DNA from: a virus
Taxonomy: Duplodnaviria; Heunggongvirae; Uroviricota; Caudoviricetes
Virus record (IMG/VR): IMGVR_UViG_2693429668_000006
Reading direction: 5' to 3' (one strand)
DNA: 64,000 nt
The notes under the pieces are model-generated. The model was given only the letters and a program-made list of their open reading frames with translations. It had not been told where the DNA came from and did not search any database. The position numbers were made by a program, and so were the translations under genes. This document shows, piece after piece, positions 1 through 64,000 of this stretch. How positions within the stretch are numbered: the stretch's first letter is position 1; each line of letters starts with the position of its first letter.

Positions 1-1594
1 CGATGGTATATGCACTTGCAAGAGCTAGTTTTATCGTTTCGCCACTCATTGAACCCGATAAATCAATCACTTGTTGAACACAGGCGTTAACGGCTTTAGA
101 TTCTTCTTTTTTACGAAACACGCGATCATCATTCATTGTTAATCTGTAGATACTTGAACCATGAATGCGCCCCCGACGCTGGCCAGGTATAAACTGAACT
201 CTGTTTCTGCTTGCTATTGCACGTTCCAGGTCTTTTGCCAGCGTCGACGAAACACCTGACGAAAGGTGCTTTTCAATATATTTGTCGAAGAGCTGGTTGC
301 CTTCAGGAACGATGCGATAACGGCTGATTGGATATCCACCTAAATCAATATCGGAGAATGTTTTAATAAGCCGTTTGATATGGGCTTCTGCCTGATCAAT
401 CGAGCCGATGAAGTCGTATGAGCGATTGTATGGCCTGTATTCGCTTTTCGAGCTTTCTGTTAACTCGCTTTTAATCGTTTCGGATAGCGCATCTTCTGTC
501 ATGCCTCCGACTTCATCTTCCATGCTATCCAACTCCTCTAAAGCCTCTTCCAGACTCATTTTTGACGGAGTTGGAATGTCTGAAGAGCCGTCTTCTGTCG
601 ATTTTCTTTTTTCGTGGTCAGTGGTAAATGATTCTGACGCCGCGTTATCAGAAGCACCAGAATCTGATACCTCTTTATCATTTTCTGTATCATCGAATAT
701 TGTTTCTGATGATTCAGAATTATCTGAATCATCACTGTCGTTATTATCATGTTTGTACTTACTGTGTGATTCTGATTTGATAGATTTGTGATTATCTAAC
801 GCTGAGGGTGTCTCATGATCTTCGTTGTCTTCATTGTTTTCTCCAGAGGCATCCGTCTGGTCAGCGTCTGAAGGATCGGAAGTTTTTCCCGGAGCTGACT
901 CCTTACCTTTGCTTTCACTTTCAGTGTCTTTGAGGATCTTAGCTATGGTCGCAGCCACCTTTACACAATCCTCGGTGCAAGACATGTTACGCACGGCCAC
1001 ATCGATACCATGTTCTTTTAATAATGAAATTGGTTTCTCAATGACAGGCCAATATTCATCCATGAAATCTACGAACGGTGCTTGGCCATCCCAGGCTCTT
1101 ACAACCGGACAGAGAAAGAAGTTTAGAAAAAGCGCGCGCTGATCTTTGCCACAATAAGCAATAGCCTCTGAAGCCTTTGTTTTAAAGACTTTTTCGATTA
1201 TAAGGCGCTGAGTTGCCATCAGATTACGTCTTGTTCCGTTAAAGACCTGACCCATTTTTCGCTCGATGAACACGTCTTCTAAGGCATTCCATAGCGACCA
1301 GGAAGGAACGCGTCCTTTTTCTCTCATTTTGTTGGACACACGAATATCGGTAAACAAAATGTGAGCAACCTCATGATCGAGAAATCCGCGCACAGCATTC
1401 ATCAATGCCGGTGTTGCGTTATCCGGGATTGATGGGATGTTTACGAGAATTGGCTCTCCATCATCGTTATAGCGTACATAAGCGTCGTCCCCTCGTTCTG
1501 CAACAGGGATGTTTTTACCTGAAAGGAGAGCGACTACTCGTTTTACACTGTCACGGAAGTCCTGAACCTCTTTGATGGAACGTTTTTTAGACAT
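1..1594 (-). CDS. CobT-like protein with acidic Ser/Asp/Glu-rich linker and C-terminal vWA-type region; partial, 3' end beyond window start
   Basis: Minus-strand ORF open from ATG at 1594..1592 (N-terminus MSKKRSIKEVQDFRDS..., SD AAAGGA upstream) to position 1; not in ORF track because stop lies outside window; family call from memory. Confidence 0.45.
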   Translation of the reverse strand, partial: MSKKRSIKEVQDFRDSVKRVVALLSGKNIPVAERGDDAYVRYNDDGEPILVNIPSIPDNATPALMNAVRGFLDHEVAHILFTDIRVSNKMREKGRVPSWSLWNALEDVFIERKMGQVFNGTRRNLMATQRLIIEKVFKTKASEAIAYCGKDQRALFLNFFLCPVVRAWDGQAPFVDFMDEYWPVIEKPISLLKEHGIDVAVRNMSCTEDCVKVAATIAKILKDTESESKGKESAPGKTSDPSDADQTDASGENNEDNEDHETPSALDNHKSIKSESHSKYKHDNNDSDDSDNSESSETIFDDTENDKEVSDSGASDNAASESFTTDHEKRKSTEDGSSDIPTPSKMSLEEALEELDSMEDEVGGMTEDALSETIKSELTESSKSEYRPYNRSYDFIGSIDQAEAHIKRLIKTFSDIDLGGYPISRYRIVPEGNQLFDKYIEKHLSSGVSSTLAKDLERAIASRNRVQFIPGQRRGRIHGSSIYRLTMNDDRVFRKKEESKAVNACVQQVIDLSGSMSGETIKLALASAYTI

Positions 1595-1692
1595 GGCTAA
1601 TCCTTTGTTATGAAAACAAATTATTTACTAGTGTGTTTAATGTAGCACTGCGCGAACAGGGAACTAAGCCATTCGCGCAGGGAGAAGAGGGG

Positions 1693-1905
1693 TTAACAGA
1701 TTCTGACGGCTAAAGACCCGGAGCCGGTATTGAGAAGCGTGAAGCGTTTGTTGTTAAGTTCGAATATAAAGCCAGTTGTGTCATTCACACCAACCTGAAT
1801 CTGCTCATTCGGTAGATCGGTGAGGATGTCAGCTACACACTCATCAGCTAATTTCTGTACGTGTCCGATCTCAAGAGCGATTAGGCTGGAAATAGTGGTG
1901 TTCAT
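1693..1905 (-). CDS. hypothetical small protein (70 aa)
   Basis: ORF track only; no recognisable motif. Confidence 0.3.
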   Translation of the reverse strand: MNTTISSLIALEIGHVQKLADECVADILTDLPNEQIQVGVNDTTGFIFELNNKRFTLLNTGSGSLAVRIC

Positions 1906-2156
1906 TCAATCAATCCATTCTAACTTATACTATGGTAAGGAATACTACTAAAATCTATATCAATACTGAATACATTCATATCATATGCAAGTTGATTTTC
2001 TTACCTGTTTTGGGCTAATTTTTCTCCGTGCAATGGCCTTTAACCGGTCTTTTAAGTGCCTATCGAAAAAAATGATAATAGCTTTACAACCCTAACCTTT
2101 GATGTAATATCGGTAAGCACTTACCAGAGAGAATTGAACGCGCAAAGGTTGTAACC

Positions 2157-2543
2157 ATGTCTGATAACAAGATTGAATTTATAGAAAGTCGCTACGCTGC
2201 TTTTATCGCAGGGTTGATTGAATCCTCACCTATGAGCCAGGCCCAGATAGCCAAAACAATTGGGTATAAAAACGCCAACAACCTTTCTTTAATTAAAAGC
2301 GGCAAAATTCCTTTGCCTATCGATAAGGTTCGTCCGCTGGCGCTGGCACTGGGCATTGAGCCAAGTCGTCTTATGATGATGGTGCTGGAAGAACGCCAAC
2401 CCGAACTCGCAGCATTTTTATACAAAGAAGGCACTGCTCCTCTTAACGAGGACGAAAAACAGGTTCTTGCTGCATATAACGAGCGATTCGGTAAAGAGAA
2501 AGGCGCATCACAAAAGGTTGTTGAGGCCATAAAGTCTCTATGA
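2157..2543 (+). CDS. HTH XRE-family transcriptional regulator
   Basis: Helix-turn-helix-like segment SQAQIAKTIGYKNANNLSLIKSG; divergent from integrase. Confidence 0.55.
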   Translation: MSDNKIEFIESRYAAFIAGLIESSPMSQAQIAKTIGYKNANNLSLIKSGKIPLPIDKVRPLALALGIEPSRLMMMVLEERQPELAAFLYKEGTAPLNEDEKQVLAAYNERFGKEKGASQKVVEAIKSL

Positions 2544-3641
2544 AAAATTTACACGAATAAGCTCTGTTGATAGACGATCTCCCTTAAATTTGTGGTCAAT
2601 TTCGTCTAAATCCGGTTGCTCTACGATTGATGCGATGTACGTCGAGAAACTTTCTAAGGCGTCTCGCATCTCGTCCATATAATCGTGCCGGTCGTAGACC
2701 CGATCTATCCCCTCAAGACTGTGGTTCATGATTTTACGTGATACCTCCTGGCTTATGCCTAATGCTGGGAAGTAACTACGCGCAGTACGGCGCAAATCTC
2801 GGGGTGTAAATGGCTCAAGCTCCATCAGTTCTGGTCGTTCCAGAATACGACGTAATGCCTGGGCTATTGCCACTTTAGACATAGGAAGGTCTTTCCCGAT
2901 TTTTTTATTCGAAGGCACGAGCCACTGGCTGTCTTTACCATATTCGAACAACTCTTCAATACAAGTGCGCATTAATGAGCTTAAAGGCAGAGAATGCTCA
3001 CGGGCAGATTTGTTCCTCTTGCCTTGATTCCAAACCCCACGCTTAAGATTGAACTCACTTTTTTTAGCCCGCAGTACTTCGTCAGGTCGTCTTGCGGATA
3101 CAAGACATAGCCTGGCCGCCCATTTTGTACCAGCGCACACATTGAAGTAGTCCCATATATTCCAGAACACCCATACCTCTGCGTCGGTCAGCTTCCGCTC
3201 GCGAGGTGTGGGCTTTGCGCCACCGGCAACTTTGTTAAGTGACATATCGTTTAACGGTGACACGTCTATCATCCCCTGGAAGGCGCACCAGCTAAGGAAC
3301 TGCTTCATCAGAGAGAAAACGCGGCGGCCCATAACAATTTTGCCATCCAGTATTAGTGGGTTGACCAGTTGGTTCACCATGAACCTATTAATGTCACTTA
3401 CTTTTACATCGGCAATGTGCGGCAAAACATGTATCAAAATACAATGAACAGCGATCTCTGGCCGACGTCTGGTTATCAGCAGAGATAAGCGAGTGAATAA
3501 CATGAATGCGTCCGAGAATCTCATGTCATTGCTGACCTGGGAGATCATAACGGCCTGCATTTGAGATGCTCTTTCGAGATACTCTATCGCCTCTTTTGAG
3601 GTGTTCTCCGCAGCGCGTGCTCTGTCAAAGCTATTTTTCAT
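2538..3641 (-). CDS. tyrosine recombinase / phage integrase
   Basis: C-terminal region RDLRRTARSY...HSLEGIDRVYDRHDY resembles tyrosine recombinase catalytic region; true start may be an internal Met. Confidence 0.7.
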   Translation of the reverse strand: MKNSFDRARAAENTSKEAIEYLERASQMQAVMISQVSNDMRFSDAFMLFTRLSLLITRRRPEIAVHCILIHVLPHIADVKVSDINRFMVNQLVNPLILDGKIVMGRRVFSLMKQFLSWCAFQGMIDVSPLNDMSLNKVAGGAKPTPRERKLTDAEVWVFWNIWDYFNVCAGTKWAARLCLVSARRPDEVLRAKKSEFNLKRGVWNQGKRNKSAREHSLPLSSLMRTCIEELFEYGKDSQWLVPSNKKIGKDLPMSKVAIAQALRRILERPELMELEPFTPRDLRRTARSYFPALGISQEVSRKIMNHSLEGIDRVYDRHDYMDEMRDALESFSTYIASIVEQPDLDEIDHKFKGDRLSTELIRVNFS

Positions 3642-3851
3642 ATGACAATCACCGAGTTACGCCGATGCACTGTATAAGTAAACAGTATATTAGGCATAGA
3701 TTCTTATAGGATCAAGAGTAAAAGTAACTCATTTTCAGCAATGATTCCATACATAGTAGGTATGGAATCATTTAGCCGTTGTTTTTTGAATTTTAAGGGA
3801 ACCAAGCGTGAGTTTGGTGGGAACAAAAACGGCTCCTGTGAGCCGTTAAAA

Positions 3852-4097
3852 TTAGAGAGTGGTGACGTATGCAGCCAGTTCTGTGTATCCGCCAATCGGT
3901 TGGCCATCGATCAGTACCTGGGGGATAGTCTCTACCGGTTTGCCAACAATTTCGCTAAGTTTTTCCTTATCGATACCGGCAGTGGTGATGTCGATGTACT
4001 CATAATCACCATAGCCGTGTCCCTTTAGTTGTTTCGCCAGCTCGACCGCACGTTTGCAATATGAGCAGTTATCTCGTCCGTAGATAACGATAGTCAT
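3852..4097 (-). CDS. glutaredoxin
   Basis: 81 aa, CSYC active-site motif near N-terminus, overall similarity to Grx1-type sequence; SD GAGGT before ATG. Confidence 0.7.
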   Translation of the reverse strand: MTIVIYGRDNCSYCKRAVELAKQLKGHGYGDYEYIDITTAGIDKEKLSEIVGKPVETIPQVLIDGQPIGGYTELAAYVTTL

Positions 4098-4236
4098 GTT
4101 TACCTCATAATAATTATGTGTTACTTAACCAGAAAATAAATATTACTATAAAAGATAGGTAAGTAAAAACCTATTTAATGTCTGCAATACATCGTAAACT
4201 TGCCTGTTAATCACAACTTAATTTAGTTAATATTTA

Positions 4237-5565
4237 ATGCAACTAACAATGGTAAGTACGAGAGCATACATGCCTGTTTTTATTTCTGTTGCAATTCTAA
4301 TGTTTTCCATAATAATTTTGTTTTTAGGTTTACTACTTGAGCCATTTCAAGATTGGAAGGTTACAGACCAAATTGCTGTATTGAGTAGTTTTATAACGAC
4401 AGCGGCTTTTTGTGCAACAGCGTGGAACGCCTATGAAGCAAGAAAAAGTGCAAAGGCAGCACTGGAGGCCGTTAGGATAACTACCGATTCATTGATTGAG
4501 ATGAGAAAAAATTCTTTCAAAGAATGGTTTGACACTTTATTAAATCAGCATGATGAGTTGTACAATAATGTCATACCAATCATTGAACAGACAAAAAAAC
4601 AATTTAATAAAAATGAAATGCATTCGTTTTTTTATCCATTGGTAAGAAAGCATGAGGTTATTCAGTACATAAAACATATTACCAATATATTAGTCTATGT
4701 AGATAACCGATTTTACATAGATGGAAATTGTTTTGATGAAAAAATGGAATATATTATTCAATTGAGTGGAAAAATACCACCGCAAATGAAGTTGGTTATT
4801 GCAGTTTTTGGATTGGACATCGATTCTCGTGAACCGCTGGATTCAAAAAAACTGTATGCTTTATTAAATAAATATGATTTTTTCAAAGATGAAATATTCT
4901 TTGATGATGCTTATTCAAGCATGCCTGAAGTAGAGCTATTTATAAAGGATAGATTTGATAAAATATTTAAAACCAAGATGTTAAAATACTTTTGGAACGT
5001 GATTAAGGAATATTATTCTCAAGTTGAAGTCAAAGAAATCTGGGTGGTTCGTCGTCCGCAAGTTGCTTCATCGGTATTAATGAACTACCAAACACCATTA
5101 TCTGGTTTAATTGATGATTATTTTAAAAATTTGCCAAATGAGGTAAAGAGCATTTTTGATGAAGCACTAAAAAAAGCTAATGATAGTGTTACGTCTATTG
5201 ATGACTATATTCATCGTTTGATCGGTTGCAGAGTCGCGTCGATTTCAGAGCATGTCCATTTCGAAAGTGAAATACTGAGTAGTGAAAAGGATGTGAAGGA
5301 TATGATTAAAAATTACATAGAGCAAAGAAAAACTGGAAAAAATGCGGTAAATCTTGGGCAGTTATATTTCTCGAGTGAGTCAGATGTAATTACAGGTGAT
5401 CAGTTGAGTGATGCGATCGATGAATATGAGAAAAAGTTGGCACTTATGGCAATAAACGATAATGATGATAGTGATAACCTATTGTGCCATATCTATATTA
5501 AATCATGTGAGATAGTTGATGAATATAAGCGTGAAACATTAAAATTGGGCGAGTACGCACAATAG
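4237..5565 (+). CDS. hypothetical membrane protein (two N-terminal TM helices, about 380 aa cytoplasmic domain), AT-rich
   Basis: Long ORF in strongly AT-rich DNA; hydrophobic segments PVFISVAILMFSIIILFLGLLL and IAVLSSFITTAAFCATAW. Confidence 0.55.
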   Translation: MQLTMVSTRAYMPVFISVAILMFSIIILFLGLLLEPFQDWKVTDQIAVLSSFITTAAFCATAWNAYEARKSAKAALEAVRITTDSLIEMRKNSFKEWFDTLLNQHDELYNNVIPIIEQTKKQFNKNEMHSFFYPLVRKHEVIQYIKHITNILVYVDNRFYIDGNCFDEKMEYIIQLSGKIPPQMKLVIAVFGLDIDSREPLDSKKLYALLNKYDFFKDEIFFDDAYSSMPEVELFIKDRFDKIFKTKMLKYFWNVIKEYYSQVEVKEIWVVRRPQVASSVLMNYQTPLSGLIDDYFKNLPNEVKSIFDEALKKANDSVTSIDDYIHRLIGCRVASISEHVHFESEILSSEKDVKDMIKNYIEQRKTGKNAVNLGQLYFSSESDVITGDQLSDAIDEYEKKLALMAINDNDDSDNLLCHIYIKSCEIVDEYKRETLKLGEYAQ

Positions 5566-5816
5566 GTTGTGCAGATTCGAAGCCTCTTTAAATTTTGCGC
5601 TGAAAATTGTTATTTTACGGTAAGTAACGCTGTTTTCAGCGCATAAATGTCAGTGAATAATTTGATGCTTGCTGTAACGATGGTACGCTACGTAAAATCC
5701 GATATTTATGAGACTGATTGCAGGTAAGGACTTACATAGCGCACAAAAATTGCTGATACCAGATGCAATATATGTTTAATGTCAAATTTTAGATAGGGGC
5801 GTATACGCCCCTGTCA

Positions 5817-6371
5817 TTATTTTATTTTATCTTCTTCTAAACGAGAAAATTTAAATTGTTTATCGGTGATGGTGAGTAGTGTTACACCTTCCTTTTCGTG
5901 TAAAAGACCGGCACCGTTTGACACCATAATCAATCTATCCTTCCCTCGAAAGATTTCATAATATTTACCAGCTCCACAAGTTTTAGTTTCAATACAGTCC
6001 ATGCCAGATACTGCTTCTCTGTTAAAAACACGATCTTTTGTAGCAACGGGTTTTCCGTACTCCTTTGTCAGCATTTCACTTATCTGGATGAATGTATACT
6101 TACCAACATTACTGGTTAATGACATTTCGACTTTTCCGTCGATCAGGTTGCCATTCGTATGCGGTTCTTTTTCAGTCGGACTATTTTTATCTTGAAGAAT
6201 AAACACTTCAACATTTTGTGTTAGCTTCTTGAATTGGGCTTTATAATTTTGTTCAAGTTCACTTTTATCTTTGCCTATTAACGTTAATTCATCTATTTCA
6301 GATTCGTTACACCCTGTTAGTGTTAACGCAATTATTAGAGATGCGAAAATATTGAGATGGCACTTCTTCAT
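5817..6371 (-). CDS. lipoprotein (signal peptide with lipobox LTGC)
   Basis: N-terminus MKKCHLNIFASLIIALTLTGC; AT-rich; hairpin 5795..5812 just past stop. Confidence 0.55.
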   Translation of the reverse strand: MKKCHLNIFASLIIALTLTGCNESEIDELTLIGKDKSELEQNYKAQFKKLTQNVEVFILQDKNSPTEKEPHTNGNLIDGKVEMSLTSNVGKYTFIQISEMLTKEYGKPVATKDRVFNREAVSGMDCIETKTCGAGKYYEIFRGKDRLIMVSNGAGLLHEKEGVTLLTITDKQFKFSRLEEDKIK

Positions 6372-6490
6372 TAATTTGTCTCCATGTTTAACTGCTGCGA
6401 TCTAATCAGGAACATGAAGGCAGTCTAACGCTGCCTCGGATCAAAGCGATAAAACGATACGTGAATATAACTAAGTGTCAACAAATCAAA

Positions 6491-6515
6491 AAAGGGGCCG
6501 AAGCCCCTTTGAATT
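6491..6515 (-). terminator. rho-independent terminator downstream of tRNA cluster
   Basis: Hairpin GGGGCCGAAGCCCC (6494..6507) followed on minus strand by TTTTTTGATTT. Confidence 0.5.
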
Positions 6516-6584
6516 TTGCGCTGAAAAAAGTGTTGCTAGGATGTTAGCAAGCTATGGTTAAGAACGTCTGCCGTAATTGTCTAT

Positions 6585-6662
6585 CACAGCGTTGAGCGGT
6601 CTGGTTTATGTTAGCGGAGTCTTAATCTGGTTGATTAAAAGGCCAAACCGCTCAACGCTGTG
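6585..6662. repeat. long inverted repeat (16 bp perfect arms, 46 nt loop) flanking tRNA cluster
   Basis: Arms CACAGCGTTGAGCGGT (6585..6600) and ACCGCTCAACGCTGTG (6647..6662). Confidence 0.6.
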
Positions 6663-6664
6663 TC

Positions 6665-6751
6665 TGGCGGAGAGTAATGGAATCGAACCATCATCGTTTG
6701 CACAATGGGACGGTTTTCAAGACCGCTTGAGCACCATGCTCCCTACTCTCC
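6665..6751 (-). tRNA. tRNA-Ser-like (anticodon UGA), type II, 87 nt
   Basis: Acceptor GGAGAGT/ACTCTCC, anticodon loop CTTGAAA, T-loop TTCGATT, 3' GCCA; hand-folded, D-arm not fully resolved. Confidence 0.5.
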
Positions 6752-7045
6752 AATTGTGTTGTGTGCTCCGTTTCGTGGAGCTAACGGCGGGTGATCAGAC
6801 CGCACCAGGTTGGACGTATTTCAGCGTTATGCTGTTGCAAGAGAGCCAAATTGTGATGGCCGGTGCTGATCTCCGGCATTGCCTACGTTAGCGGCCTTCA
6901 GGCAGTTCATCCGCTTGCTTCTACGTCGCACATCAGCCTGTGCATTCACCACAATGTTGAGAACACTGGTTGTCACGCTGCAACGCAACATTATATTCAT
7001 AAATTGGGATATGAACCCGTTACGCCAATGTTCTCAATATTATGT

Positions 7046-7121
7046 TGGTGCCGGTTAACGGACTTGAACCGCTGGCCATTTGCTTACAAAGCGACTGCTC
7101 TACCAACTGAGCTAAACCGGC
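7046..7121 (-). tRNA. tRNA-like, possibly tRNA-Thr (UGU), with imperfect anticodon stem (possible pseudo-tRNA)
   Basis: Good acceptor (GCCGGTT/AACCGGC), D-arm and T-arm, 3' ACCA, but anticodon stem GTCGC/GCAAA pairs at only 3 of 5 positions. Confidence 0.4.
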
Positions 7122-7125
7122 AATT

Positions 7126-7212
7126 TGGTGGGGAGTGATGGAGTCGAACCACCCGAGTCGCAATGACAGTAGATTTACAGTCTACACCGCTACCTCTACG
7201 GACTAACTCCCC
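7126..7212 (-). tRNA. tRNA-Tyr (anticodon GUA), type II, 87 nt
   Basis: Acceptor GGGGAGT/ACTCCCC, anticodon stem-loop GTAGA-CTGTAAA-TCTAC, long variable arm, T-loop TTCGACT, 3' ACCA; differs from host tyrT. Confidence 0.6.
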
Positions 7213-7217
7213 TAAAT

Positions 7218-7292
7218 TGGCGATGGTGGGTGGATTCGAACCACCGATCAGTTGGTTAACAGCCAACTGCTCTACCGCTGAGCTACACCATC
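7218..7292 (-). tRNA. tRNA-Asn (anticodon GUU), 75 nt
   Basis: Canonical cloverleaf: acceptor GATGGTG/CACCATC, D-arm GCTC-AGCGGTA-GAGC, anticodon stem-loop GTTGG-CTGTTAA-CCAAC, T-arm GGTGG-TTCGAAT-CCACC, 3' GCCA; sequence differs from host tRNA-Asn. Confidence 0.75.
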
Positions 7293-7556
7293 AATTCAGC
7301 ACTGCCAGTATTTATTACTCAGCAGTGCCAATCGCGGCGGTGTTAGTTTTTGCCAATAAACGCACCGCTACTTGCACTTTTCGTTAGTGCCAGACGTTTT
7401 CGACTTCGCTCAATAGAAGGCAAAATCTTTAAGTAGATGATGTTTCTGAGGACAGCACCTACTTTGTAATTTACATAATGCGGTGTATGGAATCATTTGT
7501 TGTGAAAACAGGCACCAATGGCAACAGTGGTTAAACCTACACAACAATCCTGTCTT

Positions 7557-7678
7557 CACAACGTTGAGGCCACTACCCCGATTGAATGTTTGCCCAACAT
7601 GTTACATATCAACGTTCGCCAGTATCTCTGTGAATAGAACCTTAGAATTGATAAAAATGTAATGGCCTCAACGTTGTG
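7557..7678. repeat. long inverted repeat (15 bp perfect arms, 92 nt loop) on other side of tRNA cluster
   Basis: Arms CACAACGTTGAGGCC (7557..7571) and GGCCTCAACGTTGTG (7664..7678); arm sequence related to element at 6585..6662. Confidence 0.6.
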
Positions 7679-8081
7679 TGCTGGCTAACCATACCAGCCG
7701 GGCTACGTCGCCGCTTTTTAACCCAGTATAAACGACATAATTGAACAAAATGACGTAACAGGATGGGCGGTCAGTGGCTAAGAATCCGGGAGTGATATGG
7801 AGTTGGAAATATACCGACCGCCCATTCTGTTACTTCATCGGAGAGGGCATGGGTGGTGCCGTATCATGCCCTCTCCTGCGTTCTGCAATCACACTCGCTC
7901 AGTGTGTCCCATTTCGGTAACGAGGCTGGAAACTGACCTCGCTGGTGTTTGGCTTATTAGGCTACTGCCAGATAGACTTCTTCGTTTGCACTTGTATTTA
8001 AGTTCAAACAGTCGCGTCTCAACGAAAACAAAGCCATCTTATACATAAAAGATAAGTAAGTAAATACTTATCGTGATGTTT

Positions 8082-8372
8082 TTATTCGGTTGTGACTTTT
8101 TTGATCATGGCCACTCTACGATCAGGTGTTCTTGTGATGGTTGCAGTGAATCGTTTCGCTTGGATAGTAATGGTTTCGTTCTCCTTAAGTTGCCCGTAGC
8201 GAGTTTCCACCAGGGTGCCAAGACGCCACAGGCAATCATCGATACGTTTATGACTGGCAAATTTAATCAGCAGCAGTTTTACGACTAACTGACCTACGTA
8301 AAAGGCGAATCCGACTCCAGTCGCGATGAAATAGTGTACCAACCACCAGTCCCAAGAAGTTAAATTGCTCAT
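8082..8372 (-). CDS. hypothetical membrane protein
   Basis: ORF track; hydrophobic segment WDWWLVHYFIATGVGFAFYVG; start ATG overlaps stop of upstream small ORF (ATGA). Confidence 0.45.
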   Translation of the reverse strand: MSNLTSWDWWLVHYFIATGVGFAFYVGQLVVKLLLIKFASHKRIDDCLWRLGTLVETRYGQLKENETITIQAKRFTATITRTPDRRVAMIKKVTTE

Positions 8373-8521
8373 TTTCTCACCTTTGTTTCATGAATTACCC
8401 GATACACACGCTTTCCGATGCACAGTGTTTTGGTTTTAAGTTCCTGCTTAATTAAGTCACGACAGATGCCGAAGCCGATAAGGAAACCAGCCATAAAAGC
8501 TAATGAGATGTATGGAATCAT
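8369..8521 (-). CDS. small membrane peptide (50 aa), translationally coupled
   Basis: Hand-translated MIPYISLAFMAGFLIGFGICRDLIKQ...; ATGA overlaps with both neighbours; below ORF-track size cutoff. Confidence 0.35.
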   Translation of the reverse strand: MIPYISLAFMAGFLIGFGICRDLIKQELKTKTLCIGKRVYRVIHETKVRK

Positions 8522-8733
8522 TCTAACGCTCCTGATTCTACTAATTGCTGTAGCAATACTTTCCCTTTATCAGTTAACTGGTAGTTGGCCGAGCACCACG
8601 TTTCAGAAACGTTTGCAACCAACCCTAACCGCTCTAACTTAGCCCGCGTTTTAGGCTTCCAGTACTCAGGGAACTCCGGCCACTTACTGATTTCATGAAG
8701 CGTTTCCTTCTCCCGCTTACTTAATACGATCAT
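8518..8733 (-). CDS. hypothetical small protein (71 aa)
   Basis: ORF track; coupled to neighbouring small ORFs. Confidence 0.4.
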   Translation of the reverse strand: MIVLSKREKETLHEISKWPEFPEYWKPKTRAKLERLGLVANVSETWCSANYQLTDKGKVLLQQLVESGALE

Positions 8734-8896
8734 CCTTAATCTCCTTCACTGTGTGGGTTATTTCTACAATGCGATAAATACGACCGCGTCGTTCTATAAC
8801 ACCGCTTTTAATGTAGTCATTGATGCAACTGGACATCACCACAATACCGATTAAAAAACCAACCGCTAAAAATGCAATCATCCAGCCGAGCATCAT
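8717..8896 (-). CDS. small membrane peptide (59 aa), translationally coupled to ligase gene
   Basis: Hand-translated MMLGWMIAFLAVGFLIGIVVMSSCINDY...; start overlaps ligase stop (ATGA); below ORF-track cutoff. Confidence 0.35.
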   Translation of the reverse strand: MMLGWMIAFLAVGFLIGIVVMSSCINDYIKSGVIERRGRIYRIVEITHTVKEIKDDRIK

Positions 8897-10215
8897 TCTT
8901 TATCTCCGATTCGATCTTCTGTATCGCGTAAGCAACGCGGCCATTTCAGTCGTGGGTGGCGTAAGCTGCCGTCCGGTGTTTTCTCGTGACAATGAACCTC
9001 AACAATACGACCACGGTACTTCTCTTTGTTGTTCCAGATCTCGTCCAGATATTTATGCTTAATGCCGCTCGCACGAACAATCACACCGTTTTCAAGGCGA
9101 ATAACAATTTTTCCAAGCGTGTTGGCAAAACCAGAGTCCGGGTCGCCCGACTCAAAGTCGATAATTTCACCATCTTCTGAATCTTCGTCTTTTAACTTCC
9201 ACCAGCTGCGGGTACGTTTAAACTCGTAAACAGAGTTCGGATCTTTGCCCATCTCCCCTTCTTCGTTATCGTCAAGGCGTTTCATGAAGCGTTCGATGAA
9301 GTCTTCGTGGCTATGGATGATATAGAACGGATGCAGGTGAATGTCTTGTGTGTAGCCTTCACTGCGATCGTTTTTGAACAACGCCACGAGAATAGCCAGG
9401 CGCTCTTTCAGCTTCATACCTGTCTTTGCATACTCTTTGGATTTAGCCTGTGCCCGCCATTCCGGTAGGAAGAAGTCGAAAACATGATAAATAGCGCCAA
9501 TTGCCTGCACGTTCTTTTTGCGCAATGCAGATACGGACTGGTTAAATGAACCGGCTGTTCCTTCACCATCGAAGAAGATGTGTTTGTGGCCTGAAAGTTT
9601 GCCTAATTCGAGCATTGCTGGCTTTAGGTGATCGAGAGACGTGATTGGATTACCAGTACGAGAAAGGAAGTTAACCTCTTCCTCGTCAACAATAACCTCG
9701 CAAATTACTCGCAAACCATCGAGCTTAAGACTGCCAATCATCGGCCATTTTGCTTTAGGGTTTGGCTTGAAGGGGTATTTGTCGCCTTTTTCTTTATACG
9801 GTGACGCCAGCTGCACCTCGAATTTCGGAATGGGATTTTCAAAAACCTTGTTGCATAGGCTAATCCCAACACCCGCTTTCGGGTCTTTTAAGAGGAAACG
9901 ACGGAACACGTCCTGCCCATCGGCGCACATTGACGCCACGATAGACTCAACAGCAGCTATTGCTGCGTTCCCCGTCAGCTCGCGAGAGGCCAGCTTATTC
10001 AGTACATCAATGGCTTTTTCGTCACTTGGGACGGACTCACTAAGCGGCTCTGCCACTTTGTATTTCTTTACCCCAAAACGGATGAAAGGGTTGAGCATCA
10101 ATGAAACCATGCTTTGTTCAAAGTCATCCATGTTGGCCAATGCCTCTTTTTTTGCATTGGTTCCCATAGCTTTCATTTCGTCCAGCTTATGCTTAAGTGC
10201 GATCAACTTTTTCAT
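8893..10215 (-). CDS. ATP-dependent DNA ligase
   Basis: Adenylation motif I KLDG in ...GSLKLDGLRVICE...; 440 aa. Confidence 0.75.
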   Translation of the reverse strand: MKKLIALKHKLDEMKAMGTNAKKEALANMDDFEQSMVSLMLNPFIRFGVKKYKVAEPLSESVPSDEKAIDVLNKLASRELTGNAAIAAVESIVASMCADGQDVFRRFLLKDPKAGVGISLCNKVFENPIPKFEVQLASPYKEKGDKYPFKPNPKAKWPMIGSLKLDGLRVICEVIVDEEEVNFLSRTGNPITSLDHLKPAMLELGKLSGHKHIFFDGEGTAGSFNQSVSALRKKNVQAIGAIYHVFDFFLPEWRAQAKSKEYAKTGMKLKERLAILVALFKNDRSEGYTQDIHLHPFYIIHSHEDFIERFMKRLDDNEEGEMGKDPNSVYEFKRTRSWWKLKDEDSEDGEIIDFESGDPDSGFANTLGKIVIRLENGVIVRASGIKHKYLDEIWNNKEKYRGRIVEVHCHEKTPDGSLRHPRLKWPRCLRDTEDRIGDKE

Positions 10216-10682
10216 TGTTGTTTTGCCTCCATATGTTGATCGATTTGCTCATGTGTTTCTTTTGTTGTTTCTTCAATCAACGCCGCATACACGTCAGTGA
10301 TCGCTGTTTGTGATGTGGCGCTCTTCTTAACCATGCTATTAATCATTACACTGTCACGTTTTCGTTTTATAGTTCTGGCTTGTTTATTCCGTTCTTCAAC
10401 CTCCTTAATGAGTGCGGTCATATCTTCGAAATACAGAGATTCTCCTTTACGAATCTCTTCAACCATCATTTTTAACGCCTTGCATTTGCCTGCTTTAATA
10501 GCGGTTGCGCACGACTGGAAAGACGTTCGAGGAAGACGGTTTTCTTTGAAGGCAAGAATGGTGTGCTGGCAAACGGAGTAGCTGCAATATGCCGACTCAC
10601 CGTTTATCTTTACTTCCTCACAACGAAGTGAATAACCGTTATTTCCTGAAATAGAAGGGACTTTTGACAAATCAGCTTTCAC
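10212..10682 (-). CDS. hypothetical protein, Cys-rich N-terminus
   Basis: ORF track; overlaps ligase start by 4 nt. Confidence 0.4.
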   Translation of the reverse strand: MKADLSKVPSISGNNGYSLRCEEVKINGESAYCSYSVCQHTILAFKENRLPRTSFQSCATAIKAGKCKALKMMVEEIRKGESLYFEDMTALIKEVEERNKQARTIKRKRDSVMINSMVKKSATSQTAITDVYAALIEETTKETHEQIDQHMEAKQQ

Positions 10683-10749
10683 AATTACCGCCAGAAATAA
10701 TCTTGTGCTTACCTATCATTATTTGCGTAAAAAACGACACACAGAGAGC

Positions 10750-11532
10750 TTACCAACTTCCCCAGCTAATCATCTTGCGCTGATCGCTTTCTAAGCGATA
10801 GGGGGCAAGAAGCTCTGTGACATGATTGGTGGCGTATGATTTGGCCTCTTGCTCTATCATCGGTAATTCGTTAGCAATCCTGACCATCTTCCCAGCAAAT
10901 TCCGCCATTACGCCATCACACGCCTTACCCGCATCAACAATGATATGCACAAGATCCAACTGGCTTTTGCACATGTCCCAAAGAGTCGAATATTCGCTCT
11001 CCCTGATTAGGTTTACAGCATCATTAGCCCCTTTATTAATCAAAACCTCCAACAGATTTGTCGGGGTGACGAAATCGGCTTTCAGAGACAATGTTGGTTC
11101 AGCTTTTACCGACAGCAAGTAATCTTCAAAGTTTTGCTTGTCTTCCAGCAAAGCTAAACTACGCATAGCTCGAATTGATTCTCGAATAACGGCTTCAATA
11201 TGTTCGTCACCTGGAGGACAGATAATGGTATCTGTATAGATGACTCTGCCATCAAACCACGCCCCAACCTGCACTTTTAGAGTTCGTAAGTTTTCTTTGC
11301 GTACAAAAACAACTAATGCAGAACGTCGTGCATGTGCAGGTTCGCCCCATACGCACAACTTAACCTTCAGATAAGGTAGCCCCGGTAGAGGGATCTCGAC
11401 CAAACGAGTGGCGATATGATCCATTGCCGTATTGACGGCTTTTTCAATGATGTCTAGCCGATTGCTCTCGCTGATTTCTAAACCAGTTTTATCAATGATG
11501 TTGCAGGCTAATCTCTTAATTTCTTCTTTCAT
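10750..11532 (-). CDS. hypothetical protein
   Basis: ORF track, 260 aa, no recognised motif. Confidence 0.45.
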   Translation of the reverse strand: MKEEIKRLACNIIDKTGLEISESNRLDIIEKAVNTAMDHIATRLVEIPLPGLPYLKVKLCVWGEPAHARRSALVVFVRKENLRTLKVQVGAWFDGRVIYTDTIICPPGDEHIEAVIRESIRAMRSLALLEDKQNFEDYLLSVKAEPTLSLKADFVTPTNLLEVLINKGANDAVNLIRESEYSTLWDMCKSQLDLVHIIVDAGKACDGVMAEFAGKMVRIANELPMIEQEAKSYATNHVTELLAPYRLESDQRKMISWGSW

Positions 11533-11657
11533 ACCAACTCCTAGCTAACGGATGAAAGTATTCTTACAAAAACTTAAGTATGTATCTACTTATCATTTTA
11601 GGTGCAATAGTTCTTTATACTAAGATGCCGGGCATATCCTCAGCCCAGCATTCACCT

Positions 11658-12071
11658 TTAATGAGCTACAGCCTCACTGTTGCACATCTTTCTGTAGACC
11701 TGCTTATAACGCTGTAAATCATGAGGATCATTAGGTGCCAACGACTTCGATAGGATTTTGTATACCACCCCTTTTGAAAACATGCCCTTTGGCTTCATTT
11801 CGAGTTCAACAACATATGAGTGATAGCCCACGTATGCACCAAAGCCATTTTTGGCGTTTAATTCACCACACACAAAGCCTGTCACACTCCCATCATCATG
11901 ATCAGTCCTGACAAACTTATCTTTCCTAAACATCACCGACGTGGGATCTTTCATATCATCCGCAATTGCCTGTTGGCCCAGAGTAATAGCCTTCTCGTCT
12001 GTAGGCTTACACCCAACTAATGCAAACAACGACAATAAAGCACCTGTTAAAATCAACTTCTTTTTGCGCAT
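11658..12071 (-). CDS. lipoprotein
   Basis: N-terminus MRKKKLILTGALLSLFALVGC (lipobox LVGC). Confidence 0.55.
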   Translation of the reverse strand: MRKKKLILTGALLSLFALVGCKPTDEKAITLGQQAIADDMKDPTSVMFRKDKFVRTDHDDGSVTGFVCGELNAKNGFGAYVGYHSYVVELEMKPKGMFSKGVVYKILSKSLAPNDPHDLQRYKQVYRKMCNSEAVAH

Positions 12072-12298
12072 TTTGACTTCCCTTTATTTATATTTATCGT
12101 AGGTATTAGTTAACCAAAACACGAGCCGTGTCACAATAATTCCATAGCTCATTATTTCCATCAGTGATTAATATCACATCAACTTTACAGTTCATAAATT
12201 ATCAAAGCTGACAGATTAACTAAATTTAAGTACCCTTTTCGCACACTTGACGCTTGCCGCGTCTAAACTGTTCATCCTATATCAACAGAACATAAAAT

Positions 12299-13552
12299 AT
12301 GAAACTCATAAAACCTTCATCGTTGCTGGCATTAGCTTTGCTTTTCGGCCCTGGATACGTTAACGCAGATAATAAACAAACGCTGATCGACGCCGCCACC
12401 GCAGGAGATACCACAGCACAAAGTGCGTTAGGGACAAATTATTTGGATGGGGCTAATGGCTTTGATGAGGATTTAGTAGAGGCCAAGAAGTGGATCGATC
12501 TCGCCGCAGAAAAGGGAGATAAAGTAGCATATTATGCGCTTGGGGTTATGTACACAATTGGGAAGGGAGTAGATAAAGATCTAAATAAGGCCGTTGAGTA
12601 CTACAAACTAGCAGGAAATGCTCGCAACGGCAGTGCTTACCATAATCTTGCCGTTATATACGAACGAGGTTGGACTGGAAAGGAGGACCCAGAAGCTGCT
12701 TTAAAATATCACAAACTAGCAGTAGAAGCTGGTGATATACCTTCGCTTGCCTATATGGGATATTTATATCAATACGGTAAGGGAGTTCCGAAAGATTACA
12801 AGAAAGCATTTAAATCTTATAAAAAGGCTGCGGATAGTGGAAATGCCGCAGGAATGTATGGGCTAGGCTCTATGTACGACGATGGTGTTGCTGTTAAGCG
12901 CAACAATAAAGAGGCAATTAAGTGGTACTTGAAAGCAGCTGAATTAGGAAATAATAACGCCATGAGCGCGCTTGGATACAAGTTGATGCATGGAGAAGGT
13001 ATAAAAAAAGACTATTCGAAGGCCAGAAGTCTTTTAGAACAAGCAATCAGCTTAGGAAATGATTATGCCATGAACCACCTTGGTTACATGTATCTTAAGG
13101 GATTGGGCGTCAAACAGGATTATCGGAAAGCATCAGAGCTTTACCAAGCTGCTTGCGATAAAGATGACGAAACGGGCTGCGAAAACGTTGCTGCAATGAA
13201 AGCAAAAGGTACGTTCCGTTCGCCTTCAAAACAGCAAAATGCCAAATCTGACACTCAGCGACTTATTGCTAAATCCATTGATAAAGGCGTTAACGCAACA
13301 TTTACCTGGCAGGGTGATGATGCCGTCTTCACCGCTAATGATGGCAAAGTTGACTGCACCTTCTTGAAGGATTTTTCAGAGAAAGGAGGCAATCTGGCTA
13401 CCTCGTTTGTTTGCACCGATAACGTTCAAATCATCCTGAAGCAATTCAGAGATACCAAGAATGCCTACCTCGCGGTAATGACTGACAACTTCAACACAGA
13501 AGTTAAATCATTTTCGGTCAATGTTTACGTGACTAATACTGGTTCAAACTAA
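12299..13552 (+). CDS. secreted Sel1-repeat (TPR-like) protein
   Basis: Signal peptide MKLIKPSSLLALALLFGPGYVNA; repeated A-x-Y-x-L-G-x-M-Y-x-x-G-x-G-V-x-x-D/K units typical of Sel1 repeats; plus-strand island among minus-strand genes. Confidence 0.6.
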   Translation: MKLIKPSSLLALALLFGPGYVNADNKQTLIDAATAGDTTAQSALGTNYLDGANGFDEDLVEAKKWIDLAAEKGDKVAYYALGVMYTIGKGVDKDLNKAVEYYKLAGNARNGSAYHNLAVIYERGWTGKEDPEAALKYHKLAVEAGDIPSLAYMGYLYQYGKGVPKDYKKAFKSYKKAADSGNAAGMYGLGSMYDDGVAVKRNNKEAIKWYLKAAELGNNNAMSALGYKLMHGEGIKKDYSKARSLLEQAISLGNDYAMNHLGYMYLKGLGVKQDYRKASELYQAACDKDDETGCENVAAMKAKGTFRSPSKQQNAKSDTQRLIAKSIDKGVNATFTWQGDDAVFTANDGKVDCTFLKDFSEKGGNLATSFVCTDNVQIILKQFRDTKNAYLAVMTDNFNTEVKSFSVNVYVTNTGSN

Positions 13553-14797
13553 TGCTGCTATACCTTTTACCTTGCTTAAAAGTTCAAGCTGTCGTGAGTA
13601 AGGTTTTGCGCAATAGTAGGCTTTGATAATCTGCCCCGGTGTCGCATCGCCGGGGTCGAGTCCTTCCTCGCCCAAACACGCAACTTTGACATTAAGACCA
13701 ATACTGGTCAGTCGCCTGGCTGCGGCCATCGTGTTTCGTATAGCTTGCTTTTCACTATCCCACATCATGATCACATTACGTAATCCACGCGCCTTGAGCG
13801 TCAGGAACGCGCCCAACTGATCTTCTGCATCCTGAGTGGTGTTGCCAGATAGATGCATCCCGAACGTTCCTATTGGCTCCACGTAATCACGTAATGTTTC
13901 TTCGTCGAAAATAGCTCGTTTGACCCCCATAACATCGAACGCACCCTCACAGACAACTACAGTCTGTTTGCCGACTGCATTATGGCCGTTGTAGAGAAAT
14001 TTACCTGAAGCTGGAAGCTGCATAGGAAAGAGGTAGCGGCGTTCTGCTGTACCGGTAATGTCTCGTCCCTGAAATGTCTTCATTACCCCATCCAGATCGT
14101 AAACCGGTATCAGTATTCGCATATCGAATATCTGCCCTTTTACCTGATCTGTATACGGATCTACATAAGCGTGCTTGCCTTCGACGCAGTATCGTAGGTC
14201 AAAATACTTTGCCATTTCAGGTGATATGTTTCGTTCAACCAGATAGTCTGGAAGACGGCCATCTATAGGAAGCTCGTAATGACGAGGGAGTGCAACTGGC
14301 CCCTCTAACTCGACTGTGCTTGCAAGCACTAGCTCTTCTTTCTTTGGTGTCCACCCCTGGGAAAGAAGAGCGTTCTGCACATATTCCTCGAACTGTCGTC
14401 GTGATTTACCGCTGTAGTGCTTGAGGAAGACCAGCTTATTGAACTGAATCTCTTCGGGATGATCACCAGCGAAGCATTTGCCGACGCCACTGGTCAGATT
14501 GAAATATACCTTCCAGTTGGAGCTGCCGCATACCGGACACTCTTTGATATTCACTTCACGACCGCGAGCACTCACGCCTCCACGTCGATAAACGATACCT
14601 TCAGTATCCAACCATTGTTCAAAATCTAATTCGGCAATTAGCTCTTTCAGCTCGCTCACGATAATTCCACTTTTAACAGGCAATATTGTGACCAACCTAA
14701 ATGTTGATATAACATAAAGGCTCATGTGTTTTTCTTTTGTGGTTTGGCAAAAGAAAAGTTGTTTCACCAATGAATCAAGCGTGGAGGTGTTCTCCAC
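13544..14797 (-). CDS. DnaG-like DNA primase (zinc ribbon + TOPRIM)
   Basis: CPVCGSS...GKCFAG zinc-binding motif and TOPRIM-like VVVCEGAFDVMG; start position uncertain. Confidence 0.6.
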   Translation of the reverse strand: MENTSTLDSLVKQLFFCQTTKEKHMSLYVISTFRLVTILPVKSGIIVSELKELIAELDFEQWLDTEGIVYRRGGVSARGREVNIKECPVCGSSNWKVYFNLTSGVGKCFAGDHPEEIQFNKLVFLKHYSGKSRRQFEEYVQNALLSQGWTPKKEELVLASTVELEGPVALPRHYELPIDGRLPDYLVERNISPEMAKYFDLRYCVEGKHAYVDPYTDQVKGQIFDMRILIPVYDLDGVMKTFQGRDITGTAERRYLFPMQLPASGKFLYNGHNAVGKQTVVVCEGAFDVMGVKRAIFDEETLRDYVEPIGTFGMHLSGNTTQDAEDQLGAFLTLKARGLRNVIMMWDSEKQAIRNTMAAARRLTSIGLNVKVACLGEEGLDPGDATPGQIIKAYYCAKPYSRQLELLSKVKGIAALV

Positions 14798-14806
14798 GCT
14801 TATTTT

Positions 14807-16147
14807 TTAGGTAACGTCTAAGATTCGCTCAATGAAGCGCATTTGTTCGAGGTTTTGTTTAACGCGAATGCTGATCCCTCCCTGCTGGTTACGTGAACCG
14901 GCAAAGTAGAGACGAGCCTCTCCTTTCGCTTCTTCTTCTTCGGTTTTGTTGATCGTTATTACCAGGTCAGCAATACGTACTTTTTCGATGTTGTCGGCAG
15001 CGTGCATCATTGTGGCAACTTCTGACGCGCCACCTTCACGGTTTGTCTGCGATGCCGTGATCCCAGCAACGTTATGCTTGTCATAAAGAGCACGTAAATC
15101 GGTGTAGATACTACGAATGTTGGCGCGATCATCACGAAGGTCATAACTGGCACGCATCAAATCTGCGTAGTCGACAACAACCATGTCAGGCACCATGCCG
15201 TTGGCTTTCATGCTGTTAAGCATACGGTCCAGATCTGCCGGTGACATACTTCCTGACGGACGCTCAACAACCCACAAACTACCAATCCCCTTAGAGGCTC
15301 CCAACTCTGCCAACTTACGATGAACTTCATCGCGCCGTTCCACCAACTTGGACATTTCCGTCTCCGACAATCTTGCATCAAAACGGTCGGACAAAATGTT
15401 GGTGTGAACCTCCAGCGAGAGATACAGAACATTGTAGCCAGCAAGCGTTGCGTTTATGGAAAACTCGCCCATTGCGGTCGATTTACCGGATTTAGCGAAC
15501 CCCATGAAGAGCACCATTTCGCGCTTTGCCCAGCCTTTTTGGTACAGCAACCTATCGAGAAGAGGGAGTCCAGTTGTAATACTGTTTGGTACATACTCCT
15601 CTGAAGCCTCATATTCACGCGCTTTCAATCGCTCACTTGCGGAGGTGTAGTAGTCATAGATTCCGGTCGCTTCGTTCGATCCAATCTGCTGAACCTTGGC
15701 CATGATTGCCATCGCCCCCTGAAAGTCGCCCTTCTCTTTCAGTTCAGCAGCCTTAATCAGAGCATCATCAAACGCTACGCTTTTTGCGAAGGTTGATACC
15801 TGGTCAACCATGTACGAGGTATCGGACAATTTTTCTGCAAGGATGCGCTTAAACGCAACAACAACATCGGCGAATAGTTCCTCACGGATAGTCTTATCGC
15901 GTTTCGCACGCTTAAGCATATCCAGAATTGCAGATGAAGAGGGCGCGCTCTTGTACATACGGTAATAGCCCGAAACCATATTAACCAATATGGCATTGGC
16001 CGCATTGGCAAATTGGCTAGGCACAACCAGATCTCCCGCACGAGTAAGAAACTCGTGATCACGACAAAAATATGCCGTCAGTCTGTTCTGGAAATCTTCA
16101 TCAAACTCTTCGGACAGCCCGCGTCCTGTATGGCAAAGTTCGGTCAT
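14807..16147 (-). CDS. DnaB-family replicative helicase
   Basis: Walker A GFAKSGKST, Walker B VVVDYADLM, RecA-like C-terminal domain. Confidence 0.7.
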   Translation of the reverse strand: MTELCHTGRGLSEEFDEDFQNRLTAYFCRDHEFLTRAGDLVVPSQFANAANAILVNMVSGYYRMYKSAPSSSAILDMLKRAKRDKTIREELFADVVVAFKRILAEKLSDTSYMVDQVSTFAKSVAFDDALIKAAELKEKGDFQGAMAIMAKVQQIGSNEATGIYDYYTSASERLKAREYEASEEYVPNSITTGLPLLDRLLYQKGWAKREMVLFMGFAKSGKSTAMGEFSINATLAGYNVLYLSLEVHTNILSDRFDARLSETEMSKLVERRDEVHRKLAELGASKGIGSLWVVERPSGSMSPADLDRMLNSMKANGMVPDMVVVDYADLMRASYDLRDDRANIRSIYTDLRALYDKHNVAGITASQTNREGGASEVATMMHAADNIEKVRIADLVITINKTEEEEAKGEARLYFAGSRNQQGGISIRVKQNLEQMRFIERILDVT

Positions 16148-16166
16148 GTGCTTTCCTTTGTTTTTT

Positions 16167-16182
16167 AAACAAATTGTTTTCT
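16167..16182. promoter_or_regulatory. operator-like palindrome AAACAAATTGTTTTCT upstream of helicase gene
   Basis: Member of recurring AACAAnTTGTT motif family. Confidence 0.4.
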
Positions 16183-16190
16183 AGTATTAG

Positions 16191-16940
16191 TTAATTAGAT
16201 AGGGGATCAATAAACCGCCGTGCTTCTTCCAGTTCTTCTGGAAAGTGGGCGGAAATAAGGCGCTCTGGAACGATTTCCATTAGCCAGATAGCGGAGAAAA
16301 TTGCGCGTATGCGCTTACTGCGAGGGATGGTGCGCAAACGCTCCAGAATCCACTCAAAATAGCTTTCCTGAATCGGGTTGAACTGCATGTCTCCCATATG
16401 CTTAAAGCTAACCAGAGAGTCATCCAGACGGGTTGTTGCGCGTCTGGCTAATTTCTCTTCAAATATCTCAATCAGTTCTGGCTGCCACAAATGCTGTGGG
16501 CGAGGCAGCTTGTCCCACAGACGTCGTGCAGCTGCGGAAAGAACAGTGGAGATAAAGTAGTCGTATGAGCAGCAATAGCGATCCGCAAACTGGCGTGCTT
16601 TCCATAGCGACGTTTTATTAGCAGTCGACAACTCCTGATAAGGCAAGCGTTTTAACCCGGTGGTGAACGGAGCTGTTTCAAAGTGTTCACGACCGTGCGT
16701 CAGCATGATATTTGAGTACTGACGTTTGTATGCCTCCGTAAACAGACAGGTGGCCATGAGAGGATGCATATCGCGGTAATCAAACCACTTCGTCTCAAAC
16801 AGTTCAGCCTCGTCTTTGCAGCGCGACAAACCAATGTTTTCAGCAACCCACTTGTCCATAACAGCGGTATTCCACTCTGTCATGAAGTCGTACTGGTCGT
16901 TGTCGATGGTATCGAAAAAGATTTGGCTCATGTGGCTCAC
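16191..16940 (-). CDS. hypothetical protein (replication region)
   Basis: ORF track, 249 aa. Confidence 0.45.
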   Translation of the reverse strand: MSHMSQIFFDTIDNDQYDFMTEWNTAVMDKWVAENIGLSRCKDEAELFETKWFDYRDMHPLMATCLFTEAYKRQYSNIMLTHGREHFETAPFTTGLKRLPYQELSTANKTSLWKARQFADRYCCSYDYFISTVLSAAARRLWDKLPRPQHLWQPELIEIFEEKLARRATTRLDDSLVSFKHMGDMQFNPIQESYFEWILERLRTIPRSKRIRAIFSAIWLMEIVPERLISAHFPEELEEARRFIDPLSN

Positions 16941-17045
16941 CTGGTAGGTAGTTACTTACTTATCACAATGAGCGGATGATAGCGACTGGTGGCAGTTTTT
17001 GGAAGTGGAAACGGAAGGGACTTGTTCTGGTGGGTGTCTTTAAAA

Positions 17046-17104
17046 GACCTGCTTCTGTATATACAAATAATAAGTAACTTATTAAATACATACGGAAGCA
17101 GGTC
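17046..17104. repeat. 59 bp imperfect palindrome with AT-rich core TAATAAGTAACTTATTA
   Basis: Arms GACCTGCTTCTGTAT / ATACGGAAGCAGGTC; related copy at 49164..49218. Confidence 0.55.
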
Positions 17105-17112
17105 ATAATCTA

Positions 17113-18819
17113 TTAATGATTGAGTATTTTATTAACACGCAGCTTATTAAGTGTTGATTTTGAAGCAACTTCCTCCAAAGCTTCTATTGCTTTATCAGTG
17201 ATGCTCTTCTGTTCGTCTGTCGGGTGTTGCATACCCTTGAACTTGAGCATAGTCTCTTCTACTAAATTCAAAGCATCCTGATCACAGGATAATATCCAGT
17301 TTACGTAATCATCTTTAGAAAAACTGTTAAGAATATTCACATCACTATGGTTAAATCTTCCACCAGCTATTTTTTTTATAATTTTATCTAAGTTATAGTC
17401 ATCTGGATTTCTATCTTTCAATTTTTTTTCAATTCTGAAACCTAATTCTTCATTTCCGAAGATCTCTACTCGCAAAGAATTAAATGTAGCATACGCATTG
17501 TCTTTATTAACAAAAGCATCTGCATATGCCTCTATAATATTATTACAATCTCTATCCAATTTGATTAGGACATTTATTAAACCTACGAACTGTCCAATTG
17601 GTATACGCAACAGACTATCGTTAATTACGCGCTCAATTTGAAAAATAAACTCTGATTCATTATCTTTAAAAGAGTTTCTAAAAACATCCCAAATTTTATA
17701 AACCTCACATAAAACCCTATTATCTCTATATTGTTCATTTTTTTCTTTTATTATATTTAGAATATTGCTTTCAGAAGACACATAACCGTTCTTAAGGTAA
17801 AAATCTATATCATCATCGAAAGCACTTTCTGCTCGTTCATAAATAATATCAAGGCTATTAACAAATGAATATACAGAGTTAACTTCTTCCTTTTCATCTT
17901 TATCATCTAACATATAGTCGAATGCATGTATATTTTTGATTGACTCCTTAAATGAAGCATAATCAACGCTAGGAACACCAAAATAGTAAACCACTGAAAA
18001 TAAGACCAATCTATTAATAAAACTTTCTCTAACCTTATCCTCTGCTAACTTTAGCACATCTCTAAATATAACTAGAGATGATTTTATTTTATTTAATATT
18101 CTAATGTTTTTGATGTTTAAATCATTTGCTAGGTTTTTTAACAAAAGAAAATCAGGGTCAGTCTCATAAAAAACTTTTCTTAAGTTTTTCTCAGGCGTGG
18201 GATCGTATTTTATTTCCACATCAATTATTTTTTCTCTATACTCTAAAAACTGTTGTTGTGCAGTTTCTTCATGTAAGTTATCTTCATTTAATATTAGAAC
18301 AACCTTGCAATTTTTTCTTCTTGCCAACTCATCAATTACCCCCATAATCTCTTTAATTTCTAGCGCACTACCTTTTCGTTCAATATCATCAATGCAAACC
18401 AAATAATTATTAACAAATTTATACTCAAGAGATGACAGCAGATTATCAGTTTTGAACCCAAAAAAATCGTTCTTTCCAAAATGTATTAAAAATTTTGACA
18501 AGGAGTTGTATTTCAACCATCCCCAAAACCCATTTCTATAACGAATCATAGTTCGATCCGTTTCAGATAAAATCAGTTCTTTATATTTCTTTTCATTAAT
18601 TGGTGTGGCACAATGATAAAGAGCTTTTTTAATGTCTCCAATAGAATTTATTCCAAACAAAGAAACATATGAATATGCATTAAAATCTAATTTTTTAGAA
18701 TGTTTAGTATAAAAGCTATTCCAATAATGCGTTTTACCTACTCCCCAATTTCCTTTTATGACAGCAACCCGATGATCTGAGTCCAAAAAATTTTTTAAAA
18801 ATACTTCTATCGATTCCAT
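17113..18819 (-). CDS. KAP-family P-loop NTPase (candidate defence or abortive-infection protein)
   Basis: N-terminal Walker A KGNWGVGKTHYW matches KAP signature GxWGxGK[ST]; 568 aa; strongly AT-rich relative to neighbours. Confidence 0.55.
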   Translation of the reverse strand: MESIEVFLKNFLDSDHRVAVIKGNWGVGKTHYWNSFYTKHSKKLDFNAYSYVSLFGINSIGDIKKALYHCATPINEKKYKELILSETDRTMIRYRNGFWGWLKYNSLSKFLIHFGKNDFFGFKTDNLLSSLEYKFVNNYLVCIDDIERKGSALEIKEIMGVIDELARRKNCKVVLILNEDNLHEETAQQQFLEYREKIIDVEIKYDPTPEKNLRKVFYETDPDFLLLKNLANDLNIKNIRILNKIKSSLVIFRDVLKLAEDKVRESFINRLVLFSVVYYFGVPSVDYASFKESIKNIHAFDYMLDDKDEKEEVNSVYSFVNSLDIIYERAESAFDDDIDFYLKNGYVSSESNILNIIKEKNEQYRDNRVLCEVYKIWDVFRNSFKDNESEFIFQIERVINDSLLRIPIGQFVGLINVLIKLDRDCNNIIEAYADAFVNKDNAYATFNSLRVEIFGNEELGFRIEKKLKDRNPDDYNLDKIIKKIAGGRFNHSDVNILNSFSKDDYVNWILSCDQDALNLVEETMLKFKGMQHPTDEQKSITDKAIEALEEVASKSTLNKLRVNKILNH

Positions 18820-18870
18820 TGGTGTCTATCCTTCAACTCATATATTGGGCGTAACAAACGCCCAATATAA

Positions 18871-19230
18871 TCACCCTTTCTTCATCAACTCGCGTTTAAT
18901 TTCATCGGTACGCATCGTGACATCGGCAGCTGTGATCGCCTCGTTAAGTTTCACGATGTCCTCGATTTCCTGCGGTGTCTTCTCCGCAAGATGGAAAATA
19001 GCAGCACGAATCACGTCAGAACGAGTGAACTTCTCGAAGCGAGGGATGAACTTCATCATCTCCAGCAGTTCGAAGTATTCGTCCTCCAGTGACATTGTGC
19101 GGCTTTTAATTTTCTCTTTGCCACGAGTCGGGCGTCCCTGTGGTCTGACTGGTTGGCGCAAAGGAGTTGTGTTCTTAGCCGGTGCATCAGGCTCTTTGCG
19201 CTTTGCTAGGTCACCCATTTTCATGGACAT
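18871..19230 (-). CDS. small partition protein (ParG-like ribbon-helix-helix centromere-binding protein)
   Basis: 119 aa, immediately downstream of ParA with overlapping start/stop; RHH-like C-terminal segment. Confidence 0.45.
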   Translation of the reverse strand: MSMKMGDLAKRKEPDAPAKNTTPLRQPVRPQGRPTRGKEKIKSRTMSLEDEYFELLEMMKFIPRFEKFTRSDVIRAAIFHLAEKTPQEIEDIVKLNEAITAADVTMRTDEIKRELMKKG

Positions 19231-19898
19231 TATTCTTCTTCCTCCAGACTCAACAGATAATCTACAAATTCTTCAAACTCGGCTTCCGCCTTTTTGTCGC
19301 GCTCGCTACCGGTCATTTCAAAGATAGAACGACCAGACTCTTCCGCATCATCATAGACGTTGCGGTTATATAGATTGACTGGCGCAGACTCGATGCCAAA
19401 CGTCTCAACAATCTCTTTAGCCGCCAGAATGCGAGACACTTGTGATGGCAAAGCCGGGCACTGGTTCATGACCGCGCGGACCTTCACTTTATCGTTTACA
19501 TTACGAACATTGTCGATAATAGGATCGATGTCACGCAGAGATTTCAAATCACGACGCTTAGGACGAAGCGGGATAATGATAACGTCGGCCATCAGCATCG
19601 CTTGTCGCTGAATTTCGGAGTCAAAGCCACCAGCATCTACCACTACAAACTCAGCTCTACCCTGAAGCGATTTTAGGTGCTTAATGATGTCATCCTGAAC
19701 GTATGCAAAAGGAATCAGCTCAAGGTCTTCGTTCTGTCGACGGTCTTCACACCAGCTTGTTGTCGTGCGCTGAATATCTATATCAGTGATATAAACCTTC
19801 TTCTTCTTTTTGACTTTCAGGCAAACGGCAATTTGCTGGGCAACGGTGGATTTGCCAGGCCCGCCCTTTGTGCCGCCAACCACAAAGATCTTGGTCAT
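19230..19898 (-). CDS. ParA-family partition ATPase
   Basis: Deviant Walker A VVGGTKGGPGKST at N-terminus; 222 aa. Confidence 0.75.
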   Translation of the reverse strand: MTKIFVVGGTKGGPGKSTVAQQIAVCLKVKKKKKVYITDIDIQRTTTSWCEDRRQNEDLELIPFAYVQDDIIKHLKSLQGRAEFVVVDAGGFDSEIQRQAMLMADVIIIPLRPKRRDLKSLRDIDPIIDNVRNVNDKVKVRAVMNQCPALPSQVSRILAAKEIVETFGIESAPVNLYNRNVYDDAEESGRSIFEMTGSERDKKAEAEFEEFVDYLLSLEEEE

Positions 19899-19933
19899 TG
19901 GAGAGTTCCCTTTGCGTCTATTATTATCGTCTG

Positions 19934-19950
19934 AAACAACTTGTTTTCTT
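19934..19950. promoter_or_regulatory. operator-like palindrome AAACAACTTGTTTTCTT upstream of parA
   Basis: Recurring AACAAnTTGTT motif; adjacent palindromes GTACGGTGATATGCCGTAC and GGCTATAGCC in the 19898..20178 intergenic region. Confidence 0.4.
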
Positions 19951-20216
19951 ATATGTGATATAGCCTAAATGCCTACGGCTACGGTGTAAAGGTTAAATGG
20001 TAGGTTGTGGTTAACAATTGGCAATCATAGCTTGTATTTGTCTGTTGAAAAAAGTAACAATGACCTCTATATTACAAGTACGGTGATATGCCGTACACAA
20101 TTTGATAATGCACACGTAATGGGCTATAGCCTTTTAAAGTAATTTTTGAGTCGAAAACTCAGTTTGAACAGAGGAGATTGATGGCCTTCCTACATCACGG
20201 CCATCAGGAGGAATAC

Positions 20217-20486
20217 ATGTCAGCACTAAAAAAGCAGCGCATCGATTTGAGATTAACCGATGACGATAAAAGCATCATCGAGGAAGCTGCCGCAATGTCT
20301 AACCAGAGCATTACTCAGTTTATGGTTAGCAGTGCATCTGAACGTGCCGTGAAAGTTATAGAGCAACACCGTAGACTAGTTCTGAATGAAGAATCCTGGA
20401 ATCTGGTTATGGACGCTATAAGCAATCCTCCGGCACCGAACGACAAGCTGAAACGAGCTGCTGATCGTCTGAAAAGCATGGAGTAG
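20217..20486 (+). CDS. DUF1778 / TacA-like antitoxin
   Basis: 89 aa, MSALKKQRIDLRLTDDDKSIIEEAAAM...NPPAPNDKL; SD AGGAGG before ATG at 20217; immediately upstream of GNAT gene. Confidence 0.65.
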   Translation: MSALKKQRIDLRLTDDDKSIIEEAAAMSNQSITQFMVSSASERAVKVIEQHRRLVLNEESWNLVMDAISNPPAPNDKLKRAADRLKSME

Positions 20487-20493
20487 TTTACTC

Positions 20494-21015
20494 GTGAGCA
20501 ATACAACGATAGAGATTTTCTCTGGAGAGAAAGATTATGATCTAAACGGTTTTGATTGCGGCGAAGAGTCACTAAACGCCTTTTTAGCCAACCACTTAAA
20601 AAGGCAGCATGAGGGAAAAATTCTTCGTGCTTATGTGCTTTGCACTCAAGAAGAAAGGCCAAAAGTGTTAGGATATTACACTTTGTCAGGTAGTTGTTTT
20701 GAAAAGGAGTCCTTACCTTCAAGAAGCAAACAAAAGAAGGTTCCTTATCGGAATGTTCCAAGTGTTACTTTGGGTAGGCTGGCTTTGGACAAGTCCCTTC
20801 AAGGTCAAGGATTTGGCTCAATGCTTGTAACACATGCAATGCGCGTTGTGTACAATGCATCTCTTGCTGTAGGCATTCATGGACTTTTCGTTGAGGCGTT
20901 AAATGACAAAGCCAAGGCGTTTTATAAAAGTTTAGGCTTTATCCAGCTGGTTGGTAACAACGAGCGTTCTTTGTTCTATCCTACAAAATCTATCGAAAAA
21001 TTGTTCGAAGAATAA
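20494..21015 (+). CDS. GNAT-family acetyltransferase toxin (TacT/AtaT-like)
   Basis: 173 aa GNAT fold with ...LQGQGFGSMLV... acetyl-CoA motif; paired with DUF1778 gene; GTG start. Confidence 0.65.
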   Translation: MSNTTIEIFSGEKDYDLNGFDCGEESLNAFLANHLKRQHEGKILRAYVLCTQEERPKVLGYYTLSGSCFEKESLPSRSKQKKVPYRNVPSVTLGRLALDKSLQGQGFGSMLVTHAMRVVYNASLAVGIHGLFVEALNDKAKAFYKSLGFIQLVGNNERSLFYPTKSIEKLFEE

Positions 21016-21047
21016 TGTGTTCCCCTCATTTGAGGGGAACTTCGACA

Positions 21048-21233
21048 TCACCAACCACAAACCCTCTCTCCCATCGTATTGTGAAAAAGGATTTGGCGTT
21101 CGGTTTCTTCAGTCATTACATCATTATTGCTGATATAGATAGGCTCAGCCCCATCGCAGAACAACACGCTGGCTGTTTGTGGTTTAATGACGCACCCACT
21201 TATCATACAACTCACGATGAACGGCAGAAGCAT
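21048..21233 (-). CDS. possible o-spanin (Rz1-like lipoprotein) overlapping 3' end of i-spanin-like gene
   Basis: Lipobox-like CMISGC; out-of-frame overlap with 21184..21435; weak, not proline-rich. Confidence 0.3.
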   Translation of the reverse strand: MLLPFIVSCMISGCVIKPQTASVLFCDGAEPIYISNNDVMTEETERQILFHNTMGERVCGW

Positions 21234-21435
21234 CTTTCTGACGTATTTTACTGCTCGTCTCATTCACCACTTTCACTGTGTTTTGAAGTCGTTTTCTGTC
21301 TTCCTGTTTTGCCTTCTCTTCCATTGCTCGTCGCGCCGCATTCCCGCCCATCGTGTAAGCGCCGACAAGAACGAAAAGAACGGCAGCCAGCGTAATCAAA
21401 GCAACTTTTAGCTTTGTCATCAGGCTGCCTAGCAT
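21184..21435 (-). CDS. possible i-spanin (Rz-like)
   Basis: N-terminal TM anchor LKVALITLAAVLFVLVGAY followed by charged coiled-coil-like region. Confidence 0.35.
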   Translation of the reverse strand: MLGSLMTKLKVALITLAAVLFVLVGAYTMGGNAARRAMEEKAKQEDRKRLQNTVKVVNETSSKIRQKDASAVHRELYDKWVRH

Positions 21436-21436
21436 A

Positions 21437-22156
21437 TTAGACCATCCCTTTCTGGTGTTTTCTTACCTGCGACCAGGCAATGAATCCTGCCACAACAATA
21501 GTGGCAATACCGAAGATGATGCGTACTGTATCCCCGCTAGAGATATGACCTTGTGCTTTATCCATAGCAGCGGAAACCTGCGGCATAACATCGGCCAGCT
21601 GCGCCAGACCAATACCTGCTGTAACAGTTGCGCCTGCGGTTTCTTTAGTTACAGGAACAGCCTTCACGGTTTTCACCGGCTTAACAACGCCAGCTCGACG
21701 CAGACCTTCCTCAATAACTTCTGCCGCATACCAGGTGTTCAGCGTTTTTAGCGGGCCTCGGCCATTCTCGTGGCGAATGATTGCCTCAACCAAAGGTCGA
21801 AGGATGTCGTAATCATGCAGATCGATGATCATGTCTGCGGTTACACCAACGGCTTTAGACACCTCATTAATGTAGGCGTCAGTATTGTTTTCATTCGGCG
21901 GTGCCCAGCGTTCAATAACTTCACGAATGGTATCGATACTTGTGCCGTCTTTTGCGCGACGTTTATCGTGGTAGGTAATTAGAGTCACCGCCAGCGCACG
22001 AATCCCCCAAACAGGGTCTTTAAACGTGCAAAAGCGCGGTTCGTCTGGATTCGCAACCAGACCTTGCCACGGTGATCCTTTATCAAGATTACCGGGGTTA
22101 TTATTACGAATGCCTCTCGGAGTCTTCATCCTTGATCTCCTGTTATTGCAGTCCAT
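21437..22156 (-). CDS. putative peptidoglycan hydrolase / endolysin with C-terminal TM segment
   Basis: Position in lysis-like cassette; conserved-looking GIRNNNPGNL motif; C-terminal hydrophobic stretch; assignment uncertain. Confidence 0.35.
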   Translation of the reverse strand: MDCNNRRSRMKTPRGIRNNNPGNLDKGSPWQGLVANPDEPRFCTFKDPVWGIRALAVTLITYHDKRRAKDGTSIDTIREVIERWAPPNENNTDAYINEVSKAVGVTADMIIDLHDYDILRPLVEAIIRHENGRGPLKTLNTWYAAEVIEEGLRRAGVVKPVKTVKAVPVTKETAGATVTAGIGLAQLADVMPQVSAAMDKAQGHISSGDTVRIIFGIATIVVAGFIAWSQVRKHQKGMV

Positions 22157-22466
22157 TTTTTACGCCATACGCGGCTAACCCCAAAAGCAGTGCAGTAATA
22201 ATGAACGACGTTATTTTAGAAACAATGCCGCCAAAGAACCCACTGGAGATGGAATCTAACCGGTTAAGGAGCTTGTCCAGGTTGGAGTGTTGAATACTAT
22301 GTTGCGCCGGGGTCATATCACCAAAGTAGGTTTTCAGCTGATCATTGACCTCCTGGCCAATTTCTTCACGTAGCTCTTTGCCTAATTTGCCAACAACCTC
22401 CCGAGCAACGATCGCGGCAATACGCTCAACTTGCTCTGTTGTAACGCCCGCCATCTCGTTCGACAT
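22143..22466 (-). CDS. hypothetical membrane-anchored protein (holin candidate)
   Basis: 107 aa with single C-terminal TM; first gene after side-fibre gene. Confidence 0.3.
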   Translation of the reverse strand: MSNEMAGVTTEQVERIAAIVAREVVGKLGKELREEIGQEVNDQLKTYFGDMTPAQHSIQHSNLDKLLNRLDSISSGFFGGIVSKITSFIITALLLGLAAYGVKNGLQ

Positions 22467-22669
22467 GTTTTCCTCCGTGAAAAGTCAAATCGGGATGGCG
22501 GATTTATATCACACTTCTCCTTTTAATTGTAGGTATATACTTACCTACCTATACATATACCGTTTAACGGTTGTTCATATTCGCATCTAGTAACTCACTA
22601 ATATATCCCTATGATTGCGGCTGTGAAATCGCATTTTTAAACCACACAGCCATATAAATAATGTCTAAA

Positions 22670-25600
22670 TCAGTTACTTGTTGCCCCAACAGTACCTGCA
22701 AATTTCAGCCATTGACCTGACGGACTTCTATTACTACGGTAGTGATAAACGAGGATTGCGTTTGTAATCCCACCATAGTCAGCTTTGTGTGACGTCGTTA
22801 AACGAATTGTATAATCACCGTTAGGTAGATTAAAAACTTCGATTATAGATTCTGCTAATTCTACAGCACCAAATCCCGTTATATTGTTGATACTGCCAGC
22901 ATTGAATCCCATAGCATCGCCAAAGCCAATCCAATAACTTTTGCTAAACGCCCCATTTGATTTTAGGTGGCTAATGAATGCGGACAAGCTCATGCCCATA
23001 TCCCCACCTGAAACAGAGGAAGTTCGCACAGTCATACTTGGAAGAGCACTGCTCTTCACATAGGAACTTAGAAGGTTTGTTACCTCTGTTTTCGTGTAAG
23101 CATTAAGGTTAGCCGCAGTCAAAGTTATATCGGCAGAGCCATCAAACGCCACACCAGCAATTTTCCTTGCTGTCTGCAATTTTGTGGCGGTTGCGGCATT
23201 ACCAGTAGTGTTCTGGTTCCCATCTGCATTCACACCTGGAATGCTGTCTTTTTTAGTATATATCTGAGTCCAGTCCTCTTCGAACCCATAGCCATCACGT
23301 GATGAACGGTAATACAATCCACCATTTTTATAATGCGCTCGGATTTGGAGAGTCCGACAACTACCTACGCCTATATAAAAATTTGCAACGATATAAGAAT
23401 CCCCGGAGCGTGTAACATTATACGCACCTGATTCGGCATTCCACGGGACCGCACCACTAGCATCGGCATAAGTTCCAGTAGCGCGTCGAGCAAAAGCAGA
23501 TACATTTGCAGCTGTTAGTGTTATATCAGCAGAACCATCAAAAGACACGCCGCTTATTTTTCTAGCAGTTTGCAACTTCGTAGCTGTTGAAGCATTACCG
23601 TTCAAACTACCATTTACGCCACCAGTAACATTTAGTCCATTACCAATGGACACAGCACCGCTGGTATTATTAATTGTAATAGGTCGCAAACCGTTCCATG
23701 AACCTAATGTGTCTCCTGATGCTGTTAGCATGAAATATGTGTTCGATCCATCATTACGGATAAAGAACCCAAAGCTACCGTAAGCAATGCGGAAACCATT
23801 TGCATATTTTGAAACGATCTCACCAGAAGACGTTAATCCGCCAGTTAACGCTCCTCCAGATAGTGGTAAAGCTCCGACATCAGCCGCAGTAGGCTTGTTT
23901 TTAGTGTTATACGCTCTGCGCCATCCTGGTGAATAGCTCGTCCCGTTAAATACATAGATAAACTCCGCATTAGTGAGAGCACCAGAGACACTCGCCGTTG
24001 TGGCCGTTGTTATACGGATCGTATAATTGTTTGAGCTACTACCGTTATTAAATACCTCTATAACAGCTCCTGCTAATGGAATAACGCCACAACCAGTTTC
24101 ACTATTTGGTATGGTTGCACTATTGGCATAGGCCCACGCACATCGAGCAATCCATGACTTTGTGTTAAATGCTCCATTATTTTGCAATAACGTCACTAAC
24201 TGTGCTGTTGTTATTGCTCCGCCATTACTTCCTGTAGTTAACCAACCAGTAGGAGATGCCGGGCAACCTATATTTGCTGGCGACAAGGAAATATTTGCCG
24301 AGCCGTCAAACGACACCCCATTGATAGTACGCGCAGTCTGCAACTTCGTAGCAGTAGCCGCGTTGCCCGTTGTATTCTGATTACCAGTCGTATTAACACC
24401 TGGCAAATTAATATTCGCAGTACCATCAAAGCTCACGCCGCCGATAGTTCTTGCCGTCTGAAGTTTTGTAGCAGTTGCAGCATTACCAGTGGTGTTCTGA
24501 TTACCCGTAGTGTTTACACCTGGAAGGTTAATATTTGCAGAACCGTCGAAAACAACTCCACCGATAGATCTTGCCGTCTGCAATTTCGTGGCTGTACTTG
24601 CATTACCATTCAATGAACCAGTTAATCCACCTGTAACAGACAACGGACCTGAAACTGTTCCTCCGGTTGTTGGCAGTGCTCCAATATCTGATGGTGTAGG
24701 TTTCTGATGTGAGCTATACATCGTATAAACAACACCATCGGTAACGCTGGAAGGCTTACTCGCTGAATATGTTGGCGAGGTATAAATAGAAACTGTCGCA
24801 TTTGCAGTACAATCCCAATGGATATTTACACGAGTCGCATAATTGCCAATCTCAACGTAAATATCATATGTATCGCCGGATGTGTTGATCCAGGCGAAAT
24901 TCGTTAATCCGACAGCTGTACGCTTCCACAAAGCACCTGTAATCCCTTTGGGGTTTCCATTGCCTGCTCGTAGAACCAGTTCTGAAATGCCTGCCTGATG
25001 TGGGGAGCCGACGTTGTAACCAGCGCCACCAATCAATGCGATGTAAACGATGGAACTCGCTTGTGGCATGGTAACCGTAGCCAGTTTGAACCACCCTGCC
25101 CCGCCAGAGAAAGACATCGTTACTGAATTTAAAGTACCAATATCTTTCGGCGTTAATGTGATATCCGCAGTCAGTGCTTTACCGTTAACTTTTCGGTTAG
25201 ATGGCACCCTGCTATTCGCATTGTCATTGGCTGCTTTAACTGCTTTTGGCGTTGCGGCCAGCGATTCACTGGTGCTGTCGACAGCACTGCTAAGTTTCAC
25301 AACACCTTTAGTTGTAAGGCTTGCGTCTTCCATCGCAACTGCACCGGCAATCTCTTCAGCACGATCAGCAGCAGCTTCCGCACGGGTCGCAGCGGATTCA
25401 GCAGCAGTTTTGCTCTGAGATGCTGCCGTCGCACTGCCTGCCGCCTCTGTTGCTTTCGTGGATGCCGTCGTGGCACTGCCCTTCGCTGCTGACGCCTGTC
25501 TGGTCGCCTCATCTTTTGAAGCAGACGCAGATGATGCCGATGACGCCGCCGAACTGGCGGACGATGCGGCAGCCGTTTTTGAGGATTCTGCGCTGGTTTC

Positions 25601-26695
25601 CGACGCTTTCGCGTTCGTTTCGGATGTCTTCGCTGCGGAAGCAGACCTCGCTGCTGCGCTAGCCTGTTCAGTGGCTTCGCCAGCCTTCGTTGTGGCTGTT
25701 GAAGCAGACGATGCGGCACTTTCTGCCGATTTTCCGGCGGCGGTGGCACTGGCTGAGGCCTGCCCGGCACTTGTTGACGCGGCACTGGCAGACGACGCAG
25801 CCGCTGTTTTTGAGCCTGCCGCAGCTGAGGCACTCTGTGCTGCTGCCGTCTCAGAAGACTTAGCGTTCGTCTCGGACGTTTTTGCCGCCTTCGCGGAATT
25901 GCCTGCCGCTGTTGCCGAGGAGGCTGCACTACTGGCGCTCAAGGATGCGTTCGTTTCTGATGATTTCGCTGCCTCTTTTGAGGCCGCCGCATCCCGGGCT
26001 GAGGTGGCAGCTTCTGACGCTTTCGTGGTCGCGGTGGATGCAGAAGTGGCTGCTGATTGTTGTGACGCTGCGGCATTCGTTTCAGATTTTTTCGCAGCAG
26101 TTGCACTCGCACTTGCGGCACTTTGTGAGGATGCCGCAGCGGATGCACTTTGAGACGCTTGAGAGGCTTTTTCTCCAGCGGTATTGGCGCTTTCTGCTGC
26201 TGCGGCAGCACTGGCCGCTGCCTCACGAGCTTTGTCGCCAGCAGCATCAATCGCGTCAGTGTTATTTTTATACCACTCAACGTTTTCGTTGTGCTCGTTG
26301 ACGATCTGCATTAGCGGCTTAACGGTTACTTCTGTACCGTCTTCACGCTCGATTGTCACCTCATCCAGAGCAGTCAACCAACTGCGCATAGACTTGGAAT
26401 CAGCCGACATACGCGACATTAGTGCTGTAAAGCGCGCGCTAAACTGTGTTAAGTCGCCTTCATAGGTCGTAATGATTCGGCACGGAACCTCAGACTGAGT
26501 TTCGCCGGTATAAGGTTCTGAGAGAACAATATTCGTATCGCTTATTACGCGCTTGATCTCATACAGCTTATTGTCGGGGCCAATGACGATCATCCCCGGC
26601 AACACACCATTAGCTGTTACGTTCCAGGCTGTCCCTGCCCCAACCAGAGTATTGCTACCCTGTGTAAATGTGATAGTACCTTCCCTGTACCACAT
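22670..26695 (-). CDS. side tail fibre protein (lambda Stf-like) with Ala/Ser-rich region and five tail-fibre repeats
   Basis: Ala/Ser-rich segment ...AKKSETNAAASQQSAATSAST...KTSETNAKSSETAA... closely resembles lambda Stf; five copies of GNA(S/A)TATKLQTAR-x-I-x-GV-x-FDG-x-A-x-I-x-L. Confidence 0.8.
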   Translation of the reverse strand: MWYREGTITFTQGSNTLVGAGTAWNVTANGVLPGMIVIGPDNKLYEIKRVISDTNIVLSEPYTGETQSEVPCRIITTYEGDLTQFSARFTALMSRMSADSKSMRSWLTALDEVTIEREDGTEVTVKPLMQIVNEHNENVEWYKNNTDAIDAAGDKAREAAASAAAAAESANTAGEKASQASQSASAAASSQSAASASATAAKKSETNAAASQQSAATSASTATTKASEAATSARDAAASKEAAKSSETNASLSASSAASSATAAGNSAKAAKTSETNAKSSETAAAQSASAAAGSKTAAASSASAASTSAGQASASATAAGKSAESAASSASTATTKAGEATEQASAAARSASAAKTSETNAKASETSAESSKTAAASSASSAASSASSASASKDEATRQASAAKGSATTASTKATEAAGSATAASQSKTAAESAATRAEAAADRAEEIAGAVAMEDASLTTKGVVKLSSAVDSTSESLAATPKAVKAANDNANSRVPSNRKVNGKALTADITLTPKDIGTLNSVTMSFSGGAGWFKLATVTMPQASSIVYIALIGGAGYNVGSPHQAGISELVLRAGNGNPKGITGALWKRTAVGLTNFAWINTSGDTYDIYVEIGNYATRVNIHWDCTANATVSIYTSPTYSASKPSSVTDGVVYTMYSSHQKPTPSDIGALPTTGGTVSGPLSVTGGLTGSLNGNASTATKLQTARSIGGVVFDGSANINLPGVNTTGNQNTTGNAATATKLQTARTIGGVSFDGTANINLPGVNTTGNQNTTGNAATATKLQTARTINGVSFDGSANISLSPANIGCPASPTGWLTTGSNGGAITTAQLVTLLQNNGAFNTKSWIARCAWAYANSATIPNSETGCGVIPLAGAVIEVFNNGSSSNNYTIRITTATTASVSGALTNAEFIYVFNGTSYSPGWRRAYNTKNKPTAADVGALPLSGGALTGGLTSSGEIVSKYANGFRIAYGSFGFFIRNDGSNTYFMLTASGDTLGSWNGLRPITINNTSGAVSIGNGLNVTGGVNGSLNGNASTATKLQTARKISGVSFDGSADITLTAANVSAFARRATGTYADASGAVPWNAESGAYNVTRSGDSYIVANFYIGVGSCRTLQIRAHYKNGGLYYRSSRDGYGFEEDWTQIYTKKDSIPGVNADGNQNTTGNAATATKLQTARKIAGVAFDGSADITLTAANLNAYTKTEVTNLLSSYVKSSALPSMTVRTSSVSGGDMGMSLSAFISHLKSNGAFSKSYWIGFGDAMGFNAGSINNITGFGAVELAESIIEVFNLPNGDYTIRLTTSHKADYGGITNAILVYHYRSNRSPSGQWLKFAGTVGATSN

Positions 26696-26788
26696 GTTGA
26701 ATATGCTCCTTGATTTGGCGGGTTATCCTTGCCCGCCATTAAGTAAATACTTACCTATTTTTACCGATATAAAATTTTTTTTCCACCA

Positions 26789-29700
26789 TCACAGACGGCC
26801 AATTCTTACTCGTAGGACGTTGTTATCGTCATAAACGTCAATCCGCTGACCATTTATAACCAATCTCCCATTGCCGCCGCTATTACCGTTGATCTCAAGC
26901 GTTCCATTTTTGCCGAACCGCCATCCAGATCTACCGCTAACAAAATTGGTAGATTGCAGATCGCCTACTTTTGCATTGGTGATTGTGCCATCCTTGATAT
27001 ACGCTCCATTCATATAGGCGATACTGTTTTCGATAACAAATGGCGTTGTGATCTTCCCGTTAACAGAGTTGACCAAACCAAACCTGTCCGCCTGAACCAA
27101 AAACTGAGATAGCCCAGTGGTGTCAATACCAAGCGCAATACCGGCAACATACTTCTGCCCTCCGCTCGTTGAAGTCTCCATTTTCAACGTCCACGCGGTT
27201 GATACTTTTTTGTTGGTATCAGCAATAGCTGTTGCCTGCTGTTGAATTGTCGCGGTATTTCCATCCACCTCTGCTTTCAGAGTATCGATTCGCCCACTCA
27301 GAGCATTATCTGCCTGCGTTCTCGCTGTCGTTTCAGTTGTGACCGCCGCAGAAATGTTGGCTGCTGTTTGAGACTCTAAGTTTGTGATTTGAGTCGCCAA
27401 TGCAGCATCTTGCTCTGTACGCGTTTTCGTTTCGGTTGCTACAGCCGCTTTAATATCCTCTTTGTATTGAGAGGTCAGCTTGGTGATCTGAGACGACAAC
27501 GCCGAGTCAGCATCAGTTCGAGCCTGCGTTTCAACTGCAACGGCCGCACTAATATCTTTCGCTGTCTGTGCTTTTAAACTTGAAACCTCTTTTGTTAAAG
27601 CGGTATCACCATCTGCACGAGCCGTTGTTTCTCTGGCAAGAGACGCCTCGAGATCATTAGCTTTTGCTGTAAGAGACGTAATCTGGGTAGACAATGCACT
27701 ATCGGCATCAGTCCTTGCTTTTGTCTCTACAGCAACCGCTGCGGCAATATCAGTTCCGGTTTGTGCTCGCAGGCTGTTAATTTCTCGTGAGAGCGCCTGG
27801 TCAGCACTTGCTCTGGCCTCCTGCTCCTGAGTGATGGCCGCGGATATATCACCGTCAACCTTTGACTGAAGCTGGTTTATTTGTTTGGCTAACGCAGAGT
27901 CCCCGCTTGCTCGGGCCTCCTGCTCACTACGTATTGCAGCAGAAATATCATCATCAACCTTTGCCTGAAGTTGGGTGATCTGGCTTGCCAGAGCCGAATC
28001 TTCCGTTGCTCGGGCTTCTTGCTCTTCCTTAATGGCTGCGACGATATCGTTGCTTACTTTCGACTCAAGCTGAGTGATCTGTGTCGTCAGAGCTTCATCG
28101 GCAGATGTACGAGCCTCCTGCTCTGTACTAATCGCCGCGCTGATATCTCCTTCAAACTTAGATTGCAGCTGAGTGACACGCTTTGCCAACGCTTCATCGC
28201 CATCGGCACGAGCGGTGGACTCTTCCAGAATACTGGCCTTAATGTCTTCGCCAATTTCTACGCGAATTTCCTCAACCTTCGTGGCCATTGCAGACATATC
28301 ATCAGCAAAGGTTTTCTGTGTTGTTGCGATCTTCGCGTTATTGACCATCTGCTTGTGCTGGTCTTCATCTTGACGAAGAGCCAGGTCAATATTTGTTTTG
28401 GCTAACGCCTCAATGTTCGTAGTCAGTTCTGCACTGGCACGATCGACCTCTGCAACCGTCTTTTTCATTTCTTCAACGGCAGCGGAGCTTTCCTCTACCG
28501 TTGACTGCAACACTTCCAGTTGTTTAGCGTTTGCAGCATCGCCTTCAACACGAGCCTCGCTTTCCTTAGCAATAAGAGCCGCCGCTTCATCTCTTGCAGC
28601 CTTTATTGCCTCGACTGTATTAGCGAGAGCTTTATCGTGTTCAGATACGGTGTTTTCGATTTCAACAATTGCAGCATCAGTAGCATCAATTTTTTCAAAC
28701 GCTTCATTGACCTTGTCGATCGTTGCCGAAACCTCACCTTTAAGCTCGGTTTGTGCGTTCTCCAAAGCATCGCTACGCTCGTTGAATTTTATTTCAAAAT
28801 CCGCGAGGTTATCGCTGAACTGCTTATCTAATTCAGCTATATCTTCCTTAACGTCGTTTACCGCCCCCTCCAAAGATTCGACGCTCTGGTTGATATGCTC
28901 ATTTAACTCGTCAACTGCTTCTTGAGAGGCTTTGCTGTTGATGTCCTCAAGCAGAGCCTGACCAAGCTCGGAAGATGTAATTTTGCCAGTCAGGAACGAC
29001 AGTACATCGCGAGTTGTCGCCTCTGTACCCAAGTTTGAGTTCGGAGGACTTAACATACCTCGCTTGTTCGATGCTCGAACCCAGTAATACCACGTTTCGC
29101 TATCCCCAAGACCAGCATGTGTAAAGGTGGTGCTTGCAGACTCTGCGATCAGTTTCGCCGTATCCAGATTGTTGGTCTGGGATGCGTAAACATTAATGTG
29201 ATCAAGGTCTACCGAATCTGGATTAACCCAATTCAGTATCACATTACGATAGTCTCCAACGGCCGTTAATGACGTTGGGGCATCCGGCGGTGTCATTGTG
29301 CCCAACACCTGATAAACGGTACTGATAATCTCTGTTTTTTTACCGTTGAATGAAACCGCATACAGCTGGAAGTCGTAGCGTCCATTCTCCGCGACATTAA
29401 CGATTTCGTATTGCTCTTCGGTTACACGCGCCGATTGCCAGTTCGATACATTGTTTTCATCAGAACGTCGCCAACTGATCCAATACTCTGGAGATTTCCC
29501 TTCCCATGTTGCAGTCAGTTTTACTGACAGGTTGCCCGGGCTTGAGAGATAAGTCCCTTCAGTGATTTGCAGATTAGATGGCTTGGAGTAAGTTGGGTCC
29601 AATACCGTCGTATTCTGCGGGATCAGCGTTGCACCATTGTCGATTGCCTCATATTTAGACGGATTGTTCTCAACAGCGGTGATGTCAAAGCTACCCGGCG

Positions 29701-31522
29701 TTTCCCCCTGCGCGATGTTAACGATGCGAACGCGCATAGGTTCGAGGTCTGGTTCTGTAATAGTCCAGACGCCGTTCAAAACAGGCGTTTCAGCCGAAGA
29801 CAGGGCTTTTGAAAACGTAACTTTTGTTATATTTTCGCCAGTTTCAAGAACATCGCGTTCAACGATTTTGCCTTCCTGATTCAGTATTCGAATAAAGCAG
29901 CCGCCTTTGGCTAACGACACAGGCGCATCGAGTGTGACGCTGTTTTTGGTAAACGCCACAATTCGACCTGAGTTACGTTTGCCTGCGCGATATTTGTTCT
30001 GAATCAGAACGGTTTCACCAGGCATCAGAAATGACGCGTCTAAGCCGGCAGTAAATGTAATTACATCCGACTCCATTCTGGCGGTATATAAAAGCCACAA
30101 ACCAACTCGGTGAGCCTGCCCTCGGCTTGTACAGCCAAATGCTACGACTTCTGTTTTACGCTCACCATAACGGCGCATTGCGTCCTGATCTTCGACGTAC
30201 TCGATGTTTTGCTTATAACCGTCCTCCTTGTTGTTGTAGGTTACGAGCGCAACGGATGGGCGATCTTTACGCGCAGAACCTTTATAGGTAAACAATCCAT
30301 CTTTGACGTTAGAGTTGGTAAACATCATTACCGGATCTGATGGGCTATCCTGCATGATGTTAACCATCCCACCAGCCCAAAACACCATGCCGCGGAATGC
30401 TCCGGCAATATCCTGAATTAGCCGGTATGCGTCCTGTCGACTGGTGATCTGCGTATTGATTGCAAAGCGTTTCTCTTTGCCACCAAAGCCATCATCGACC
30501 TCTTCGTCACAATATCGACCAATCTGGTACAACTGGCCAAGGTCAATCATAGATTCCGACACATACTGACCAAGGCCATATCGAGCATTGGTCAGCAAAT
30601 CAAAGAGAATCCACGCGGGGTTCGAAGAAGACAACAGCTTAAAAGTGCCATCCCATACCCCAGCGTAAGTGTTACTGGACTCGTTATAGTTTGAAGGTAC
30701 TCGAATTTTTAGGCCACGCACCAGATAAGAGCGAGATGGCATGGTGCTGCCGAATTGCTCAGAGTTTACCTTCAATCCAACCAAAACAGAGTTTGGATAG
30801 TTCATCGGTGTATCGACAATTTCCCCGATTGAATCCACCCATGTATCGTTATAGAGATACTGGCTACTGTTATCATCGGTAATACGGACCACACGAACCT
30901 TGTATGCTCGTCCAGGCTTAGGCAGCTTCAGCTCATAGCTACGGTAATAAACGCCGGTCTTCTTTGCTGTTAGCTTAATGCCAACGCTTTTTTCACCTTC
31001 AGCGACCACATCTACAAATGTTGAGTCGCCATTTGCTATCTGGAACTTGTACTCAACAGTCGTACCGTTCGTGTCACCAGTTTTTTTATCTATGCTTCGC
31101 AAAGAAGGAAACTTCATGATGACACGAACCCGATCAGCTTCATCGTTATCGATTGAAACCGTTACATAATGTGTTTTTTTTAACTGGATATTGACGGATT
31201 TAGGCGTTTCAACGAAATCAAAGCCAGACATTGGAGTCTGGTCTTGTGAACCGTCGCGAAAATCCCATGTGATTCCGCTGAAGTTGGAGGAACCGTCTTC
31301 ATTTACAATCGGCAGATCGTCGATAAAAATAGATCTTGCGCCATTTACTAAGCCGCCAATTACCCCTTCCCCAAGAAGATCGAGGATAGCGGCCATTGCA
31401 CGAGAATTTACGGTATCGTCGGCTTCAACCGGTGTACGGCTGGAGCTTTTGCTGCTTTTTTTACCACCCGCACCGGCAATAAACAGCGGTAGCTTTTTCT
31501 TCTTGAACTGTTCCATGTTCAA
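26789..31522 (-). CDS. tail tip / host specificity protein (lambda J-like) with expanded coiled-coil stalk
   Basis: N-terminal and C-terminal regions align by eye with lambda J (e.g. VGLKVNSEQFGS..., GQKYVAGIALGID...); about 370 aa of 28-residue-type repeats inserted. Confidence 0.8.
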   Translation of the reverse strand: MNMEQFKKKKLPLFIAGAGGKKSSKSSSRTPVEADDTVNSRAMAAILDLLGEGVIGGLVNGARSIFIDDLPIVNEDGSSNFSGITWDFRDGSQDQTPMSGFDFVETPKSVNIQLKKTHYVTVSIDNDEADRVRVIMKFPSLRSIDKKTGDTNGTTVEYKFQIANGDSTFVDVVAEGEKSVGIKLTAKKTGVYYRSYELKLPKPGRAYKVRVVRITDDNSSQYLYNDTWVDSIGEIVDTPMNYPNSVLVGLKVNSEQFGSTMPSRSYLVRGLKIRVPSNYNESSNTYAGVWDGTFKLLSSSNPAWILFDLLTNARYGLGQYVSESMIDLGQLYQIGRYCDEEVDDGFGGKEKRFAINTQITSRQDAYRLIQDIAGAFRGMVFWAGGMVNIMQDSPSDPVMMFTNSNVKDGLFTYKGSARKDRPSVALVTYNNKEDGYKQNIEYVEDQDAMRRYGERKTEVVAFGCTSRGQAHRVGLWLLYTARMESDVITFTAGLDASFLMPGETVLIQNKYRAGKRNSGRIVAFTKNSVTLDAPVSLAKGGCFIRILNQEGKIVERDVLETGENITKVTFSKALSSAETPVLNGVWTITEPDLEPMRVRIVNIAQGETPGSFDITAVENNPSKYEAIDNGATLIPQNTTVLDPTYSKPSNLQITEGTYLSSPGNLSVKLTATWEGKSPEYWISWRRSDENNVSNWQSARVTEEQYEIVNVAENGRYDFQLYAVSFNGKKTEIISTVYQVLGTMTPPDAPTSLTAVGDYRNVILNWVNPDSVDLDHINVYASQTNNLDTAKLIAESASTTFTHAGLGDSETWYYWVRASNKRGMLSPPNSNLGTEATTRDVLSFLTGKITSSELGQALLEDINSKASQEAVDELNEHINQSVESLEGAVNDVKEDIAELDKQFSDNLADFEIKFNERSDALENAQTELKGEVSATIDKVNEAFEKIDATDAAIVEIENTVSEHDKALANTVEAIKAARDEAAALIAKESEARVEGDAANAKQLEVLQSTVEESSAAVEEMKKTVAEVDRASAELTTNIEALAKTNIDLALRQDEDQHKQMVNNAKIATTQKTFADDMSAMATKVEEIRVEIGEDIKASILEESTARADGDEALAKRVTQLQSKFEGDISAAISTEQEARTSADEALTTQITQLESKVSNDIVAAIKEEQEARATEDSALASQITQLQAKVDDDISAAIRSEQEARASGDSALAKQINQLQSKVDGDISAAITQEQEARASADQALSREINSLRAQTGTDIAAAVAVETKARTDADSALSTQITSLTAKANDLEASLARETTARADGDTALTKEVSSLKAQTAKDISAAVAVETQARTDADSALSSQITKLTSQYKEDIKAAVATETKTRTEQDAALATQITNLESQTAANISAAVTTETTARTQADNALSGRIDTLKAEVDGNTATIQQQATAIADTNKKVSTAWTLKMETSTSGGQKYVAGIALGIDTTGLSQFLVQADRFGLVNSVNGKITTPFVIENSIAYMNGAYIKDGTITNAKVGDLQSTNFVSGRSGWRFGKNGTLEINGNSGGNGRLVINGQRIDVYDDNNVLRVRIGRL

Positions 31523-31533
31523 AAAATCCTTGT

Positions 31534-32127
31534 TTACATTAGCTGGTCAATCGTGATTGAAGAACTCACAACCTGTGAGCCAACCAGAATTTCCTCGCCA
31601 TAGATAAGTTGTACTGGGTTGCCCTGGTTTTCTGTATTTTGAGGGCCGTCGAAATAATAAGAGTTCGAGTTATCTGCCTGTCTCACACTTTCGTTAGTGG
31701 CTTGCGGCGATATGATTTGTGATATGCCGCCCATCATCAGTGACAAACCGAGAGGTGCTAAAGCAGGCATCACTACCGCCGATACAACCAACAAAGCGGC
31801 CCCTACTACCGTCTGAAACCACCCAAAAGCAGATCCACCGCTTCCTCGCGGAACAGGTGTAATGCGGATTTTGGCAATGTTGTCAGACTGCCCCATCATC
31901 TGATATTCACTTTCGTCAACAGACCACTTGTGGCCCTGTTTATTGGTGATCTGGATGTGGTAACGGTCATAGGTTTTGATATTGCGCTTCATCCATGCTT
32001 TAAACCCAGGCTTGTTGGCCTCAATTAAATCCAGAGCCTGTTTTGTATTGCGCACCTTTAGATGCCAGTGGCGGCCAAAATGTTTGGCCATAGGGCCGCC
32101 AAGCTGCACATGAACTAACTCAGACAC
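31534..32127 (-). CDS. tail assembly protein (lambda I-like)
   Basis: Gene order after K; segments VPRGSGGSAFG and LIYGEEILVGSQVVSSSI parallel lambda gpI. Confidence 0.6.
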   Translation of the reverse strand: MSELVHVQLGGPMAKHFGRHWHLKVRNTKQALDLIEANKPGFKAWMKRNIKTYDRYHIQITNKQGHKWSVDESEYQMMGQSDNIAKIRITPVPRGSGGSAFGWFQTVVGAALLVVSAVVMPALAPLGLSLMMGGISQIISPQATNESVRQADNSNSYYFDGPQNTENQGNPVQLIYGEEILVGSQVVSSSITIDQLM

Positions 32128-32939
32128 GTCTCATCTCCCTTGAGCAAGTCTCTGTGACGCAAGTGATGCGTCGTATGTTTCTGATACATTCCGCCGTAAT
32201 AAGCACGACAACTAAGACGGTCGATCTGGTGATGAAGAATCATTCCATCGCCGATATAAACCGCGCAGTGATCTGGCATTTTCCCGTATTGAATAAAGAA
32301 GACGTCCCCACGTTGAGGCTCTGTTCTAGGTGCAAGCCGTACCAATCCCTCGTTTCGGTAGTTCTGGTCGAGAATGTCGTTATCGCCGGTGTACCACGAT
32401 GGAATATGCAGGTGTGCGTTCGGGTTAAGCTCGACGTTAAACTCACGCTTCAAATAGTCCCGACACAACATCCAGCAATCGAATACGCCAAATACATACG
32501 GTCTACCCAGGTATGGCATTTCGAAACCATCAGGTGTGATCACATTCATCTCGCTAAAATGGAAAGGGGCATCTCCCTCAACATTCTTGCGAATAGCCAG
32601 AATCATCCACGGAACTTCCGTCGCTTCACAGCCTGCACGATCGGCATCAGATGCTTCTGCTGATTCATCAGTATGTGAATGCCAGATTGCGATTACGTCA
32701 CCTGCATCCTCTGCCGCCATAATGTCGTCAACGTGCATTACAAAAGTGTTCTGCGGGTTCTCCGAAACATTTCGCGCTTCCATAAAGCGATATTTGTCGC
32801 CATTAGTTCTCACCAGAAAGCCACACGCTTCATTAGGGTAGCGATTTATGGCGCAGAGATAGATTTGCTGCATAACATCAGAGCCAAGCTCAGGGATTGC
32901 TTTATTACCCATATCGCGTAGCTCCAATAAACCCGCCAA
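32115..32939 (-). CDS. tail assembly protein (lambda K-like; MPN/JAMM + NlpC/P60 domains)
   Basis: JAMM-like IWHSHTDESAEASDAD and Cys/His NlpC-P60-like C-terminus (DCWMLCRDY). Confidence 0.65.
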   Translation of the reverse strand: MAGLLELRDMGNKAIPELGSDVMQQIYLCAINRYPNEACGFLVRTNGDKYRFMEARNVSENPQNTFVMHVDDIMAAEDAGDVIAIWHSHTDESAEASDADRAGCEATEVPWMILAIRKNVEGDAPFHFSEMNVITPDGFEMPYLGRPYVFGVFDCWMLCRDYLKREFNVELNPNAHLHIPSWYTGDNDILDQNYRNEGLVRLAPRTEPQRGDVFFIQYGKMPDHCAVYIGDGMILHHQIDRLSCRAYYGGMYQKHTTHHLRHRDLLKGDETCLS

Positions 32940-33603
32940 AATGGATCACTCCGTTGGCAAAATAATTCCGACGCGCATTACAGGCGTCATAACGTTTTGT
33001 GCAGTAATCAGCACCAGACATAGACGTCTGCTGGTTATTTTTGTCGAAATATGGACCGGTATAGCCGCATTCTGGCCCTCGGTATTTCCACGGGCAGGTG
33101 TTTTTAATGATCTGACGATACGGCAGTTGCACCCCCATCAAATCGAACACACTGGACAATTCAAACTCGACAACCTGATGAGTTTCGAGAGTTTTCTGTT
33201 CGATAAACCACATTTCATCCGGGAAATGTTGGTTTGGATCTGCTGTTGGGTTGCCGTCTTTAAAATTAACGGCATCGAGGAAGCGAGCCAGCGTCATCTT
33301 GCGAATAATGCGGCAGCCAACAAGATCGTCGTTCGCCTGAACTTCCGCAGAGACGGTTCCGGCAAAGTTCGATACCTGAATTTTTGGACGTGGCAACGTT
33401 CCCTGGCCAGTTTTGTCAAAGCCTGATGCTTTGATTGGCCACGGCTCGTATGTCACTCCTTGCCAGACGACCGGTTGCATCAGTTCGTTTGTTCCGGCGT
33501 GGAAGAATAACTTCCCCCCTGAAGTTGTGTTCGACATATCCAGTACGAACAACTCAATGAGTGCAGAGGGAGATAAGCTCTGAATATCAGCTTTAATTCC
33601 CAT
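32905..33603 (-). CDS. minor tail protein (lambda L-like)
   Basis: Shared segments with lambda gpL (e.g. RFLDAVNF, CPWKYRGPECGY, GGF); start set at ATG 33603 with SD AAGGATGA. Confidence 0.7.
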   Translation of the reverse strand: MGIKADIQSLSPSALIELFVLDMSNTTSGGKLFFHAGTNELMQPVVWQGVTYEPWPIKASGFDKTGQGTLPRPKIQVSNFAGTVSAEVQANDDLVGCRIIRKMTLARFLDAVNFKDGNPTADPNQHFPDEMWFIEQKTLETHQVVEFELSSVFDLMGVQLPYRQIIKNTCPWKYRGPECGYTGPYFDKNNQQTSMSGADYCTKRYDACNARRNYFANGVIHFGGFIGATRYG

Positions 33604-33685
33604 TGTTTCATCCTTGAAATAAGTAGGCGCTAACATCCTGTCAGCGCCACAATGATAGTAAATTAGTACTTACTTATCCAGATAC

Positions 33686-34021
33686 TTAAGCCTCAAATAC
33701 TTGTCTGAATGTAGCAGTTAAGACACAGTACCCCTGATATCGCTTGACCGTATGACTGTCACATACAACTACAATCCGTTTTCCTCTTGGATTAACCCAA
33801 TAGAACGACTCAACGCCTGCTCGCTCAGTCAGGAAGTCATCGATTGCATTAATTTCGTTGTATGATCTGGTAAAGGTTAACGACCATTCTTCTTTAATAC
33901 GATTAAGACCTTGAGCCTGTCGCTGCTCGTAGTCATCACCAAAATTAAGTACCGTTACATTCGGTTTTACGCTTTTTTCAGATTCGTAATCTGGATACCA
34001 ATTAAACGTTTGTCTTTCCAT
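33686..34021 (-). CDS. minor tail protein (lambda M-like)
   Basis: 111 aa; pattern FGDDYEQRQAQGLN resembles lambda gpM FGDGYSQRAPAGLN; gene order. Confidence 0.6.
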   Translation of the reverse strand: MERQTFNWYPDYESEKSVKPNVTVLNFGDDYEQRQAQGLNRIKEEWSLTFTRSYNEINAIDDFLTERAGVESFYWVNPRGKRIVVVCDSHTVKRYQGYCVLTATFRQVFEA

Positions 34022-34063
34022 CTCACATCCTTGTGAGACTGCCCCGGTCGGGGCAGTCGATAG

Positions 34064-37000
34064 TTAGTTACGTTGAGTGTTTGGGTTGAGTGATCCGCCA
34101 GGGCGTTTCTCTTGAGCGATAGTCTCAAGCGCGATTGCTTTCATCCGTTGAGCGGCATTGTTCCATATGCTTTCTGTATCGCCGGATTCAGTTGTGCTAC
34201 CGTCACTATGGACGTTGATCTCAATTGATACAGGAGAAAGAACATTTCCTCCTCCACTCATACCATCGGTACTGAGCGTTACAGGGATTGTTCGACCATC
34301 AGGCAATGGAACATACGCCTCATTCATAGAACCTTCCCCAAACAACGCTAATTGAGGTGAGTTAGCAATACCGCCTTTCTGGTATGCCCGGAGCGGGATC
34401 ACGCCGTCTTTTCCGAATATTCCGCCATTTGCAAACTTCGGGATTGCAGGAATGCCTTTAGTTCCGTCAGCCACACTGCTGGTTGCGGTTTTAGCAGAGC
34501 TTGATGTCACGCTGTCGAAACCACCGCCAGCCCATACTGAAACCAAACCAGATGCAACTGTCGCGCCGAAATTCAACCACTTATTACCAGAGCCGGAAGC
34601 ATTAGCTCCAAGCATTGCAAACGCGGCAGACAGAGCGCCGGTAACAGAGCTGAGGTTCTGCATCGAGAAGATGGAGTCCTTCACTGCTTTTGTCTCAGCA
34701 TCTTTGGCTTCGGTGCTATTAAATAGCCCTGATACCCAGCTACCAATCGCATTTGTTGCTGTGCCAATTGCGCTGGTGGTCTGCTGTGTCGTTTGCCCCA
34801 ATCCAGTTACCGAACTGGACGTCTCCTTCGTGGCTTCTCCTACCGACTTGTCGCCATTAACAGTGTTGCTTATGCGCACACCTTGATTGGCAACTGCGGA
34901 AGCAACCCCGGTGAGCAAATTACCACTCTGTGAACTACCAGCTGCGGTGGTTCCCATTCCCAACATGTTCATTAGAGGCAGCGTGATCTGCGACTTCACG
35001 ACCATATTGGTGATATCTTTCAAAATGGACTGAGATAGGCTGGAGAAGCTCATCTTCCCGTTAATAACGAAATCAGTCAGGACATCAGTTAAGCCACTAA
35101 ACAAATCAGTCCAGGTGCTTTCGATCTGCTCTGCCAGATTTTCGTATTCCAGTGCCAACTTCTGCGTCGCAGTCCCCGTCTCTTTAATAAGCGCGGTATT
35201 GCCAGCAGCAATCAGTTGATTGATTTTCTTTGTATAAAGCGCCACAACTTTAGGATCAGACGCCTTATCACGAAGTTCTATCAACGCTTTGAGATTGCGG
35301 TTGTAGGTGTCTTCGAAATCAGCAACTTTCTCTTCGCGAGACGGCGTATAGCCAGCACTAATAATGGAATCCGCCTCCGGTGCCCAAGTGGAGATCATCT
35401 GCTCAACATTGCGGCGATTAAACATCTCACGATATTCAGGTGTCGCATTTTTGAGGTCTTCAAGACGTTTTTTCGCCTTGTCGATCATCTCTTGAGTGAT
35501 GAACTCGTTAGGAACCGCATTAGCCAAATCTGTCAGCGATTTCGTTGTATCGCGAAGAGACTGATCAAACGATACCGTAGCCTTAGAGCTTTCACCCATT
35601 TGCCCCATAAGCTGATCGGCTTTGTCCAGAGCCTTCTGGTATCCGGCTGCCAGTTTCTGTTGCGCTGCCTGTTCCTTCTTGGCCGCACGCTGCGAGGCGT
35701 TAGCTGATCGTTGGGCTGCTTTCTCGGCAGCTGCTGCATCCTGTTCACGAGCTTTAGTAAGTGCGGCAATGGCTGCGGCACGCTCTTCATCGCTCATTTT
35801 CTCCAGAGAGCTGGCACTGGATGCTTTCTGCAAATTAAGCTGCGTCTTGAGTTGTTTAGGCCCAATAATCGGCTTACCTTCGAAGTCCATCATCGGAGTG
35901 CCGTCAGGCAAAGTACGCTGATAAGTCGCAGAATCCATCTGGTTTCGCATATATTGCGCCAACGCCTTCTGAGCAGCTTTATCAGTTGTACCTAACCCAA
36001 GAACAGTCCCCTGGTTTGACATTACGCCCTTACCAGTTTTGGCCGCGTTATCTCTCTCGAACTCTGCCTGAGTAAGTTCCTGAGCAACGGCTTCCAAATG
36101 CTCCTGATAACCACGAATACTGCCTTGCAGTTTCTGGATTTGCTCGGTATTGCCATCCTTTTTGGCTTTTTCAAGCTGATCATTAAGAGTCGCGATTTGC
36201 TTCTCGGTCGCATTCTTACGAGAAGAAAGTGAATCAACCAGTTTTTGCGCAGGCTCCAGATAGCTTTTGTTTACCGTTTCACGTAACGGTGCCAATAGCT
36301 TGTTCTTTTCGTCATCTGAAAGTGAACCGTCATCATTGATTTTCTGGATCTTATCCAGAGCCTCCTGCCGGGCTTTCACGAATGTTGCCGCGAAAATCTG
36401 GTTTTCCGCTCGAATTTTCTCAATCTGAGATTCGGCAGCCTCTTTAGCCAAACGCTTTGCTACAGCGCCGTCACCAAGAGCTATCGTGCCGGTTATCTTT
36501 TGATACTCTTCCTGATTTTTTTTCAGGCGTGCTTCGATGTCAGCCTTCGACTCTTTGTGAGTAATAACACCGGCAGAGTTAGATACGTAATTAACACCCT
36601 CACCAGTTTTTAATGCTCGTTGATCAGCAAGAATCTGCTTTTCGAGCTTTTCTGCGCGGTCGGCCATTTGTGCACGTTTGGCCGCCGTCATCGCCTCTGG
36701 TATTTTCCTAATCTCGTCAACGACCTTTGAAGTTTCGCTGCGGAGCATGGTCATGTACGTGATTAGGCCAGCAACAGCTACAGTGGCAACTGTAAATGCT
36801 GCCCCTATAGGGTTTGCTGCAATGAACGCCGTTAATCCAGCAAAAGCGCCTTTAAGCCCCGTAATCGCCCCACGGATGGCGAAAATAAGAGAGGGGATCG
36901 GAGCCAGCCCCATACGTGCCGCACGATTGAATCGGGTTACTGCTGTAGCGCCGAGGTTAAATGGAGTCTGTATGGCGGTCGCCATCGTGGCAAAGGTGCT

Positions 37001-38638
37001 AACCATCTGGCTGCCTGCGCCAACTACCCCCATGATCCCTGCTCGCATCAGTTTGAACGCAACCATCGCGGCCACGACCTTACCGAGATTAATTACCAGC
37101 TCTTGGTTCTTTGCTAACCATTGAGCAAGCTGACGCAACCCATCGATTGCCGTCGTTAACCCCGAGCCTAAAGAATTGGCAAACGAAATCCCTTCGGCGC
37201 TATTCATGATTGAAGCCAGTTCTTTCATCCCCTTCGATAGAGAATCCAGATATCCGGCCTGACCAACCCGATCAGCAAATAACGTGAATGACGTCTGAAG
37301 TTGCGCCAGCGCACCTGTGTAGGTTTGCATCATGTCTTTCGCTGCGTTCTCATTCTCCGCACGCAGACCAACAAACATCAGAGACAACGCCTGTTTTGCC
37401 TCAACCGTACCGCTGGCAACGGCTTTAGTCAGTTCCCCCATAGTGATGCCTGCGGCGTCTGCCATTGCCTGCATCGCGTTAGGAACGGCTTCACCTAATT
37501 GCTGACGTAGCTCTTCCATTGACACAACGCCCTTACCGGACATCTGCTGAACGGCCACAGCCGCACGTTTCAACAGCTCACTATCACCACCAAAACGAGC
37601 AACGGAGTCCACCAGCGCCTTCAGAGAACCATCGGTTGGATCTAAGCCAGCAGAACGAAACTTCACGAAGGAATCTGTTAACGCCTGCATCGCGAACGGC
37701 GCATTTTGCGCCATGTCTACGATGTACTTCATATCATCAGCGGCAGCCTGGCCCGGGTTGGACTTCTCCTTATTCAACCCTCGAAGCATCACCCGCATAC
37801 GTTCCATTTCGGCCGCAGCTTCAACAATAGGCTTCTGCCACCCAAACATGATGTCAGTAACCGTTCTGGCTGCATCTCCGATCTCGCCAAGCAGGAAAAT
37901 GTTGCCACGAAGGCCAGAGAATATACCTCCTTCGTTACTTTTACCGCTATGGCCAGAAGCGCCGCTACGCCGCCCGCTACCACCATCGCCACTTCCAGAT
38001 GTACGAACGCGTACCGGCTTGCTAATCAGTTGCTGACGTCCGATAACTTCGTCCATCTGCTCACGAACCTTTTTCAGTCCCTCGGCAGCCTGACTCGTTG
38101 TGACACCCCAATTACTGAGTCGCTTCGTCGTGGTATTAAGGCGCGTATTCATGCCACTCACGGACGCAGAGGCTTCTTTGGCCTCCGTACCAAAGCGGCT
38201 TGCGCTTTTGCTTGCATAGGTCGCCCAATCAGAGAAATCATTTAGCTCTGATTGCACTTTACGTAATGACGCGGTGAGTTTATCTACTGAAGAAGTTGTC
38301 GTATCGACGCGCTCAATCAGGGCTTTAAGACCAGAATTGAGGCTGGTGATGTTGCCACGCATTTTACGCGTAGCATCTGAAGCAAGCTCAAAACCGGCAG
38401 CTACATCCTGTAGTTTATCTGCCGTAGAATCGAGCTTGCTTTCCAGAACGCCAATGATACGGGCGACCGAACCCAAAGAGCGTTCAAAGGTTTGGATTTT
38501 TTGAGCAGGCTTTGTTACCTGCTCACCAAATCGAGTAAGCAGTTTCCCCGCACGATCGATTGACGCTGTAAACTGTTTGTCTTCCAGCGACAGGATAAAC
38601 TCTACGTTTTGTGACATTCCCTTGTCATCCTCTGCCAA
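34064..38638 (-). CDS. tail tape measure protein
   Basis: 1524 aa, coiled-coil and Gly/Ala-rich hydrophobic segments, position between G-T chaperones and M. Confidence 0.75.
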   Translation of the reverse strand: MAEDDKGMSQNVEFILSLEDKQFTASIDRAGKLLTRFGEQVTKPAQKIQTFERSLGSVARIIGVLESKLDSTADKLQDVAAGFELASDATRKMRGNITSLNSGLKALIERVDTTTSSVDKLTASLRKVQSELNDFSDWATYASKSASRFGTEAKEASASVSGMNTRLNTTTKRLSNWGVTTSQAAEGLKKVREQMDEVIGRQQLISKPVRVRTSGSGDGGSGRRSGASGHSGKSNEGGIFSGLRGNIFLLGEIGDAARTVTDIMFGWQKPIVEAAAEMERMRVMLRGLNKEKSNPGQAAADDMKYIVDMAQNAPFAMQALTDSFVKFRSAGLDPTDGSLKALVDSVARFGGDSELLKRAAVAVQQMSGKGVVSMEELRQQLGEAVPNAMQAMADAAGITMGELTKAVASGTVEAKQALSLMFVGLRAENENAAKDMMQTYTGALAQLQTSFTLFADRVGQAGYLDSLSKGMKELASIMNSAEGISFANSLGSGLTTAIDGLRQLAQWLAKNQELVINLGKVVAAMVAFKLMRAGIMGVVGAGSQMVSTFATMATAIQTPFNLGATAVTRFNRAARMGLAPIPSLIFAIRGAITGLKGAFAGLTAFIAANPIGAAFTVATVAVAGLITYMTMLRSETSKVVDEIRKIPEAMTAAKRAQMADRAEKLEKQILADQRALKTGEGVNYVSNSAGVITHKESKADIEARLKKNQEEYQKITGTIALGDGAVAKRLAKEAAESQIEKIRAENQIFAATFVKARQEALDKIQKINDDGSLSDDEKNKLLAPLRETVNKSYLEPAQKLVDSLSSRKNATEKQIATLNDQLEKAKKDGNTEQIQKLQGSIRGYQEHLEAVAQELTQAEFERDNAAKTGKGVMSNQGTVLGLGTTDKAAQKALAQYMRNQMDSATYQRTLPDGTPMMDFEGKPIIGPKQLKTQLNLQKASSASSLEKMSDEERAAAIAALTKAREQDAAAAEKAAQRSANASQRAAKKEQAAQQKLAAGYQKALDKADQLMGQMGESSKATVSFDQSLRDTTKSLTDLANAVPNEFITQEMIDKAKKRLEDLKNATPEYREMFNRRNVEQMISTWAPEADSIISAGYTPSREEKVADFEDTYNRNLKALIELRDKASDPKVVALYTKKINQLIAAGNTALIKETGTATQKLALEYENLAEQIESTWTDLFSGLTDVLTDFVINGKMSFSSLSQSILKDITNMVVKSQITLPLMNMLGMGTTAAGSSQSGNLLTGVASAVANQGVRISNTVNGDKSVGEATKETSSSVTGLGQTTQQTTSAIGTATNAIGSWVSGLFNSTEAKDAETKAVKDSIFSMQNLSSVTGALSAAFAMLGANASGSGNKWLNFGATVASGLVSVWAGGGFDSVTSSSAKTATSSVADGTKGIPAIPKFANGGIFGKDGVIPLRAYQKGGIANSPQLALFGEGSMNEAYVPLPDGRTIPVTLSTDGMSGGGNVLSPVSIEINVHSDGSTTESGDTESIWNNAAQRMKAIALETIAQEKRPGGSLNPNTQRN

Positions 38639-39292
38639 ATATTTGCATCAGTTGCTCTTTGGCGTCAGGGTCTGCCTTATCCTGGCTTGGATCGTAGACT
38701 TTATCTGTTACGACTGGTCTTCCAATCCTGAGTTGCAAACCCTCCATGAACGCCTTCACAGCCTCGCCATCCGCCTGGGACGCACGAGCGACTTGTAAGT
38801 TGCGGACATCCTCTTCCGCACGCAGACGGTCTATATTGCGACTGAGCATCCAGAACATCGTGAGAGGAACGTTCAGTAGCTCTAATGGCGACACGGCGTA
38901 GTGAGCAACTACACGACTGAAATAGAATCCGAGATCTATTGAGACGGTCCTTGTCCCGGATTCATCGCGGGAAATTACTTTGCCCCTTCGCCAGCCGCTT
39001 TTTCGTTTTCTTCATCAATCACTTCCATAGCGAAGGTGAAGATCTGCTGGAGTTGCGGAACAGTCAGTTTTTCAAGAACTTCGTCAGGTACTGAAGGGAT
39101 AACCTTACGAACCAGATCTGCATAAGCTGTCACTTGCTCAACAGGAGACATATTCATGAGATCTTTGCCTTCCATCTGCTTGATGGAAACGAACAGACCT
39201 ACCGTCATTTCAACGATGGGATATTCCTGACCGCCAAATTTGATGCTTTTCTTCGGAGGCAGAATGGAATCTAGATCGAGTAATTTGGTCAT
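38625..39292 (-). CDS. tail assembly chaperone G-T fusion produced by programmed -1 frameshift
   Basis: -1 frame stays open across the G stop into ORF 38625..38894; candidate slip site GCA-AAG-TAA at 38975..38983. Confidence 0.5.
38975..39292 (-). CDS. tail assembly chaperone (lambda G-like)
   Basis: 105 aa ending ...EENEKAAGEGAK; upstream of tape measure. Confidence 0.6.
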   Translation of the reverse strand: MTKLLDLDSILPPKKSIKFGGQEYPIVEMTVGLFVSIKQMEGKDLMNMSPVEQVTAYADLVRKVIPSVPDEVLEKLTVPQLQQIFTFAMEVIDEENEKAAGEGAK

Positions 39293-39347
39293 TGGTTAAA
39301 ATCCTTTTAAAAGAGAGGCCCATCCTGAGCCTCTGCTTAATTACTGA

Positions 39348-40094
39348 TTAATCTGCGGGGTTAATCGTTACTGACTTAGTTGCCTTCTTACCACCGCTAT
39401 TGCTGGTGAAGGAGATATTTGTAGAACCCTGCGCCACACCACGTACCAGACCCGTTTGATCTACCGTGGCCTTTTCCTGGTCTTCGGATTCCCAAACACC
39501 GGTTTTGTCTGCGGCATCAGCTGGAGTGATTTCGGCTGTCAGTTGCACAGTTTCTCCAGCTTTTACGGTTGGAGATTCCGGTGAGATCGACACAGTTTTT
39601 ACCGGTTTAGGACCGCTCATTTTGCCCAGAACGCCTTCATCATCCGGGTATGCGCTGAACTGAACAGAGAACACACGAACATCATCAGACTGGTAGGTCA
39701 TAGTGAAGTTGCCCGCGGTTGCCGCTTTCGGGATGGTCAACACATAGTCGGTGGTGTCCTGCGGAGTCAGAACCAGCTCCTTCGCCACATCAATCAGGTT
39801 AACGCCCTGTGCAGATGTGATCGTGACAGAGTTGTCATCTTCGCTCAGAGTAGAACCAGGCATCAGGTCAACCATGTTTTGGAGTACAGACTCAGCCAGA
39901 GGCGCGGTGATGGTAATGTTGCGCCCCTGAACTAATTCGGAAATTACGGTCTGCCCCAACTGATCGACGGTGACTTTCAGCGTTTCAGTGGCTACTTCAA
40001 CCTGAACACCACCTTTGGTGTAACCCAAATCCACACCACCAAACGACACCTTACAGGCACCAAGTTTGATGTTTTTTACATGGGTATTAGACAT
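39348..40094 (-). CDS. major tail protein (lambda V-like) with C-terminal Ig-like (Big_2-type) domain
   Basis: Position before G/T; C-terminal Ig-like segment; start set at ATG 40094 with SD AAGGAG. Confidence 0.6.
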   Translation of the reverse strand: MSNTHVKNIKLGACKVSFGGVDLGYTKGGVQVEVATETLKVTVDQLGQTVISELVQGRNITITAPLAESVLQNMVDLMPGSTLSEDDNSVTITSAQGVNLIDVAKELVLTPQDTTDYVLTIPKAATAGNFTMTYQSDDVRVFSVQFSAYPDDEGVLGKMSGPKPVKTVSISPESPTVKAGETVQLTAEITPADAADKTGVWESEDQEKATVDQTGLVRGVAQGSTNISFTSNSGGKKATKSVTINPAD

Positions 40095-40168
40095 TGATGG
40101 AAAACTCCTTTTTCCGTTAATTCTACGCATTCATTGCGCTAATAGTAAGTATATACTTACCAATTGAG

Positions 40169-40675
40169 TTAATTCAATAAATAGCCAGCAAATTCAACAG
40201 GAATGCCTGCTTCTATTAATGCCCCATCATTTTTGGGATAAATGATTGGCATCGCCATCGGTCGTACAAGTCGAAAATAAACACCACCAGATTCCGTTTC
40301 CTCTACTGGAAACATCTCAATGATTTTATTGGCTTTCTCAACCGTCGTAGTAATTGACGAACCACGCACAATGATTGTGAATGATTCGTGATAAAAGCCC
40401 TGTAGCTCATGATCGATGCTGATACCGGTATTTGGGTTAATAAGCAGGACGCCAGATTTCACATTGGCAGGCAAGTAGTGACAGAAAATATCAGTCCCGA
40501 CCGTGCCAATCTTTGCCTTCTGCATCAAACTTGCAAACGCTTCAATAAACACATTAACCTCTCGTAAAACCGGCTTTTCTGGCAGCCTCCAGAATCGCTT
40601 CTGAGAACTGCTTCTCGCTAATTTCCACCGCTCTTTCCAGAAAGTGTGGCCCAACACGAGGTTTAACACCGGCAA
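40169..40675 (-). CDS. tail terminator-like protein (lambda U position); start uncertain
   Basis: Gene order; ORF track start overlaps upstream gene by about 120 nt, internal ATG at 40525 possible. Confidence 0.4.
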   Translation of the reverse strand: MPVLNLVLGHTFWKERWKLARSSSQKRFWRLPEKPVLREVNVFIEAFASLMQKAKIGTVGTDIFCHYLPANVKSGVLLINPNTGISIDHELQGFYHESFTIIVRGSSITTTVEKANKIIEMFPVEETESGGVYFRLVRPMAMPIIYPKNDGALIEAGIPVEFAGYLLN

Positions 40676-41027
40676 TTGGTGGGTTTGTCACGTTCTTCAT
40701 TCGAGAAAGATAACCGAGTCGGTATTTACCCAGCTCCATGTACTTAGCATAGTCACCTACTTCTACGCCCGGATGCCCCTGACGTGGTTTTGCTCCAGAC
40801 ACAGAAAGCTCAATGCGCAGCCCTGAATAACCTTCTTTAATCACCCTGGCAAAGATAGCTGTCTCCAGAGATCCGGTTTCCAGCGGAGCCATTGCACGGC
40901 TGAGACGCTCAACCAAACGCGCCAGCTTTTCCATGTCCCGGATAAGATATCGCTTAAATGCTTTCTGGCTGTTGTTGAGTCGATTCCCCGCACGTTTGAA
41001 CTGATGCGCATCGTATTTCAGACCCAT
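40554..41027 (-). CDS. tail completion / HK97 gp10-like protein
   Basis: Gene order in head-tail joining block; tentative. Confidence 0.4.
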   Translation of the reverse strand: MGLKYDAHQFKRAGNRLNNSQKAFKRYLIRDMEKLARLVERLSRAMAPLETGSLETAIFARVIKEGYSGLRIELSVSGAKPRQGHPGVEVGDYAKYMELGKYRLGYLSRMKNVTNPPIAGVKPRVGPHFLERAVEISEKQFSEAILEAARKAGFTRG

Positions 41028-41458
41028 ATATTCGCCCCTACTTCAAGATGCCCAGGTCTTCCTCGTAGCCCCCAGCGGCGATGAACACTGGACACCTTTA
41101 ATTTTTGACCTTCAAGGATCAGCACATCATCAAGTTGTACAGCCGCTTCTAAAGGGACAACTAACACAGCATCAAACAGCTCCAGACTCGCCTTACCACG
41201 ACTACCAGAGCTATCAGCACGAACTGACGATTTCTCATTACTCTGTTCGAACTTAACCACGCCGACATTCGTCTTCCTGACGAATTGTAATTGCGCCTCG
41301 CCGTAAACGTTCTTTGCGCCAAAGCGGTAGATCGCAATTTCTGTTTGCCACGAAATATTCATGCTCTCTCTCTGTTGTTGTCGGTCGCTCTCATTACTGG
41401 CCAAAAACCCTTTCGACCAAAAGTAAATAATGCGACTGGCGTTACGCACGGCGAACAA
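41018..41458 (-). CDS. head-tail adaptor-like protein
   Basis: Gene order; start probably at internal Met. Confidence 0.35.
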   Translation of the reverse strand: MFAVRNASRIIYFWSKGFLASNESDRQQQRESMNISWQTEIAIYRFGAKNVYGEAQLQFVRKTNVGVVKFEQSNEKSSVRADSSGSRGKASLELFDAVLVVPLEAAVQLDDVLILEGQKLKVSSVHRRWGLRGRPGHLEVGANIWV

Positions 41459-42275
41459 TCATACGGTTGTTGATGTAACTGACCAGCAAGCGCCAGGTAC
41501 TGCGAGCCACATGAACGTTTGCAGCTTTACCGGTACGGTACATGTTGGTTGTTTCACCGATTGACTCTGACAAAATGCCATCCTCTCGTGCTGCGGCAAC
41601 ATCATTGCCATTTGCGATCTCACACGCTTCGTTGACAACGGCAAGCATCAACGCTTCTTTGAAGTAGTCAGGGAACTCTTCAAACTGCTCCTGCGTCATC
41701 TTTTCCCAATCGACTAAATCATGCCGGTACGCTCCATCTGCTCCCCACGGAATGTCATACACATTCAGCATATTTTGAGGGCGATCGTATCGGTCAAAGT
41801 CGATACGTAGAATTTTGCGGATTGAGAACGGTAAAGTTTTAATTCGTCTGGTAGCCTCAATGAGACGCTTGCGCATTAAGCCTTCACCATCCGACAGCAA
41901 AGTGTCCCCATTCAGCATATCGATCGCCTGCATTTGAGCATCAGCGACAGTTGCAAACGACTGTTCTGGTATCGACAGTTCAAAACTATTCAGCAGAACA
42001 TACATTTGCCGCTCTTCATGCGTCAGACCCGATGCAACAGCCTTCACAATGACGTACCGCAGATCGCGTTCTTTCTCAGAGAGCTGGTTATATTCAGCCG
42101 ACACGACAACCGGAATCGACATTTGACCGCTGGTAATTTCTAGCGGCTCGCCATCAACGAGAATAGCCCCGGTGCTGTCCTTTACTGTGTAGGTAGCAGA
42201 TTCGATATCCAGCACGTTGAAGGCAAATGAAAGGGAAACAGCTTCACCGCTACGATACGAGTCGATCTGCGCCAT
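41442..42275 (-). CDS. hypothetical head-tail region protein
   Basis: ORF track, 277 aa. Confidence 0.4.
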   Translation of the reverse strand: MAQIDSYRSGEAVSLSFAFNVLDIESATYTVKDSTGAILVDGEPLEITSGQMSIPVVVSAEYNQLSEKERDLRYVIVKAVASGLTHEERQMYVLLNSFELSIPEQSFATVADAQMQAIDMLNGDTLLSDGEGLMRKRLIEATRRIKTLPFSIRKILRIDFDRYDRPQNMLNVYDIPWGADGAYRHDLVDWEKMTQEQFEEFPDYFKEALMLAVVNEACEIANGNDVAAAREDGILSESIGETTNMYRTGKAANVHVARSTWRLLVSYINNRMIVRRA

Positions 42276-42709
42276 TACTCACCGCCTTGTGCTTTCAGGA
42301 TGCCTTCAATCATCTCGACAATTCCTTTCGCTTTGACACCAACCTGATTACCAATCACACGTAGACCGGCAATGCCTTCATTGTCTGCAATTGACTCCAA
42401 CTCTTCTCGTGTGAAAGTCTGGATCTGTTTGGCCGGTTCATCTGGTGTCCCACGTTTCATTGGCACAATGTCAGGTGCTGCTGGCTCGGTAATCAGGTCT
42501 GCGGTCAACTCGCCACGATCACTGTATGCGGCAGACGGAGAAACATTTTTGCCCTCGACTGTTGATGCTCGCATTGAGGCACAAATCCTTTGCTGATCGA
42601 TAAAAGGCAACTCCGCTACGGACACCCCGTTCTCGAACTGAACGCCGCACAACATTCCCGAATAACCGGAAAATTGCGGTTCTAATAAAACAATTTTTGC
42701 TGGTTTCAT
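42275..42709 (-). CDS. hypothetical structural-region protein
   Basis: ORF track, 144 aa. Confidence 0.4.
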   Translation of the reverse strand: MKPAKIVLLEPQFSGYSGMLCGVQFENGVSVAELPFIDQQRICASMRASTVEGKNVSPSAAYSDRGELTADLITEPAAPDIVPMKRGTPDEPAKQIQTFTREELESIADNEGIAGLRVIGNQVGVKAKGIVEMIEGILKAQGGE

Positions 42710-42753
42710 AACGCATTCTCTCTACTTGGGCGGCTTTCGCCGCCCAATATTGA

Positions 42754-43674
42754 TTATTCCTGTGCAGCAGTGACTTCTACGGTCGCTGTCGCTTTGTGGC
42801 TACCATCTTGGGTAGTAACCTCGATTGTGGCAGTACCAGCCGCAACGCCAGTTACAACACCGGTTTCGCTATCCACCGTTGCAAACTCGGTATTTTTGGA
42901 TTCCCAAGTAACGGTTTTATTTGTTGCTCCTGCCGGCTCGACATTTGCGGTCAGCTGAACAGTTTTGTTTGCCTCAACGGTTGTGCTATTTGGGTCGATT
43001 TCGACGCCGGTAACAGCCACAACAGGCGCAGTTACTTCCACCGTTGCAGTTCCCTTTTTGCTGCCATCTTGGGAAACGATCTCAATCGTCGCAGTGCCAA
43101 CTTCTACACCAGTAACGTTCCCGCTCTGGTCTACCGTTGCCTTGTCTTCATTTTTGGAAGACCAAGTAACTGCCTTATTCGTCGCATTTGACGGCTGAAC
43201 ATTCGCTTTCAGACTGACTGATTTCCCTTTCTCAACAGAGGTTGAGTCTGGCGTTACCGTTACGGATTGAACGGCTACCGGATTTACGGTGACTTCCACT
43301 GACGCGGAAAGCTGGGTTTCCTGATCAGTTGCGGTAATTTTCACTTTGCCTGGTGCTACGCCAGTTACTAATCCAGTGCCGTTGACGGTTGCAATTTGAT
43401 CATTGGCTGACTTCCAGGTGAATGAACTGGCACTCTTACCCATAGTAATACCTGCACTAAGTTGAACAGTTTTCCCAACCAAAACTGACGGTGAAGCCGG
43501 GGTTATGTTTACGGATTGGGAGAAGGGAACCGCCTGCAAACAAGCAGATAGCTGACTTTGTTGTCGCTCGGTTAAAGGTTCATCGGAGATAGAATTGGTA
43601 AATCCGGCACGGCACATATGCCCCGTAAAATCCGAAAATGCCTCTTCCGTAATCTTCATCTTTTGTTCTGGCAT
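42754..43674 (-). CDS. Ig-like (Big_2-type) triple-repeat protein, probable capsid decoration protein
   Basis: Three repeats of about 90 aa with pattern VT..V.V.P...TV..G.T.QL.A.V.P..AT.K.VTW.S.N...ATVD..G.VTGV..G.ATI; immediately after major capsid gene. Confidence 0.55.
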   Translation of the reverse strand: MPEQKMKITEEAFSDFTGHMCRAGFTNSISDEPLTERQQSQLSACLQAVPFSQSVNITPASPSVLVGKTVQLSAGITMGKSASSFTWKSANDQIATVNGTGLVTGVAPGKVKITATDQETQLSASVEVTVNPVAVQSVTVTPDSTSVEKGKSVSLKANVQPSNATNKAVTWSSKNEDKATVDQSGNVTGVEVGTATIEIVSQDGSKKGTATVEVTAPVVAVTGVEIDPNSTTVEANKTVQLTANVEPAGATNKTVTWESKNTEFATVDSETGVVTGVAAGTATIEVTTQDGSHKATATVEVTAAQE

Positions 43675-43685
43675 TTCTCGCTCCT

Positions 43686-43711
43686 ACAAAAAGGGTGGGC
43701 GTATAGCCCAC
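43686..43711 (-). terminator. rho-independent terminator after major capsid gene
   Basis: Hairpin GGGTGGGC-GTATA-GCCCACCC followed on minus strand by TTTTTGT. Confidence 0.5.
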
Positions 43712-43747
43712 CCTTTAACATAGATAATTACTTATCTACTTCACTGA

Positions 43748-44623
43748 TTAAATTTTTACATTGGTCAGTGCAGCGATAGCCTTATCGTGCTTATTCGCCA
43801 GAGAGCAGTACCACTTCACACGGGTACGTACTGCGTCTTTGTTCTGTACAGTACCAATGTTTTCAACAACGATACCTGCGTTGTCGCCGCCATACAGACC
43901 AGTAACGCCGTTCTCTTCTGACAGATGCAGGCAGTAGATGCTTGCTTTGCCAGAATCGGTCGGGATGAAGTCGTTGATGATGAACGGAACGCCGTTATGA
44001 CACAGCATCGGACGACCGAAGTTCTCCATCATGATTTCAGACGGACCTACGTTTACTGTACGCAGCAGCGCACGGTAAGCACGCAGGTGCTCTGAACGCA
44101 TCATGATGCAGTCAGCACCAAGATCTTTCACCGCATCGACCAGTTCGTCGAACATAGAGAAAGTCATAGATGCACCGGCGATATCGATCTTCTGATCTGC
44201 GTGCATCAGGCGTGGAATGCCGTCAAACGCCTTGTTGTTGGAGCTGGAGTCACCCAAAATCAGGTTGCGACGGAACGCACGAGCCAGACCTTTAACTTTC
44301 TGACGAACCTGAATAGCCAACTGGTTGTTGGTGTCGGCCATAGTGGTCGCCAGGAATTTATCAACGTCTACGTCACCAGCCAGAATACGCAGTTTCGCAA
44401 CGCATTCTTCGAAGGTTGCTGCACCTTCAGGGATGGTGTCGTTAACGTCGATGAAGGTAGCTTCACTCAGCGTTTTTTCACGGTTGTACAGATATGCCTT
44501 TGAATTAATTTTCATAAAAGGCAGGATGGCAAACAGGTCATCGCGATCGATGATAGTTTCGATCACACCCTGTTCAAGTTCGTTGTTAGACAGCTTTTCA
44601 GCTTCTTCACGCAGTAATGGCAT
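43748..44623 (-). CDS. major capsid protein (putative)
   Basis: 291 aa; position after scaffold and portal genes; followed by strong terminator. Confidence 0.55.
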   Translation of the reverse strand: MPLLREEAEKLSNNELEQGVIETIIDRDDLFAILPFMKINSKAYLYNREKTLSEATFIDVNDTIPEGAATFEECVAKLRILAGDVDVDKFLATTMADTNNQLAIQVRQKVKGLARAFRRNLILGDSSSNNKAFDGIPRLMHADQKIDIAGASMTFSMFDELVDAVKDLGADCIMMRSEHLRAYRALLRTVNVGPSEIMMENFGRPMLCHNGVPFIINDFIPTDSGKASIYCLHLSEENGVTGLYGGDNAGIVVENIGTVQNKDAVRTRVKWYCSLANKHDKAIAALTNVKI

Positions 44624-44648
44624 CTATCAATTCCCTTTGATTTAGATG

Positions 44649-45536
44649 TTACTTAAGTCCAATTTTCCCCAGACCGGAGGCCAACTTATCCATAGTCGAC
44701 TTGTTCTTCGGTTGGGATATTGTGTAGGTCGATTTGGAATGTGAGCCTACACCCTGCTTGGCTTCGCTACGCATCAATGCGTCAGCTTCCGGATCTGCCC
44801 GCACAATGCGTTCAATCGCGGATTCAAACGGCAACGGCTTACCTTCACCGTCAACCAGAACAGCTCGTTCTTTGTGACCTGCCGGTTTGTCATAACCCAC
44901 TACGCTACCGTCTTCACCCACTTCAAAATGAGAACCGTAGATCACGCGGGCTTTTGCCGGGGTCATCAGAACTTTGTCACGTAGGAAGAGAGAGTTACTG
45001 AAGGAAGCGCCCACGGTCATCTCGACTAATTGAGATTTCAGTGATGCGTTTTCACTTTCCAGTGCTGCATAACGTTCGTCACGCTGTGCCAGCTCTGCCT
45101 GGTGTGCTTCGATCATCTGTTTTTTAACAGCATCGAACTCACCACGACGCTCCAGTTCAGCTTGCTCCGCCTCACGACGTGCGTTTTCTGCGGCCTGTTC
45201 AGCTTCTAAAAGCTGGCGAGCACGAGCCGGATCGATATCACCGTACTGAGCAAGCTGATCGGCCAATGTGCGCTCTTTCTCTTTGCGCTTCATGTTCTCC
45301 TTCAGCAGTTCAGCACCAGCTTTCTTGGTTTTACGAAGTTCGGCCAGTAACTCTTCCTGAGTCATGCCAGCGTATTCGTCATCGCCCTTCGGCTGCTCTT
45401 TTTGTTCACCCTGTTTGTCAGGATCTTGTGTACTCTGCTCATTATCAGCAGCTACACCGCCAGCGCCTCCACGCTCATGCGCTTCAGCGACATCCATCAG
45501 ACCACGACGGGCCAAAAGCATTTGCCACAGATTCAT
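44649..45536 (-). CDS. head scaffolding protein (putative)
   Basis: Glu/Ala/Arg-rich predicted coiled coil; between portal and capsid genes. Confidence 0.5.
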   Translation of the reverse strand: MNLWQMLLARRGLMDVAEAHERGGAGGVAADNEQSTQDPDKQGEQKEQPKGDDEYAGMTQEELLAELRKTKKAGAELLKENMKRKEKERTLADQLAQYGDIDPARARQLLEAEQAAENARREAEQAELERRGEFDAVKKQMIEAHQAELAQRDERYAALESENASLKSQLVEMTVGASFSNSLFLRDKVLMTPAKARVIYGSHFEVGEDGSVVGYDKPAGHKERAVLVDGEGKPLPFESAIERIVRADPEADALMRSEAKQGVGSHSKSTYTISQPKNKSTMDKLASGLGKIGLK

Positions 45537-45557
45537 AAAAATTCCTTTTGTTACTTA

Positions 45558-47132
45558 TCACTCGTTCTCTTGAGTAGATGAGTCCCCATTCCCTCGGGGT
45601 TGATCTTGCCCGCTTTCTTGGGCTGCACCACGATCATAGGTAAGTACTGACTTATTTTCAAGGGTATTTAGATCATTTTTTGGAGGAAAATTCAAGAGAT
45701 CTTTATCAAATTCCTTTTTCATCGCCTCAGTAATGTTCGGGAAAATCTTCTCAATAAGCATTTCCATCTGGTGACGACGTACAGAGTCCGGTGCCTGAAG
45801 TAATGACAGTTTCTCGGCAACAGAAAATTCATCAGTAAGGCCACGAATATCGAAACTTTCTGGATATGCAATTAAAGAGTGGTCTTCGTCCAGATCTACC
45901 CCCATCCATTTCGCAACCAGTAGCATGATTTGGCGTTCAGCCCTTTCCAGACGCTCTGCTTTTGTGACAAGCAAGCTATTTACACGCTGGAAGTCATACA
46001 TTTTTGCGGCACCAGATGAATTATCGATTCCCTGTGCGTTGTCCTGCTTCGTTCGCTCACCAGCTACACCAACTGAATGGTAGATTTCGTTAATCACCGT
46101 CTTAATCGTAGTGATGATCATCTGAGCTTGTTTCGGGTCTGGTGACAGATAAAACGGCTGGTTTCCACCTTCAGAATCGTAGGTGAAGACTCGCTTTGTG
46201 CCCATTTCAAGCACTTTAGTGTGGTTTTCATCACCAGGTAAAAGCGACTGTACCGGTATAGCCAACTGGCTAAATGTCTGATCCTGAATAATGGCATCAA
46301 GGTTTGACAGATAGTTTGCAACCGCACGATCAAGATAAGCGATATCATCGATCAACGATGGGCTGAAATACGGTGATTCACTTTCTCCAATACAATCAAC
46401 AGGAAACACAGGAACTACGCCGAGATTATGCTCACCGCTATCCTCTAAAATAACTTTTGCCTGACGGCGACCTGCTCCACCAGCGCCCTTCTTCACTTCC
46501 TCACGGAACAGATACCACTCGTTTTGTGTCCACAGACGATAACGTTGGTATTCCTGACCTGTAGAAGTAAAAGGATCTGCGTCATCACGAGCGACTTCCA
46601 CAATTAACGCCCACAACATATTCCCGTCGTCGTCCCATGCCACATCCAGCATTTGCTGAGGTGAAATCCAGTAGGCGTAGGCGCGAGCATCTTTCTTTTT
46701 CTCGTCAGCTACTGACTCAACATCACCACTCATCGTGCTATCGACAACAACCCATATGCGACCGTAAATAGACGACTGCAAATCAATAGCGGCCATAAAT
46801 GAGTCAATAGAGGCATTCTGGCGAGTCGCACGTTTCCAGAAATTGCGGATCTGCTCTGGTGCCTCTTCGATATTTCTATGAATGTCTTCTTTAAAGAGAT
46901 ATTTGTTGATGAGGTTTACCACCTCACGAGTGTGGTTGAAGCGATAAGCACGTTCAACTCGCTCCTTAAACTCCTGATCTCCCTCTTTAAAGTAACGAAA
47001 GATATTGTCTGTAAACCAACCACGCCCGCCAGCGTAAGTGCTGGCGAGGAAGTCCCAATGTTCTTTTTTCTTTTCGTATTCCGGGTGGCGTCGCGCCACC
47101 AGATCCTTAATTTGTTTGTCGTTCAATTCCAT
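45558..47132 (-). CDS. portal protein (putative)
   Basis: 524 aa, immediately downstream of large terminase. Confidence 0.55.
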   Translation of the reverse strand: MELNDKQIKDLVARRHPEYEKKKEHWDFLASTYAGGRGWFTDNIFRYFKEGDQEFKERVERAYRFNHTREVVNLINKYLFKEDIHRNIEEAPEQIRNFWKRATRQNASIDSFMAAIDLQSSIYGRIWVVVDSTMSGDVESVADEKKKDARAYAYWISPQQMLDVAWDDDGNMLWALIVEVARDDADPFTSTGQEYQRYRLWTQNEWYLFREEVKKGAGGAGRRQAKVILEDSGEHNLGVVPVFPVDCIGESESPYFSPSLIDDIAYLDRAVANYLSNLDAIIQDQTFSQLAIPVQSLLPGDENHTKVLEMGTKRVFTYDSEGGNQPFYLSPDPKQAQMIITTIKTVINEIYHSVGVAGERTKQDNAQGIDNSSGAAKMYDFQRVNSLLVTKAERLERAERQIMLLVAKWMGVDLDEDHSLIAYPESFDIRGLTDEFSVAEKLSLLQAPDSVRRHQMEMLIEKIFPNITEAMKKEFDKDLLNFPPKNDLNTLENKSVLTYDRGAAQESGQDQPRGNGDSSTQENE

Positions 47133-47158
47133 TTGAATAACCTTAGATAATTACTTAC

Positions 47159-48415
47159 CTATCGAGAACCACCAAGAATAACACGGTTTTTGACTGGATA
47201 CCTACGATGTACTGGATAGCCCAATGCGTCTGCACTATGCTCAATGCCACCTGTCTTATCCATATCTCGTGTTCCAGGCTTGTAGATGACTTTTTCCAGT
47301 GAATCAATCAAATGCTTGCACTTCGGATCGATATACAGCCGGATATCTCCAGATGCGGTCATCAGCATTCGGTTAACAGCATTAACACGATCCGCAATTG
47401 GCGGGTGCTTTTTCGAATAATCGACACGTAAGAATCCCTTCTCTTTGAATATGTCGACGTCAGACTCCCCGCGAGCATGTTGGCGATAAGCACCTGCCGG
47501 ATCTGGAAATACCGTTATCTGTGATTTCCAGCGCCAGAAGCGTCTCTCAAGCTCATCACAAACCTCTGCCGTGTTAGAGGAAAAGAGCACCAATTCATCA
47601 ATTGCCCATAGCTCACCATTTGGCTGAGGTTGCAAAATTACTGAAGACATCGGGTCAATGTTGAAGTCCTGCCCTACCCATATAGGCAACCGAGGGTTGA
47701 ACTGAAGCGGTTTTACATGCACGTTACGATCGAACGGGTAGTAAACGCGCCCGGACATGTTCTCAAAGCTCGCCAGGTACTCCTGAGCGAACGATTTCGG
47801 GTCCATATCGTTCTTAGCAGCTTCAATTTCCGCCGTAGGTACAAACGGAGAATCGGCAGTTACAAACTGCCAGCTCTTCCACTGTCCCTTTCTTTGCAGC
47901 TCTACGTTCTGGCCTATAGTCCACAGTTTGTGAAATTCCGAGAAGCCTTTTGGCGTACCAATGATCAGTGCACCGCCGCGTGTCGATGAAAGAGTAGGTC
48001 GTAACACCTTGTACCAGGTGTCAGCCTTCATATCCTGAAATTCATCAAGCACTACAAAATGCAACGCTACGCCGCGCAGAGTGTCAGGCTTATCAGCACC
48101 TTTGAGGGCGATCTCCGAACCGTTCTTCAACACGATTGTCATCGTGGTGTCGTTCTTTTTCCTAACCCACTTACGAGGCAGAACTTCCTGTAGATCGTCC
48201 CACAAAATCTGGCGAGCCATCTGGTAAGTAGGAGCGACATACCAGACTCTTTGCTTTTTTTCCTTTGCCGCCGCACGAATAATAGTGGAGATCGACAACC
48301 GGGATTTTCCCCAGCGTCGACCAGCACAAACAACTTTAAATCGATGCGGAGACTGGAAGACTTTCATCTGTCCAGAATGCAGTTGCACAAGACTGAGCGA
48401 GGACGGGATTGCCAT
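47159..48415 (-). CDS. terminase large subunit
   Basis: Walker A VVCAGRRWGKS, Walker B-like HFVVLDEF, C-terminal nuclease-like region. Confidence 0.75.
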   Translation of the reverse strand: MAIPSSLSLVQLHSGQMKVFQSPHRFKVVCAGRRWGKSRLSISTIIRAAAKEKKQRVWYVAPTYQMARQILWDDLQEVLPRKWVRKKNDTTMTIVLKNGSEIALKGADKPDTLRGVALHFVVLDEFQDMKADTWYKVLRPTLSSTRGGALIIGTPKGFSEFHKLWTIGQNVELQRKGQWKSWQFVTADSPFVPTAEIEAAKNDMDPKSFAQEYLASFENMSGRVYYPFDRNVHVKPLQFNPRLPIWVGQDFNIDPMSSVILQPQPNGELWAIDELVLFSSNTAEVCDELERRFWRWKSQITVFPDPAGAYRQHARGESDVDIFKEKGFLRVDYSKKHPPIADRVNAVNRMLMTASGDIRLYIDPKCKHLIDSLEKVIYKPGTRDMDKTGGIEHSADALGYPVHRRYPVKNRVILGGSR

Positions 48416-49047
48416 TATTCGTCCTCCCCTTCACTTCCATCATCTGTCGCATCAAATTCGCTTAGAGCTTCTTCTTCCAACGTCTCAAGCAATTCGTCAT
48501 CGATGATTTCAGGCTCGTCGTCTTCCTGACGTAATTTCGCCACCTGGGAAGGCGTAAGCTCACCAAATACCAGGTTCGGAATTTCTTCCTCGTCATTTTC
48601 CGCATGATCCATGCCCAATGCTTTGGACGAAACTTCAAAGCATTTTGCAAGGGTATTACTGGCTCTCTGTAAGCTCTTGAGAGAATCCTCAATCGCCCCT
48701 AAAGGCTTACCCTCACGTTTGGCCGTAGTGACTTCGACCATCACCATCTGCCCCAACGCATACGCCCAGCCGTCATAACGTGTACGACGTTCTTCTATCT
48801 TTTCCGCACGGGCTTTAGCGCGAAGCTCTGCGTCAGATTTAAGAGACTCACGAACCATCTTCCCAACAGAGTCCGCGCCTTTCTCTAATCCTCGCTTTTT
48901 GAAATGTCTGGAGAGTGTTTCACGACGAATGCCGTACTCTTCCTCCAGCTTTGAGAGTGTATATTCGCCTGACGTCCATTTGGCTTCAGCTTCGGCCCAC
49001 TCCGCTGGTGTCAGGCGAGTTTTTACCTCGTCTTTTTCGACCGTCAT
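48415..49047 (-). CDS. terminase small subunit (putative)
   Basis: 210 aa, N-terminal HTH-like region, acidic C-terminus; start/stop overlap with large terminase. Confidence 0.5.
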   Translation of the reverse strand: MTVEKDEVKTRLTPAEWAEAEAKWTSGEYTLSKLEEEYGIRRETLSRHFKKRGLEKGADSVGKMVRESLKSDAELRAKARAEKIEERRTRYDGWAYALGQMVMVEVTTAKREGKPLGAIEDSLKSLQRASNTLAKCFEVSSKALGMDHAENDEEEIPNLVFGELTPSQVAKLRQEDDEPEIIDDELLETLEEEALSEFDATDDGSEGEDE

Positions 49048-49086
49048 AGATCCCTCTAAAACACACAGAGCGCGTCCATGCGCTCT

Positions 49087-49127
49087 AAAACAACTTGTTT
49101 ACTGCATCTGCTAACCAACTTGTTTTC
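49087..49127. promoter_or_regulatory. two operator-like palindromes (AAAACAACTTGTTT and AACCAACTTGTTTT) upstream of terminase genes
   Basis: Recurring AACAAnTTGTT motif. Confidence 0.4.
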
Positions 49128-49163
49128 TGGGGTGTTTAATTAGGTCTGGCATGTCTTACGAAG

Positions 49164-49218
49164 CCTGCTTCCGTATATATTTAATAAGTTACTTATTATT
49201 TATATATACAGATGCAGG
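49164..49218. repeat. 55 bp imperfect palindrome, related to 17046..17104 element
   Basis: Arms CCTGCTTCCGTATATAT / ATATATACAGATGCAGG around core TAATAAGTTACTTATTA. Confidence 0.5.
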
Positions 49219-49242
49219 TCTTTAAATAAGCTCCCAGACCGA

Positions 49243-49509
49243 TTACATCACCAGTAACTTCGCTTTGGCTCGACCTAAAGTGGTTAACCCAAGAGTCCGG
49301 CGGTGATAGCGATTGTCACTGCGTTGGCGCGTATGCCCTTTCTCCACCAGCCCCTTTTTTATCAGAGCGCGAATTGAGAACTGGATACTTTGCTTGGTTG
49401 TCTTGTACGGCAAAACTTCAAGCAATTCGTCCAGGTCAAGTAGATGACCTCGCTCATAACCGAGATTGAGCGTTTTGATGATGTCCTTTTGTTTGTCGGT
49501 TAACGTCAT
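49243..49509 (-). CDS. small winged-helix-like DNA-binding protein (putative)
   Basis: 88 aa, basic; tentative. Confidence 0.35.
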   Translation of the reverse strand: MTLTDKQKDIIKTLNLGYERGHLLDLDELLEVLPYKTTKQSIQFSIRALIKKGLVEKGHTRQRSDNRYHRRTLGLTTLGRAKAKLLVM

Positions 49510-49518
49510 GGCAAATCC

Positions 49519-50409
49519 TTATGCCGGTAAAGCAATTTCTAACGGTTTATCCAAAGGTTGTTTGTCGAATGCCAGCAGTGGCAGCGTGTCAGGCAGTCGA
49601 CGGCCAAAGTCAGGGTTTCGGTACACACCATACAACGGAGACGTAAAGCTCAGGTTGTGAATGTCCTTGAGCAGCTTCACAATGCTGGCCTCGTCCACCA
49701 GACTGTCGGCAATGTCCTGAATCGTCGTGCCACGATTCCGCCCAGCTTTTGCCAGGGAACTGTTCTTATGGTAGTCCGCCACCAAATCGCGCAGCGCACG
49801 GCGACGACGAGACTCGCTCATAGCGAACAACTCTTTGACGATCGCCTCGTTATCACCCGGGTCGGAGCGGAAATGGCGCTGGAACACACGCAGTGCACTT
49901 TCATAGCTCTTCGGTCGCTCAGGGCGGATGAACTTAAACCCTGCTTTCATGGCGAAGGGATTGTATTTGCTCATCGAGGACTGGATCTCAATGATTGGCC
50001 GGTCATGCATCCTGCTAACCAGGTTAATCATTCTATAAGAGACGCCTACGCCACGATACTGAGTATCCACAACTGAGCGACTGATCACCGCAAAGTTGTT
50101 ATTCACGTACCGACCCCAGTACTGGTTAGCCACGGTGGTATTAGTGGTTGGTTTCAACTTAGGAAACATGCGGTGGCGAGGTGCCAACAGTAGTTTCGGG
50201 TAAGCCATAACCACGACGCCCACCAGACGGTCATCAAGTTCGCAGCGATAGTAAGTTGGCGCGAAAGGTTTGCCGTCTGTTTTGTAGTGAAGCGACTTAA
50301 GAGCGTGCCAGTCCTCTACAGTTCCCTTTGTAACAGTCATTCGCTCCAGAAAGTCCAGATGACGCGGAAACTCTTCAGGGCGGTAGCGTTTAATGATGAT
50401 GTCCGTCAT
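49519..50409 (-). CDS. GNAT-fold acetyltransferase-like protein
   Basis: Motif A-like VVDTQYRGVGVSYRMINL (Q-x-x-G-x-G); 296 aa; start overlaps stop of ABC ATPase gene. Confidence 0.5.
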   Translation of the reverse strand: MTDIIIKRYRPEEFPRHLDFLERMTVTKGTVEDWHALKSLHYKTDGKPFAPTYYRCELDDRLVGVVVMAYPKLLLAPRHRMFPKLKPTTNTTVANQYWGRYVNNNFAVISRSVVDTQYRGVGVSYRMINLVSRMHDRPIIEIQSSMSKYNPFAMKAGFKFIRPERPKSYESALRVFQRHFRSDPGDNEAIVKELFAMSESRRRRALRDLVADYHKNSSLAKAGRNRGTTIQDIADSLVDEASIVKLLKDIHNLSFTSPLYGVYRNPDFGRRLPDTLPLLAFDKQPLDKPLEIALPA

Positions 50410-51071
50410 GAATGGACCTCATCATGACTACCATTGTGATATTCCACCTTCACGCGTTCTTTGTAGTGCTTGGTGATCTGCATATCAGGGCGCAGCGCGT
50501 TCTTCAGGTCTTCGTGAGTCGTCGCCACCATTACCGTCGCACCAACCTTTCGAGCGGCACGCTGGAGGTTAGACGCCACAACCTGAGCGGTTACACGGTC
50601 GAGAACAGCGCCGAACTCGTCAGCAGCCCATACTTTAGCGCCTGACTCAATCAGTTTGGCAATCTTGAGACGATATTTCTGGCCGTCTGACATTTCAGAA
50701 GGCTTGCGAACAAACAGATATGCATCGTTCAGACCAGCCATAGATAACAACCCAAGCGCATCACTGGTCGTTTTGCCCAACTGATCGATGACGTTAACCT
50801 CATTATCGAAGGTAAAATCATCGATGGAGGCTACAGACAGCCCTTCATCCTTCATCTGTCGTTGCAACTCGCGCAGCACAACGGATTTGCCGGAACCGGA
50901 TTGGCCGGTGATGTACACCACATCGCCCTGCTTCACTTCCAGCTCCAGATTGTCGTAAAGCGTCCACTCTTTTTCGTCCAGGCCAAGCCCGAACGACTCA
51001 GCGATTTCCAACGTGCGCGTGGTTTTATTTACGCGTGTCTGAAACGATACGTTGATGATGTATTTGCTCAT
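50406..51071 (-). CDS. ABC-type ATPase (soluble, single nucleotide-binding domain)
   Basis: Walker A GQSGSGKS, signature MSDGQKYRL, Walker B KVWAADEF, H-loop VATTHE. Confidence 0.65.
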   Translation of the reverse strand: MSKYIINVSFQTRVNKTTRTLEIAESFGLGLDEKEWTLYDNLELEVKQGDVVYITGQSGSGKSVVLRELQRQMKDEGLSVASIDDFTFDNEVNVIDQLGKTTSDALGLLSMAGLNDAYLFVRKPSEMSDGQKYRLKIAKLIESGAKVWAADEFGAVLDRVTAQVVASNLQRAARKVGATVMVATTHEDLKNALRPDMQITKHYKERVKVEYHNGSHDEVHS

Positions 51072-51736
51072 GCAGCCATCTCCCCGGAAGAGATCTTCTC
51101 CGCATATGCCACAAATGCGTCTACCCCGCTTTCTCCCGTCATTTCTTCCATATGGGCAAGCAAATCACCAACAACAATGGCAGAGCCAGCAGGGAGCGTT
51201 TTAAAGCCCAATACGTCGACAACACGTACTTCTTCCGCTGCAACTTCACGACTGATCTCGGTGTGTTCATCCTTCTGTCGTTTAGTTTCTTCGCCAAGAT
51301 CGATAACTAGCGAGTCGGTGTCCATTTCTTCTGTCATACTGCCAACGAGAACATTCAACTCACGCTCTTCAAAGCCGAAAACCTCGATATCGTCCAGAAC
51401 AAGCGACTCAAGCTCTTTCTGTAGCTTAATTGCATCGTAATCAATGCTGGCAAGTCGGTTATCTTCAAGGCGCTTCGCACGAACCTCGTCATCACTGAGA
51501 TCATCGCGAACAATAACCGGTACGCGCTCAAGTCCAGCAAAAATTGCAGCCTCACGGCGGCCGTGGCCAGTAATAATTACGTCGTTCTTATCGACCGTAA
51601 TTGGCTGGTCAAATCCGCGCTTTTTAATGGCTGCGGCTAGATCTCGGATCTGCTGTTCATCATGCTTTTTGGCATTCATCTCATAGGGAATAAGATCTGC
51701 CGGGTCGCGATATACGATTTCAAACTTTTTGGTCAT
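51068..51736 (-). CDS. ParB-like nuclease domain protein
   Basis: ParB/Srx motif ITGHGRREAA; acidic C-terminus; start set at ATG 51736 overlapping upstream stop. Confidence 0.55.
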   Translation of the reverse strand: MTKKFEIVYRDPADLIPYEMNAKKHDEQQIRDLAAAIKKRGFDQPITVDKNDVIITGHGRREAAIFAGLERVPVIVRDDLSDDEVRAKRLEDNRLASIDYDAIKLQKELESLVLDDIEVFGFEERELNVLVGSMTEEMDTDSLVIDLGEETKRQKDEHTEISREVAAEEVRVVDVLGFKTLPAGSAIVVGDLLAHMEEMTGESGVDAFVAYAEKISSGEMAA

Positions 51737-52434
51737 TACATACGCTCCTTGTAGTAGTCGACCAGCCACACCAGAGCCTCACCAGCGTTCTCCATTTCAT
51801 TACCGGTGTTAATAGCCTGCTCTTTGATGATGTTTTTTATGGTTTCTGCAACACGATCTGACGCATCGAAAGTTACTTTGAAGCGCATGGTCTGATGTTC
51901 CGCACCCACACGTTCGGTTTTCTCTCGTTTGTCGGTATCGACAGGCTCATCACTACCACGAGACAACGCCTCCAGTGCTTCAAGGTCGATTGCCGCCTCT
52001 TTTGCTAAAACCATCGAGATTTCGTCGTCATACGGAGCGATTTCAGACAGTTGATAGTCAAGTTCTGACTGAATTTCTTCAATGAAGCGTTGCAATGCGA
52101 TTTGGTCGTCTTCACCGTATCGCTCGTTGTCCACCAGTGACATCTGTTTAGCTACGACATCGCTAATTTTGCCCACAGAAAGCACCGGAACCGTTGAAAT
52201 TCCTTGCTCAATAGCAGCACGCCAGCGATGTTCGCCGCCGAGGATTTCAAAAAATCCATCTTCAAGTTCACGAGCCAAAATTGGCTTAAAAAAGCCCAAT
52301 TTTTCGATAGAACCTTTCAGTTTTTCAAAATTCTGCGCACCAACCGAATTGGTGTTCCAGGTATTCGGGCGAAGGTTGGCAACATCAACCTGCAAAATCG
52401 TGATTTTTACATCCATTTTATTGCTACAATCCAC
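51736..52434 (-). CDS. ParB-like nuclease domain protein (second copy)
   Basis: ParB/Srx motif ILGGEHRWRAA. Confidence 0.55.
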   Translation of the reverse strand: MDCSNKMDVKITILQVDVANLRPNTWNTNSVGAQNFEKLKGSIEKLGFFKPILARELEDGFFEILGGEHRWRAAIEQGISTVPVLSVGKISDVVAKQMSLVDNERYGEDDQIALQRFIEEIQSELDYQLSEIAPYDDEISMVLAKEAAIDLEALEALSRGSDEPVDTDKREKTERVGAEHQTMRFKVTFDASDRVAETIKNIIKEQAINTGNEMENAGEALVWLVDYYKERM

Positions 52435-52498
52435 TAAGTAATCACTTACTTATTATAATAGCCAAATAACATACAAAAGGCACTAAGGAAAGAGGTTT

Positions 52499-54058
52499 AT
52501 GACTGTTCGGATTGTATCTAACGCAGTAAATGCGCTTATTTCTGGCGCAGATGACAAGGTAAAGCAACTGGTGCAGCAAATGTTGAGCTACGAAGTCGAG
52601 ACTGGCGACTGGAAGGGCACAAGCACGATGTTCAACTGGAGTAAAAACTCGTTCCCTGCTGGCTTTGCCAAGCCTGTAGCGGCGAACTTGAACAAGGCGG
52701 GCATCAAATGTGTTCATATCCGCAAAGACAAAGCCCCGGCGCTTGGTAAACCAAATCCTGCGGTTAACCCATTCCCATACAATCCTGATTATGCGTATCA
52801 GGATCAGACTGTGGAAACACTGGTTCGAGAGGGAATGATGATTGCGCAGATCGCTACTGGTGGCGGGAAATCTAACGTTGCCTGCAAAGCAGCTGCACGT
52901 ATCGGTCGAATGACATTATTTTTAACAACCCGCTCTGTTCTGATGTTTCAAATGGCCGAAAACTTCCAGAGATCCATCGACTACCGCGCCGAAAATGGCG
53001 AACCGTGGTTAAAAGACCAAAAGGTTGGAGTCATTGGCTCGGGTGAGTTCCAGGTATCACGACATATCAACGTCGCTACAGTTCAAACTCTTGCAAGTTT
53101 CCTCGAAGAACCACCACGCGATGCAACACCAGATAAGAAAAGCTACCACCTCAAACGTCGGGAGTTGGTGAAACGCTTCCTTTCAAGTGTCTCTCTTCTT
53201 ATTCTGGAAGAGGCGCATGAGTCTTCAGGCTCAAATTTCTATGACATCGCCAGATTATGTGTGAACGCAGACTATCGTCTGGCGCTTACAGCCACGCCGT
53301 TCATGAAGGATTCGACGGAAGCCAACATGCGCCTGATGGCGGTGGCCGGGCGAATTGAAATTAAAGTCACAGAAAAGTACCTGATTGATCGAGGCATTCT
53401 GGCAAAGCCGTACTTCCTTTATCATAAAGTTGCCTACAAGCCAGACGAGGCCAGAATCAAGGCCGAACTTGCCAACAAACACCTCAATTTTAGAGTTGGT
53501 ATGAGCACCGCCTACCAAAAGGCTTATCAGTTGGGGATCGTGTATAATTTGGGACGTAACGAGGCCATAGTGCGCGAGGCATTGCTTTATAAGCAACATT
53601 CACTCAACTGCATGACTCTGGTTCGTCTTAAACGCCACGGGCAAATCCTGATGGAGATGATGAAGGAGTCAGGTCTTAAAGTTGATTTCATCTATGGGGA
53701 ATCTAACCAGACGACAAGGCAAGCAAAGCTGAATAGTTTAGCGTCTGGTGAAATAGATGTTTTAATAGGCTCGACTATTCTGGATGTTGGTGTTGATGTG
53801 CCAAGCGTTGGTGCGGTCATTCTTGCTGGTGGTGGGAAAGCAGAAGTTGAAATGAGACAGCGTGTCGGTCGTGGCTTACGAGCCAAAAAAAATCAGGCAA
53901 ACGTGTGTTTTATCACCGATTTCATTGACATTAGCAACAAATACCTGTTGTCTCACTCTTATGAGCGAAAACACATCATCGACACCACACCTGGCTTTGC
54001 AGAAGGTGTATTGCCTATTGATGGAGCATTCGATTTTGGAGTTCTGAAACGAGATTAG
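52499..54058 (+). CDS. SF2 (DEAH-type) DNA/RNA helicase
   Basis: Walker A ATGGGKS, DEAH-like LILEEAHE, motif III TATPF, motif VI QRVGRGLR. Confidence 0.7.
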   Translation: MTVRIVSNAVNALISGADDKVKQLVQQMLSYEVETGDWKGTSTMFNWSKNSFPAGFAKPVAANLNKAGIKCVHIRKDKAPALGKPNPAVNPFPYNPDYAYQDQTVETLVREGMMIAQIATGGGKSNVACKAAARIGRMTLFLTTRSVLMFQMAENFQRSIDYRAENGEPWLKDQKVGVIGSGEFQVSRHINVATVQTLASFLEEPPRDATPDKKSYHLKRRELVKRFLSSVSLLILEEAHESSGSNFYDIARLCVNADYRLALTATPFMKDSTEANMRLMAVAGRIEIKVTEKYLIDRGILAKPYFLYHKVAYKPDEARIKAELANKHLNFRVGMSTAYQKAYQLGIVYNLGRNEAIVREALLYKQHSLNCMTLVRLKRHGQILMEMMKESGLKVDFIYGESNQTTRQAKLNSLASGEIDVLIGSTILDVGVDVPSVGAVILAGGGKAEVEMRQRVGRGLRAKKNQANVCFITDFIDISNKYLLSHSYERKHIIDTTPGFAEGVLPIDGAFDFGVLKRD

Positions 54059-54060
54059 TT

Positions 54061-54339
54061 ATGAGTGAAAAGAAAACAACTTACTGTCAGGTAGCATTGT
54101 CTGATAAGGCCAATGACAAACTTGGAAAGTTTCAAGTGAAACTAAAAGAAAAAAATATCAAAATGTCTAAGGCTGAAGTCATAAATACCATTCTGGAACA
54201 ATTGACAATGGCCGACTTTGACAAGGTTATATCTTCTGTCGGGGCTTCCGCTAAGACTCGTGAGAAAATCATGCGTATCTATGAGAACTCTAATATGACA
54301 AAGGAAGATCTCGAAACGCTATTAAGCAGATTAAAATAA
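54061..54339 (+). CDS. hypothetical small protein
   Basis: ORF track, 92 aa. Confidence 0.4.
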   Translation: MSEKKTTYCQVALSDKANDKLGKFQVKLKEKNIKMSKAEVINTILEQLTMADFDKVISSVGASAKTREKIMRIYENSNMTKEDLETLLSRLK

Positions 54340-54365
54340 TCACGCTATCAATTAGGGAGACAAAG

Positions 54366-54830
54366 ATGAAGTCTCCCATACTGTTCACTTTCTGTTCTAA
54401 AACTATCATGAAATACTCGCTTCTCCCTCTACTAACGTTACCAGTGTTGATGCTTGCCGCGTGCCAATCACACCCAATATCAATCCATGACGCCAAACCA
54501 GCACCGCAGGCCAAAGTGTTAAAGTATCAAAGCGCAGCGCCAGCTACGTTGGTGGTAATGAGAGACACAGGTTTTGTAGGAGCTGGATGTGATGCTTCCA
54601 TTTTCATCAACGGCGAAACTGTCGCAAAACTGGCTACAGGCGAAAAAGCGACTTTCCATTTAAATGCCGGAGAATTAATTGTGGGTGCATCTCTTGAAGG
54701 TGCAGGTTTATGTGCTCTAAACCCCGCTCGTCAAGAGCGAGAAACGACTCTGAAGAATGGAGACACAAAAGCGTTCAGGGTGTTTACCAGCAATTCTGGT
54801 GACATCGACATTCTGCCAACAACTCTGTGA
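54366..54830 (+). CDS. lipoprotein
   Basis: Signal peptide with lipobox LMLAAC. Confidence 0.5.
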   Translation: MKSPILFTFCSKTIMKYSLLPLLTLPVLMLAACQSHPISIHDAKPAPQAKVLKYQSAAPATLVVMRDTGFVGAGCDASIFINGETVAKLATGEKATFHLNAGELIVGASLEGAGLCALNPARQERETTLKNGDTKAFRVFTSNSGDIDILPTTL

Positions 54831-54834
54831 TGAC

Positions 54835-55359
54835 ATGACAACCAAAGATATTACCTACGGTATCCAAGCTGAACTCTGGCCGCGAGATTACACTAACGTT
54901 GAAAAACTACTGATGTTCTGGCGCAGAGAACAAATTCCTGTAAGGGTCACTCTCGAAGATGGCCAGGCGTTTTGCATGTACGTTTATGGCCTCATGCCAT
55001 CTCGTAACAAAGTTGACCTTTGCCCAGCCCCTTTTGACAAAGAAAATCGTATAAGGCTCCCACTTGAACGCATTAGTACAATTGAATCAGGTGTGGTTGA
55101 CAGTATCGCTCACGATTTCAAAGGTCGACTAACAGTTCACCCTGATTATGTCGATAATCGGCCATCACGCCGCGATTTTTTTGCAATTTGCAACCAAGCC
55201 TACAAAGCAAACAAATCTATAAGGGTGTACATGGCGGATGGCCGTGAAATTGAGGGGGTGTCAGCAGGCGCAGATGCTTGTCAGGTTACACTACGTGTCG
55301 AGAACGGTAGAAAAATAGTTGTTTTGTTCGATTGGGTTGAACGAATTTTGCCTTTTTGA
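54835..55359 (+). CDS. hypothetical protein; start uncertain
   Basis: ORF track (54757 start overlaps previous gene); internal ATG at 54835. Confidence 0.4.
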   Translation: MTTKDITYGIQAELWPRDYTNVEKLLMFWRREQIPVRVTLEDGQAFCMYVYGLMPSRNKVDLCPAPFDKENRIRLPLERISTIESGVVDSIAHDFKGRLTVHPDYVDNRPSRRDFFAICNQAYKANKSIRVYMADGREIEGVSAGADACQVTLRVENGRKIVVLFDWVERILPF

Positions 55360-55362
55360 GTT

Positions 55363-55671
55363 ATGAAATCGATATTGTTACCACCATTATTTTTACTTTG
55401 CTCAGTTGCGGCAAATGCAATGGACTATAAGCCTGTCATTCAGTCGCTGATGAATGACGTGTGCTCAACGTCTCAGAATGTATCAGTTTGCATGTATCAA
55501 TTTTCGGCAGCCGTAAAAGCAGGAAAAGCGATAGGCGAGAATGTGGAACTGTGTAAGAAAGTGGCAAATGAAGAACGGGCAATGTTGGATTGCGAATCTA
55601 GCGAGTCATCGGCACAGTTCGTTGATGCGCTATTTGACACCAATCGTAAGGCTGTAGAGTCTGTTCAATAA
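55363..55671 (+). CDS. small secreted protein
   Basis: N-terminal signal peptide MKSILLPPLFLLCSVAANA. Confidence 0.45.
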   Translation: MKSILLPPLFLLCSVAANAMDYKPVIQSLMNDVCSTSQNVSVCMYQFSAAVKAGKAIGENVELCKKVANEERAMLDCESSESSAQFVDALFDTNRKAVESVQ

Positions 55672-55954
55672 ATCTATAAGGTTAATAACCGGCTAAGTCC
55701 GGTTATTATTTTTCACATCACTTCTTTATATCTACAAATCAAATAACCTAAATATATATAAGGTCTAAAGCCGCAATCAATTATTTATTTAGGGAACACC
55801 TTCGACGATCTCGCTTTTATTTCTAGGACTTTCATCCCTGCAAAAAATTTAAAAAAAACACTTGCAATCTTTTTTCGCATATCGATAATTGAACTCGTCG
55901 AAAGCGAAGACGCTAACGACAATAAATTTTAAATTTACATAAGGAAAAATTATC

Positions 55955-56605
55955 ATGGCTAACATTATCATTTCTAAAAAATCCATCATTGAAGCTGCTT
56001 CCATTGTATCCGATGAACTGCGCGAAAAAGCAGATCTGGCAACTCAAACATATAACGAACATTATAAAAATGGTACGCACACTAAAGCAGACAAAGCAAA
56101 TATGCAAGCTGCGACCACTAAACTTGCTTACTTCATCAACAACGTCGTAAACGCAGTAGAAGACGAAAAATTATGCTCTGTTTTCTACTATGCGATTAAA
56201 GCAAGCAAACAAGCGCCAGAAGTATTTTTCCGTGATGCAATGACTAATAGTTATTCTCTGGAAAAACTGGTTTATCTGGTTAAATCAATTAAATCTGGTA
56301 AATGCGTTTATTCCATCGCTGATATGTCTGGATCTCGTGTATTCGCTTTAATCGATATGATTAACGACGAGATCGACACGTTCACTAATGGCGCTGTTTT
56401 CGATTTAATGAATGAAGCTAAAAAAGCGTGTGAAATTAAATTGGACGCTGGTTATACTCAAGCCAACCAGTTGATCAATCTTTGCGAACGTCTTGGACTT
56501 GTTGAAAAAGTCAAAGGAGCTGGGAGCGCGAAAGCTGGTACTCAGCAATATCGCTTCATTAAAAATGATTTCTACAATTATTTAGCTGATGCTTTCAAAG
56601 CGTAA
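55955..56605 (+). CDS. hypothetical protein (AT-rich early-type gene)
   Basis: ORF track, 216 aa; AT-rich upstream region; hairpin 56618..56636 downstream. Confidence 0.5.
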   Translation: MANIIISKKSIIEAASIVSDELREKADLATQTYNEHYKNGTHTKADKANMQAATTKLAYFINNVVNAVEDEKLCSVFYYAIKASKQAPEVFFRDAMTNSYSLEKLVYLVKSIKSGKCVYSIADMSGSRVFALIDMINDEIDTFTNGAVFDLMNEAKKACEIKLDAGYTQANQLINLCERLGLVEKVKGAGSAKAGTQQYRFIKNDFYNYLADAFKA

Positions 56606-56653
56606 TTAATGGAATCAAGCGCCCACTATGGGCGCTTTAAAGGAGCTTTGAAA

Positions 56654-56857
56654 ATGGTCAGCTATGACAAGATCCGCGCGGAATATCGCGCAAAGTATCG
56701 CGCTTATAAACTAGAATTAATCGATGATTTAATCGCGCAACGCGACCAATTAAATTTTACGTTTTCTGATTTGCTTAACAGCAAGCGAGATTGCAAGCGC
56801 AAACGTGAATACTTACGTTTAAGCGCATTAATCGGAAAACTTCAAAATTCTATTTAA
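56654..56857 (+). CDS. hypothetical small protein
   Basis: ATG at 56654 preceded by SD AAAGGAG; the ORF-track start at 56609 would include the hairpin. Confidence 0.4.
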   Translation: MVSYDKIRAEYRAKYRAYKLELIDDLIAQRDQLNFTFSDLLNSKRDCKRKREYLRLSALIGKLQNSI

Positions 56858-56877
56858 TTTTTTTAAGGAGCTTAATC

Positions 56878-57108
56878 ATGTTTGTTCTTATCGCTGGCGT
56901 TAACGTCCATAACGAATATTATGTTAATCGCATCGCTGGGATCGCTGGTTACGCTGGGCGCGCAGTCGAGTTTATCGATGAAACAACGCGTAAAATTGAT
57001 TTATTGAGCGACCAGGAGCGAAAAAAAGCAGACGTGAACGACGCTGATATATTTTTAATGTTAAAAGCGTTTGTAGAAATGGGATTTAAAATCAGTTTAC
57101 ACAAATAA
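56878..57108 (+). CDS. hypothetical small protein
   Basis: ORF track, 76 aa; followed by two terminators. Confidence 0.4.
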   Translation: MFVLIAGVNVHNEYYVNRIAGIAGYAGRAVEFIDETTRKIDLLSDQERKKADVNDADIFLMLKAFVEMGFKISLHK

Positions 57109-57113
57109 AATCG

Positions 57114-57139
57114 AGCGCCCACTATGGGCGCTTTTTTCG
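57114..57139 (+). terminator. rho-independent terminator
   Basis: Hairpin AGCGCCCACTATGGGCGCT followed by TTTTTCG; identical hairpin at 56618..56636. Confidence 0.55.
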
Positions 57140-57159
57140 TTTCCAATACTTCCACAATA

Positions 57160-57186
57160 ACGCGCCATTGATGGCGCGTTTTTTAT
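57160..57186 (+). terminator. rho-independent terminator (second, tandem)
   Basis: Hairpin ACGCGCCATTGATGGCGCGT followed by TTTTTTA. Confidence 0.5.
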
Positions 57187-57600
57187 TGTCTTTAACTCAC
57201 TCCAACAACATAAAAATAAGCGCCAAAATAACGCCATAAACGCGCTTTTATATCCTTACCAGTACATACCCATTACTTAACACATTAACGCGCTTAAAAC
57301 GCGTTATATTGCGCTATAGCGTATGGTTAATCATTGGCTTTTAGTCTTGCTATGTGATCCGCGTTTATTTGTCGGCGCGGATCGGCATTTTGTTTTGTTC
57401 CGTATCCGCTCGCGTATTATGTGCGCGTGATTTTTCACATAATCACACCACTTAATCACGTATGTGATTATGCTACGAAAGAAATCTGGATGTCTCAGGC
57501 GACGAAAGTCATCATAATTTTCCCCGCTCGCCTGTCCGACAACCGCTGGTTGGATTCCACCAGCTTCCCGATGTTTTTTTCTACATAAAGGCGAATGCAG

Positions 57601-57710
57601 CCGTTTCCCGAAAAAATCCTGGCCGTTTCCCGTCGGCTCATGAATACGTTCCTCGCCGTTTCTGAAAATTTCCCTGCGGCAGCTGGTGGCTATAGAGAAA
57701 GGGCCGTTTC
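57601..57710. repeat. iteron cluster 1 (four GCCGTTTC(C/T) repeats)
   Basis: CCGTTTC at 57601, 57623, 57656, 57704. Confidence 0.55.
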
Positions 57711-57722
57711 TGGCCCTCTTCT
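57697..57722 (-). terminator. rho-independent terminator after gene 57726..58208
   Basis: Minus-strand hairpin GGGCCAGAAACGGCCC followed by TTTCTCT. Confidence 0.45.
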
Positions 57723-57725
57723 CAG

Positions 57726-58208
57726 TTACACGCCATCAAGGATGTGGATGCGGTTGCTTGCGTATACATTCAGCATAAAGTTAGCGCAAAACAGTTTCCA
57801 TGTATCAACGCCAGCGGTATACGTAATGTTTTTGCATTTAATCGCATTGTTGGCGATCCGCATCCCCTGCGATACTGCTTCATCGTCGGAAAATTTGAAC
57901 GACGATTGAGTTTTAATCCAGACAGAAATCTGCGTAGCGAACTCAATCAGCTTGGACTGGCAGAATCGCCCGGAGCGCACCGGAAAGACGAACGTTCCGA
58001 ATCCAGAATTTACCACATATGCTTTCTCAAATACCCGCGAGTAACGACGATTGCCAATGATGTCGCGTGCAATAATGCATTTTTCTTGTGCTGACAGTTC
58101 TACCGTCTCATTGTCGCGCCATGCACCAAGTACTCGTTTTTCAATGTCAGAGAACGTTACAGCGATATTGCCATGTGCGGGTGCGTTTACAGTAGCGATA
58201 AAATTCAT
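57726..58208 (-). CDS. hypothetical protein (accessory array)
   Basis: ORF track, 160 aa; own promoter/operator motif at 58227..58260. Confidence 0.5.
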   Translation of the reverse strand: MNFIATVNAPAHGNIAVTFSDIEKRVLGAWRDNETVELSAQEKCIIARDIIGNRRYSRVFEKAYVVNSGFGTFVFPVRSGRFCQSKLIEFATQISVWIKTQSSFKFSDDEAVSQGMRIANNAIKCKNITYTAGVDTWKLFCANFMLNVYASNRIHILDGV

Positions 58209-58226
58209 GATTAATTCCTTATCGTA

Positions 58227-58260
58227 AATAACAAATTGTTTTCTTGTTGGTGTTAATTAT
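58227..58260 (-). promoter_or_regulatory. conserved promoter-operator element (extended -10 TGCGATAAT plus AACAAATTGTT palindrome)
   Basis: Near-identical element repeated at 58714..58750 and 60851..60890. Confidence 0.5.
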
Positions 58261-58412
58261 CGTTGTACGAATAAGGCGTCAAAGTGGAAAGTTGCGGTAG
58301 CCGGACGGGAACAGGTGGGTTTGTCGGTTGCCTGGAGGTAAGAGGTTGGTGTTTTTAGCCTGCGGGAAACAGGATGGTCATTTAAGGCCACCAGCATTGG
58401 TGGCCTTAATCT

Positions 58413-58700
58413 TTAGTGGAGCAGACCGATGTCGATGGTATCCCCTGAATCATCCACACGGATCATCAGCATGGCAAAGGCGTTTAGTGGATAGCTTGCG
58501 TGCCATTCAGGGAAGCGGTCATCTCGCATGAAGTCGGCAATGTCGTAAACGCATCCCTCAAAGTGGAAGAATCGCGTGCTTACCTGCTCGTCATAATCCA
58601 CATGATCCATTTCTTGCTGTTCTGTTTCCGGCAAGTCCAGCCATGATTCAAGAAATACATTTTGTGCTTTAGGGGTAATGGTGAAATCAGTCATGAGCAT
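58413..58700 (-). CDS. hypothetical small acidic protein (accessory array)
   Basis: ATG at 58700 with SD GAGG; ORF track start at 58826 would overlap the promoter element. Confidence 0.4.
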   Translation of the reverse strand: MLMTDFTITPKAQNVFLESWLDLPETEQQEMDHVDYDEQVSTRFFHFEGCVYDIADFMRDDRFPEWHASYPLNAFAMLMIRVDDSGDTIDIGLLH

Positions 58701-58883
58701 ATCCTCACTGCGTAAACATGTTGTTTTCTTGTTGGTGTAATTATCGCAGTGTAGATAAGGCATAAAAGAAGTTAATACAGGCTGAATACACAAGAAAGGT
58801 TCTGGAAGTTGATAGCCAGGTTTCAAACTAACCTTCGGTTATTAAAAGTCATTTAAGACCACCAATGCTGGTGGCCTTAATAA

Positions 58884-59027
58884 TTATCGCCCGATTACGC
58901 TAAGGATCTTTTCCTCAACTGATTTGTTGTTGCGACTAAACTGCCTTGCGTATCTGATGACAGAAGAGGCGTTTTGCTTTCTGACCATCTCGGCTCTTTC
59001 CTTCAGGCGTTTCTTGAAATCGCCCAT
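58884..59027 (-). CDS. possible small basic protein (47 aa)
   Basis: Hand-translated MGDFKKRLKERAEMVRKQNASS...; below ORF-track cutoff; hairpin 58855..58878 downstream. Confidence 0.25.
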   Translation of the reverse strand: MGDFKKRLKERAEMVRKQNASSVIRYARQFSRNNKSVEEKILSVIGR

Positions 59028-59029
59028 AT

Positions 59030-59404
59030 TTACCACCAGGCGCAGAAGGTCAGTCTGTTATTGTGAAAGTCGTGGTTCTTAATCAGATCTTCCACAAGCT
59101 CTTTCAACTCCCCCACATCATGCCAGTAACCTTCATCGTACTCCTGACTGCCGAAGAAAAAACCTTCCCGGGTAGGCAAGTACTCTTCGCAATTACTTTC
59201 GTTTATGTGCATCAAATGAGCCTTCAGAAAACAAATGTCATTCATCGTTAATTCTAAAAGCTCACAATTTTCGACTTCACCTACGTTGCGCTCCATCCAC
59301 CCAACGAGCGCATTGAACTTACGGAAGTAAGCAACCTGCTTTCTGGATGCCTCGTTATTCAGATCGTTTTTAGGCTGTGTCTCGATATAGATATCAAGTC
59401 CCAT
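59030..59404 (-). CDS. hypothetical protein (accessory array)
   Basis: ATG at 59404 with SD AAGGAA. Confidence 0.4.
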   Translation of the reverse strand: MGLDIYIETQPKNDLNNEASRKQVAYFRKFNALVGWMERNVGEVENCELLELTMNDICFLKAHLMHINESNCEEYLPTREGFFFGSQEYDEGYWHDVGELKELVEDLIKNHDFHNNRLTFCAWW

Positions 59405-59490
59405 GATGGTTTCCTTATTAAGTTGCTTCAGTGAAATCATTTTCACAAATCAGATAAGGCAGAAAACAAATTGTTATCGGGCTTAATAAA

Positions 59491-59517
59491 ATGGCGCGGT
59501 TTACGCGCCATTTAAAG
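59491..59517 (-). terminator. rho-independent terminator after gene 59522..59917
   Basis: Hairpin ATGGCGCG-GTTTA-CGCGCCAT followed on minus strand by TTTATT. Confidence 0.5.
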
Positions 59518-59521
59518 AGGA

Positions 59522-59917
59522 TTAAGCGAATACGCTTTCAGGGATTAAGGTGTCGGCAGGAATGCCAGAGGTAATGCGCAGGCCGTACTGACCAATCCAG
59601 GTAGTGTTGGTATTCAGGTTGGAGGCGAATACGGTGTTAACCATATTCATCATGGTTTCAAACACCTCTTCATCAACCTGGCGGAAGTAGCTCTCGATTT
59701 TCAGCAGCAGCGGGTCAGTTGCATCGAGAATGGACTGGTATTGAGTCGCGTACTCGCCGTCGGAGTCATCACCTTTACGCACGATCGTACTGGCCTGTAC
59801 TTCGGCGCCAGTTTCGGTGTTGTACGTAACAACGGTGATTTTTGCCACATTCTTACCTTCGGCGGTTTCAGAGGCATAGTAAACATCAACTGTCAGTTTT
59901 TCGCGTTTAATGGTCAT
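59522..59917 (-). CDS. hypothetical protein (accessory array)
   Basis: ATG at 59917 with SD GGAGAG. Confidence 0.45.
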   Translation of the reverse strand: MTIKREKLTVDVYYASETAEGKNVAKITVVTYNTETGAEVQASTIVRKGDDSDGEYATQYQSILDATDPLLLKIESYFRQVDEEVFETMMNMVNTVFASNLNTNTTWIGQYGLRITSGIPADTLIPESVFA

Positions 59918-60043
59918 TTCACTCTCCGTAGTGTATTGGTTATTTTTATATTCTATGATCGTAAGTATGTACTTACAATACAAAAAAGCCCCGTAAGGAT
60001 GGCGGGGCTGTCGTACTGTCGACTAATTACCACTTGCACATTA

Positions 60044-60355
60044 TCAGGCTATTGCCATCACTGATGCTCTCTGAATCTCTTGCTGGGCCACGCGGTTAAC
60101 TTCCATCAAGGCCAGTTCGAGCTGATGTTCCGGCCACATTCTTTGAAATGCCACCCAGCCTTTTCCACGCTGGCGACGAACATTCATTACATAACGAGTA
60201 AAGGTGTTTTTATCGAAAGACACCGCTGTTTCACGGAACAGACGAATAGAGGTTCCATTGGCAACGATGTCCAGCAAAGTTAATTGAGCAACCAGCGCAG
60301 GCTTCTCTTTTCTCTTCTGGTCTTTGTCCAGACCAAGAACCAATGATTTTTTCAT
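60044..60355 (-). CDS. hypothetical basic protein, possible DNA-binding (accessory array)
   Basis: ATG at 60355 with SD GGAG; 103 aa. Confidence 0.4.
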   Translation of the reverse strand: MKKSLVLGLDKDQKRKEKPALVAQLTLLDIVANGTSIRLFRETAVSFDKNTFTRYVMNVRRQRGKGWVAFQRMWPEHQLELALMEVNRVAQQEIQRASVMAIA

Positions 60356-60508
60356 CACAACTCCGTAAACAACTTGTTTTCTCAATGGCGTAAATAATAC
60401 CAGTAAGAAAACGGCTACAAAGCATAATGATCAGGTGCATGATCGATATGCAGGTTCTTCCCTGCGGCTATAGAGAAATTAAGCCAGCAATGCTGGCTTT
60501 GGTTGGGA

Positions 60509-60838
60509 TTACGCGAATACCTCAAGAAACTCCTGAACGTCCCAATGCTGGACGAGGTGAAGATAGACCTTAGAAATCACGTCATTTTCGCTATCGCATG
60601 TGAAGTAGTACTTCTGGCTGCGGTTGTATGTGTCCACACAAAATTCGCTCATATCCATAAAGTCAGCATCTTCACCCATGTCGCAAATCATCAAAGCAGG
60701 TGCATCATCACGAGTCATCAGCTCAAGCACCCACCGCGAATTGATCAGAGTGGAAGACCAACCTTCCAGCTCATAGAACTGGTCAAACTCTTTTTGAGTC
60801 AATTTCTTGATTTGGTTGATGTCGATATGTGCAAACAT
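60509..60838 (-). CDS. hypothetical acidic protein (accessory array)
   Basis: ATG at 60838 with SD AAGGA; the first ATG in the ORF lies inside the conserved operator motif. Confidence 0.4.
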   Translation of the reverse strand: MFAHIDINQIKKLTQKEFDQFYELEGWSSTLINSRWVLELMTRDDAPALMICDMGEDADFMDMSEFCVDTYNRSQKYYFTCDSENDVISKVYLHLVQHWDVQEFLEVFA

Positions 60839-61202
60839 AAAGCAATCCTTAAACAACATGTTTTCTTGATGGTGTTATTATCGCAATAACGCACAGGCGA
60901 AAAAGGATTTTATTCCGGTGAATGTGGTTTTGGCAGTGAGTTTTCAGGTTCAGTACCGAGAACACTTTTTACATTATTCTGATTTAGTGGCCGAAGGTGG
61001 CTGGTGGGCAGAATAATCATCTCCCCGAAAACCTACTGAAATCGATTGTGACCCGTTGGCTGTCTGGCACAATTACGCTGTAGCTGGGCATTCAGAGGGA
61101 ATCCAGCGGTAAGTAAGTTCGCCTGCACGTGAGCGCCTCTCTTCTTCCCGCACATTACAGGTGGGTAGCCGCAACTCTCCCTCACGCTATACCGGTACGC
61201 CG

Positions 61203-61337
61203 CCGTTCCTGAACCGGCATCGAGCCTTTTCCCGAAACCCACACAGGCAACTCGACCGTTTCCCTGAAAACCTCCAGCCGTTCCCCGAAGGCAACCCAGC
61301 CGTTTCTGTAGCGGGATGCAACCTTTTCCCTGTATGG
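61203..61337. repeat. iteron cluster 2 (six CCGTTTCCC-type repeats phased about 21-22 bp)
   Basis: Repeats start at 61203, 61225, 61257, 61278, 61299, 61322. Confidence 0.6.
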
Positions 61338-62400
61338 ACCGAAGGCTGACCGTAGGGGTGTTACGGGGGATAAAATCAGGAGTTGAATAAATACGAAAAA
61401 GGAGGCGACACCCCTCCTTCCCTCCCCACTTATACATACCTGGCTTCTTCGCTATACATGTTGTGTTTTATCTGTCTCAACCTCTCTATAGGCGTTAATG
61501 CTCACTCCTTCCAGAATGTTCTATACGGCGACTATTTCTGTTGGTGAATTGGGCGTGTTGTTCTCTCTGTCGGTGTAAATGGTTTCGTTCGTTTTGCGGT
61601 GGTTCTTCTATGGGGTGTTCTCGTCGTTTTGGTGATTGTTCTTCTCCGTGTATGGAGTAATGGCAGGTGGGCGATTGCTTTCGTTATTGTGTTTGAGTTG
61701 TTTGTCTGGAGTGTGTGAAAGGCTTTTGTAGTTATTCGTGTATTGGGTAATGGCGTTTCCCGTGATTGTTATGTTTCGTGTCTTTTGGGATTGAGAGAAA
61801 CCTTGCGGTTACAGGCTTCGTTGGGGTTTCAGCGGTTCAGGTGTTTCTTCGCTGTTTGGGTAATGGCGTGTCGTGGGTATCGCGCGTATGAATGTTTTCG
61901 GATTGCCTGTGAAAGTTAGGTTGGTTGTCCGGTAGCCTGGGGAGAAGAGGTGGGTCTTTTCGGTAGCCTGCCATAAAGAGGTTGGTTGTTTTGGGGAATG
62001 GCATGTGTGTTATTTAGTTGTTTTGTTATGCCTGAAAATAAGTTGTTTATATGGTTGTGTAACGCAACGGGAACGATTTTGAGCGTGTGTTTTTGTTGGT
62101 AGTGTGTTGGGTCGTCTGTGGTGAAAATTGGACGCTGTGGCGCTGTCTGCTGCGTAGAATTACGGGTATAAGCAGTGATGTGTGAAAACGTCAATTTTTT
62201 AGACCAAATCGGATGAAAGCGTTGATGTTTCGTTGATCTGTTATTCAGTTGTTTTCTTGATTGTATAAACAACTATAACTTATTGATATTTAAGGATGTG
62301 ATTGCGGGTATGGAAGGGGAGTAGTGGCGATCAACGGATTCTTATAGAAAAGAATCAAATTGTGACCGCCATTATCAACGGTTTGAATCTGTTTGCAGAT

Positions 62401-62700
62401 TTACCAGTTCCAGCACTCAAGCCCTTCAACGACCGGCGCACCACAATCAAAATGTACAGAGTCAAAGCCTACATCAAGTACTTTCTGAATGTTAGCAATC
62501 GCGCCTTCGGATATACCATATCGACGCAAGTCGTCTTTCCAGACATCATCCTGTAACCCGGCGTGGACAATACAACCGCCGTCAATTTGCGAAACCCAAT
62601 CCAGCTCATTGCTTGCGATCATGAATCGGCGAGCATCTTCCTCTGATGTATGAGATGAGCTGATCAATGCCACCTGGTAGGCTTGGGTAATGTTCAACAT
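62401..62700 (-). CDS. hypothetical protein (last gene of element before host junction)
   Basis: ATG at 62700 with SD GGAG; operator-type motifs at 62713..62779 upstream. Confidence 0.4.
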   Translation of the reverse strand: MLNITQAYQVALISSSHTSEEDARRFMIASNELDWVSQIDGGCIVHAGLQDDVWKDDLRRYGISEGAIANIQKVLDVGFDSVHFDCGAPVVEGLECWNW

Positions 62701-62815
62701 TTCAACCACTCCAAAACAAGTTGTTTTCTTATGTGGTTTATTATCTCCATCAACAAAAGGCAGAAAACAAATTGTTTTAGGTACTGTGTAAATCAGAAGG
62801 GATTGTGTCTATATG

Positions 62816-62848
62816 AAAATGCCCGGCGTGTTGCCGGGCATTGCGAAG
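62816..62848 (-). terminator. metG transcription terminator
   Basis: Hairpin GCCCGGCAACACGCCGGGC directly after metG stop on minus strand. Confidence 0.5.
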
Positions 62849-62861
62849 AGAGGTTGTTTAA

Positions 62862-64000
62862 TTACTTAACCTGGTGGCCAGGTTTAGCACCAGCATCCGG
62901 GCTTAACAGGAAGATATCTTTCCCACCGGGGCCAGCAGCCATCACCATACCTTCGGAGATACCGAAGCGCATTTTACGCGGAGCCAGGTTAGCCACCATA
63001 ATGGTGTGACGACCAATCAGTGCCTGTGGGTCTGGATAAGCAGAACGGATGCCTGAGAAGACATTGCGTTTTTCACCACCTAGATCCAGCGTCAGACGCA
63101 GCAGTTTGTCAGAGCCTTCAACAAACTCCGCGTTTTCAATCAGCGCCACGCGCAGGTCAACTTTGGCGAAGTCATCAAAGGTGATGGTTTCCTGAATCGG
63201 ATCGTCTGCCAGCGGGCCAGTAACTGGCGCGGCAGTGGCTTTCACTTCTTCTTTAGAGGCTTCCACCAGTGCTTCAACCTGCTTCATGTCGATGCGGTTA
63301 TACAGTGCTTTGAACGGATTAACTTTGTGCGCCAGCAGCGGTTGCTGGATACCATCCCAGGTCAGTTCTGTATTCAGGAATGCTTCTGCACGTTCAGTCA
63401 GTTTCGGCAGTACCGGCTTCAGGTACGTCATCAGCACGCGGAACAGGTTAATGCCCATAGAGCAAATCGCCTGCAGATCGGCATCGCGTCCTTCCTGCTT
63501 CGCCACCACCCACGGAGCCTGTTCATCGACATAGCGGTTAGCCAGGTCAGCCAATGCCATGATTTCACGGATAGCTTTACCAAATTCGCGGCTTTCCCAT
63601 GCTTCGCCAATCACTTCAGCGGCATCAGTAAAGGTTTTGTACAGTTGCGGGTCAGCCAGTTCGCTTGCCAGCACGCCGTCAAAACGCTTGTTGATAAAGC
63701 CTGCATTACGGGAGGCCAGGTTAACCACTTTGTTCACGATATCGGCATTCACGCGCTGAACGAAATCCTCCAGGTTGAGATCGATATCATCAATGCGCGA
63801 AGAGAGTTTCGCAGTGTAGTAGTAACGCAGGCTGTCAGCGTCAAAATGATTCAGCCAGGTGCTGGCTTTAATAAAGGTGCCGCGAGACTTGGACATCTTT
63901 GCGCCGTTCACCGTCACATAGCCATGAACAAACAGGTTGGTCGGCTTGCGGAAGTTGCTGCCTTCCAGCATGGCAGGCCAGAACAGGCTGTGGAAGTAAA
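62862..64000 (-). CDS. metG: methionyl-tRNA synthetase, C-terminal part (5' end beyond window)
   Basis: Translation ends ...[23 protein letters not shown] and matches the enterobacterial MetG anticodon-binding and C-terminal tRNA-binding domains. Confidence 0.9.

Follow-up and report, generated by a model that had tools for sequence, protein, structure and literature searches.

SSU5-like phage-plasmids are common in clinical Enterobacteriaceae. The 64-kb stretch of DNA analysed here (64,000 nt, referred to as the window) is an E. coli SSU5-like temperate phage-plasmid in which a KAP-type NTPase gene stands between the partition and the replication genes, all on the same strand. A preliminary description of the locus had read this placement correctly and had taken the gene for a horizontally acquired candidate defence module. 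The question is what a gene of this kind does at such a position. The locus comprises the following features.

19230..19898, minus strand: parA, whose product matches MipZ/AAA_31/CbiA/ParA
18871..19230, minus strand: parB-like gene, 119 aa, whose product matches phrog_5111
17110..18869, no strand: exchangeable cassette of 1760 bp, from the loss of homology to the LF82 plasmid and SSU5
18841..18869, minus strand: cassette-specific GC-cored hairpin directly 3' of the parB-like stop codon, from its arms and fold
18829..18834, minus strand: Shine-Dalgarno-like GAAGGA, 9 nt 5' of the ATG, read from the sequence
17113..18819, minus strand: KAP-family P-loop NTPase gene, the single-gene payload of the cassette, from the ORF list, Pfam, PDC-S49 and phrog_4740
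17046..17104, minus strand: backbone palindrome followed by TTTT on the minus strand, from RNA folding and conservation across slot variants
13544..16940, minus strand: downstream replication module with a 249-aa conserved gene, DnaB-like helicase and primase, from the ORF list and the annotations of the near-identical plasmid pGMI17-003_2

A KAP-type NTPase gene of foreign composition

The ORF list of the window contains the expected minus-strand ORF at 17113..18819, and residues 22-33 of its 568-aa product are KGNWGVGKTHYW, the Walker A signature on which the preliminary description was built. The Pfam family anticipated there, KAP_NTPase (PF07693), scored 26 bits against a gathering cut-off of 20 (E=6.6e-6), with residues 18-258 of the protein aligned to positions 22-282 of the 293 in the profile; nearly all of the homologues listed carry a precomputed PF07693 assignment. 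The protein matched phrog_4740 over its full length (E=2e-165), and an NCBIfam search gave no meaningful match. In an alignment of 65 homologues, G23, W25, G26, G28, K29 and T30 of Walker A and Y139, C142, D144, D145, E147 and R148 of Walker B were invariant, and the family consensus motifs GxxGxGK[ST] and hhhhDD[hx][DE]R correspond to GNWGVGKT and YLVCIDDIER in this protein, the latter being co-linear with the motif FIVVMDDLDR of PifA. The Walker A, Walker B, sensor and arginine residues of the NTPase core are all intact and family-invariant. Sequence comparison therefore supports the assignment of the product as a KAP-type P-loop NTPase.

The gene is compositionally foreign, as had been noticed at the outset. 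Its GC content is 29.5% (GC3 23.9%) compared with 47-50% in parA, the parB-like gene, the 249-aa gene, the helicase and the primase, and it forms the lowest-GC 1707-bp stretch of the whole window (mean 45.6%, sd 4.1). Asn, Lys and Ile together make up 27.6% of its residues, against 14-20% in the neighbouring gene products. At such a GC content, silencing of the gene by H-NS is conceivable.

The predicted structure of the protein divides it into two domains, which together with the catalytic motifs map to the gene as follows.

18046..18819, minus strand: N-terminal NTPase domain, about aa 1-258, AAA+/STAND-like alpha/beta, from the AF2 model, Foldseek and invariant residues
18730..18753, minus strand: Walker A motif GNWGVGKT, aa 23-30, from invariance in 65 homologues
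18376..18405, minus strand: Walker B region YLVCIDDIER, aa 139-148, from invariance in 65 homologues and the PifA alignment
17116..18045, minus strand: C-terminal all-helical solenoid-like domain, aa 259-568, hypervariable, putative sensor

In the AF2 model (pLDDT 86), the strands of the N-terminal domain lie at residues 18-22, 48-53, 139-144, 172-177 and 201-204, and its best Foldseek matches in the PDB were RFC, ORC/Cdc6, STAND, Avs4, RdrA, McrB, TnsC and MuB, all at low TM-scores of 0.20-0.27. The C-terminal half matched generic solenoids only, which rules out an enzymatic C-terminal effector as far as the fold search reaches; a profile of the 65 homologues searched against all PDB sequences returned nothing at E up to 1. 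No transmembrane helix was found, the highest 19-residue Kyte-Doolittle mean being 1.6 at a non-conserved position, and hydropathy therefore rules out a transmembrane KAP or Tmn-like protein. Residues 99-123, where KAP proteins usually hold a transmembrane insert, are disordered in the model. Transmembrane helices accompany the NTPase in many KAP members. Their absence is no bar to membership, since PifA is likewise devoid of them (10.64898/2026.03.01.708804). The protein is thus modelled as a soluble one, composed of an AAA+/STAND-like NTPase and an all-helical solenoid without an enzymatic fold. This two-domain architecture is constant and carries no extra effector, and the full-length form is kept in more than 1200 clusters at 50% identity.

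An exchangeable slot between the partition and replication genes

In relatives that carry other genes at this position (the LF82 plasmid and SSU5), blastn homology stops at 17109 and restarts at 18870, which defines 17110..18869 as the exchanged cassette. A hidden partner ORF was rejected because the cassette has just 51 bp before the KAP ORF and 3 bp after it; antisense ORFs of 53-73 aa fall inside the KAP gene. The KAP gene was also found as a single gene with no conserved partner in all 11 contexts inspected, so its description as solitary stands.

The two inverted repeats that had been taken to bracket the gene are both real, but they are of different kinds. The palindrome at 17046..17104 folds as RNA at -28.3 kcal/mol (z -6.35), and none of 200 shuffles was as stable. 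It is imperfect, its outer arms of 18 nt being 89% complementary, with further pairing inside them, and it belongs to the conserved backbone rather than to the acquired DNA: it is kept in the LF82, SSU5, Klebsiella, Salmonella and pJN2-26 variants regardless of the slot gene, and a near-identical second copy lies at 49162..49220. Its presence in every slot variant, and in two copies within the window, led to its rejection as a mark of insertion. It is likely to be the intrinsic terminator that closes the par-slot unit, which still leaves room for a protein-binding role. The hairpin on the other side spans 18841..18869, slightly more than the originally proposed 18844..18866, with perfect 12-nt arms around a 5-nt loop, and a folding energy of -17.9 kcal/mol (z -5.4). 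A hairpin stands at this site in all slot variants, each time with a different sequence, and we regard the one here as putatively attenuating or terminating transcription of the par operon. Within 16000..21500, no Rfam family came close to its gathering score.

A native promoter within the cassette, assumed in the preliminary description, was not found: the promoter scan detected no sigma-70-like site between the parB-like stop codon and the KAP ATG, and the only promoter-like sites that it placed on the minus strand lie upstream of parA. The parA and parB-like genes are the probable source of read-through transcription into the KAP gene. The moron footprint ascribed to the gene consequently holds in part, since the foreign composition and the position between conserved genes are present, but the terminator is that of the backbone and an own promoter-like site was not found.

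The slot between parA/parB-like and the replication genes has flanks that are 97-98% identical and accommodates at least five cargo types, namely KAP, a DUF2971/PDC-S31 gene, a PD-T4-3 homologue, a 357-aa gene and a pair of 136- and 214-aa genes. In pRM9975-1 the slot holds a GIY-YIG gene that matches PD-T4-3 (E=1e-23), a single-gene defence with experimental activity (bioRxiv 10.1101/2024.12.20.629700) that has been reported in SSU5-group phage-plasmids (bioRxiv 10.1101/2025.09.12.675607). The DUF2971 gene of the LF82/Cyrano/SSU5 slot is the PADLOC candidate PDC-S31 (E=1e-40), the 357-aa gene of pERB3f3 is unclassified, as is the gene pair in SSU5 and Citrobacter, and an IS3 insertion was also met among the slot variants. 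Constant flanks around alternating, unrelated cargo that includes a known defence gene mark the slot as a hotspot. As outlined in PMC10879196, which cites Rousset et al. 2022, the hotspots of P2/P4-type phages and satellites likewise have a fixed position between conserved genes and hold unrelated, often AT-rich single-gene defence cargo that alternates among near-identical elements; the present slot differs in lying between parAB and the replication module of SSU5-like phage-plasmids, a location for which we found no description in the literature searched.

Nor is the KAP gene a one-off insertion. Divergent alleles occupy the same slot at 77%, 42% and 39% identity across E. coli, Salmonella and Klebsiella elements, those of the Klebsiella and Salmonella SSU5-like elements being 39-42% identical, so that the gene is retained at this position in three genera. 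Near-identical E. coli backbones carry one or the other of two diverged alleles; our guess is that the 564-aa allele is tied to the S. sonnei pWPMR2 element. Comparison with the second E. coli allele gives the KAP gene a dS of 0.29-0.98 and a dN/dS of 0.09-0.28, while dS in the flanks is 0.04-0.125. The gene is under purifying selection along its whole length, and the divergence is concentrated in the C-terminal half, the solenoid being the fast-diverging part.

The gene occurs in 28 of 5426 complete E. coli genomes, and 126 KAP-positive records compare with 718 backbone matches, about 85% of the backbone-matching plasmids having no KAP gene. Some plasmid copies are broken (the multi-piece matches H62, H85 and H86), which indicates that the gene is dispensable. 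Homologues elsewhere often sit in prophage moron sites: in three Pseudomonas prophages the homologue adjoins an S24 repressor gene, in Shewanella it lies next to an OLD-family nuclease, and in Oleispira it lies within an IS66/T5orf172 islet. Several chromosomal homologues are found among housekeeping genes without a defence neighbour. Every homologue measured has a GC content 6-19 points below that of its own flanks.

Relation to known defence NTPases

Among the PADLOC models, those of PDC-S49 matched the protein, with PDLC05031 as the best profile (E=2e-21) and two further PDC-S49 models also matching, and no model of any other system matched at E up to 1. Like the KAP protein of the phage-plasmid, PDC-S49 is a single-gene P-loop NTPase of about 570-620 aa. 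In this match residues 3-347 align with positions 8-346 of the 624 in the profile, which amounts to its N-terminal 55% and leaves the C-terminal solenoid outside. The PADLOC PDCs are 145 guilt-by-embedding candidates whose status comes from genomic association only (bioRxiv 10.1101/2024.01.29.577857), and two other PDCs gave no phenotype in an assay (bioRxiv 10.1101/2024.12.20.629700). The literature searched, including supplementary files of the PDC paper, does not mention PDC-S49 by name.

The founding member of the KAP family, PifA of plasmid F, excludes phage T7. Both PifA and the present protein match Pfam KAP_NTPase and possess a long non-catalytic C-terminal region, and both genes lie in a plasmid replication/partition/addiction neighbourhood, pifA adjoining ccdAB/repE/sopAB on F and the KAP gene adjoining parAB and a TacA/TacT-type toxin-antitoxin pair. 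Yet the alignment is confined to the NTPase cores and is weak there, with 23% over 245 aa in BLASTP (E=0.14) and an hhalign probability of 45%; PifA has 741 aa instead of 568, and the C-terminal regions are unrelated. The upstream genes here are parA and the parB-like gene, with no pifC-like repressor gene. This core-only match and the lack of a pifC-pifA operon rule out a PifA orthologue. A 2025 preprint further proposes that phage restriction may not be the primary function of PifA (PMC12632615).

A further likeness, by description, is to EF_KAP and its relatives of Enterococcus and lactic acid bacteria, which are single genes linked to mobile elements and encode a KAP NTPase followed by about 300 aa without a known domain (PMC12632615). 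In E. faecalis, such single-gene KAP NTPases, whose C-terminal regions are uncharacterised, confer a defence that requires Walker B and is not abortive (PMC12632615). They differ in that EF_KAP has two N-terminal transmembrane helices, whereas the phage-plasmid KAP has none, and in residing in serine-recombinase islands of other hosts instead of a phage-plasmid slot (PMC12632615). Since PifA and the Enterococcus KAPs are already described, single-gene KAP defence is not new as a kind, and the statement in the preliminary description that it is uncharacterised is outdated, the more so as the family is catalogued as a PADLOC candidate.

Three other relatives were considered. Tmn is also a single-gene P-loop NTPase, a known defence where the present gene is a candidate, which senses a phage protein and raises ATP turnover (10.64898/2026.03.01.708804); it belongs to the distinct YobI family, with two transmembrane helices inserted in the P-loop domain, and membership was ruled out since the present protein has no transmembrane segment and matches no Tmn model in PADLOC. 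QatA, also of the KAP family, assembles into 7-8-mers and binds DNA (PMC13279940), but it acts in a four-gene operon with QatB, QatC and QatD; the single-ORF cassette and the lack of qatB, a QueC-like qatC or a TatD-like qatD in the 11 contexts rule out QatABCD. STAND/Avs-type sensors share the layout of a P-loop NTPase followed by a helical-repeat arm, and the fold matches include a STAND protein and Avs4, although at TM-scores of 0.20-0.23 and with no N-terminal effector domain here. The nSTAND3 profile scored 19.6 bits against a cut-off of 27.2, and the protein was not assigned to that class.

Proposed function and alternatives

The PDC-S49 match, together with the PD-T4-3 homologue and the PDC-S31 gene in the slot of relatives, bears out the proposal of a defence candidate, and from its sequence the KAP gene is a credible one, of a kind already catalogued. 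We consider it fairly probable that it encodes a lysogen-expressed single-gene anti-phage NTPase, carried as the payload of the swappable SSU5-like slot. Read-through from the parAB promoter would transcribe the gene at a low level during plasmid-prophage carriage, and the NTPase would shield the lysogen, hence the phage-plasmid, from other phages or mobile elements. The solenoid would recognise a phage-derived protein or nucleic acid, and the NTPase, like its AAA+/STAND/KAP relatives, would respond by assembling into an oligomer that depends on ATP. The protein carries no fused nuclease, pore, TIR or comparable domain, so the assembly itself would be the effector, most plausibly by loading on or sequestering phage DNA or a replication or packaging protein and so blocking phage development; draining of ATP or a PifA-like membrane perturbation would be less likely modes. 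Since the protein has no recognisable effector domain, this killing or blocking step is purely inferred.

Other functions have to be weighed against anti-phage defence. An inter-element competition or addiction module, which excludes rival SSU5-like phage-plasmids or plasmids or acts as a selfish stabiliser of its carrier, would suit the plasmid-maintenance surroundings, with parAB and the TacA/TacT-type pair here and ccdAB/repE/sopAB beside pifA on F. It would also accord with the circulation of two diverged alleles among near-identical E. coli backbones and with the doubt about the primary function of PifA (PMC12632615). We think it unlikely, as the single ORF of the cassette has no antitoxin-like partner, plasmid competition has no bearing on the homologues that stand alone in chromosomes or lie in integrated prophages, and the alternative occupants of the slot are phage-defence genes or candidates. 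Still less likely is a functionless passenger in E. coli, an AT-rich acquired gene that is silenced (for example by H-NS) and hitch-hikes in a recombination-prone slot. The 29.5% GC, the missing promoter-like site, the fragmented copies and the rarity of the gene (28/5426) fit such a passenger, but purifying selection acts on the whole gene at dS up to 0.98, catalytic residues are invariant in the 65 homologues, the full-length architecture persists in the more than 1200 clusters, and the same slot retains the gene in three genera.

A housekeeping AAA+ factor, such as a helicase loader, initiator accessory or partition adaptor working with the DnaB-like helicase or ParA, is suggested by the same-strand position between partition and replication genes and by the best solved-structure matches, since ORC/Cdc6, RFC, MuB and TnsC are DNA-loading AAA+ proteins. 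Those TM-scores are low (0.20-0.27), though, the gene is foreign in composition, homologues occur without a helicase or par neighbour, and the roughly 85% of backbone-matching plasmids without KAP persist with GIY-YIG, DUF2971 or unclassified genes instead, which makes this role very improbable. We give hardly any credence to a counter-defence NTPase that disarms a host immune system during infection or carriage. SSU5-group phage-plasmids do carry anti-defence genes such as Rad (bioRxiv 10.1101/2025.09.12.675607), and phage accessory slots can house cargo of either type. Yet the profile matches are to defence candidates and none to anti-defence families, lone chromosomal copies and repressor-adjacent prophage positions better fit lysogen-expressed defence, and the experimentally studied KAP/YobI NTPases considered here, PifA, the Enterococcus KAPs, QatA and Tmn, all act in defence (PMC12632615; 10.64898/2026.03.01.708804).

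A wider form of the anti-phage reading, which we hold tentatively and think doubtful as a whole, joins a soluble effector-less KAP protein, its solenoid as phage sensor and its oligomer as effector with a slot that is an undescribed defence hotspot containing new systems. The oligomer would then, for example, clamp phage DNA or a replication or packaging factor, or burn ATP, which would set this mode of immunity apart from those that use nuclease, pore or NADase effectors. The new systems would be the 357-aa gene of pERB3f3 and, in SSU5 and Citrobacter, the 136+214-aa pair. Phage-plasmid clades in which DefenseFinder scores no defence, perhaps the S. sonnei pWPMR2-like lineage among them, would through this slot be armed after all.

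Irrespective of what KAP does, the slot that the parB-like stop codon and the conserved terminator delimit offers a practical starting point in the search for further single-gene defences. If KAP blocks phages, it would provide a first function for a large family of more than 1200 clusters at 50% identity and a membrane-free, effector-less example in the little-understood KAP branch of immune NTPases, and it would shape the phage susceptibility of the carrier lineages and the design of phage therapy against them.

The phage-plasmid and its exchangeable cassette

The window was identified as an E. coli phage-plasmid of the SSU5-like group. Over a 4-kb region it shares 100% identity with plasmid pTIC (MF554642.1) and 99.5% with pGMI17-003_2, and the backbone matches 718 plasmids in PLSDB (Klebsiella, Escherichia, Enterobacter, Salmonella and others) as well as phages SSU5 and Cyrano, the latter being the LF82 plasmid. 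The 568-aa ORF of the preliminary description (17113..18819) was confirmed on the minus strand, where the gene order is parA, a 119-aa parB-like gene, a hairpin, the KAP gene, a palindrome, a conserved 249-aa gene, the DnaB-like helicase and primase. Calculation bore out the AT-richness ascribed to it: the gene has 29.5% GC (GC3 23.9%), every neighbour has 47-50%, and it is the lowest-GC 1707-bp stretch in the whole window (mean 45.6%). Asn, Lys and Ile, likewise described as abundant, make up 27.6% of its residues versus 14-20% in the flanking proteins. Compared with relatives carrying another gene at this position, homology extends up to 17109 and resumes from 18870; the exchangeable cassette is therefore 17110..18869 and consists of the hairpin, a GAAGGA ribosome-binding site and the single ORF. 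The structures and nearby genes concerned are as follows.

17046..17104, palindrome: outer arms of 18 nt with 89% complementarity, and further pairing inside them; -28.3 kcal/mol, z -6.35
18841..18869, hairpin: perfect 12-nt arms; -17.9 kcal/mol, z -5.4
49162..49220, second palindrome copy: near-identical, inverted orientation
48415..49047, minus strand: DNA-binding small-terminase-like gene, downstream of the second copy
47159..48415, minus strand: large terminase, beside the small-terminase-like gene

The palindrome and hairpin that had been said to bracket the KAP gene are both real, being far stabler than shuffled controls, but only the hairpin belongs to the cassette. The palindrome, with the TTTT after it on the minus strand, is kept in LF82, SSU5, pJN2-26 and elements of Klebsiella and Salmonella, irrespective of the gene in front of it. 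Its second copy is found in the gap immediately upstream of the terminase genes; compared with the first copy, the arms show 1-2 mismatches in 18 and the central TTTAATAAGTTACTTATTATTT is identical. It is thus a backbone element. Its reading as an insertion scar was rejected, as it lies outside the cassette, is conserved across slot variants and is duplicated in the window. Most simply it is a terminator; the two copies may represent a repeated terminator or a putative protein-binding site (pac- or centromere-like). Also upstream of the terminase region are two ABC-transporter ATP-binding-like genes (49519..51071, minus strand; phrog_886, phrog_293).

Immediately behind the parB-like stop codon, every slot variant has a GC-cored hairpin with a different sequence each time, which argues for a structural role, possibly attenuation of read-through from the par operon. 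Because no sigma-70-like site was found between this stop codon and the KAP ATG, the gene is presumably expressed through read-through that starts at the par promoter, and hence during plasmid-prophage carriage.

Contents of the slot and other variable positions

The cargo survey drew on how far two-piece matches span and on three retrieved examples, and revealed at least five kinds of cargo between flanks of 97-98% identity.

Genes found in the slot
KAP gene: this window and relatives; matches PADLOC PDC-S49
251-aa DUF2971 protein: LF82/Cyrano and SSU5; PADLOC candidate PDC-S31, E=1e-40
255-aa GIY-YIG protein: pRM9975-1 (L018:1415-2182, plus strand, opposite to KAP); PD-T4-3, E=1e-23
357-aa candidate protein: pERB3f3 (L017:1407-2480, plus strand, opposite to KAP); no Pfam or PADLOC match
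136-aa and 214-aa gene pair: SSU5 genes 036/035 (L003:5998-7042, minus strand) and a Citrobacter plasmid (L019:1360-2404, minus strand)

In SSU5, pJN2-26 and the Citrobacter plasmid the conserved pair stands beside the DUF2971 gene or in its place, and a family search with it returned no match except a sub-threshold MFS hit. One record has an IS3 insertion in the slot. PD-T4-3 is experimentally active as a single-gene defence (bioRxiv 10.1101/2024.12.20.629700) and was reported in SSU5-group phage-plasmids in a DefenseFinder survey (bioRxiv 10.1101/2025.09.12.675607). With alternating cargo that includes a homologue of this system, the par-rep slot behaves as a defence hotspot.

Other parts of the window also vary or stand out in composition. 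Just upstream of parA, 20178..21015 (plus strand) encodes a toxin-antitoxin pair of TacA (DUF1778, E=9e-26) and a TacT-like GNAT acetyltransferase; two unrelated hypothetical genes are found here in pGMI17-003_2, and aac(6')-Ib-cr in pTIC, and the position resembles a further variable slot, across the par operon from the first. Low GC (32.7%) also marks a second AT-rich patch, at 4237..5565 (plus strand). It holds an ORF of 442 aa with a hydrophobic segment at its N-terminus, which gave no Pfam or PADLOC match and adjoins a tyrosine integrase (2538..3641, minus strand) and a small glutaredoxin-like ORF; this may be one more site for accessory or defence cargo. At 12299..13552 (plus strand, opposite to the replication genes) the window encodes a secreted-looking protein of 417 aa with seven Sel1 repeats, a position filled by other genes in SSU5 and LF82. 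The 1341-aa tail-fibre gene (22670..26695, minus strand) contains repeated 'NASTATKLQTAR' collar-like motifs and a long Ala/Ser-rich low-complexity tract, which accounts for the GC 0.57 patch at 25001..26000.

Conservation and divergence of the KAP protein

The predicted KAP homology was recovered by Pfam (KAP_NTPase, 26 bits, gathering score 20), and residues 22-33, which contain the Walker A motif, read KGNWGVGKTHYW. In PADLOC the protein matches only PDC-S49 (E=2e-21), covering the N-terminal 55% of the profile, and in PHROGs it matches phrog_4740 full-length, which has no function annotated. The family is therefore already catalogued, under these two names and the annotation 'P-loop NTPase fold protein'. 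Among 65 full-length homologues (28-77% identity), the invariant residues are G23, W25, G26, G28, K29, T30, D144, D145, E147, R148, Y194, R195, E196, K197, D200, N238, R240 and K244, to which the C-terminal half adds only G345, W508 and R561. N178, nearly invariant (at least 90% of sequences), is likely a sensor residue. No transmembrane segment was found in the protein. A profile search with the C-terminal domain gave 1674 representatives at 50% identity (1209 with E<=1e-10); among the top 150 matches, complete proteins were all 540-600 aa long, each had the domain following an N-terminal KAP region, and none had an extra fused effector.

The KAP gene in this slot is no isolated case. Another E. 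coli/Shigella allele, of 564 aa (77% identity) and seen on more than 900 contigs, occupies the same slot, and Salmonella (42%) and Klebsiella (39%) alleles occupy it in their own SSU5-like elements. The family is carried by 126 PLSDB plasmids (Klebsiella 75, E. coli 21) and 28 of 5426 complete E. coli genomes, plasmid-borne in all. The 564-aa allele (P0007, P0013, P0014, P0021, P0027; plasmid CP022461.1) occurs very commonly among Shigella sonnei assemblies, with P0007 by itself in 928 contigs. For the pWPMR2-like phage-plasmid clade of S. sonnei, the DefenseFinder survey reported no defence system (bioRxiv 10.1101/2025.09.12.675607); this clade may carry the KAP candidate, which would then have escaped that survey. 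Three copies from E. coli and Klebsiella, H62 (NZ_CP053233.1), H85 (CP109700.1) and H86 (CP109716.1), align in 2-4 pieces, are annotated as several ORFs and appear pseudogenised.

The two E. coli alleles are 97-99% identical in nucleotides over part of the NTPase region but only 68-74% at the 3' end, and their proteins are 93-100% identical over aa 1-160 but 50-57% over aa 360-568. dS is 0.29-0.98 inside the gene and 0.04-0.125 in flanking genes, with dN/dS of 0.09-0.28. These patterns indicate that the alleles are older than the backbones and were swapped by recombination, and that they are functional, with divergence mainly in the C-terminal half.

Homologues elsewhere had no conserved neighbour in the contexts examined, and in every context their GC was 6-19 points below the flanks. 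Three Pseudomonas prophages (L007, L022, L024) at different chromosomal sites carry one (28-31% identity; ~8001..9740 or 10001..11740) at the same moron position, between the early-left operon and the S24 CI-like repressor. In Shewanella an OLD-family nuclease lies two small ORFs away, in Oleispira the homologue sits in an IS66/T5orf172 islet, and the copies of Pragia, Vreelandella and one metagenomic scaffold stand alone amid housekeeping or unknown genes.

A candidate anti-phage NTPase and its rivals

The best-supported reading, which we consider reasonably probable, is that the KAP gene encodes a lysogen-expressed single-gene anti-phage (or anti-mobile-element) NTPase and travels as exchangeable cargo in a phage-plasmid hotspot. 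In the proposed mechanism, a phage component would be sensed by the variable solenoid, and the invariant NTPase would switch or oligomerise; as no effector is fused, the assembly itself might block phage development, e.g. through engagement of DNA or a replication/packaging factor. Alternatives are ATP depletion or PifA-like membrane effects. Precedents support this putative mechanism. Single-gene KAP defences are already known: E. faecalis is defended by KAP NTPases with unknown C-terminal regions, Walker-B-dependent and non-abortive (PMC12632615). The KAP protein QatA binds DNA and forms 7-8-mers (PMC13279940), Tmn raises ATP turnover upon sensing a phage protein, and PifA of F, a KAP protein without transmembrane helices, aborts T7 infection (10.64898/2026.03.01.708804). 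PifA, which adjoins ccdAB/repE/sopAB on F, resembles the window protein weakly and in the core only. PADLOC PDCs are candidates predicted by guilt-by-embedding (bioRxiv 10.1101/2024.01.29.577857), and two others were inactive on testing (bioRxiv 10.1101/2024.12.20.629700).

A role in inter-element competition or addiction is unlikely, though it ranks highest among the rivals. That the gene is a silent passenger is more doubtful still, given the purifying selection on it. A housekeeping role in replication or partition is very improbable because most relatives lack the gene, and a counter-defence factor, for which no positive support was found, is the least probable of all.

Beyond the preliminary description, the analysis fixes the exact cassette boundaries, reassigns the palindrome to the backbone and resolves the divergence of the alleles by domain. 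It also places the KAP gene in a par-rep slot that behaves as a defence hotspot and houses a validated system as well.

Follow-up and report, generated by a model that had tools for sequence, protein, structure and literature searches.

Conserved palindromes at three operon boundaries of SSU5-type phage-plasmids are candidate RNA hairpin terminators or insulators

Two related palindromes, S1 (17046..17104) and S2 (49164..49218), occupy operon boundaries in the 64,000-nucleotide stretch of viral DNA analysed here (the window; IMG/VR record IMGVR_UViG_2693429668_000006), and a third copy, S3, with the same arms and a different centre, lies outside the window on plasmid pTIC (MF554642.1 14812-14866). 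From their sequence and setting, we read S1, S2 and S3 as putative RNA hairpin terminators or insulators that resemble the PeSL cassettes of T4-type phages, and give this reading a probability of about 0.4. In its best-supported form, transcripts would end at an intrinsic terminator at S1 (and S3), and at a hairpin without a U-run followed by a second terminator at S2. The conserved arm sequences, the symmetry of the outer boxes, the absence of a T-run at S2 and the lineage-specific motifs that copies have in common fit a protein-recognised site about equally well. The palindromes are a feature of the family and are not peculiar to the window. Positions 16000-19000 of the window are 100% identical to pTIC (MF554642.1) and 99.8% identical to the E. 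coli plasmid pGMI17-003_2, while parts of the same interval are 82-98% identical to phages Cyrano and SSU5, and the window is therefore an SSU5/pHCM2-type phage-plasmid. The minus strand carries almost all genes near S1 and S2.

Both palindromes were found where a sequence-only reading had placed them, and both are near-perfect. S1 is built from the arms CCTGCTTCTGTATATA and TACATACGGAAGCAGG (17048-17063 and 17087-17102) around an AT-rich core with TAATAAGTAACTTATTA at its centre (17068-17084), and S2 from the arms CCTGCTTCCGTATATA and TATATACAGATGCAGG (49164-49179 and 49203-49218) around a central TAATAAGTTACTTATTA (49182-49198). The core motif occurs three times against 0.19 occurrences expected, a count that 0/100 shuffles equalled, and the arms match with 0-1 mismatch in four of four cases. 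That the copies are related, as had been claimed, was borne out by alignment: S1 when reverse-complemented is identical to S2 at 55/59 positions, and in this inverted orientation the match extends into the flank GGTCTTT(T)AAA; alignment in direct orientation requires gaps. A search for further copies gave none in the rest of the window, and the one other copy, S3, elsewhere on pTIC. The size of 55-60 bp given previously is correct for the palindromes and too small for the full element, which at S2 spans ~98 bp (49143-49240) with its outer inverted boxes. These are GGTCTGG on the terS side (49143..49149, plus strand) and its inverted partner CCCAGACC (49233..49240, plus strand), which sits in the gap separating the palindrome from the stop codon of the 88-aa gene. 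Across the family the outer boxes read (G)GTCTGGG and CCCAGAC(C), are inverted and stand ~15 nt outside each arm, again giving a full element of ~98 bp; TCTGG is found 14-16 nt ahead of the palindrome in 22 of 25 unique S2 flanks. The linkers joining boxes to arms are non-complementary, and on their sequence the symmetric boxes look more like protein boxes than like an extended stem. At S1 of the window the cargo-side outer box is missing, and homology to other plasmids stops at the edge of the palindrome. On the opposite side, the conserved 3' flank of the transcribed strand (17025..17045, minus) consists of the T-run UCUUUUAAAG followed by the outer box CCACCAGAA, and a conserved leader (16933..17024, minus) then runs to the 249-aa gene, with the block CCCTTCCGTTTCCACTTCCAAAA and the GATAAGTAAGTAACTACCTA motif (~16944-16966), as seen in an alignment of 26 unique S1 loci and a motif census. 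The earlier description had missed that the copies are inverted relative to one another, that there is a third, and that the element has outer boxes and is conserved throughout the family.

Each palindrome in the window divides distinct gene blocks, in agreement with the earlier assignment to module boundaries. S1 separates parA, a gene for a 119-aa ParG-like protein and variable cargo from the 249-aa gene, a DnaB-like helicase and a primase. The cargo in the window is a gene for a KAP-family P-loop NTPase (17113..18819, minus), a candidate defence gene (PADLOC PDC-S49) whose stop codon is 8 nt upstream of S1; the conserved 249-aa gene (16191..16940, minus; phrog_2500, no assigned function) is first in the helicase/primase operon downstream. 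S2 separates two ParB_N genes (51068-52434, 2-3 kb upstream of S2), ABC-type ATPases and the 88-aa gene from terS, terL, the portal gene and onward. The 88-aa gene (49243..49509, minus; phrog_900) is last in the ParB-like/ABC-ATPase operon, with its stop codon 24 nt upstream of S2, and the first gene downstream is terS (48415..49047, minus; phrog_867, small terminase or 'DNA-binding protein'), followed by terL (47159-48415; Terminase_6N). The genes to either side of S2, and of S3, are conserved. All three palindromes lie between co-directional genes, 8 nt (S1), 24 nt (S2) and 23 nt (S3) past the upstream stop codon, and elements generally start 8-30 nt past that codon and end 94-122 nt ahead of the next start codon. 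A canonical GC-rich hairpin with a T-run (GAGCGCATGGACGCGCTC UGUGUGUUUUAG; 49066..49087, minus) follows S2 at a distance of 77 nt and immediately precedes the terS start in all terS-anchored loci, and the leader between S2 and terS also holds two copies of a dispersed motif, AAACAA-N-TTGTTT (49088..49125, minus). A scan of 16700-17400 and 48800-49500 with the sigma-70 consensus gave no promoter-like match; the leaders hold conserved blocks and family-specific motifs. Searched against PDB sequences, neither TerS nor the 249-aa and 88-aa proteins had a significant match; the 249-aa protein has no recognisable domain, and for the proteins adjoining the sites nothing informative came from Pfam, PHROG or PDB.

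A pattern scan of IMG/VR gave ~95 full elements in three classes by their flanks. As this set had been chosen by the motif itself, loci were re-sampled through flanking genes, and all of them had the palindrome: 78/78 with the 249-aa gene as anchor (S1), 74/74 with terS (S2) and 71/71 with the 76-aa gene downstream of S3. Among complete E. coli genomes, 260 of 5,426 (~5%) contain the element. Its 850 places, a median of three per genome, fall on plasmids in 848 cases and on chromosomes in 2. The three copies of a plasmid are roughly evenly spaced, at ~50, 32 and 31 kb. Extra copies in the plasmids listed with four or five places were rejected: ET300, listed with five, has exactly three on full reading, its excess being a palindrome counted twice. 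The pattern was too short for a scan of a 596-Gb contig collection, which gave mostly chance matches; among the matches listed was one Kluyvera sichuanensis locus with both arms. A host-wide MITE or REP family was rejected on the plasmid location of 848/850 copies, their syntenic positions and the median of three per genome. The elements do resemble REP/BIME, ERIC and Correia-like repeats in being imperfect intergenic palindromes of ~100 bp with terminal inverted boxes, but unlike these are not dispersed in the host and occupy three syntenic positions. RefSeq carries no annotation beneath the element matches in complete E. coli genomes. No Rfam family was matched at gathering score, the only hits being to generic microRNA hairpin models and well below threshold (22 bits, with 84 required), and a literature text search for the element sequences found nothing relevant. 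The element is unannotated, and undescribed in the literature searched.

Conservation within the element is concentrated in the 14-nt arms, whose mean pairwise identity is 0.90-0.98; the value is 0.56-0.87 in the AT-rich centre and 0.39-0.61 in the linkers that flank the palindrome. In 68 unique variants, positions 1-3, 7, 10 and 11 of the arms are invariant, and positions 4 and 12-14 differ in 1-4 variants each. Position 9 is C or T, and its pairings (T.G 32, C-G 20, T-A 10, C.A 6) occur in the numbers that the marginal frequencies, multiplied, predict; it varies independently between the arms, and there is no covariation. Indels of the TA repeat give total lengths of 51-57 bp. Lineage-specific variants of the centre are common to the copies of one genome, S1 and S2 being exactly identical in some genomes; an ATAAGT-N-ACTTAT centre is present in S1 and S2 and absent from S3 of E. 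coli plasmids, where the centre is non-palindromic.

Folding and flanking T-runs are the main evidence for transcript ends. RNA from either strand of S1 or S2 is predicted to fold at -25 to -31 kcal/mol (z -4.8 to -6.6). For the sense strand the values are -28.3 kcal/mol (z -6.6) at S1, -30.7 at S2 and -33.3 at S3, with z from -6.1 to -6.6, and folding gives a stem-loop with a GC-rich base in the transcript at all three sites, each of which lies, as an intrinsic terminator does, downstream of the end of a co-directional gene. A T-run was scored, over unique flanks, where the first 8 nt past the 3' end of the hairpin held 5 T or more. S1 has one in 26/30 sense flanks (UCUUUUAAAG in the window) versus 7/30 antisense, S3 in 11/14 versus 0/14, and S2 in 0/21 sense (CUUCGUAA in the window) and 1/21 antisense flanks. 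The sequence-only reading had offered bidirectional terminators as one possibility. A terminator is supported for S1 in one direction only, and bidirectionality is unsupported because the T-run at S1 is one-sided and sense T-runs at S2 number 0/21. In 24 of 29 unique variants of S1 the sense RNA folds more stably than its antisense counterpart, which counts for a terminator, while at S3 the antisense hairpin is more stable and at S2 neither strand is favoured, both of which count against. The length range of 51-57 bp favours a hairpin, since a hairpin tolerates it and a rigid protein dimer on B-DNA would not. We also counted for the hairpin the finding that the interior of S1 in the window is inverted relative to most S1 copies with flanks unchanged. 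On the other side of the balance are the absence of a sense T-run at S2, the sequence conservation of the arms over three paralogous sites, the lack of covariation at arm position 9, the symmetric outer boxes, leaders in which the consensus scan gave no sigma-70-like promoter, and a stem of 25+ bp that far exceeds those of ordinary intrinsic terminators, short GC terminators being present elsewhere on the plasmid. The elements are like intrinsic terminators in having a GC-based hairpin a few nt past a stop codon and, at S1 and S3, a U-run. They are unlike them in their stem of 25-27 bp with a long AU-rich upper part, in the absence of a U-run at S2, in arms conserved over three paralogues and several genera, and in their symmetric outer boxes.

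Divergent relatives, with TerS identity of 26-65%, add evidence of both kinds. In the K. oxytoca/michiganensis group, S2 keeps the left arm (GCCTGATTCTGTATG), the base stem and a long T-run; in K. oxytoca, S1 is a decayed palindrome that has lost its fold, and right beside it is a canonical terminator. In Xenorhabdus and Moellerella the hairpins are AT-rich and measure ~90-130 nt, with different GC clamps, and at S1 of Moellerella a GC-clamped hairpin of 130 nt is followed by TTTTTCTTT. An Acinetobacter relative has long, GC-clamped and AT-rich palindromes before its packaging module and its helicase operon, and a degenerate third; the arms are TTCGAATAAT/ATTATTCGGAA, the outer boxes are TTTGGG/CCCAAA, and there is no T-run, which counts against a terminator. 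An Aeromonas relative has no obvious counterpart. Overall, structure and position are kept across relatives while sequence turns over, and this conservation of structure rather than sequence was counted for the hairpin. Within each divergent lineage, S1 and S2 share a motif at the junction of stem and AT-rich part (TTCCGTAT, TTCGAATA or TCCCATW), and this was counted against a terminator.

Position, folding potential, the T-run statistics, conservation and the junction with the cargo are observed; from these we infer termination itself, together with gene conversion and a role in exchange, as steps of a possible mechanism. Each cassette would be transcribed as the tail of the upstream operon, and would fold into an RNA hairpin of 25-27 bp that is GC-rich at its base (CCUGCUUCYG / CRGAAGCAGG) and AU-rich above. 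At S1 and S3, UCUUUU or CUGUUUU directly 3' of the hairpin may make it an intrinsic terminator or insulator. At S1 such an insulator would shield the lytic replication operon, which begins ~110 nt past S1, presumably with its own promoter, from transcription of the lysogeny-expressed par operon and defence cargo. The hairpin at S2, being without a U-run, may do no more than pause RNA polymerase or stabilise an RNA 3' end, and termination there would be backed by the canonical GC hairpin and U-run ahead of terS. Gene conversion may keep the three copies alike, and the copies could serve as short islands of identity that are junctions for modular exchange, most clearly at S1 beside the defence-gene slot.

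The boundary at S1 is sharp. On its cargo side, similarity between plasmids ends at the edge of the palindrome or just past the outer box, with at least 10 unrelated flanks beyond, which we counted for the hairpin reading. In Cyrano, SSU5 and ET300, unrelated genes take the place of the KAP gene, PADLOC matching the Cyrano/SSU5 gene to PDC-S31 and the ET300 gene to PD-T4-3; the S1 cargo genes are candidate defence genes, and S1 is likely to border a defence-gene hotspot. The earlier suggestion of recombination sites that delimit exchangeable modules has in its favour that S1 lies at the exact edge of a variable cargo slot, and found little specific support overall, with no recombinase and no second site bracketing the S1 cargo. 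In one mosaic plasmid the crossover is 35-60 nt downstream of the S1 palindrome and not inside it, so that the palindrome can travel with the cargo. A site-specific cassette site of the integron attC type was dropped, the cargo being of several genes without internal copies and with no adjacent integrase. PeSL cassettes of T4-type phages are composite terminator/promoter stem-loops that mediate modular shuffling (PMC2839356, PMC4122927). The elements are like these in being repeated, sequence-conserved intergenic stem-loops at operon junctions and, at S1, at the edge of a variable region, which would offer short homology for exchange. They are unlike them in that only three copies are present, the variable slot is bordered on one side only, at S1, no promoter was recognised in the cassette, and the one mapped crossover lies beside the palindrome.

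In the main rival explanation, which takes up the earlier suggestion of binding sites for a partition or nucleoid protein, the elements are double-stranded DNA sites for a protein of the phage-plasmid, with the two ParB-family proteins as leading candidates and centromeres or silencer sites as their function. They would then hold the plasmid in partition complexes and/or silence adjacent lytic operons in lysogeny, as do RK2 KorB operators or N15 centromeres; we consider this rather unlikely. Consistent with such sites are near-invariant arms at three paralogous positions against a drifting core and linkers, half-sites that each vary independently at position 9, and symmetric outer boxes at a roughly fixed distance over non-complementary linkers. 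Exactly three copies with roughly even spacing, a similar layout in Acinetobacter and the lineage-specific motifs shared by S1 and S2 point the same way, as do the position of S2 at the close of the operon encoding the two ParB_N proteins and its lack of a T-run. However, the binder is a candidate only, and the arm-to-arm distance varies by 6 bp in the family and by tens of bp in relatives. No contiguous parS-like palindrome of 13-16 bp is common to the three copies, and in the K. oxytoca group the S1 arms have decayed despite retention of the ParB-like and terS genes. The promoter region of the type Ib parA has a different repeated motif, AAACAA-N-TTGTTT, and S1 is therefore unlikely to be a centromere for the type Ib system. 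The KorB operators of RK2, like the centromeres dispersed over phage-plasmid N15, are contiguous palindromes with a length of just 13-16 bp. The present elements share with them a small number of palindromic sites scattered in intergenic regions upstream of operons, and ParB-family genes on the element. They differ in having 16-nt arms that are 23-29 bp apart over AT-rich DNA of variable length, and in being candidate sites only. A wider proposal is that three cis-sites are read by a conserved DNA-binding protein (ParB-family or small terminase), maybe as cruciforms, and couple partition or lytic silencing to a packaging switch, in a layout that would be ancient, from Enterobacteriaceae to Acinetobacter, with the site co-evolving with its reader; this we regard as unlikely.

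Three further explanations assign the elements to packaging, replication or RNA processing. It is quite improbable that S2 is a cos or pac site for the adjoining terminase, with S1 and S3 as related secondary or pseudo-sites. S2 does stand ~115 nt upstream of terS in 74/74 anchored loci, the hairpins that occupy this position before the packaging module of Moellerella, Xenorhabdus and Acinetobacter relatives change sequence along with TerS, and the linear GenBank records of virion-derived SSU5 and of Cyrano start and end inside S2 (...ACTTATTA|AATATATACGG). The Cyrano record, however, was re-annotated from the plasmid and compared with SSU5, its paper reporting re-annotation and this comparison with no mapping of ends, and its record ends probably just follow alignment to SSU5. 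A draft-genome contig also starts inside the S1 palindrome, at the equivalent junction of arm and core; assemblies therefore break at these inverted repeats, which can explain the record ends. TerL is of the Terminase_6N type, its nearest characterised relatives being T5-like and Jersey-like phages at ~25% identity. Such phages use long terminal repeats or headful packaging and are not known to use cos. With three near-identical copies per genome, cutting would yield sub-genomic pieces, and cleavage placed symmetrically around the centre would produce overhangs complementary to themselves. A literature search for termini or cos sites of SSU5 or Cyrano found no report, and this, the contig break at S1 and the type of TerL are why a cos site carries low weight here. 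Phage cos/pac sites such as lambda cos are thus matched by the position of S2 ahead of terS and by its coincidence with the SSU5 record ends. The elements are unlike them in that a single terminase-adjacent site is replaced by three copies of which only S2 adjoins terS, in their full symmetry, and in a TerL that does not resemble the cos type. Action in RNA as RNase III or 3'-end stabilising sites (like T7 R sites), or as nut/put-like antitermination elements, is highly improbable in our estimate. A stem of at least 22 bp with few mismatches and a conserved sequence, the intercistronic positions, and an S2 that lacks a U-run and precedes a canonical terminator before a 32-kb late operon, resembling lambda nutR-tR1, are in keeping with it. 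Against this are the terminator-typical T-runs at S1 and S3, a strand asymmetry of pairing that differs between sites, the absence of an Rfam match, and the wholesale replacement of the sequence in relatives. Finally, it seems very improbable indeed that the elements are three lytic replication origins, each with inverted initiator or helicase-loader sites on either side of an AT-rich unwinding centre, like oriS/oriL of herpesviruses, and with one beside the helicase-primase operon. An AT-rich centre within GC-rich conserved inverted arms would favour melting or cruciform extrusion, and S1 is directly upstream of the 249-aa, DnaB-like and primase genes in E. coli, K. oxytoca, Moellerella and Acinetobacter plasmids. 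GC skew, on the other hand, has no inflection at S1 or S2, a weak argument as skew here follows transcription; no initiator was found, the 249-aa protein having no recognisable domain, and origins would leave the T-run pattern and the position just past stop codons unexplained.

Whichever way its function is read, the element is a useful landmark and a reasonable experimental target, and is no surprise of kind. SSU5/pHCM2/pMT1-type phage-plasmids are frequent in clinical Enterobacteriaceae and carry resistance and defence genes. The three copies split their genomes into morphogenesis, replication and accessory blocks, mark one edge of a defence-gene slot, are of use in annotation and in delimiting the cargo hotspot, and account for assembly breaks at these positions. 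As candidate terminators or insulators they offer a starting point for study of how lytic operons are insulated from genes expressed in lysogeny; if it is true that they are recognised by protein, they would reveal the cis-control logic of the SSU5-type family. Two short motif resemblances were also considered: TCTGGTGG in the outer box near S1 matches Chi at 7/8 positions, a likeness dropped as the S2 and S3 boxes match at only 5/8, and the core holds no match to the IHF pattern WATCAA-N4-TTR. Reading of S2 flanks by lineage, rather than formal alignment, suggests that whole elements may have flipped, for example between Salmonella-type and Klebsiella-type flanks.

A third copy of the palindrome, S3, lies outside the window at 14812-14866 of MF554642.1 (locus L128), the record of plasmid pTIC, where it is flanked by a DNA methylase gene on one side and a 76-aa gene on the other. 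Its arms are the same as those of the other copies, while its AT-rich centre differs, and it was found in 71 of the 71 loci recovered by gene-anchored sampling. The GenBank records of the related phages SSU5 and Cyrano (NC_018843.1 and OV696614.1) opened within the palindrome S2 (window 49164-49218), and a draft-genome contig begins, at position 1 of locus L225, within the palindrome S1 (window 17046-17104). Ends of this kind are likely to reflect assembly breakage at inverted repeats.

The position between the par operon and S1 is occupied by different candidate defence genes from plasmid to plasmid (window 17113-18819; L002, 4126-4929; L003, 4130-4888; L482, 33040-33807). By PADLOC match, the KAP NTPase corresponds to PDC-S49, the DUF2971 genes to PDC-S31 and another gene to PD-T4-3, and the slot is a hotspot of such candidate genes. 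Its other edge, opposite S1, is marked by a hairpin, ATATTGGGCG-TTTGTTA-CGCCCAATAT, on the minus strand at window 18842-18868, directly 3' of the 119-aa ParG-like gene and ahead of the KAP gene. A second hairpin, which is conserved, GC-rich and followed by a T-run, is found on the minus strand at window 49066-49087, directly 5' of the terS start codon. A terminator-like structure in this position, where the 32-kb late operon begins, points to control of late transcription by antitermination.

Two further motifs are dispersed through the element. One is an intergenic partial palindrome of approximately 24 bp, GATA(A/G)GTAAGTA-N2-3-TAC(C/T)TA(T/C)C, with copies at window 16944-16966, 22530-22560, 33660-33690, 47140-47165 and 52436-52460 and at over 15 additional sites in the plasmid. 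In most cases it precedes a ribosome-binding site by 10-45 nt or adjoins GC hairpins, and ATAAGTAA occurs 19 times against an expectation of 5.5. The motif probably serves as a promoter or operator specific to the family. The ATAAGT-N-ACTTAT centre of S1 and S2 resembles a compressed form of it, and an analogous motif, TATTAGTAAG-NN-CTTACTAATA, is present in Acinetobacter relatives. The other dispersed motif, (T)AAACAA-N-TTGTTTTCT(T), has approximately 18 good copies, among them those at window 16167, 19934, 49088, 49113, 58229, 58714, 60367, 60851, 62714 and 62765. One copy precedes parA and two are in the S2-terS interval, and the motif is likely to be an operator or promoter element for a regulator encoded by the element itself. 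In one Acinetobacter relative, a sigma factor of the sigma-70 family is encoded adjoining a MoxR ATPase (NZ_CP061522.1, 82337-83002; locus L485); should an equivalent sigma factor exist in the SSU5 group, it could use the dispersed motifs as promoters.

Elsewhere in the first 16 kb of the window, three inverted-repeat pairs (6585-6662, 6947-7047 and 7557-7678) share the arm motif CACA(A/G)CGTTGAG, with spacers of 38-82 nt, and sit in a low-GC stretch (GC 0.34 at 4-6 kb). Between approximately 1,400 and 16,000 of the window the coordinate offset relative to pTIC shifts by 1,324 bp, and there is therefore an insertion or deletion within this interval in either the window or pTIC.

Follow-up and report, generated by a model that had tools for sequence, protein, structure and literature searches.

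A probable AtaRT/KacAT-clade toxin-antitoxin operon carried as accessory cargo beside the partition locus of an SSU5-like E. coli phage-plasmid

What is the small two-gene operon that lies between the partition and lysis genes of an SSU5-like phage-plasmid, and what does it do for the element that carries it? The DNA analysed here, a 64-kb stretch referred to as the window, is such a phage-plasmid of E. coli, and its toxin-antitoxin (TA) region is 99.7-100% identical to that of phage Cyrano / pLF82. This bears out the plasmid-like lifestyle proposed in an earlier sequence-only reading, which took the two genes for a TacA/TacT-type pair with an addiction or a defence role. According to our analysis, the pair is probably a functional AtaRT/KacAT-clade TA operon of type II, an accessory module that stabilises the phage-plasmid carrying it. 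The locus itself is already known, as it is annotated in GenBank and RefSeq (Cyrano CYRAN_26/27, pLF82 and p09EL50), and the Cyrano / pLF82 annotation calls the pair “KacT toxin / antitoxin”. It is a real but ordinary TA locus of a family that is structurally and biochemically characterised, and it carries little weight as a discovery.

Both open reading frames named by the sequence-only reading, an antitoxin-like gene and a GNAT gene 7 nt apart, are present where it had placed them (Table 1). Inspection of the ORFs and the sequence showed that the antitoxin gene comes first, that both genes are on the same strand and that each has its own Shine-Dalgarno sequence. The start given for the feature, position 20178, did not hold: it is merely the TTG start of a mechanically called ORF, and the 13 extra codons are non-coding. 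An antitoxin start at this TTG or at the ATG at 20181, the choice made in the Cyrano annotation, was rejected, as AtaR, KacA and the crystal constructs all begin at the equivalent of 20217. The strong Shine-Dalgarno sequence preceding the latter position also speaks against it, as does a 1-nt insertion that shifts the upstream ATG to another frame in variant pCUVET18-789.1 (91% identical).

Table 1. Coordinates of the TA cassette, its predicted signals and the neighbouring partition genes in the window
Feature	Position	Strand	Remarks
Whole cassette, ~1.05 kb	20006..21055	+	Stretch without homology to SSU5; conserved sequence on either side, upstream of parA and in the 3' part of Rz1
Predicted sigma-70 promoter of the operon	20045..20073	+	-35 TTGAAA 20045..20050, 17-nt spacer, -10 TATATT 20068..20073
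Putative operator palindrome GTACGG-TGATATG-CCGTAC (GTACGGTGATATGCCGTAC)	20078..20096		Starts 5 nt past the -10, spans the expected transcription start
Leader stem-loop TGATGGCC / GGCCATCA	20179..20206	+	Ends at the Shine-Dalgarno sequence
Antitoxin Shine-Dalgarno AGGAGG	20206..20211	+	5 nt 5' of the ATG
Antitoxin gene	20217..20486	+	ATG start, 89 aa, AtaR/KacA orthologue, DUF1778/TacA family
Toxin Shine-Dalgarno GGAG	20480..20483	+	
Antitoxin stop TAG	20484..20486	+	Followed by the 7-nt gap to the toxin gene
Toxin gene	20494..21015	+	GTG start, 173 aa, AtaT/KacT orthologue, predicted GNAT aminoacyl-tRNA N-acetyltransferase
G+C-rich terminator-like hairpin	21019..21040		Lies where the toxin gene (stop at 21015) and Rz1 (stop at 21048) converge
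Neighbouring partition operon	18871..19898	-	Context, outside the TA cassette
Small ParA ATPase gene parA	19230..19898	-	Divergent from the antitoxin gene, 318 bp away
parA partner, 119 aa	18871..19230	-	

The antitoxin is recognised by the Pfam family PF08681 TacA1 (E=5.7e-26; 90.7 bits, the cut-off being 21). Among solved structures, it matches KacA (5ZGN_A, E=6.6e-42) and AtaR (6AJM_C, E=1.3e-40) over the full length, with 80% identity to KacA in residues 1-87 and 76% identity to AtaR from end to end. When the three proteins are aligned, the DNA-contacting residues R8, D10 and R12 (as defined in PMC6698736) are identical in all of them, and M65 and I68, which serve toxin neutralisation in KacA, are also kept. 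Q70 and R77 of KacA are replaced by N70 and K77, as in AtaR. Residues 44-88 match the C-terminal AtaR peptide that was crystallised with AtaT (6GTQ_C, E=6.3e-17). The antitoxin has an N-terminal ribbon-helix-helix (RHH) domain and a C-terminal region predicted to wrap the toxin.

For the toxin, generic GNAT domains in Pfam (E=5e-8) were the sole direct family matches, and no specific NCBIfam model scored above its cut-off. Such matches would also be obtained if the pair were an ordinary, non-toxic GNAT acetyltransferase next to a plain RHH regulator, but we consider this extremely improbable. The toxin is 69% identical to a proven toxin, AtaT of E. coli O157, over its full length and without internal gaps, its catalytic and tRNA-binding residues are kept, the antitoxin is co-conserved with it, and the operon has the family's characteristic operator. 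Full-length comparison with solved structures gave AtaT (6GTS_A, E=1.4e-79) and KacT (5ZGN_C, E=3.9e-75), matches that chance could not produce any more than it could those of the antitoxin. We checked the motif of this GNAT clade, an acetyl-CoA loop of the form Q/R-x-x-G-x-G/A (G108) together with the catalytic Tyr144, and found the loop Q103-G-Q-G-F-G108 and the sequence F143-Y144-K145. Of 18 residues whose mutation lowers AtaT toxicity (PMC7595197), 15 are identical and two more are conservatively replaced. According to the residue list in the same paper, the toxin agrees with AtaT at L27, F30, H34, R37, S76, S78, K79, K81, K82, Y85, R95 and L136. These include the acceptor-stem contacts of the clade (H34, R37, S76, S78, K79, K81, K82, Y85 and R95), among which K77R is a conservative replacement, as is R71K elsewhere, and R40E is a real change. 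As R40E and A26S both depart from AtaT, the target preference of this toxin may differ from that of AtaT.

The sequence-only reading had assigned the pair to the TacA/TacT type. The combination of a DUF1778 RHH antitoxin with a GNAT toxin stands, and TacA-TacT of Salmonella Typhimurium shares superfamily and architecture with the pair, the Pfam family of the antitoxin even being named TacA1. However, judging from homology, the clade is that of AtaRT/KacAT (E about 1e-75 to 1e-79, 69-80% identity) and not TacAT proper: Salmonella TacT-type chains match the toxin far more distantly than AtaT does, at E about 1e-11 to 1e-20, and close orthology with TacAT was not found. Being much nearer to AtaRT/KacAT than to Salmonella TacAT, the pair would sit in “clade A” (PMC9177977). 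Whereas TacT-type toxins are specific for Gly-tRNA in vivo, the clade A members that have been tested attack several hydrophobic aminoacyl-tRNAs in addition to the Gly one (Bikmetov et al. 2022, PMC9177977). The proposed architecture of aminoacyl-tRNA-acetylating toxins is well supported by the end-to-end matches to AtaR-AtaT and KacA-KacT and by the conservation of functional residues. KacA-KacT of Klebsiella pneumoniae, the antitoxin of which has its DNA-contact and neutralisation residues in common with the one studied here, differs in host genus and replicon. AtaR-AtaT of E. coli O157:H7 resembles the window pair in gene order, in a gap on the 7-nt scale, and in Y144, G108 and the acceptor-stem motif S76-x-S78-K79. 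It is chromosomal, however, located between livJ and panM, its DNA is just 66% identical, and its toxin gene starts with ATG.

The predicted operon promoter, matching the consensus at 10 of 12 positions, is the best promoter-like site in the region, and it can be aligned with the promoter region of the chromosomal ataRT of O157:H7. The palindrome GTACGG-N7-CCGTAC that follows it occurs once in the window (0.01 occurrences being expected by chance). The same half-sites are found 3' of the -10 element in O157 ataRT, in two homologues on IncF plasmids, in one on a K. variicola plasmid and in two further phage-plasmid variants, the spacer differing among homologues. The complexes KacA4KacT2 and AtaR4AtaT2 bind to a palindrome that extends across the transcription start (PMC6698736, PMC8138530). 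By homology, the window pair should likewise form a W-shaped A4T2 repressor and show conditional cooperativity.

Compared with ataRT, the leader between the operator and the start codon carries about 115 extra nt, and a stem-loop is present at the Shine-Dalgarno sequence. It contains a perfect 8-nt inverted repeat, which the RNA fold prediction lengthens to a stem of 9 bp. Plasmid-borne homologues have stem-loops of differing sequence at the same position of the leader, and the z-scores of the folds are mostly not significant. The idea of a conserved regulatory structure was set aside, as just 2 of 7 folds clearly differ from shuffled sequences, one of these two being the leader of chromosomal ataRT, in which the stem is the operator palindrome itself. 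An Rfam search of 19700..21400, covering the leader and the intergenic regions, returned nothing near any gathering score. At the other end of the cassette, the hairpin between the convergent stops has a 9-bp stem with 6 G-C pairs and a T-rich tail on the minus strand. It scores as a terminator of the lysis operon; in the plus-strand orientation no T run follows the hairpin.

Where the cassette sits was examined by blastn of the window against the SSU5 locus (L002). Homology covers 18870..20005 and resumes at 21056, and a 1426-bp segment with SSU5_031/032 takes the place of the TA cassette in SSU5. Klebsiella phage-plasmid relatives carry other genes between parA and the lysis genes. The TA cassette is swappable accessory cargo in a variable slot. 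The placement beside parA noted in the sequence-only reading proved correct. The divergent parA gene passes the Pfam cut-offs for the ParA/MinD-type domains MipZ, AAA_31, CbiA and ParA, and matches NCBIfam ParA_partition with E=1.9e-33 and 115.7 bits, which is below the curated cut-off of 180. Its 119-aa partner has no Pfam match and only a weak RHH-type match. The Cyrano label “RelE/ParE putative toxin” for this gene finds no support in Pfam or NCBIfam, and a ParG-like centromere-binding partner is more likely. The partition operon is conserved at 86% with SSU5. A second cargo slot lies on its far side, holding in this element an NTPase of the KAP family with a match to PDC-S49, a candidate defence family of PADLOC (E=2e-21). 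The presence of two cargo slots flanking parAB in SSU5-like phage-plasmids gives the locus a modest contextual value.

At 90% identity or more, the TA was found on 145 PLSDB plasmids and on 152 plasmids of complete E. coli genomes, and at least 152 of 155 E. coli records with at least 80% identity are plasmids. The TA-bearing plasmids listed are SSU5-type E. coli replicons of ~105-117 kb, the plasmid matches overall being a mixture of non-mobilizable and conjugative replicons. As about 212 plasmids carry parAB at the same identity threshold, some two thirds of the E. coli-clade SSU5-like plasmids carry the TA; this widespread lineage thus usually bears a TA of the AtaRT clade. Homologues on IncF plasmids adjoin the replication gene repB. 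Both genes are intact in three phage-plasmid variants and are under purifying selection, with dN/dS values of 0.04 for the antitoxin and 0.06-0.18 for the toxin.

We propose the following mechanism. By analogy with characterised homologues, the single promoter would give a bicistronic mRNA. As the AGGAGG/ATG site of the antitoxin is stronger than the GGAG/GTG site of the toxin, more antitoxin than toxin would be made. An A4T2 complex, in which a toxin monomer sits on either side of a pair of antitoxin dimers, would bind the GTACGG-N7-CCGTAC palindrome at the transcription start and keep the operon repressed, while the C-terminal region of the antitoxin would wrap around the toxin and prevent it from binding acetyl-CoA and from dimerising. 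Loss of the plasmid prophage, or an end to transcription, would be followed by degradation of the unstable antitoxin, a task that Lon performs for GmvAT. The freed toxin would then dimerise and use acetyl-CoA and Tyr144 to modify aminoacyl-tRNAs by acetylation at the alpha-amino group. Going by AtaT and KacT, the likeliest targets are Gly-, Trp-, Tyr-, Phe- and initiator Met-tRNA, and translation would halt. Cells losing the low-copy phage-plasmid would be arrested in growth or killed after segregation, and the TA would in this way complement the ParA partition system next to it. We infer the toxicity, the tRNA targets, the antitoxin lability and the stabilising role of this pair, and regard stabilisation of the plasmid prophage by post-segregational killing as its most likely role.

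Such an addiction role is plausible because the element is a low-copy plasmid prophage, because the genes are transcribed in lysogeny, because GmvAT offers a precedent, and because IncF homologues lie beside repB. The TA is carried by a low-copy extrachromosomal replicon and is transcribed while resident: CYRAN_26 and CYRAN_27 of Cyrano, which lie in a region 99.7% identical to that of the window, are transcribed 35- and 60-fold above the prophage background in lysogeny (PMC9928086). GmvA-GmvT of Shigella flexneri is likewise a type II GNAT/RHH TA, and pINV, the large low-copy plasmid that carries it, has ParAB partition too. Its stabilising effect, seen with pINV and with a test vector, depends on Lon (PMC6519299). 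It works mainly at 21 deg C, and both the published tree and the published experiments separate GmvT from the AtaT/KacT clade (PMC9177977). Phage-plasmid P1 has a type II TA addiction module of its own, phd-doc, on a plasmid prophage. Doc is a Fic kinase of EF-Tu, and the proteins and the target are unrelated to those of the window pair. It is listed among the persistent plasmid-type genes of P1-like phage-plasmids (PMC7969092). While phd-doc is core in P1-like elements, the TA cassette is accessory in SSU5-like ones. It must also be dispensable, as SSU5 and Klebsiella phage-plasmids persist without it, and any stabilising effect may be redundant, as Cyrano also carries hicAB.

The position in a variable cargo slot, with the putative defence gene in the slot across parAB, is compatible with a role in abortive infection as well. 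On infection by a lytic phage that turns host transcription off or targets the antitoxin, release of the toxin would block translation, and the infected lysogen would no longer support growth of the phage, so that the clone and the phage-plasmid are protected. Expression in lysogeny, as for other prophage morons, fits this reading, and tRNA-directed toxins are recognised as immune effectors (PMC12409363). However, neither protein matched any PADLOC-DB 2.0 family at E<=0.01, in a library that covers described systems only, which lowers the case for defence; among the papers listed by the literature searches, none reports a GNAT/DUF1778 pair that protects against phage; and the closest characterised relatives have been studied for growth arrest, persistence or plasmid stability. 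We therefore regard abortive infection as unlikely. Similarly, we give only limited credence to the broader view that addiction is not the main function and that the cassette, as one of two exchangeable defence or competition slots flanking parAB, is a device for abortive infection or for exclusion between elements.

The pair was listed as a prophage moron in a paper of 2023, and it could instead serve the host as a lysogenic-conversion function, with stochastic or stress-triggered release of the toxin producing non-growing cells that tolerate antibiotics or macrophages, or with the toxin modifying a host protein. KacT overproduction leads to antibiotic tolerance (PMC6698736, PMC9431474), TacT has been tied to Salmonella persisters in macrophages, and AtaT is reported to acetylate EspB and raise EHEC virulence (PMC7957018). 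The Cyrano host, LF82, is itself a macrophage-surviving strain (PMC9928086). However, the persistence phenotypes come mostly from overexpression, and the distribution of the TA tracks one mobile-element lineage rather than host pathotype, its plasmids having been recovered from humans, pigs, dogs, soil and manure. We consider a host-serving role quite unlikely.

Another possibility is that the TA is a weapon in competition between related elements, eliminating cells whose resident phage-plasmid has given way to an incompatible SSU5-like one that lacks the TA, and perhaps cross-regulating with chromosomal ataRT through the common operator. This would be consistent with its absence from about a third of the E. 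coli-clade plasmids, with the other cargo found in the slot of related clades, and with the fact that chromosomal ataRT has the very same operator half-sites and DNA-contact residues. It is, however, a variant of the addiction model that sequence data cannot separate from it, and the TA is neither enriched nor depleted in genomes with chromosomal ataRT (50 of the 152 E. coli genomes with the plasmid copy also have the chromosomal one, 45.5 being expected under independence). We think it very unlikely.

Returning to the addiction model, the operator that the phage-plasmid TA has in common with the chromosomal ataRT of about a third of E. coli strains (ataRT being present in about 30% of E. coli), together with the common DNA-contact residues, means that the two systems may cross-regulate or cross-neutralise each other. 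As the chromosomal antitoxin is 76% identical and the operator essentially the same, chromosomal AtaR could neutralise the window toxin, blunting addiction in about a third of hosts. If this is true, the host genotype would decide whether the phage-plasmid can be lost. The two cargo slots, the usual presence of the TA in the E. coli lineage and the common operator together offer a clean natural system for studying cross-talk between chromosomal and phage-plasmid TAs, and anti-addiction.

Two further links within the element were considered. A connection between the toxin and the MetRS paralogue, suggested by Met-tRNAfMet being an AtaT substrate, was rejected, as PhiR41_1 has MetRS without the TA and SSU5 has neither. 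One with the element's own tRNA-Tyr is kept as speculation, as Cyrano carries the same TA without tRNA-Tyr; a more remote idea is that this tRNA-Tyr, the acceptor stem of which breaks the G4-G6 run recognised by AtaT, escapes the toxin.

Judged from its sequence, the gene pair beside parA is a member of the AtaRT/KacAT clade of toxin-antitoxin systems. In Pfam, the antitoxin matched PF08681 (TacA1/DUF1778, E=5.7e-26) and the toxin matched generic GNAT domains only. When both proteins were searched against all PDB chains, the toxin gave full-length alignments to E. coli O157:H7 AtaT (6GTS/6AJM, E=1.4e-79) and K. pneumoniae KacT (5ZGN_C, E=3.9e-75); among the PDB matches listed, the remaining GNAT toxin chains, including TacT (5FVJ), gave 1e-11 to 1e-21, and one more acetyltransferase chain gave 5e-4. 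The antitoxin matched KacA (6.6e-42) and AtaR (1.3e-40) end to end, and its C-terminal half resembled the AtaR peptide of the AtaT co-crystal (6GTQ_C, 6.3e-17). The toxin is 69% identical to chromosomal O157 AtaT with no internal gaps, and the antitoxin is 80% identical to KacA and 76% to O157 AtaR.

The sequence-only reading had proposed a TacA/TacT-type pair next to parA. Both ORFs, 7 nt apart, were found in the sequence, and the neighbouring gene, which is divergent, does encode a small ParA-type ATPase. The DUF1778 antitoxin/GNAT toxin architecture also stands (PF08681, PDB matches), although the nearest relatives are those of the AtaRT/KacAT clade and TacT is distant; refined in this way, the earlier interpretation is supported. 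The feature start at 20178, however, adds 13 codons that are not coding: the TTG that opens the mechanical ORF there was rejected because the first residue of both AtaR and KacA corresponds to 20217. An upstream ATG was likewise discarded, as it is put out of frame by a 1-nt insertion in a 91%-identical variant, pCUVET18-789.1.

Features of the toxin-antitoxin locus, its neighbours and other cargo (window positions)
Feature	Position	Strand	Details
442-aa ORF	4237..5565	+	absent in Cyrano; no match in Pfam or PADLOC
tRNA genes Ser(TGA), Thr(TGT), Tyr(GTA), Asn(GTT)	6665..7292	-	four genes
Sel1-repeat protein, 417 aa	12299..13552	+	absent in Cyrano; PF08238, E=5e-56
KAP-family P-loop NTPase, 568 aa	17113..18819	-	Pfam PF07693, E=6.6e-6; PADLOC candidate PDC-S49, E=2e-21
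119-aa partner gene	18871..19230	-	overlaps parA stop; weak RHH-type NCBIfam match aCcr1, E=2e-4
Small ParA-type ATPase	19230..19898	-	NCBIfam ParA_partition, E=1.9e-33, under curated cut-off
Promoter-like site TTGAAA-17-TATATT	20045..20073	+	10/12 matches; best in region
Putative operator, perfect palindrome GTACGG-TGATATG-CCGTAC	20078..20096		starts 5 nt downstream of promoter-like site
Leader stem-loop	20179..20206	+	ends at Shine-Dalgarno
Antitoxin Shine-Dalgarno AGGAGG	20206..20211	+	
Antitoxin ORF	20217..20486	+	ATG, 89 aa; stop TAG 20484..20486
Toxin Shine-Dalgarno GGAG	20480..20483	+	
Toxin ORF	20494..21015	+	GTG start, 173 aa; 7-nt gap after antitoxin stop
G+C-rich hairpin	21019..21040		between convergent toxin and Rz1 stops; T-rich tail on - strand
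Methionyl-tRNA synthetase paralogue, 3' part	~62870..64000	-	cut by window end; full-length is Cyrano CYRAN_100

Toxicity of AtaT is lowered by mutation of G108 (acetyl-CoA), Y144 (catalysis), H34/R37/R40, R71, S76, K77, S78, K79, K81, K82, R95, F30 and Y85, and of the pocket residues A26, L27 and L136 (Yashiro et al., PMC7595197). Aligned to AtaT, the window toxin is identical at 14 of these, carries the conservative replacements R71K and K77R, and departs at R40E and A26S; it retains S76-x-S78-K79, a motif specific to the AtaT/KacT clade (PMC7595197). The KacA DNA contacts R8, D10 and R12 are all identical in the aligned antitoxin, as are M65 and I68; the KacA triple mutant M65A/I68A/Q70A fails to neutralise KacT (PMC6698736). 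By homology, the toxin would be an acetyl-CoA-dependent N-acetyltransferase of charged tRNAs. The antitoxin would block both toxin dimerisation and acetyl-CoA binding, and a hexamer of two antitoxin dimers and two toxin monomers (A4T2) would act as a conditionally cooperative repressor of the operon (PMC6698736; PMC8138530). In vivo, the tRNAs that clade A toxins (AtaT, KacT, AcaT) acetylate are those charged with Gly or with hydrophobic amino acids; the toxicity is relieved by peptidyl-tRNA hydrolase (PMC9177977; PMC7595197), and this relief indicates elongator tRNAs as the relevant targets.

The palindrome occurs once in the 64-kb window (0.01 expected). For the family, the A4T2 hexamer has been described as binding a palindrome that lies across the start of transcription (PMC6698736; PMC8138530), and the putative operator matches this layout. 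The region upstream of chromosomal ataRT can be aligned with the window promoter and has GTACGG-TGACATA-CCGTAC at the equivalent position; further homologues, carried by two IncF plasmids, one K. variicola plasmid and two other phage-plasmid variants, have identical half-sites with other spacers after a -10-like element upstream of the genes. In the Citrobacter phage-plasmid variant, GTACGG-N7-CCGTAC is absent within 230 nt upstream. The leader from operator to start codon measures ~95-140 nt in plasmid-borne copies, compared with ~25 nt in chromosomal ataRT. Hairpins abut the Shine-Dalgarno at the same position in other plasmid copies (20100..20216 of the window compared with the upstream regions of homologue loci L005 and L007-L010), with lineage-dependent sequence; fold statistics are weak for the leader hairpins of the window and of those copies. 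No Rfam family reached threshold in 19700..21400.

Because operator half-sites and DNA-contact residues are identical, cross-repression at the level of transcription between chromosomal ataRT and the cassette is a reasonable inference, and cross-neutralisation is possible. In Klebsiella, one non-cognate pair among several cross-reacts (PMC9431474). A megablast search with both loci concatenated against 5426 complete E. coli genomes located the plasmid cassette 152 times and chromosomal ataRT at 1626 places (a few of them remnants beside panM); together these occupy 1728 genomes, so that 50 genomes carry both. As 45.5 would be expected under independence, the two loci neither avoid each other nor co-occur more often than by chance.

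Escherichia phage Cyrano and plasmid pLF82, which are the same 108,379-bp element, match the region at 99.7% and 100% identity, respectively, and many E. coli plasmids of ~105-117 kb match it at 100%. The Cyrano annotation describes a complete phage of siphovirus type that also has genes for plasmid replication and partition. In blastn, homology to the related phage-plasmid SSU5 continues through parAB to 20005 and restarts at 21056 within the Rz1 3' end, a 1050-bp cassette standing where SSU5 has 1426 bp with SSU5_031/032 (no Pfam matches). Since the right junction, 21055/21056, is within the 3' end of the ORF for the o-spanin Rz1 (21048..21263, minus strand), the two elements differ in the last Rz1 codons. 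The slot holds a single 185-aa ORF without assigned family in a Klebsiella relative, and a related pair in the Citrobacter relative pRHBSTW-00127_3 (L007 2611..3408), whose antitoxin shares 88% identity with the window's but whose toxin shares just 62%. Family-wide, conservation is higher in the antitoxin (76-80% identity to AtaRT/KacAT) than in the toxin (69%), the reverse of the usual type II pattern.

At identities of at least 90%, the cassette is present in 145 PLSDB plasmids and the window parAB in ~212, which puts the cassette in about two in three members of the E. coli lineage. Remoter homologues (~68% DNA identity) are common next to repB on conjugative IncF plasmids. Among three phage-plasmid variants, dN/dS (Nei-Gojobori) is 0.04 in the antitoxin gene and 0.06-0.18 in the toxin gene, so both are maintained by selection. 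The toxin copy of p09EL50 (E. coli O104:H4 2009EL-2050; L004 4225..4746) carries G148D in the conserved Y144-K-S-L-G-F motif and clustered changes at residues 2-5 and 52-54, and this allele may be attenuated.

Post-segregational killing is supported as the biological role by four lines: the element is a plasmid prophage of low copy number; the pair lies next to the genes for partition; in lysogeny, transcription of CYRAN_26 and CYRAN_27 is 35- and 60-fold over prophage background (PMC9928086); and another GNAT system, GmvAT, has a Lon-dependent stabilising effect on pINV and on a test vector (PMC6519299). The ParA-type ATPase clears several Pfam ParA/MinD-type cut-offs. Its 119-aa partner is labelled 'RelE/ParE putative toxin' in Cyrano, a label we rejected given nil Pfam matches and the weak RHH-type NCBIfam match only; it is more likely a ParG-like protein that binds the centromere and works with a type Ib ParA. 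A second variable slot (17110..18869) lies on the far side of parAB and is occupied in the window by the KAP NTPase, in Cyrano by an unrelated 804-bp gene, in SSU5 by SSU5_035-037 and in the Citrobacter relative by a DUF2971 protein; p09EL50 and one Klebsiella relative have a P-loop NTPase there too. The pair may serve in defence, as the cassette occupies one cargo hotspot and this PDC-S49-like NTPase the adjacent one, but neither antitoxin nor toxin matched a PADLOC model, and none of the literature hits listed reported phage protection by GNAT/DUF1778 pairs.

The pair is a close orthologue of well-characterised systems, ordinary and already known. Cyrano is annotated at this locus with a 'KacT acetyltransferase-type toxin' and a 'putative antitoxin', RefSeq plasmids with a 'TacA family antitoxin' or 'GNAT family N-acetyltransferase', and the locus was named in Misson et al. 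2023; among the literature hits listed, no paper joined 'phage-plasmid' with AtaT/KacT-type toxin names.

As for other cargo, the tRNA-Tyr gene is missing from Cyrano. Tyr-tRNA is an AtaT substrate, and AtaT needs the G4-G6 run in tRNAfMet (PMC7595197); in the acceptor stem of the window tRNA-Tyr, A5-U68 and U7-A66 break this run. Any link of this tRNA to the toxin is speculation. The methionyl-tRNA synthetase paralogue is present in PhiR41_1, which lacks the pair, and absent in SSU5, and is thus not linked to the toxin-antitoxin genes.
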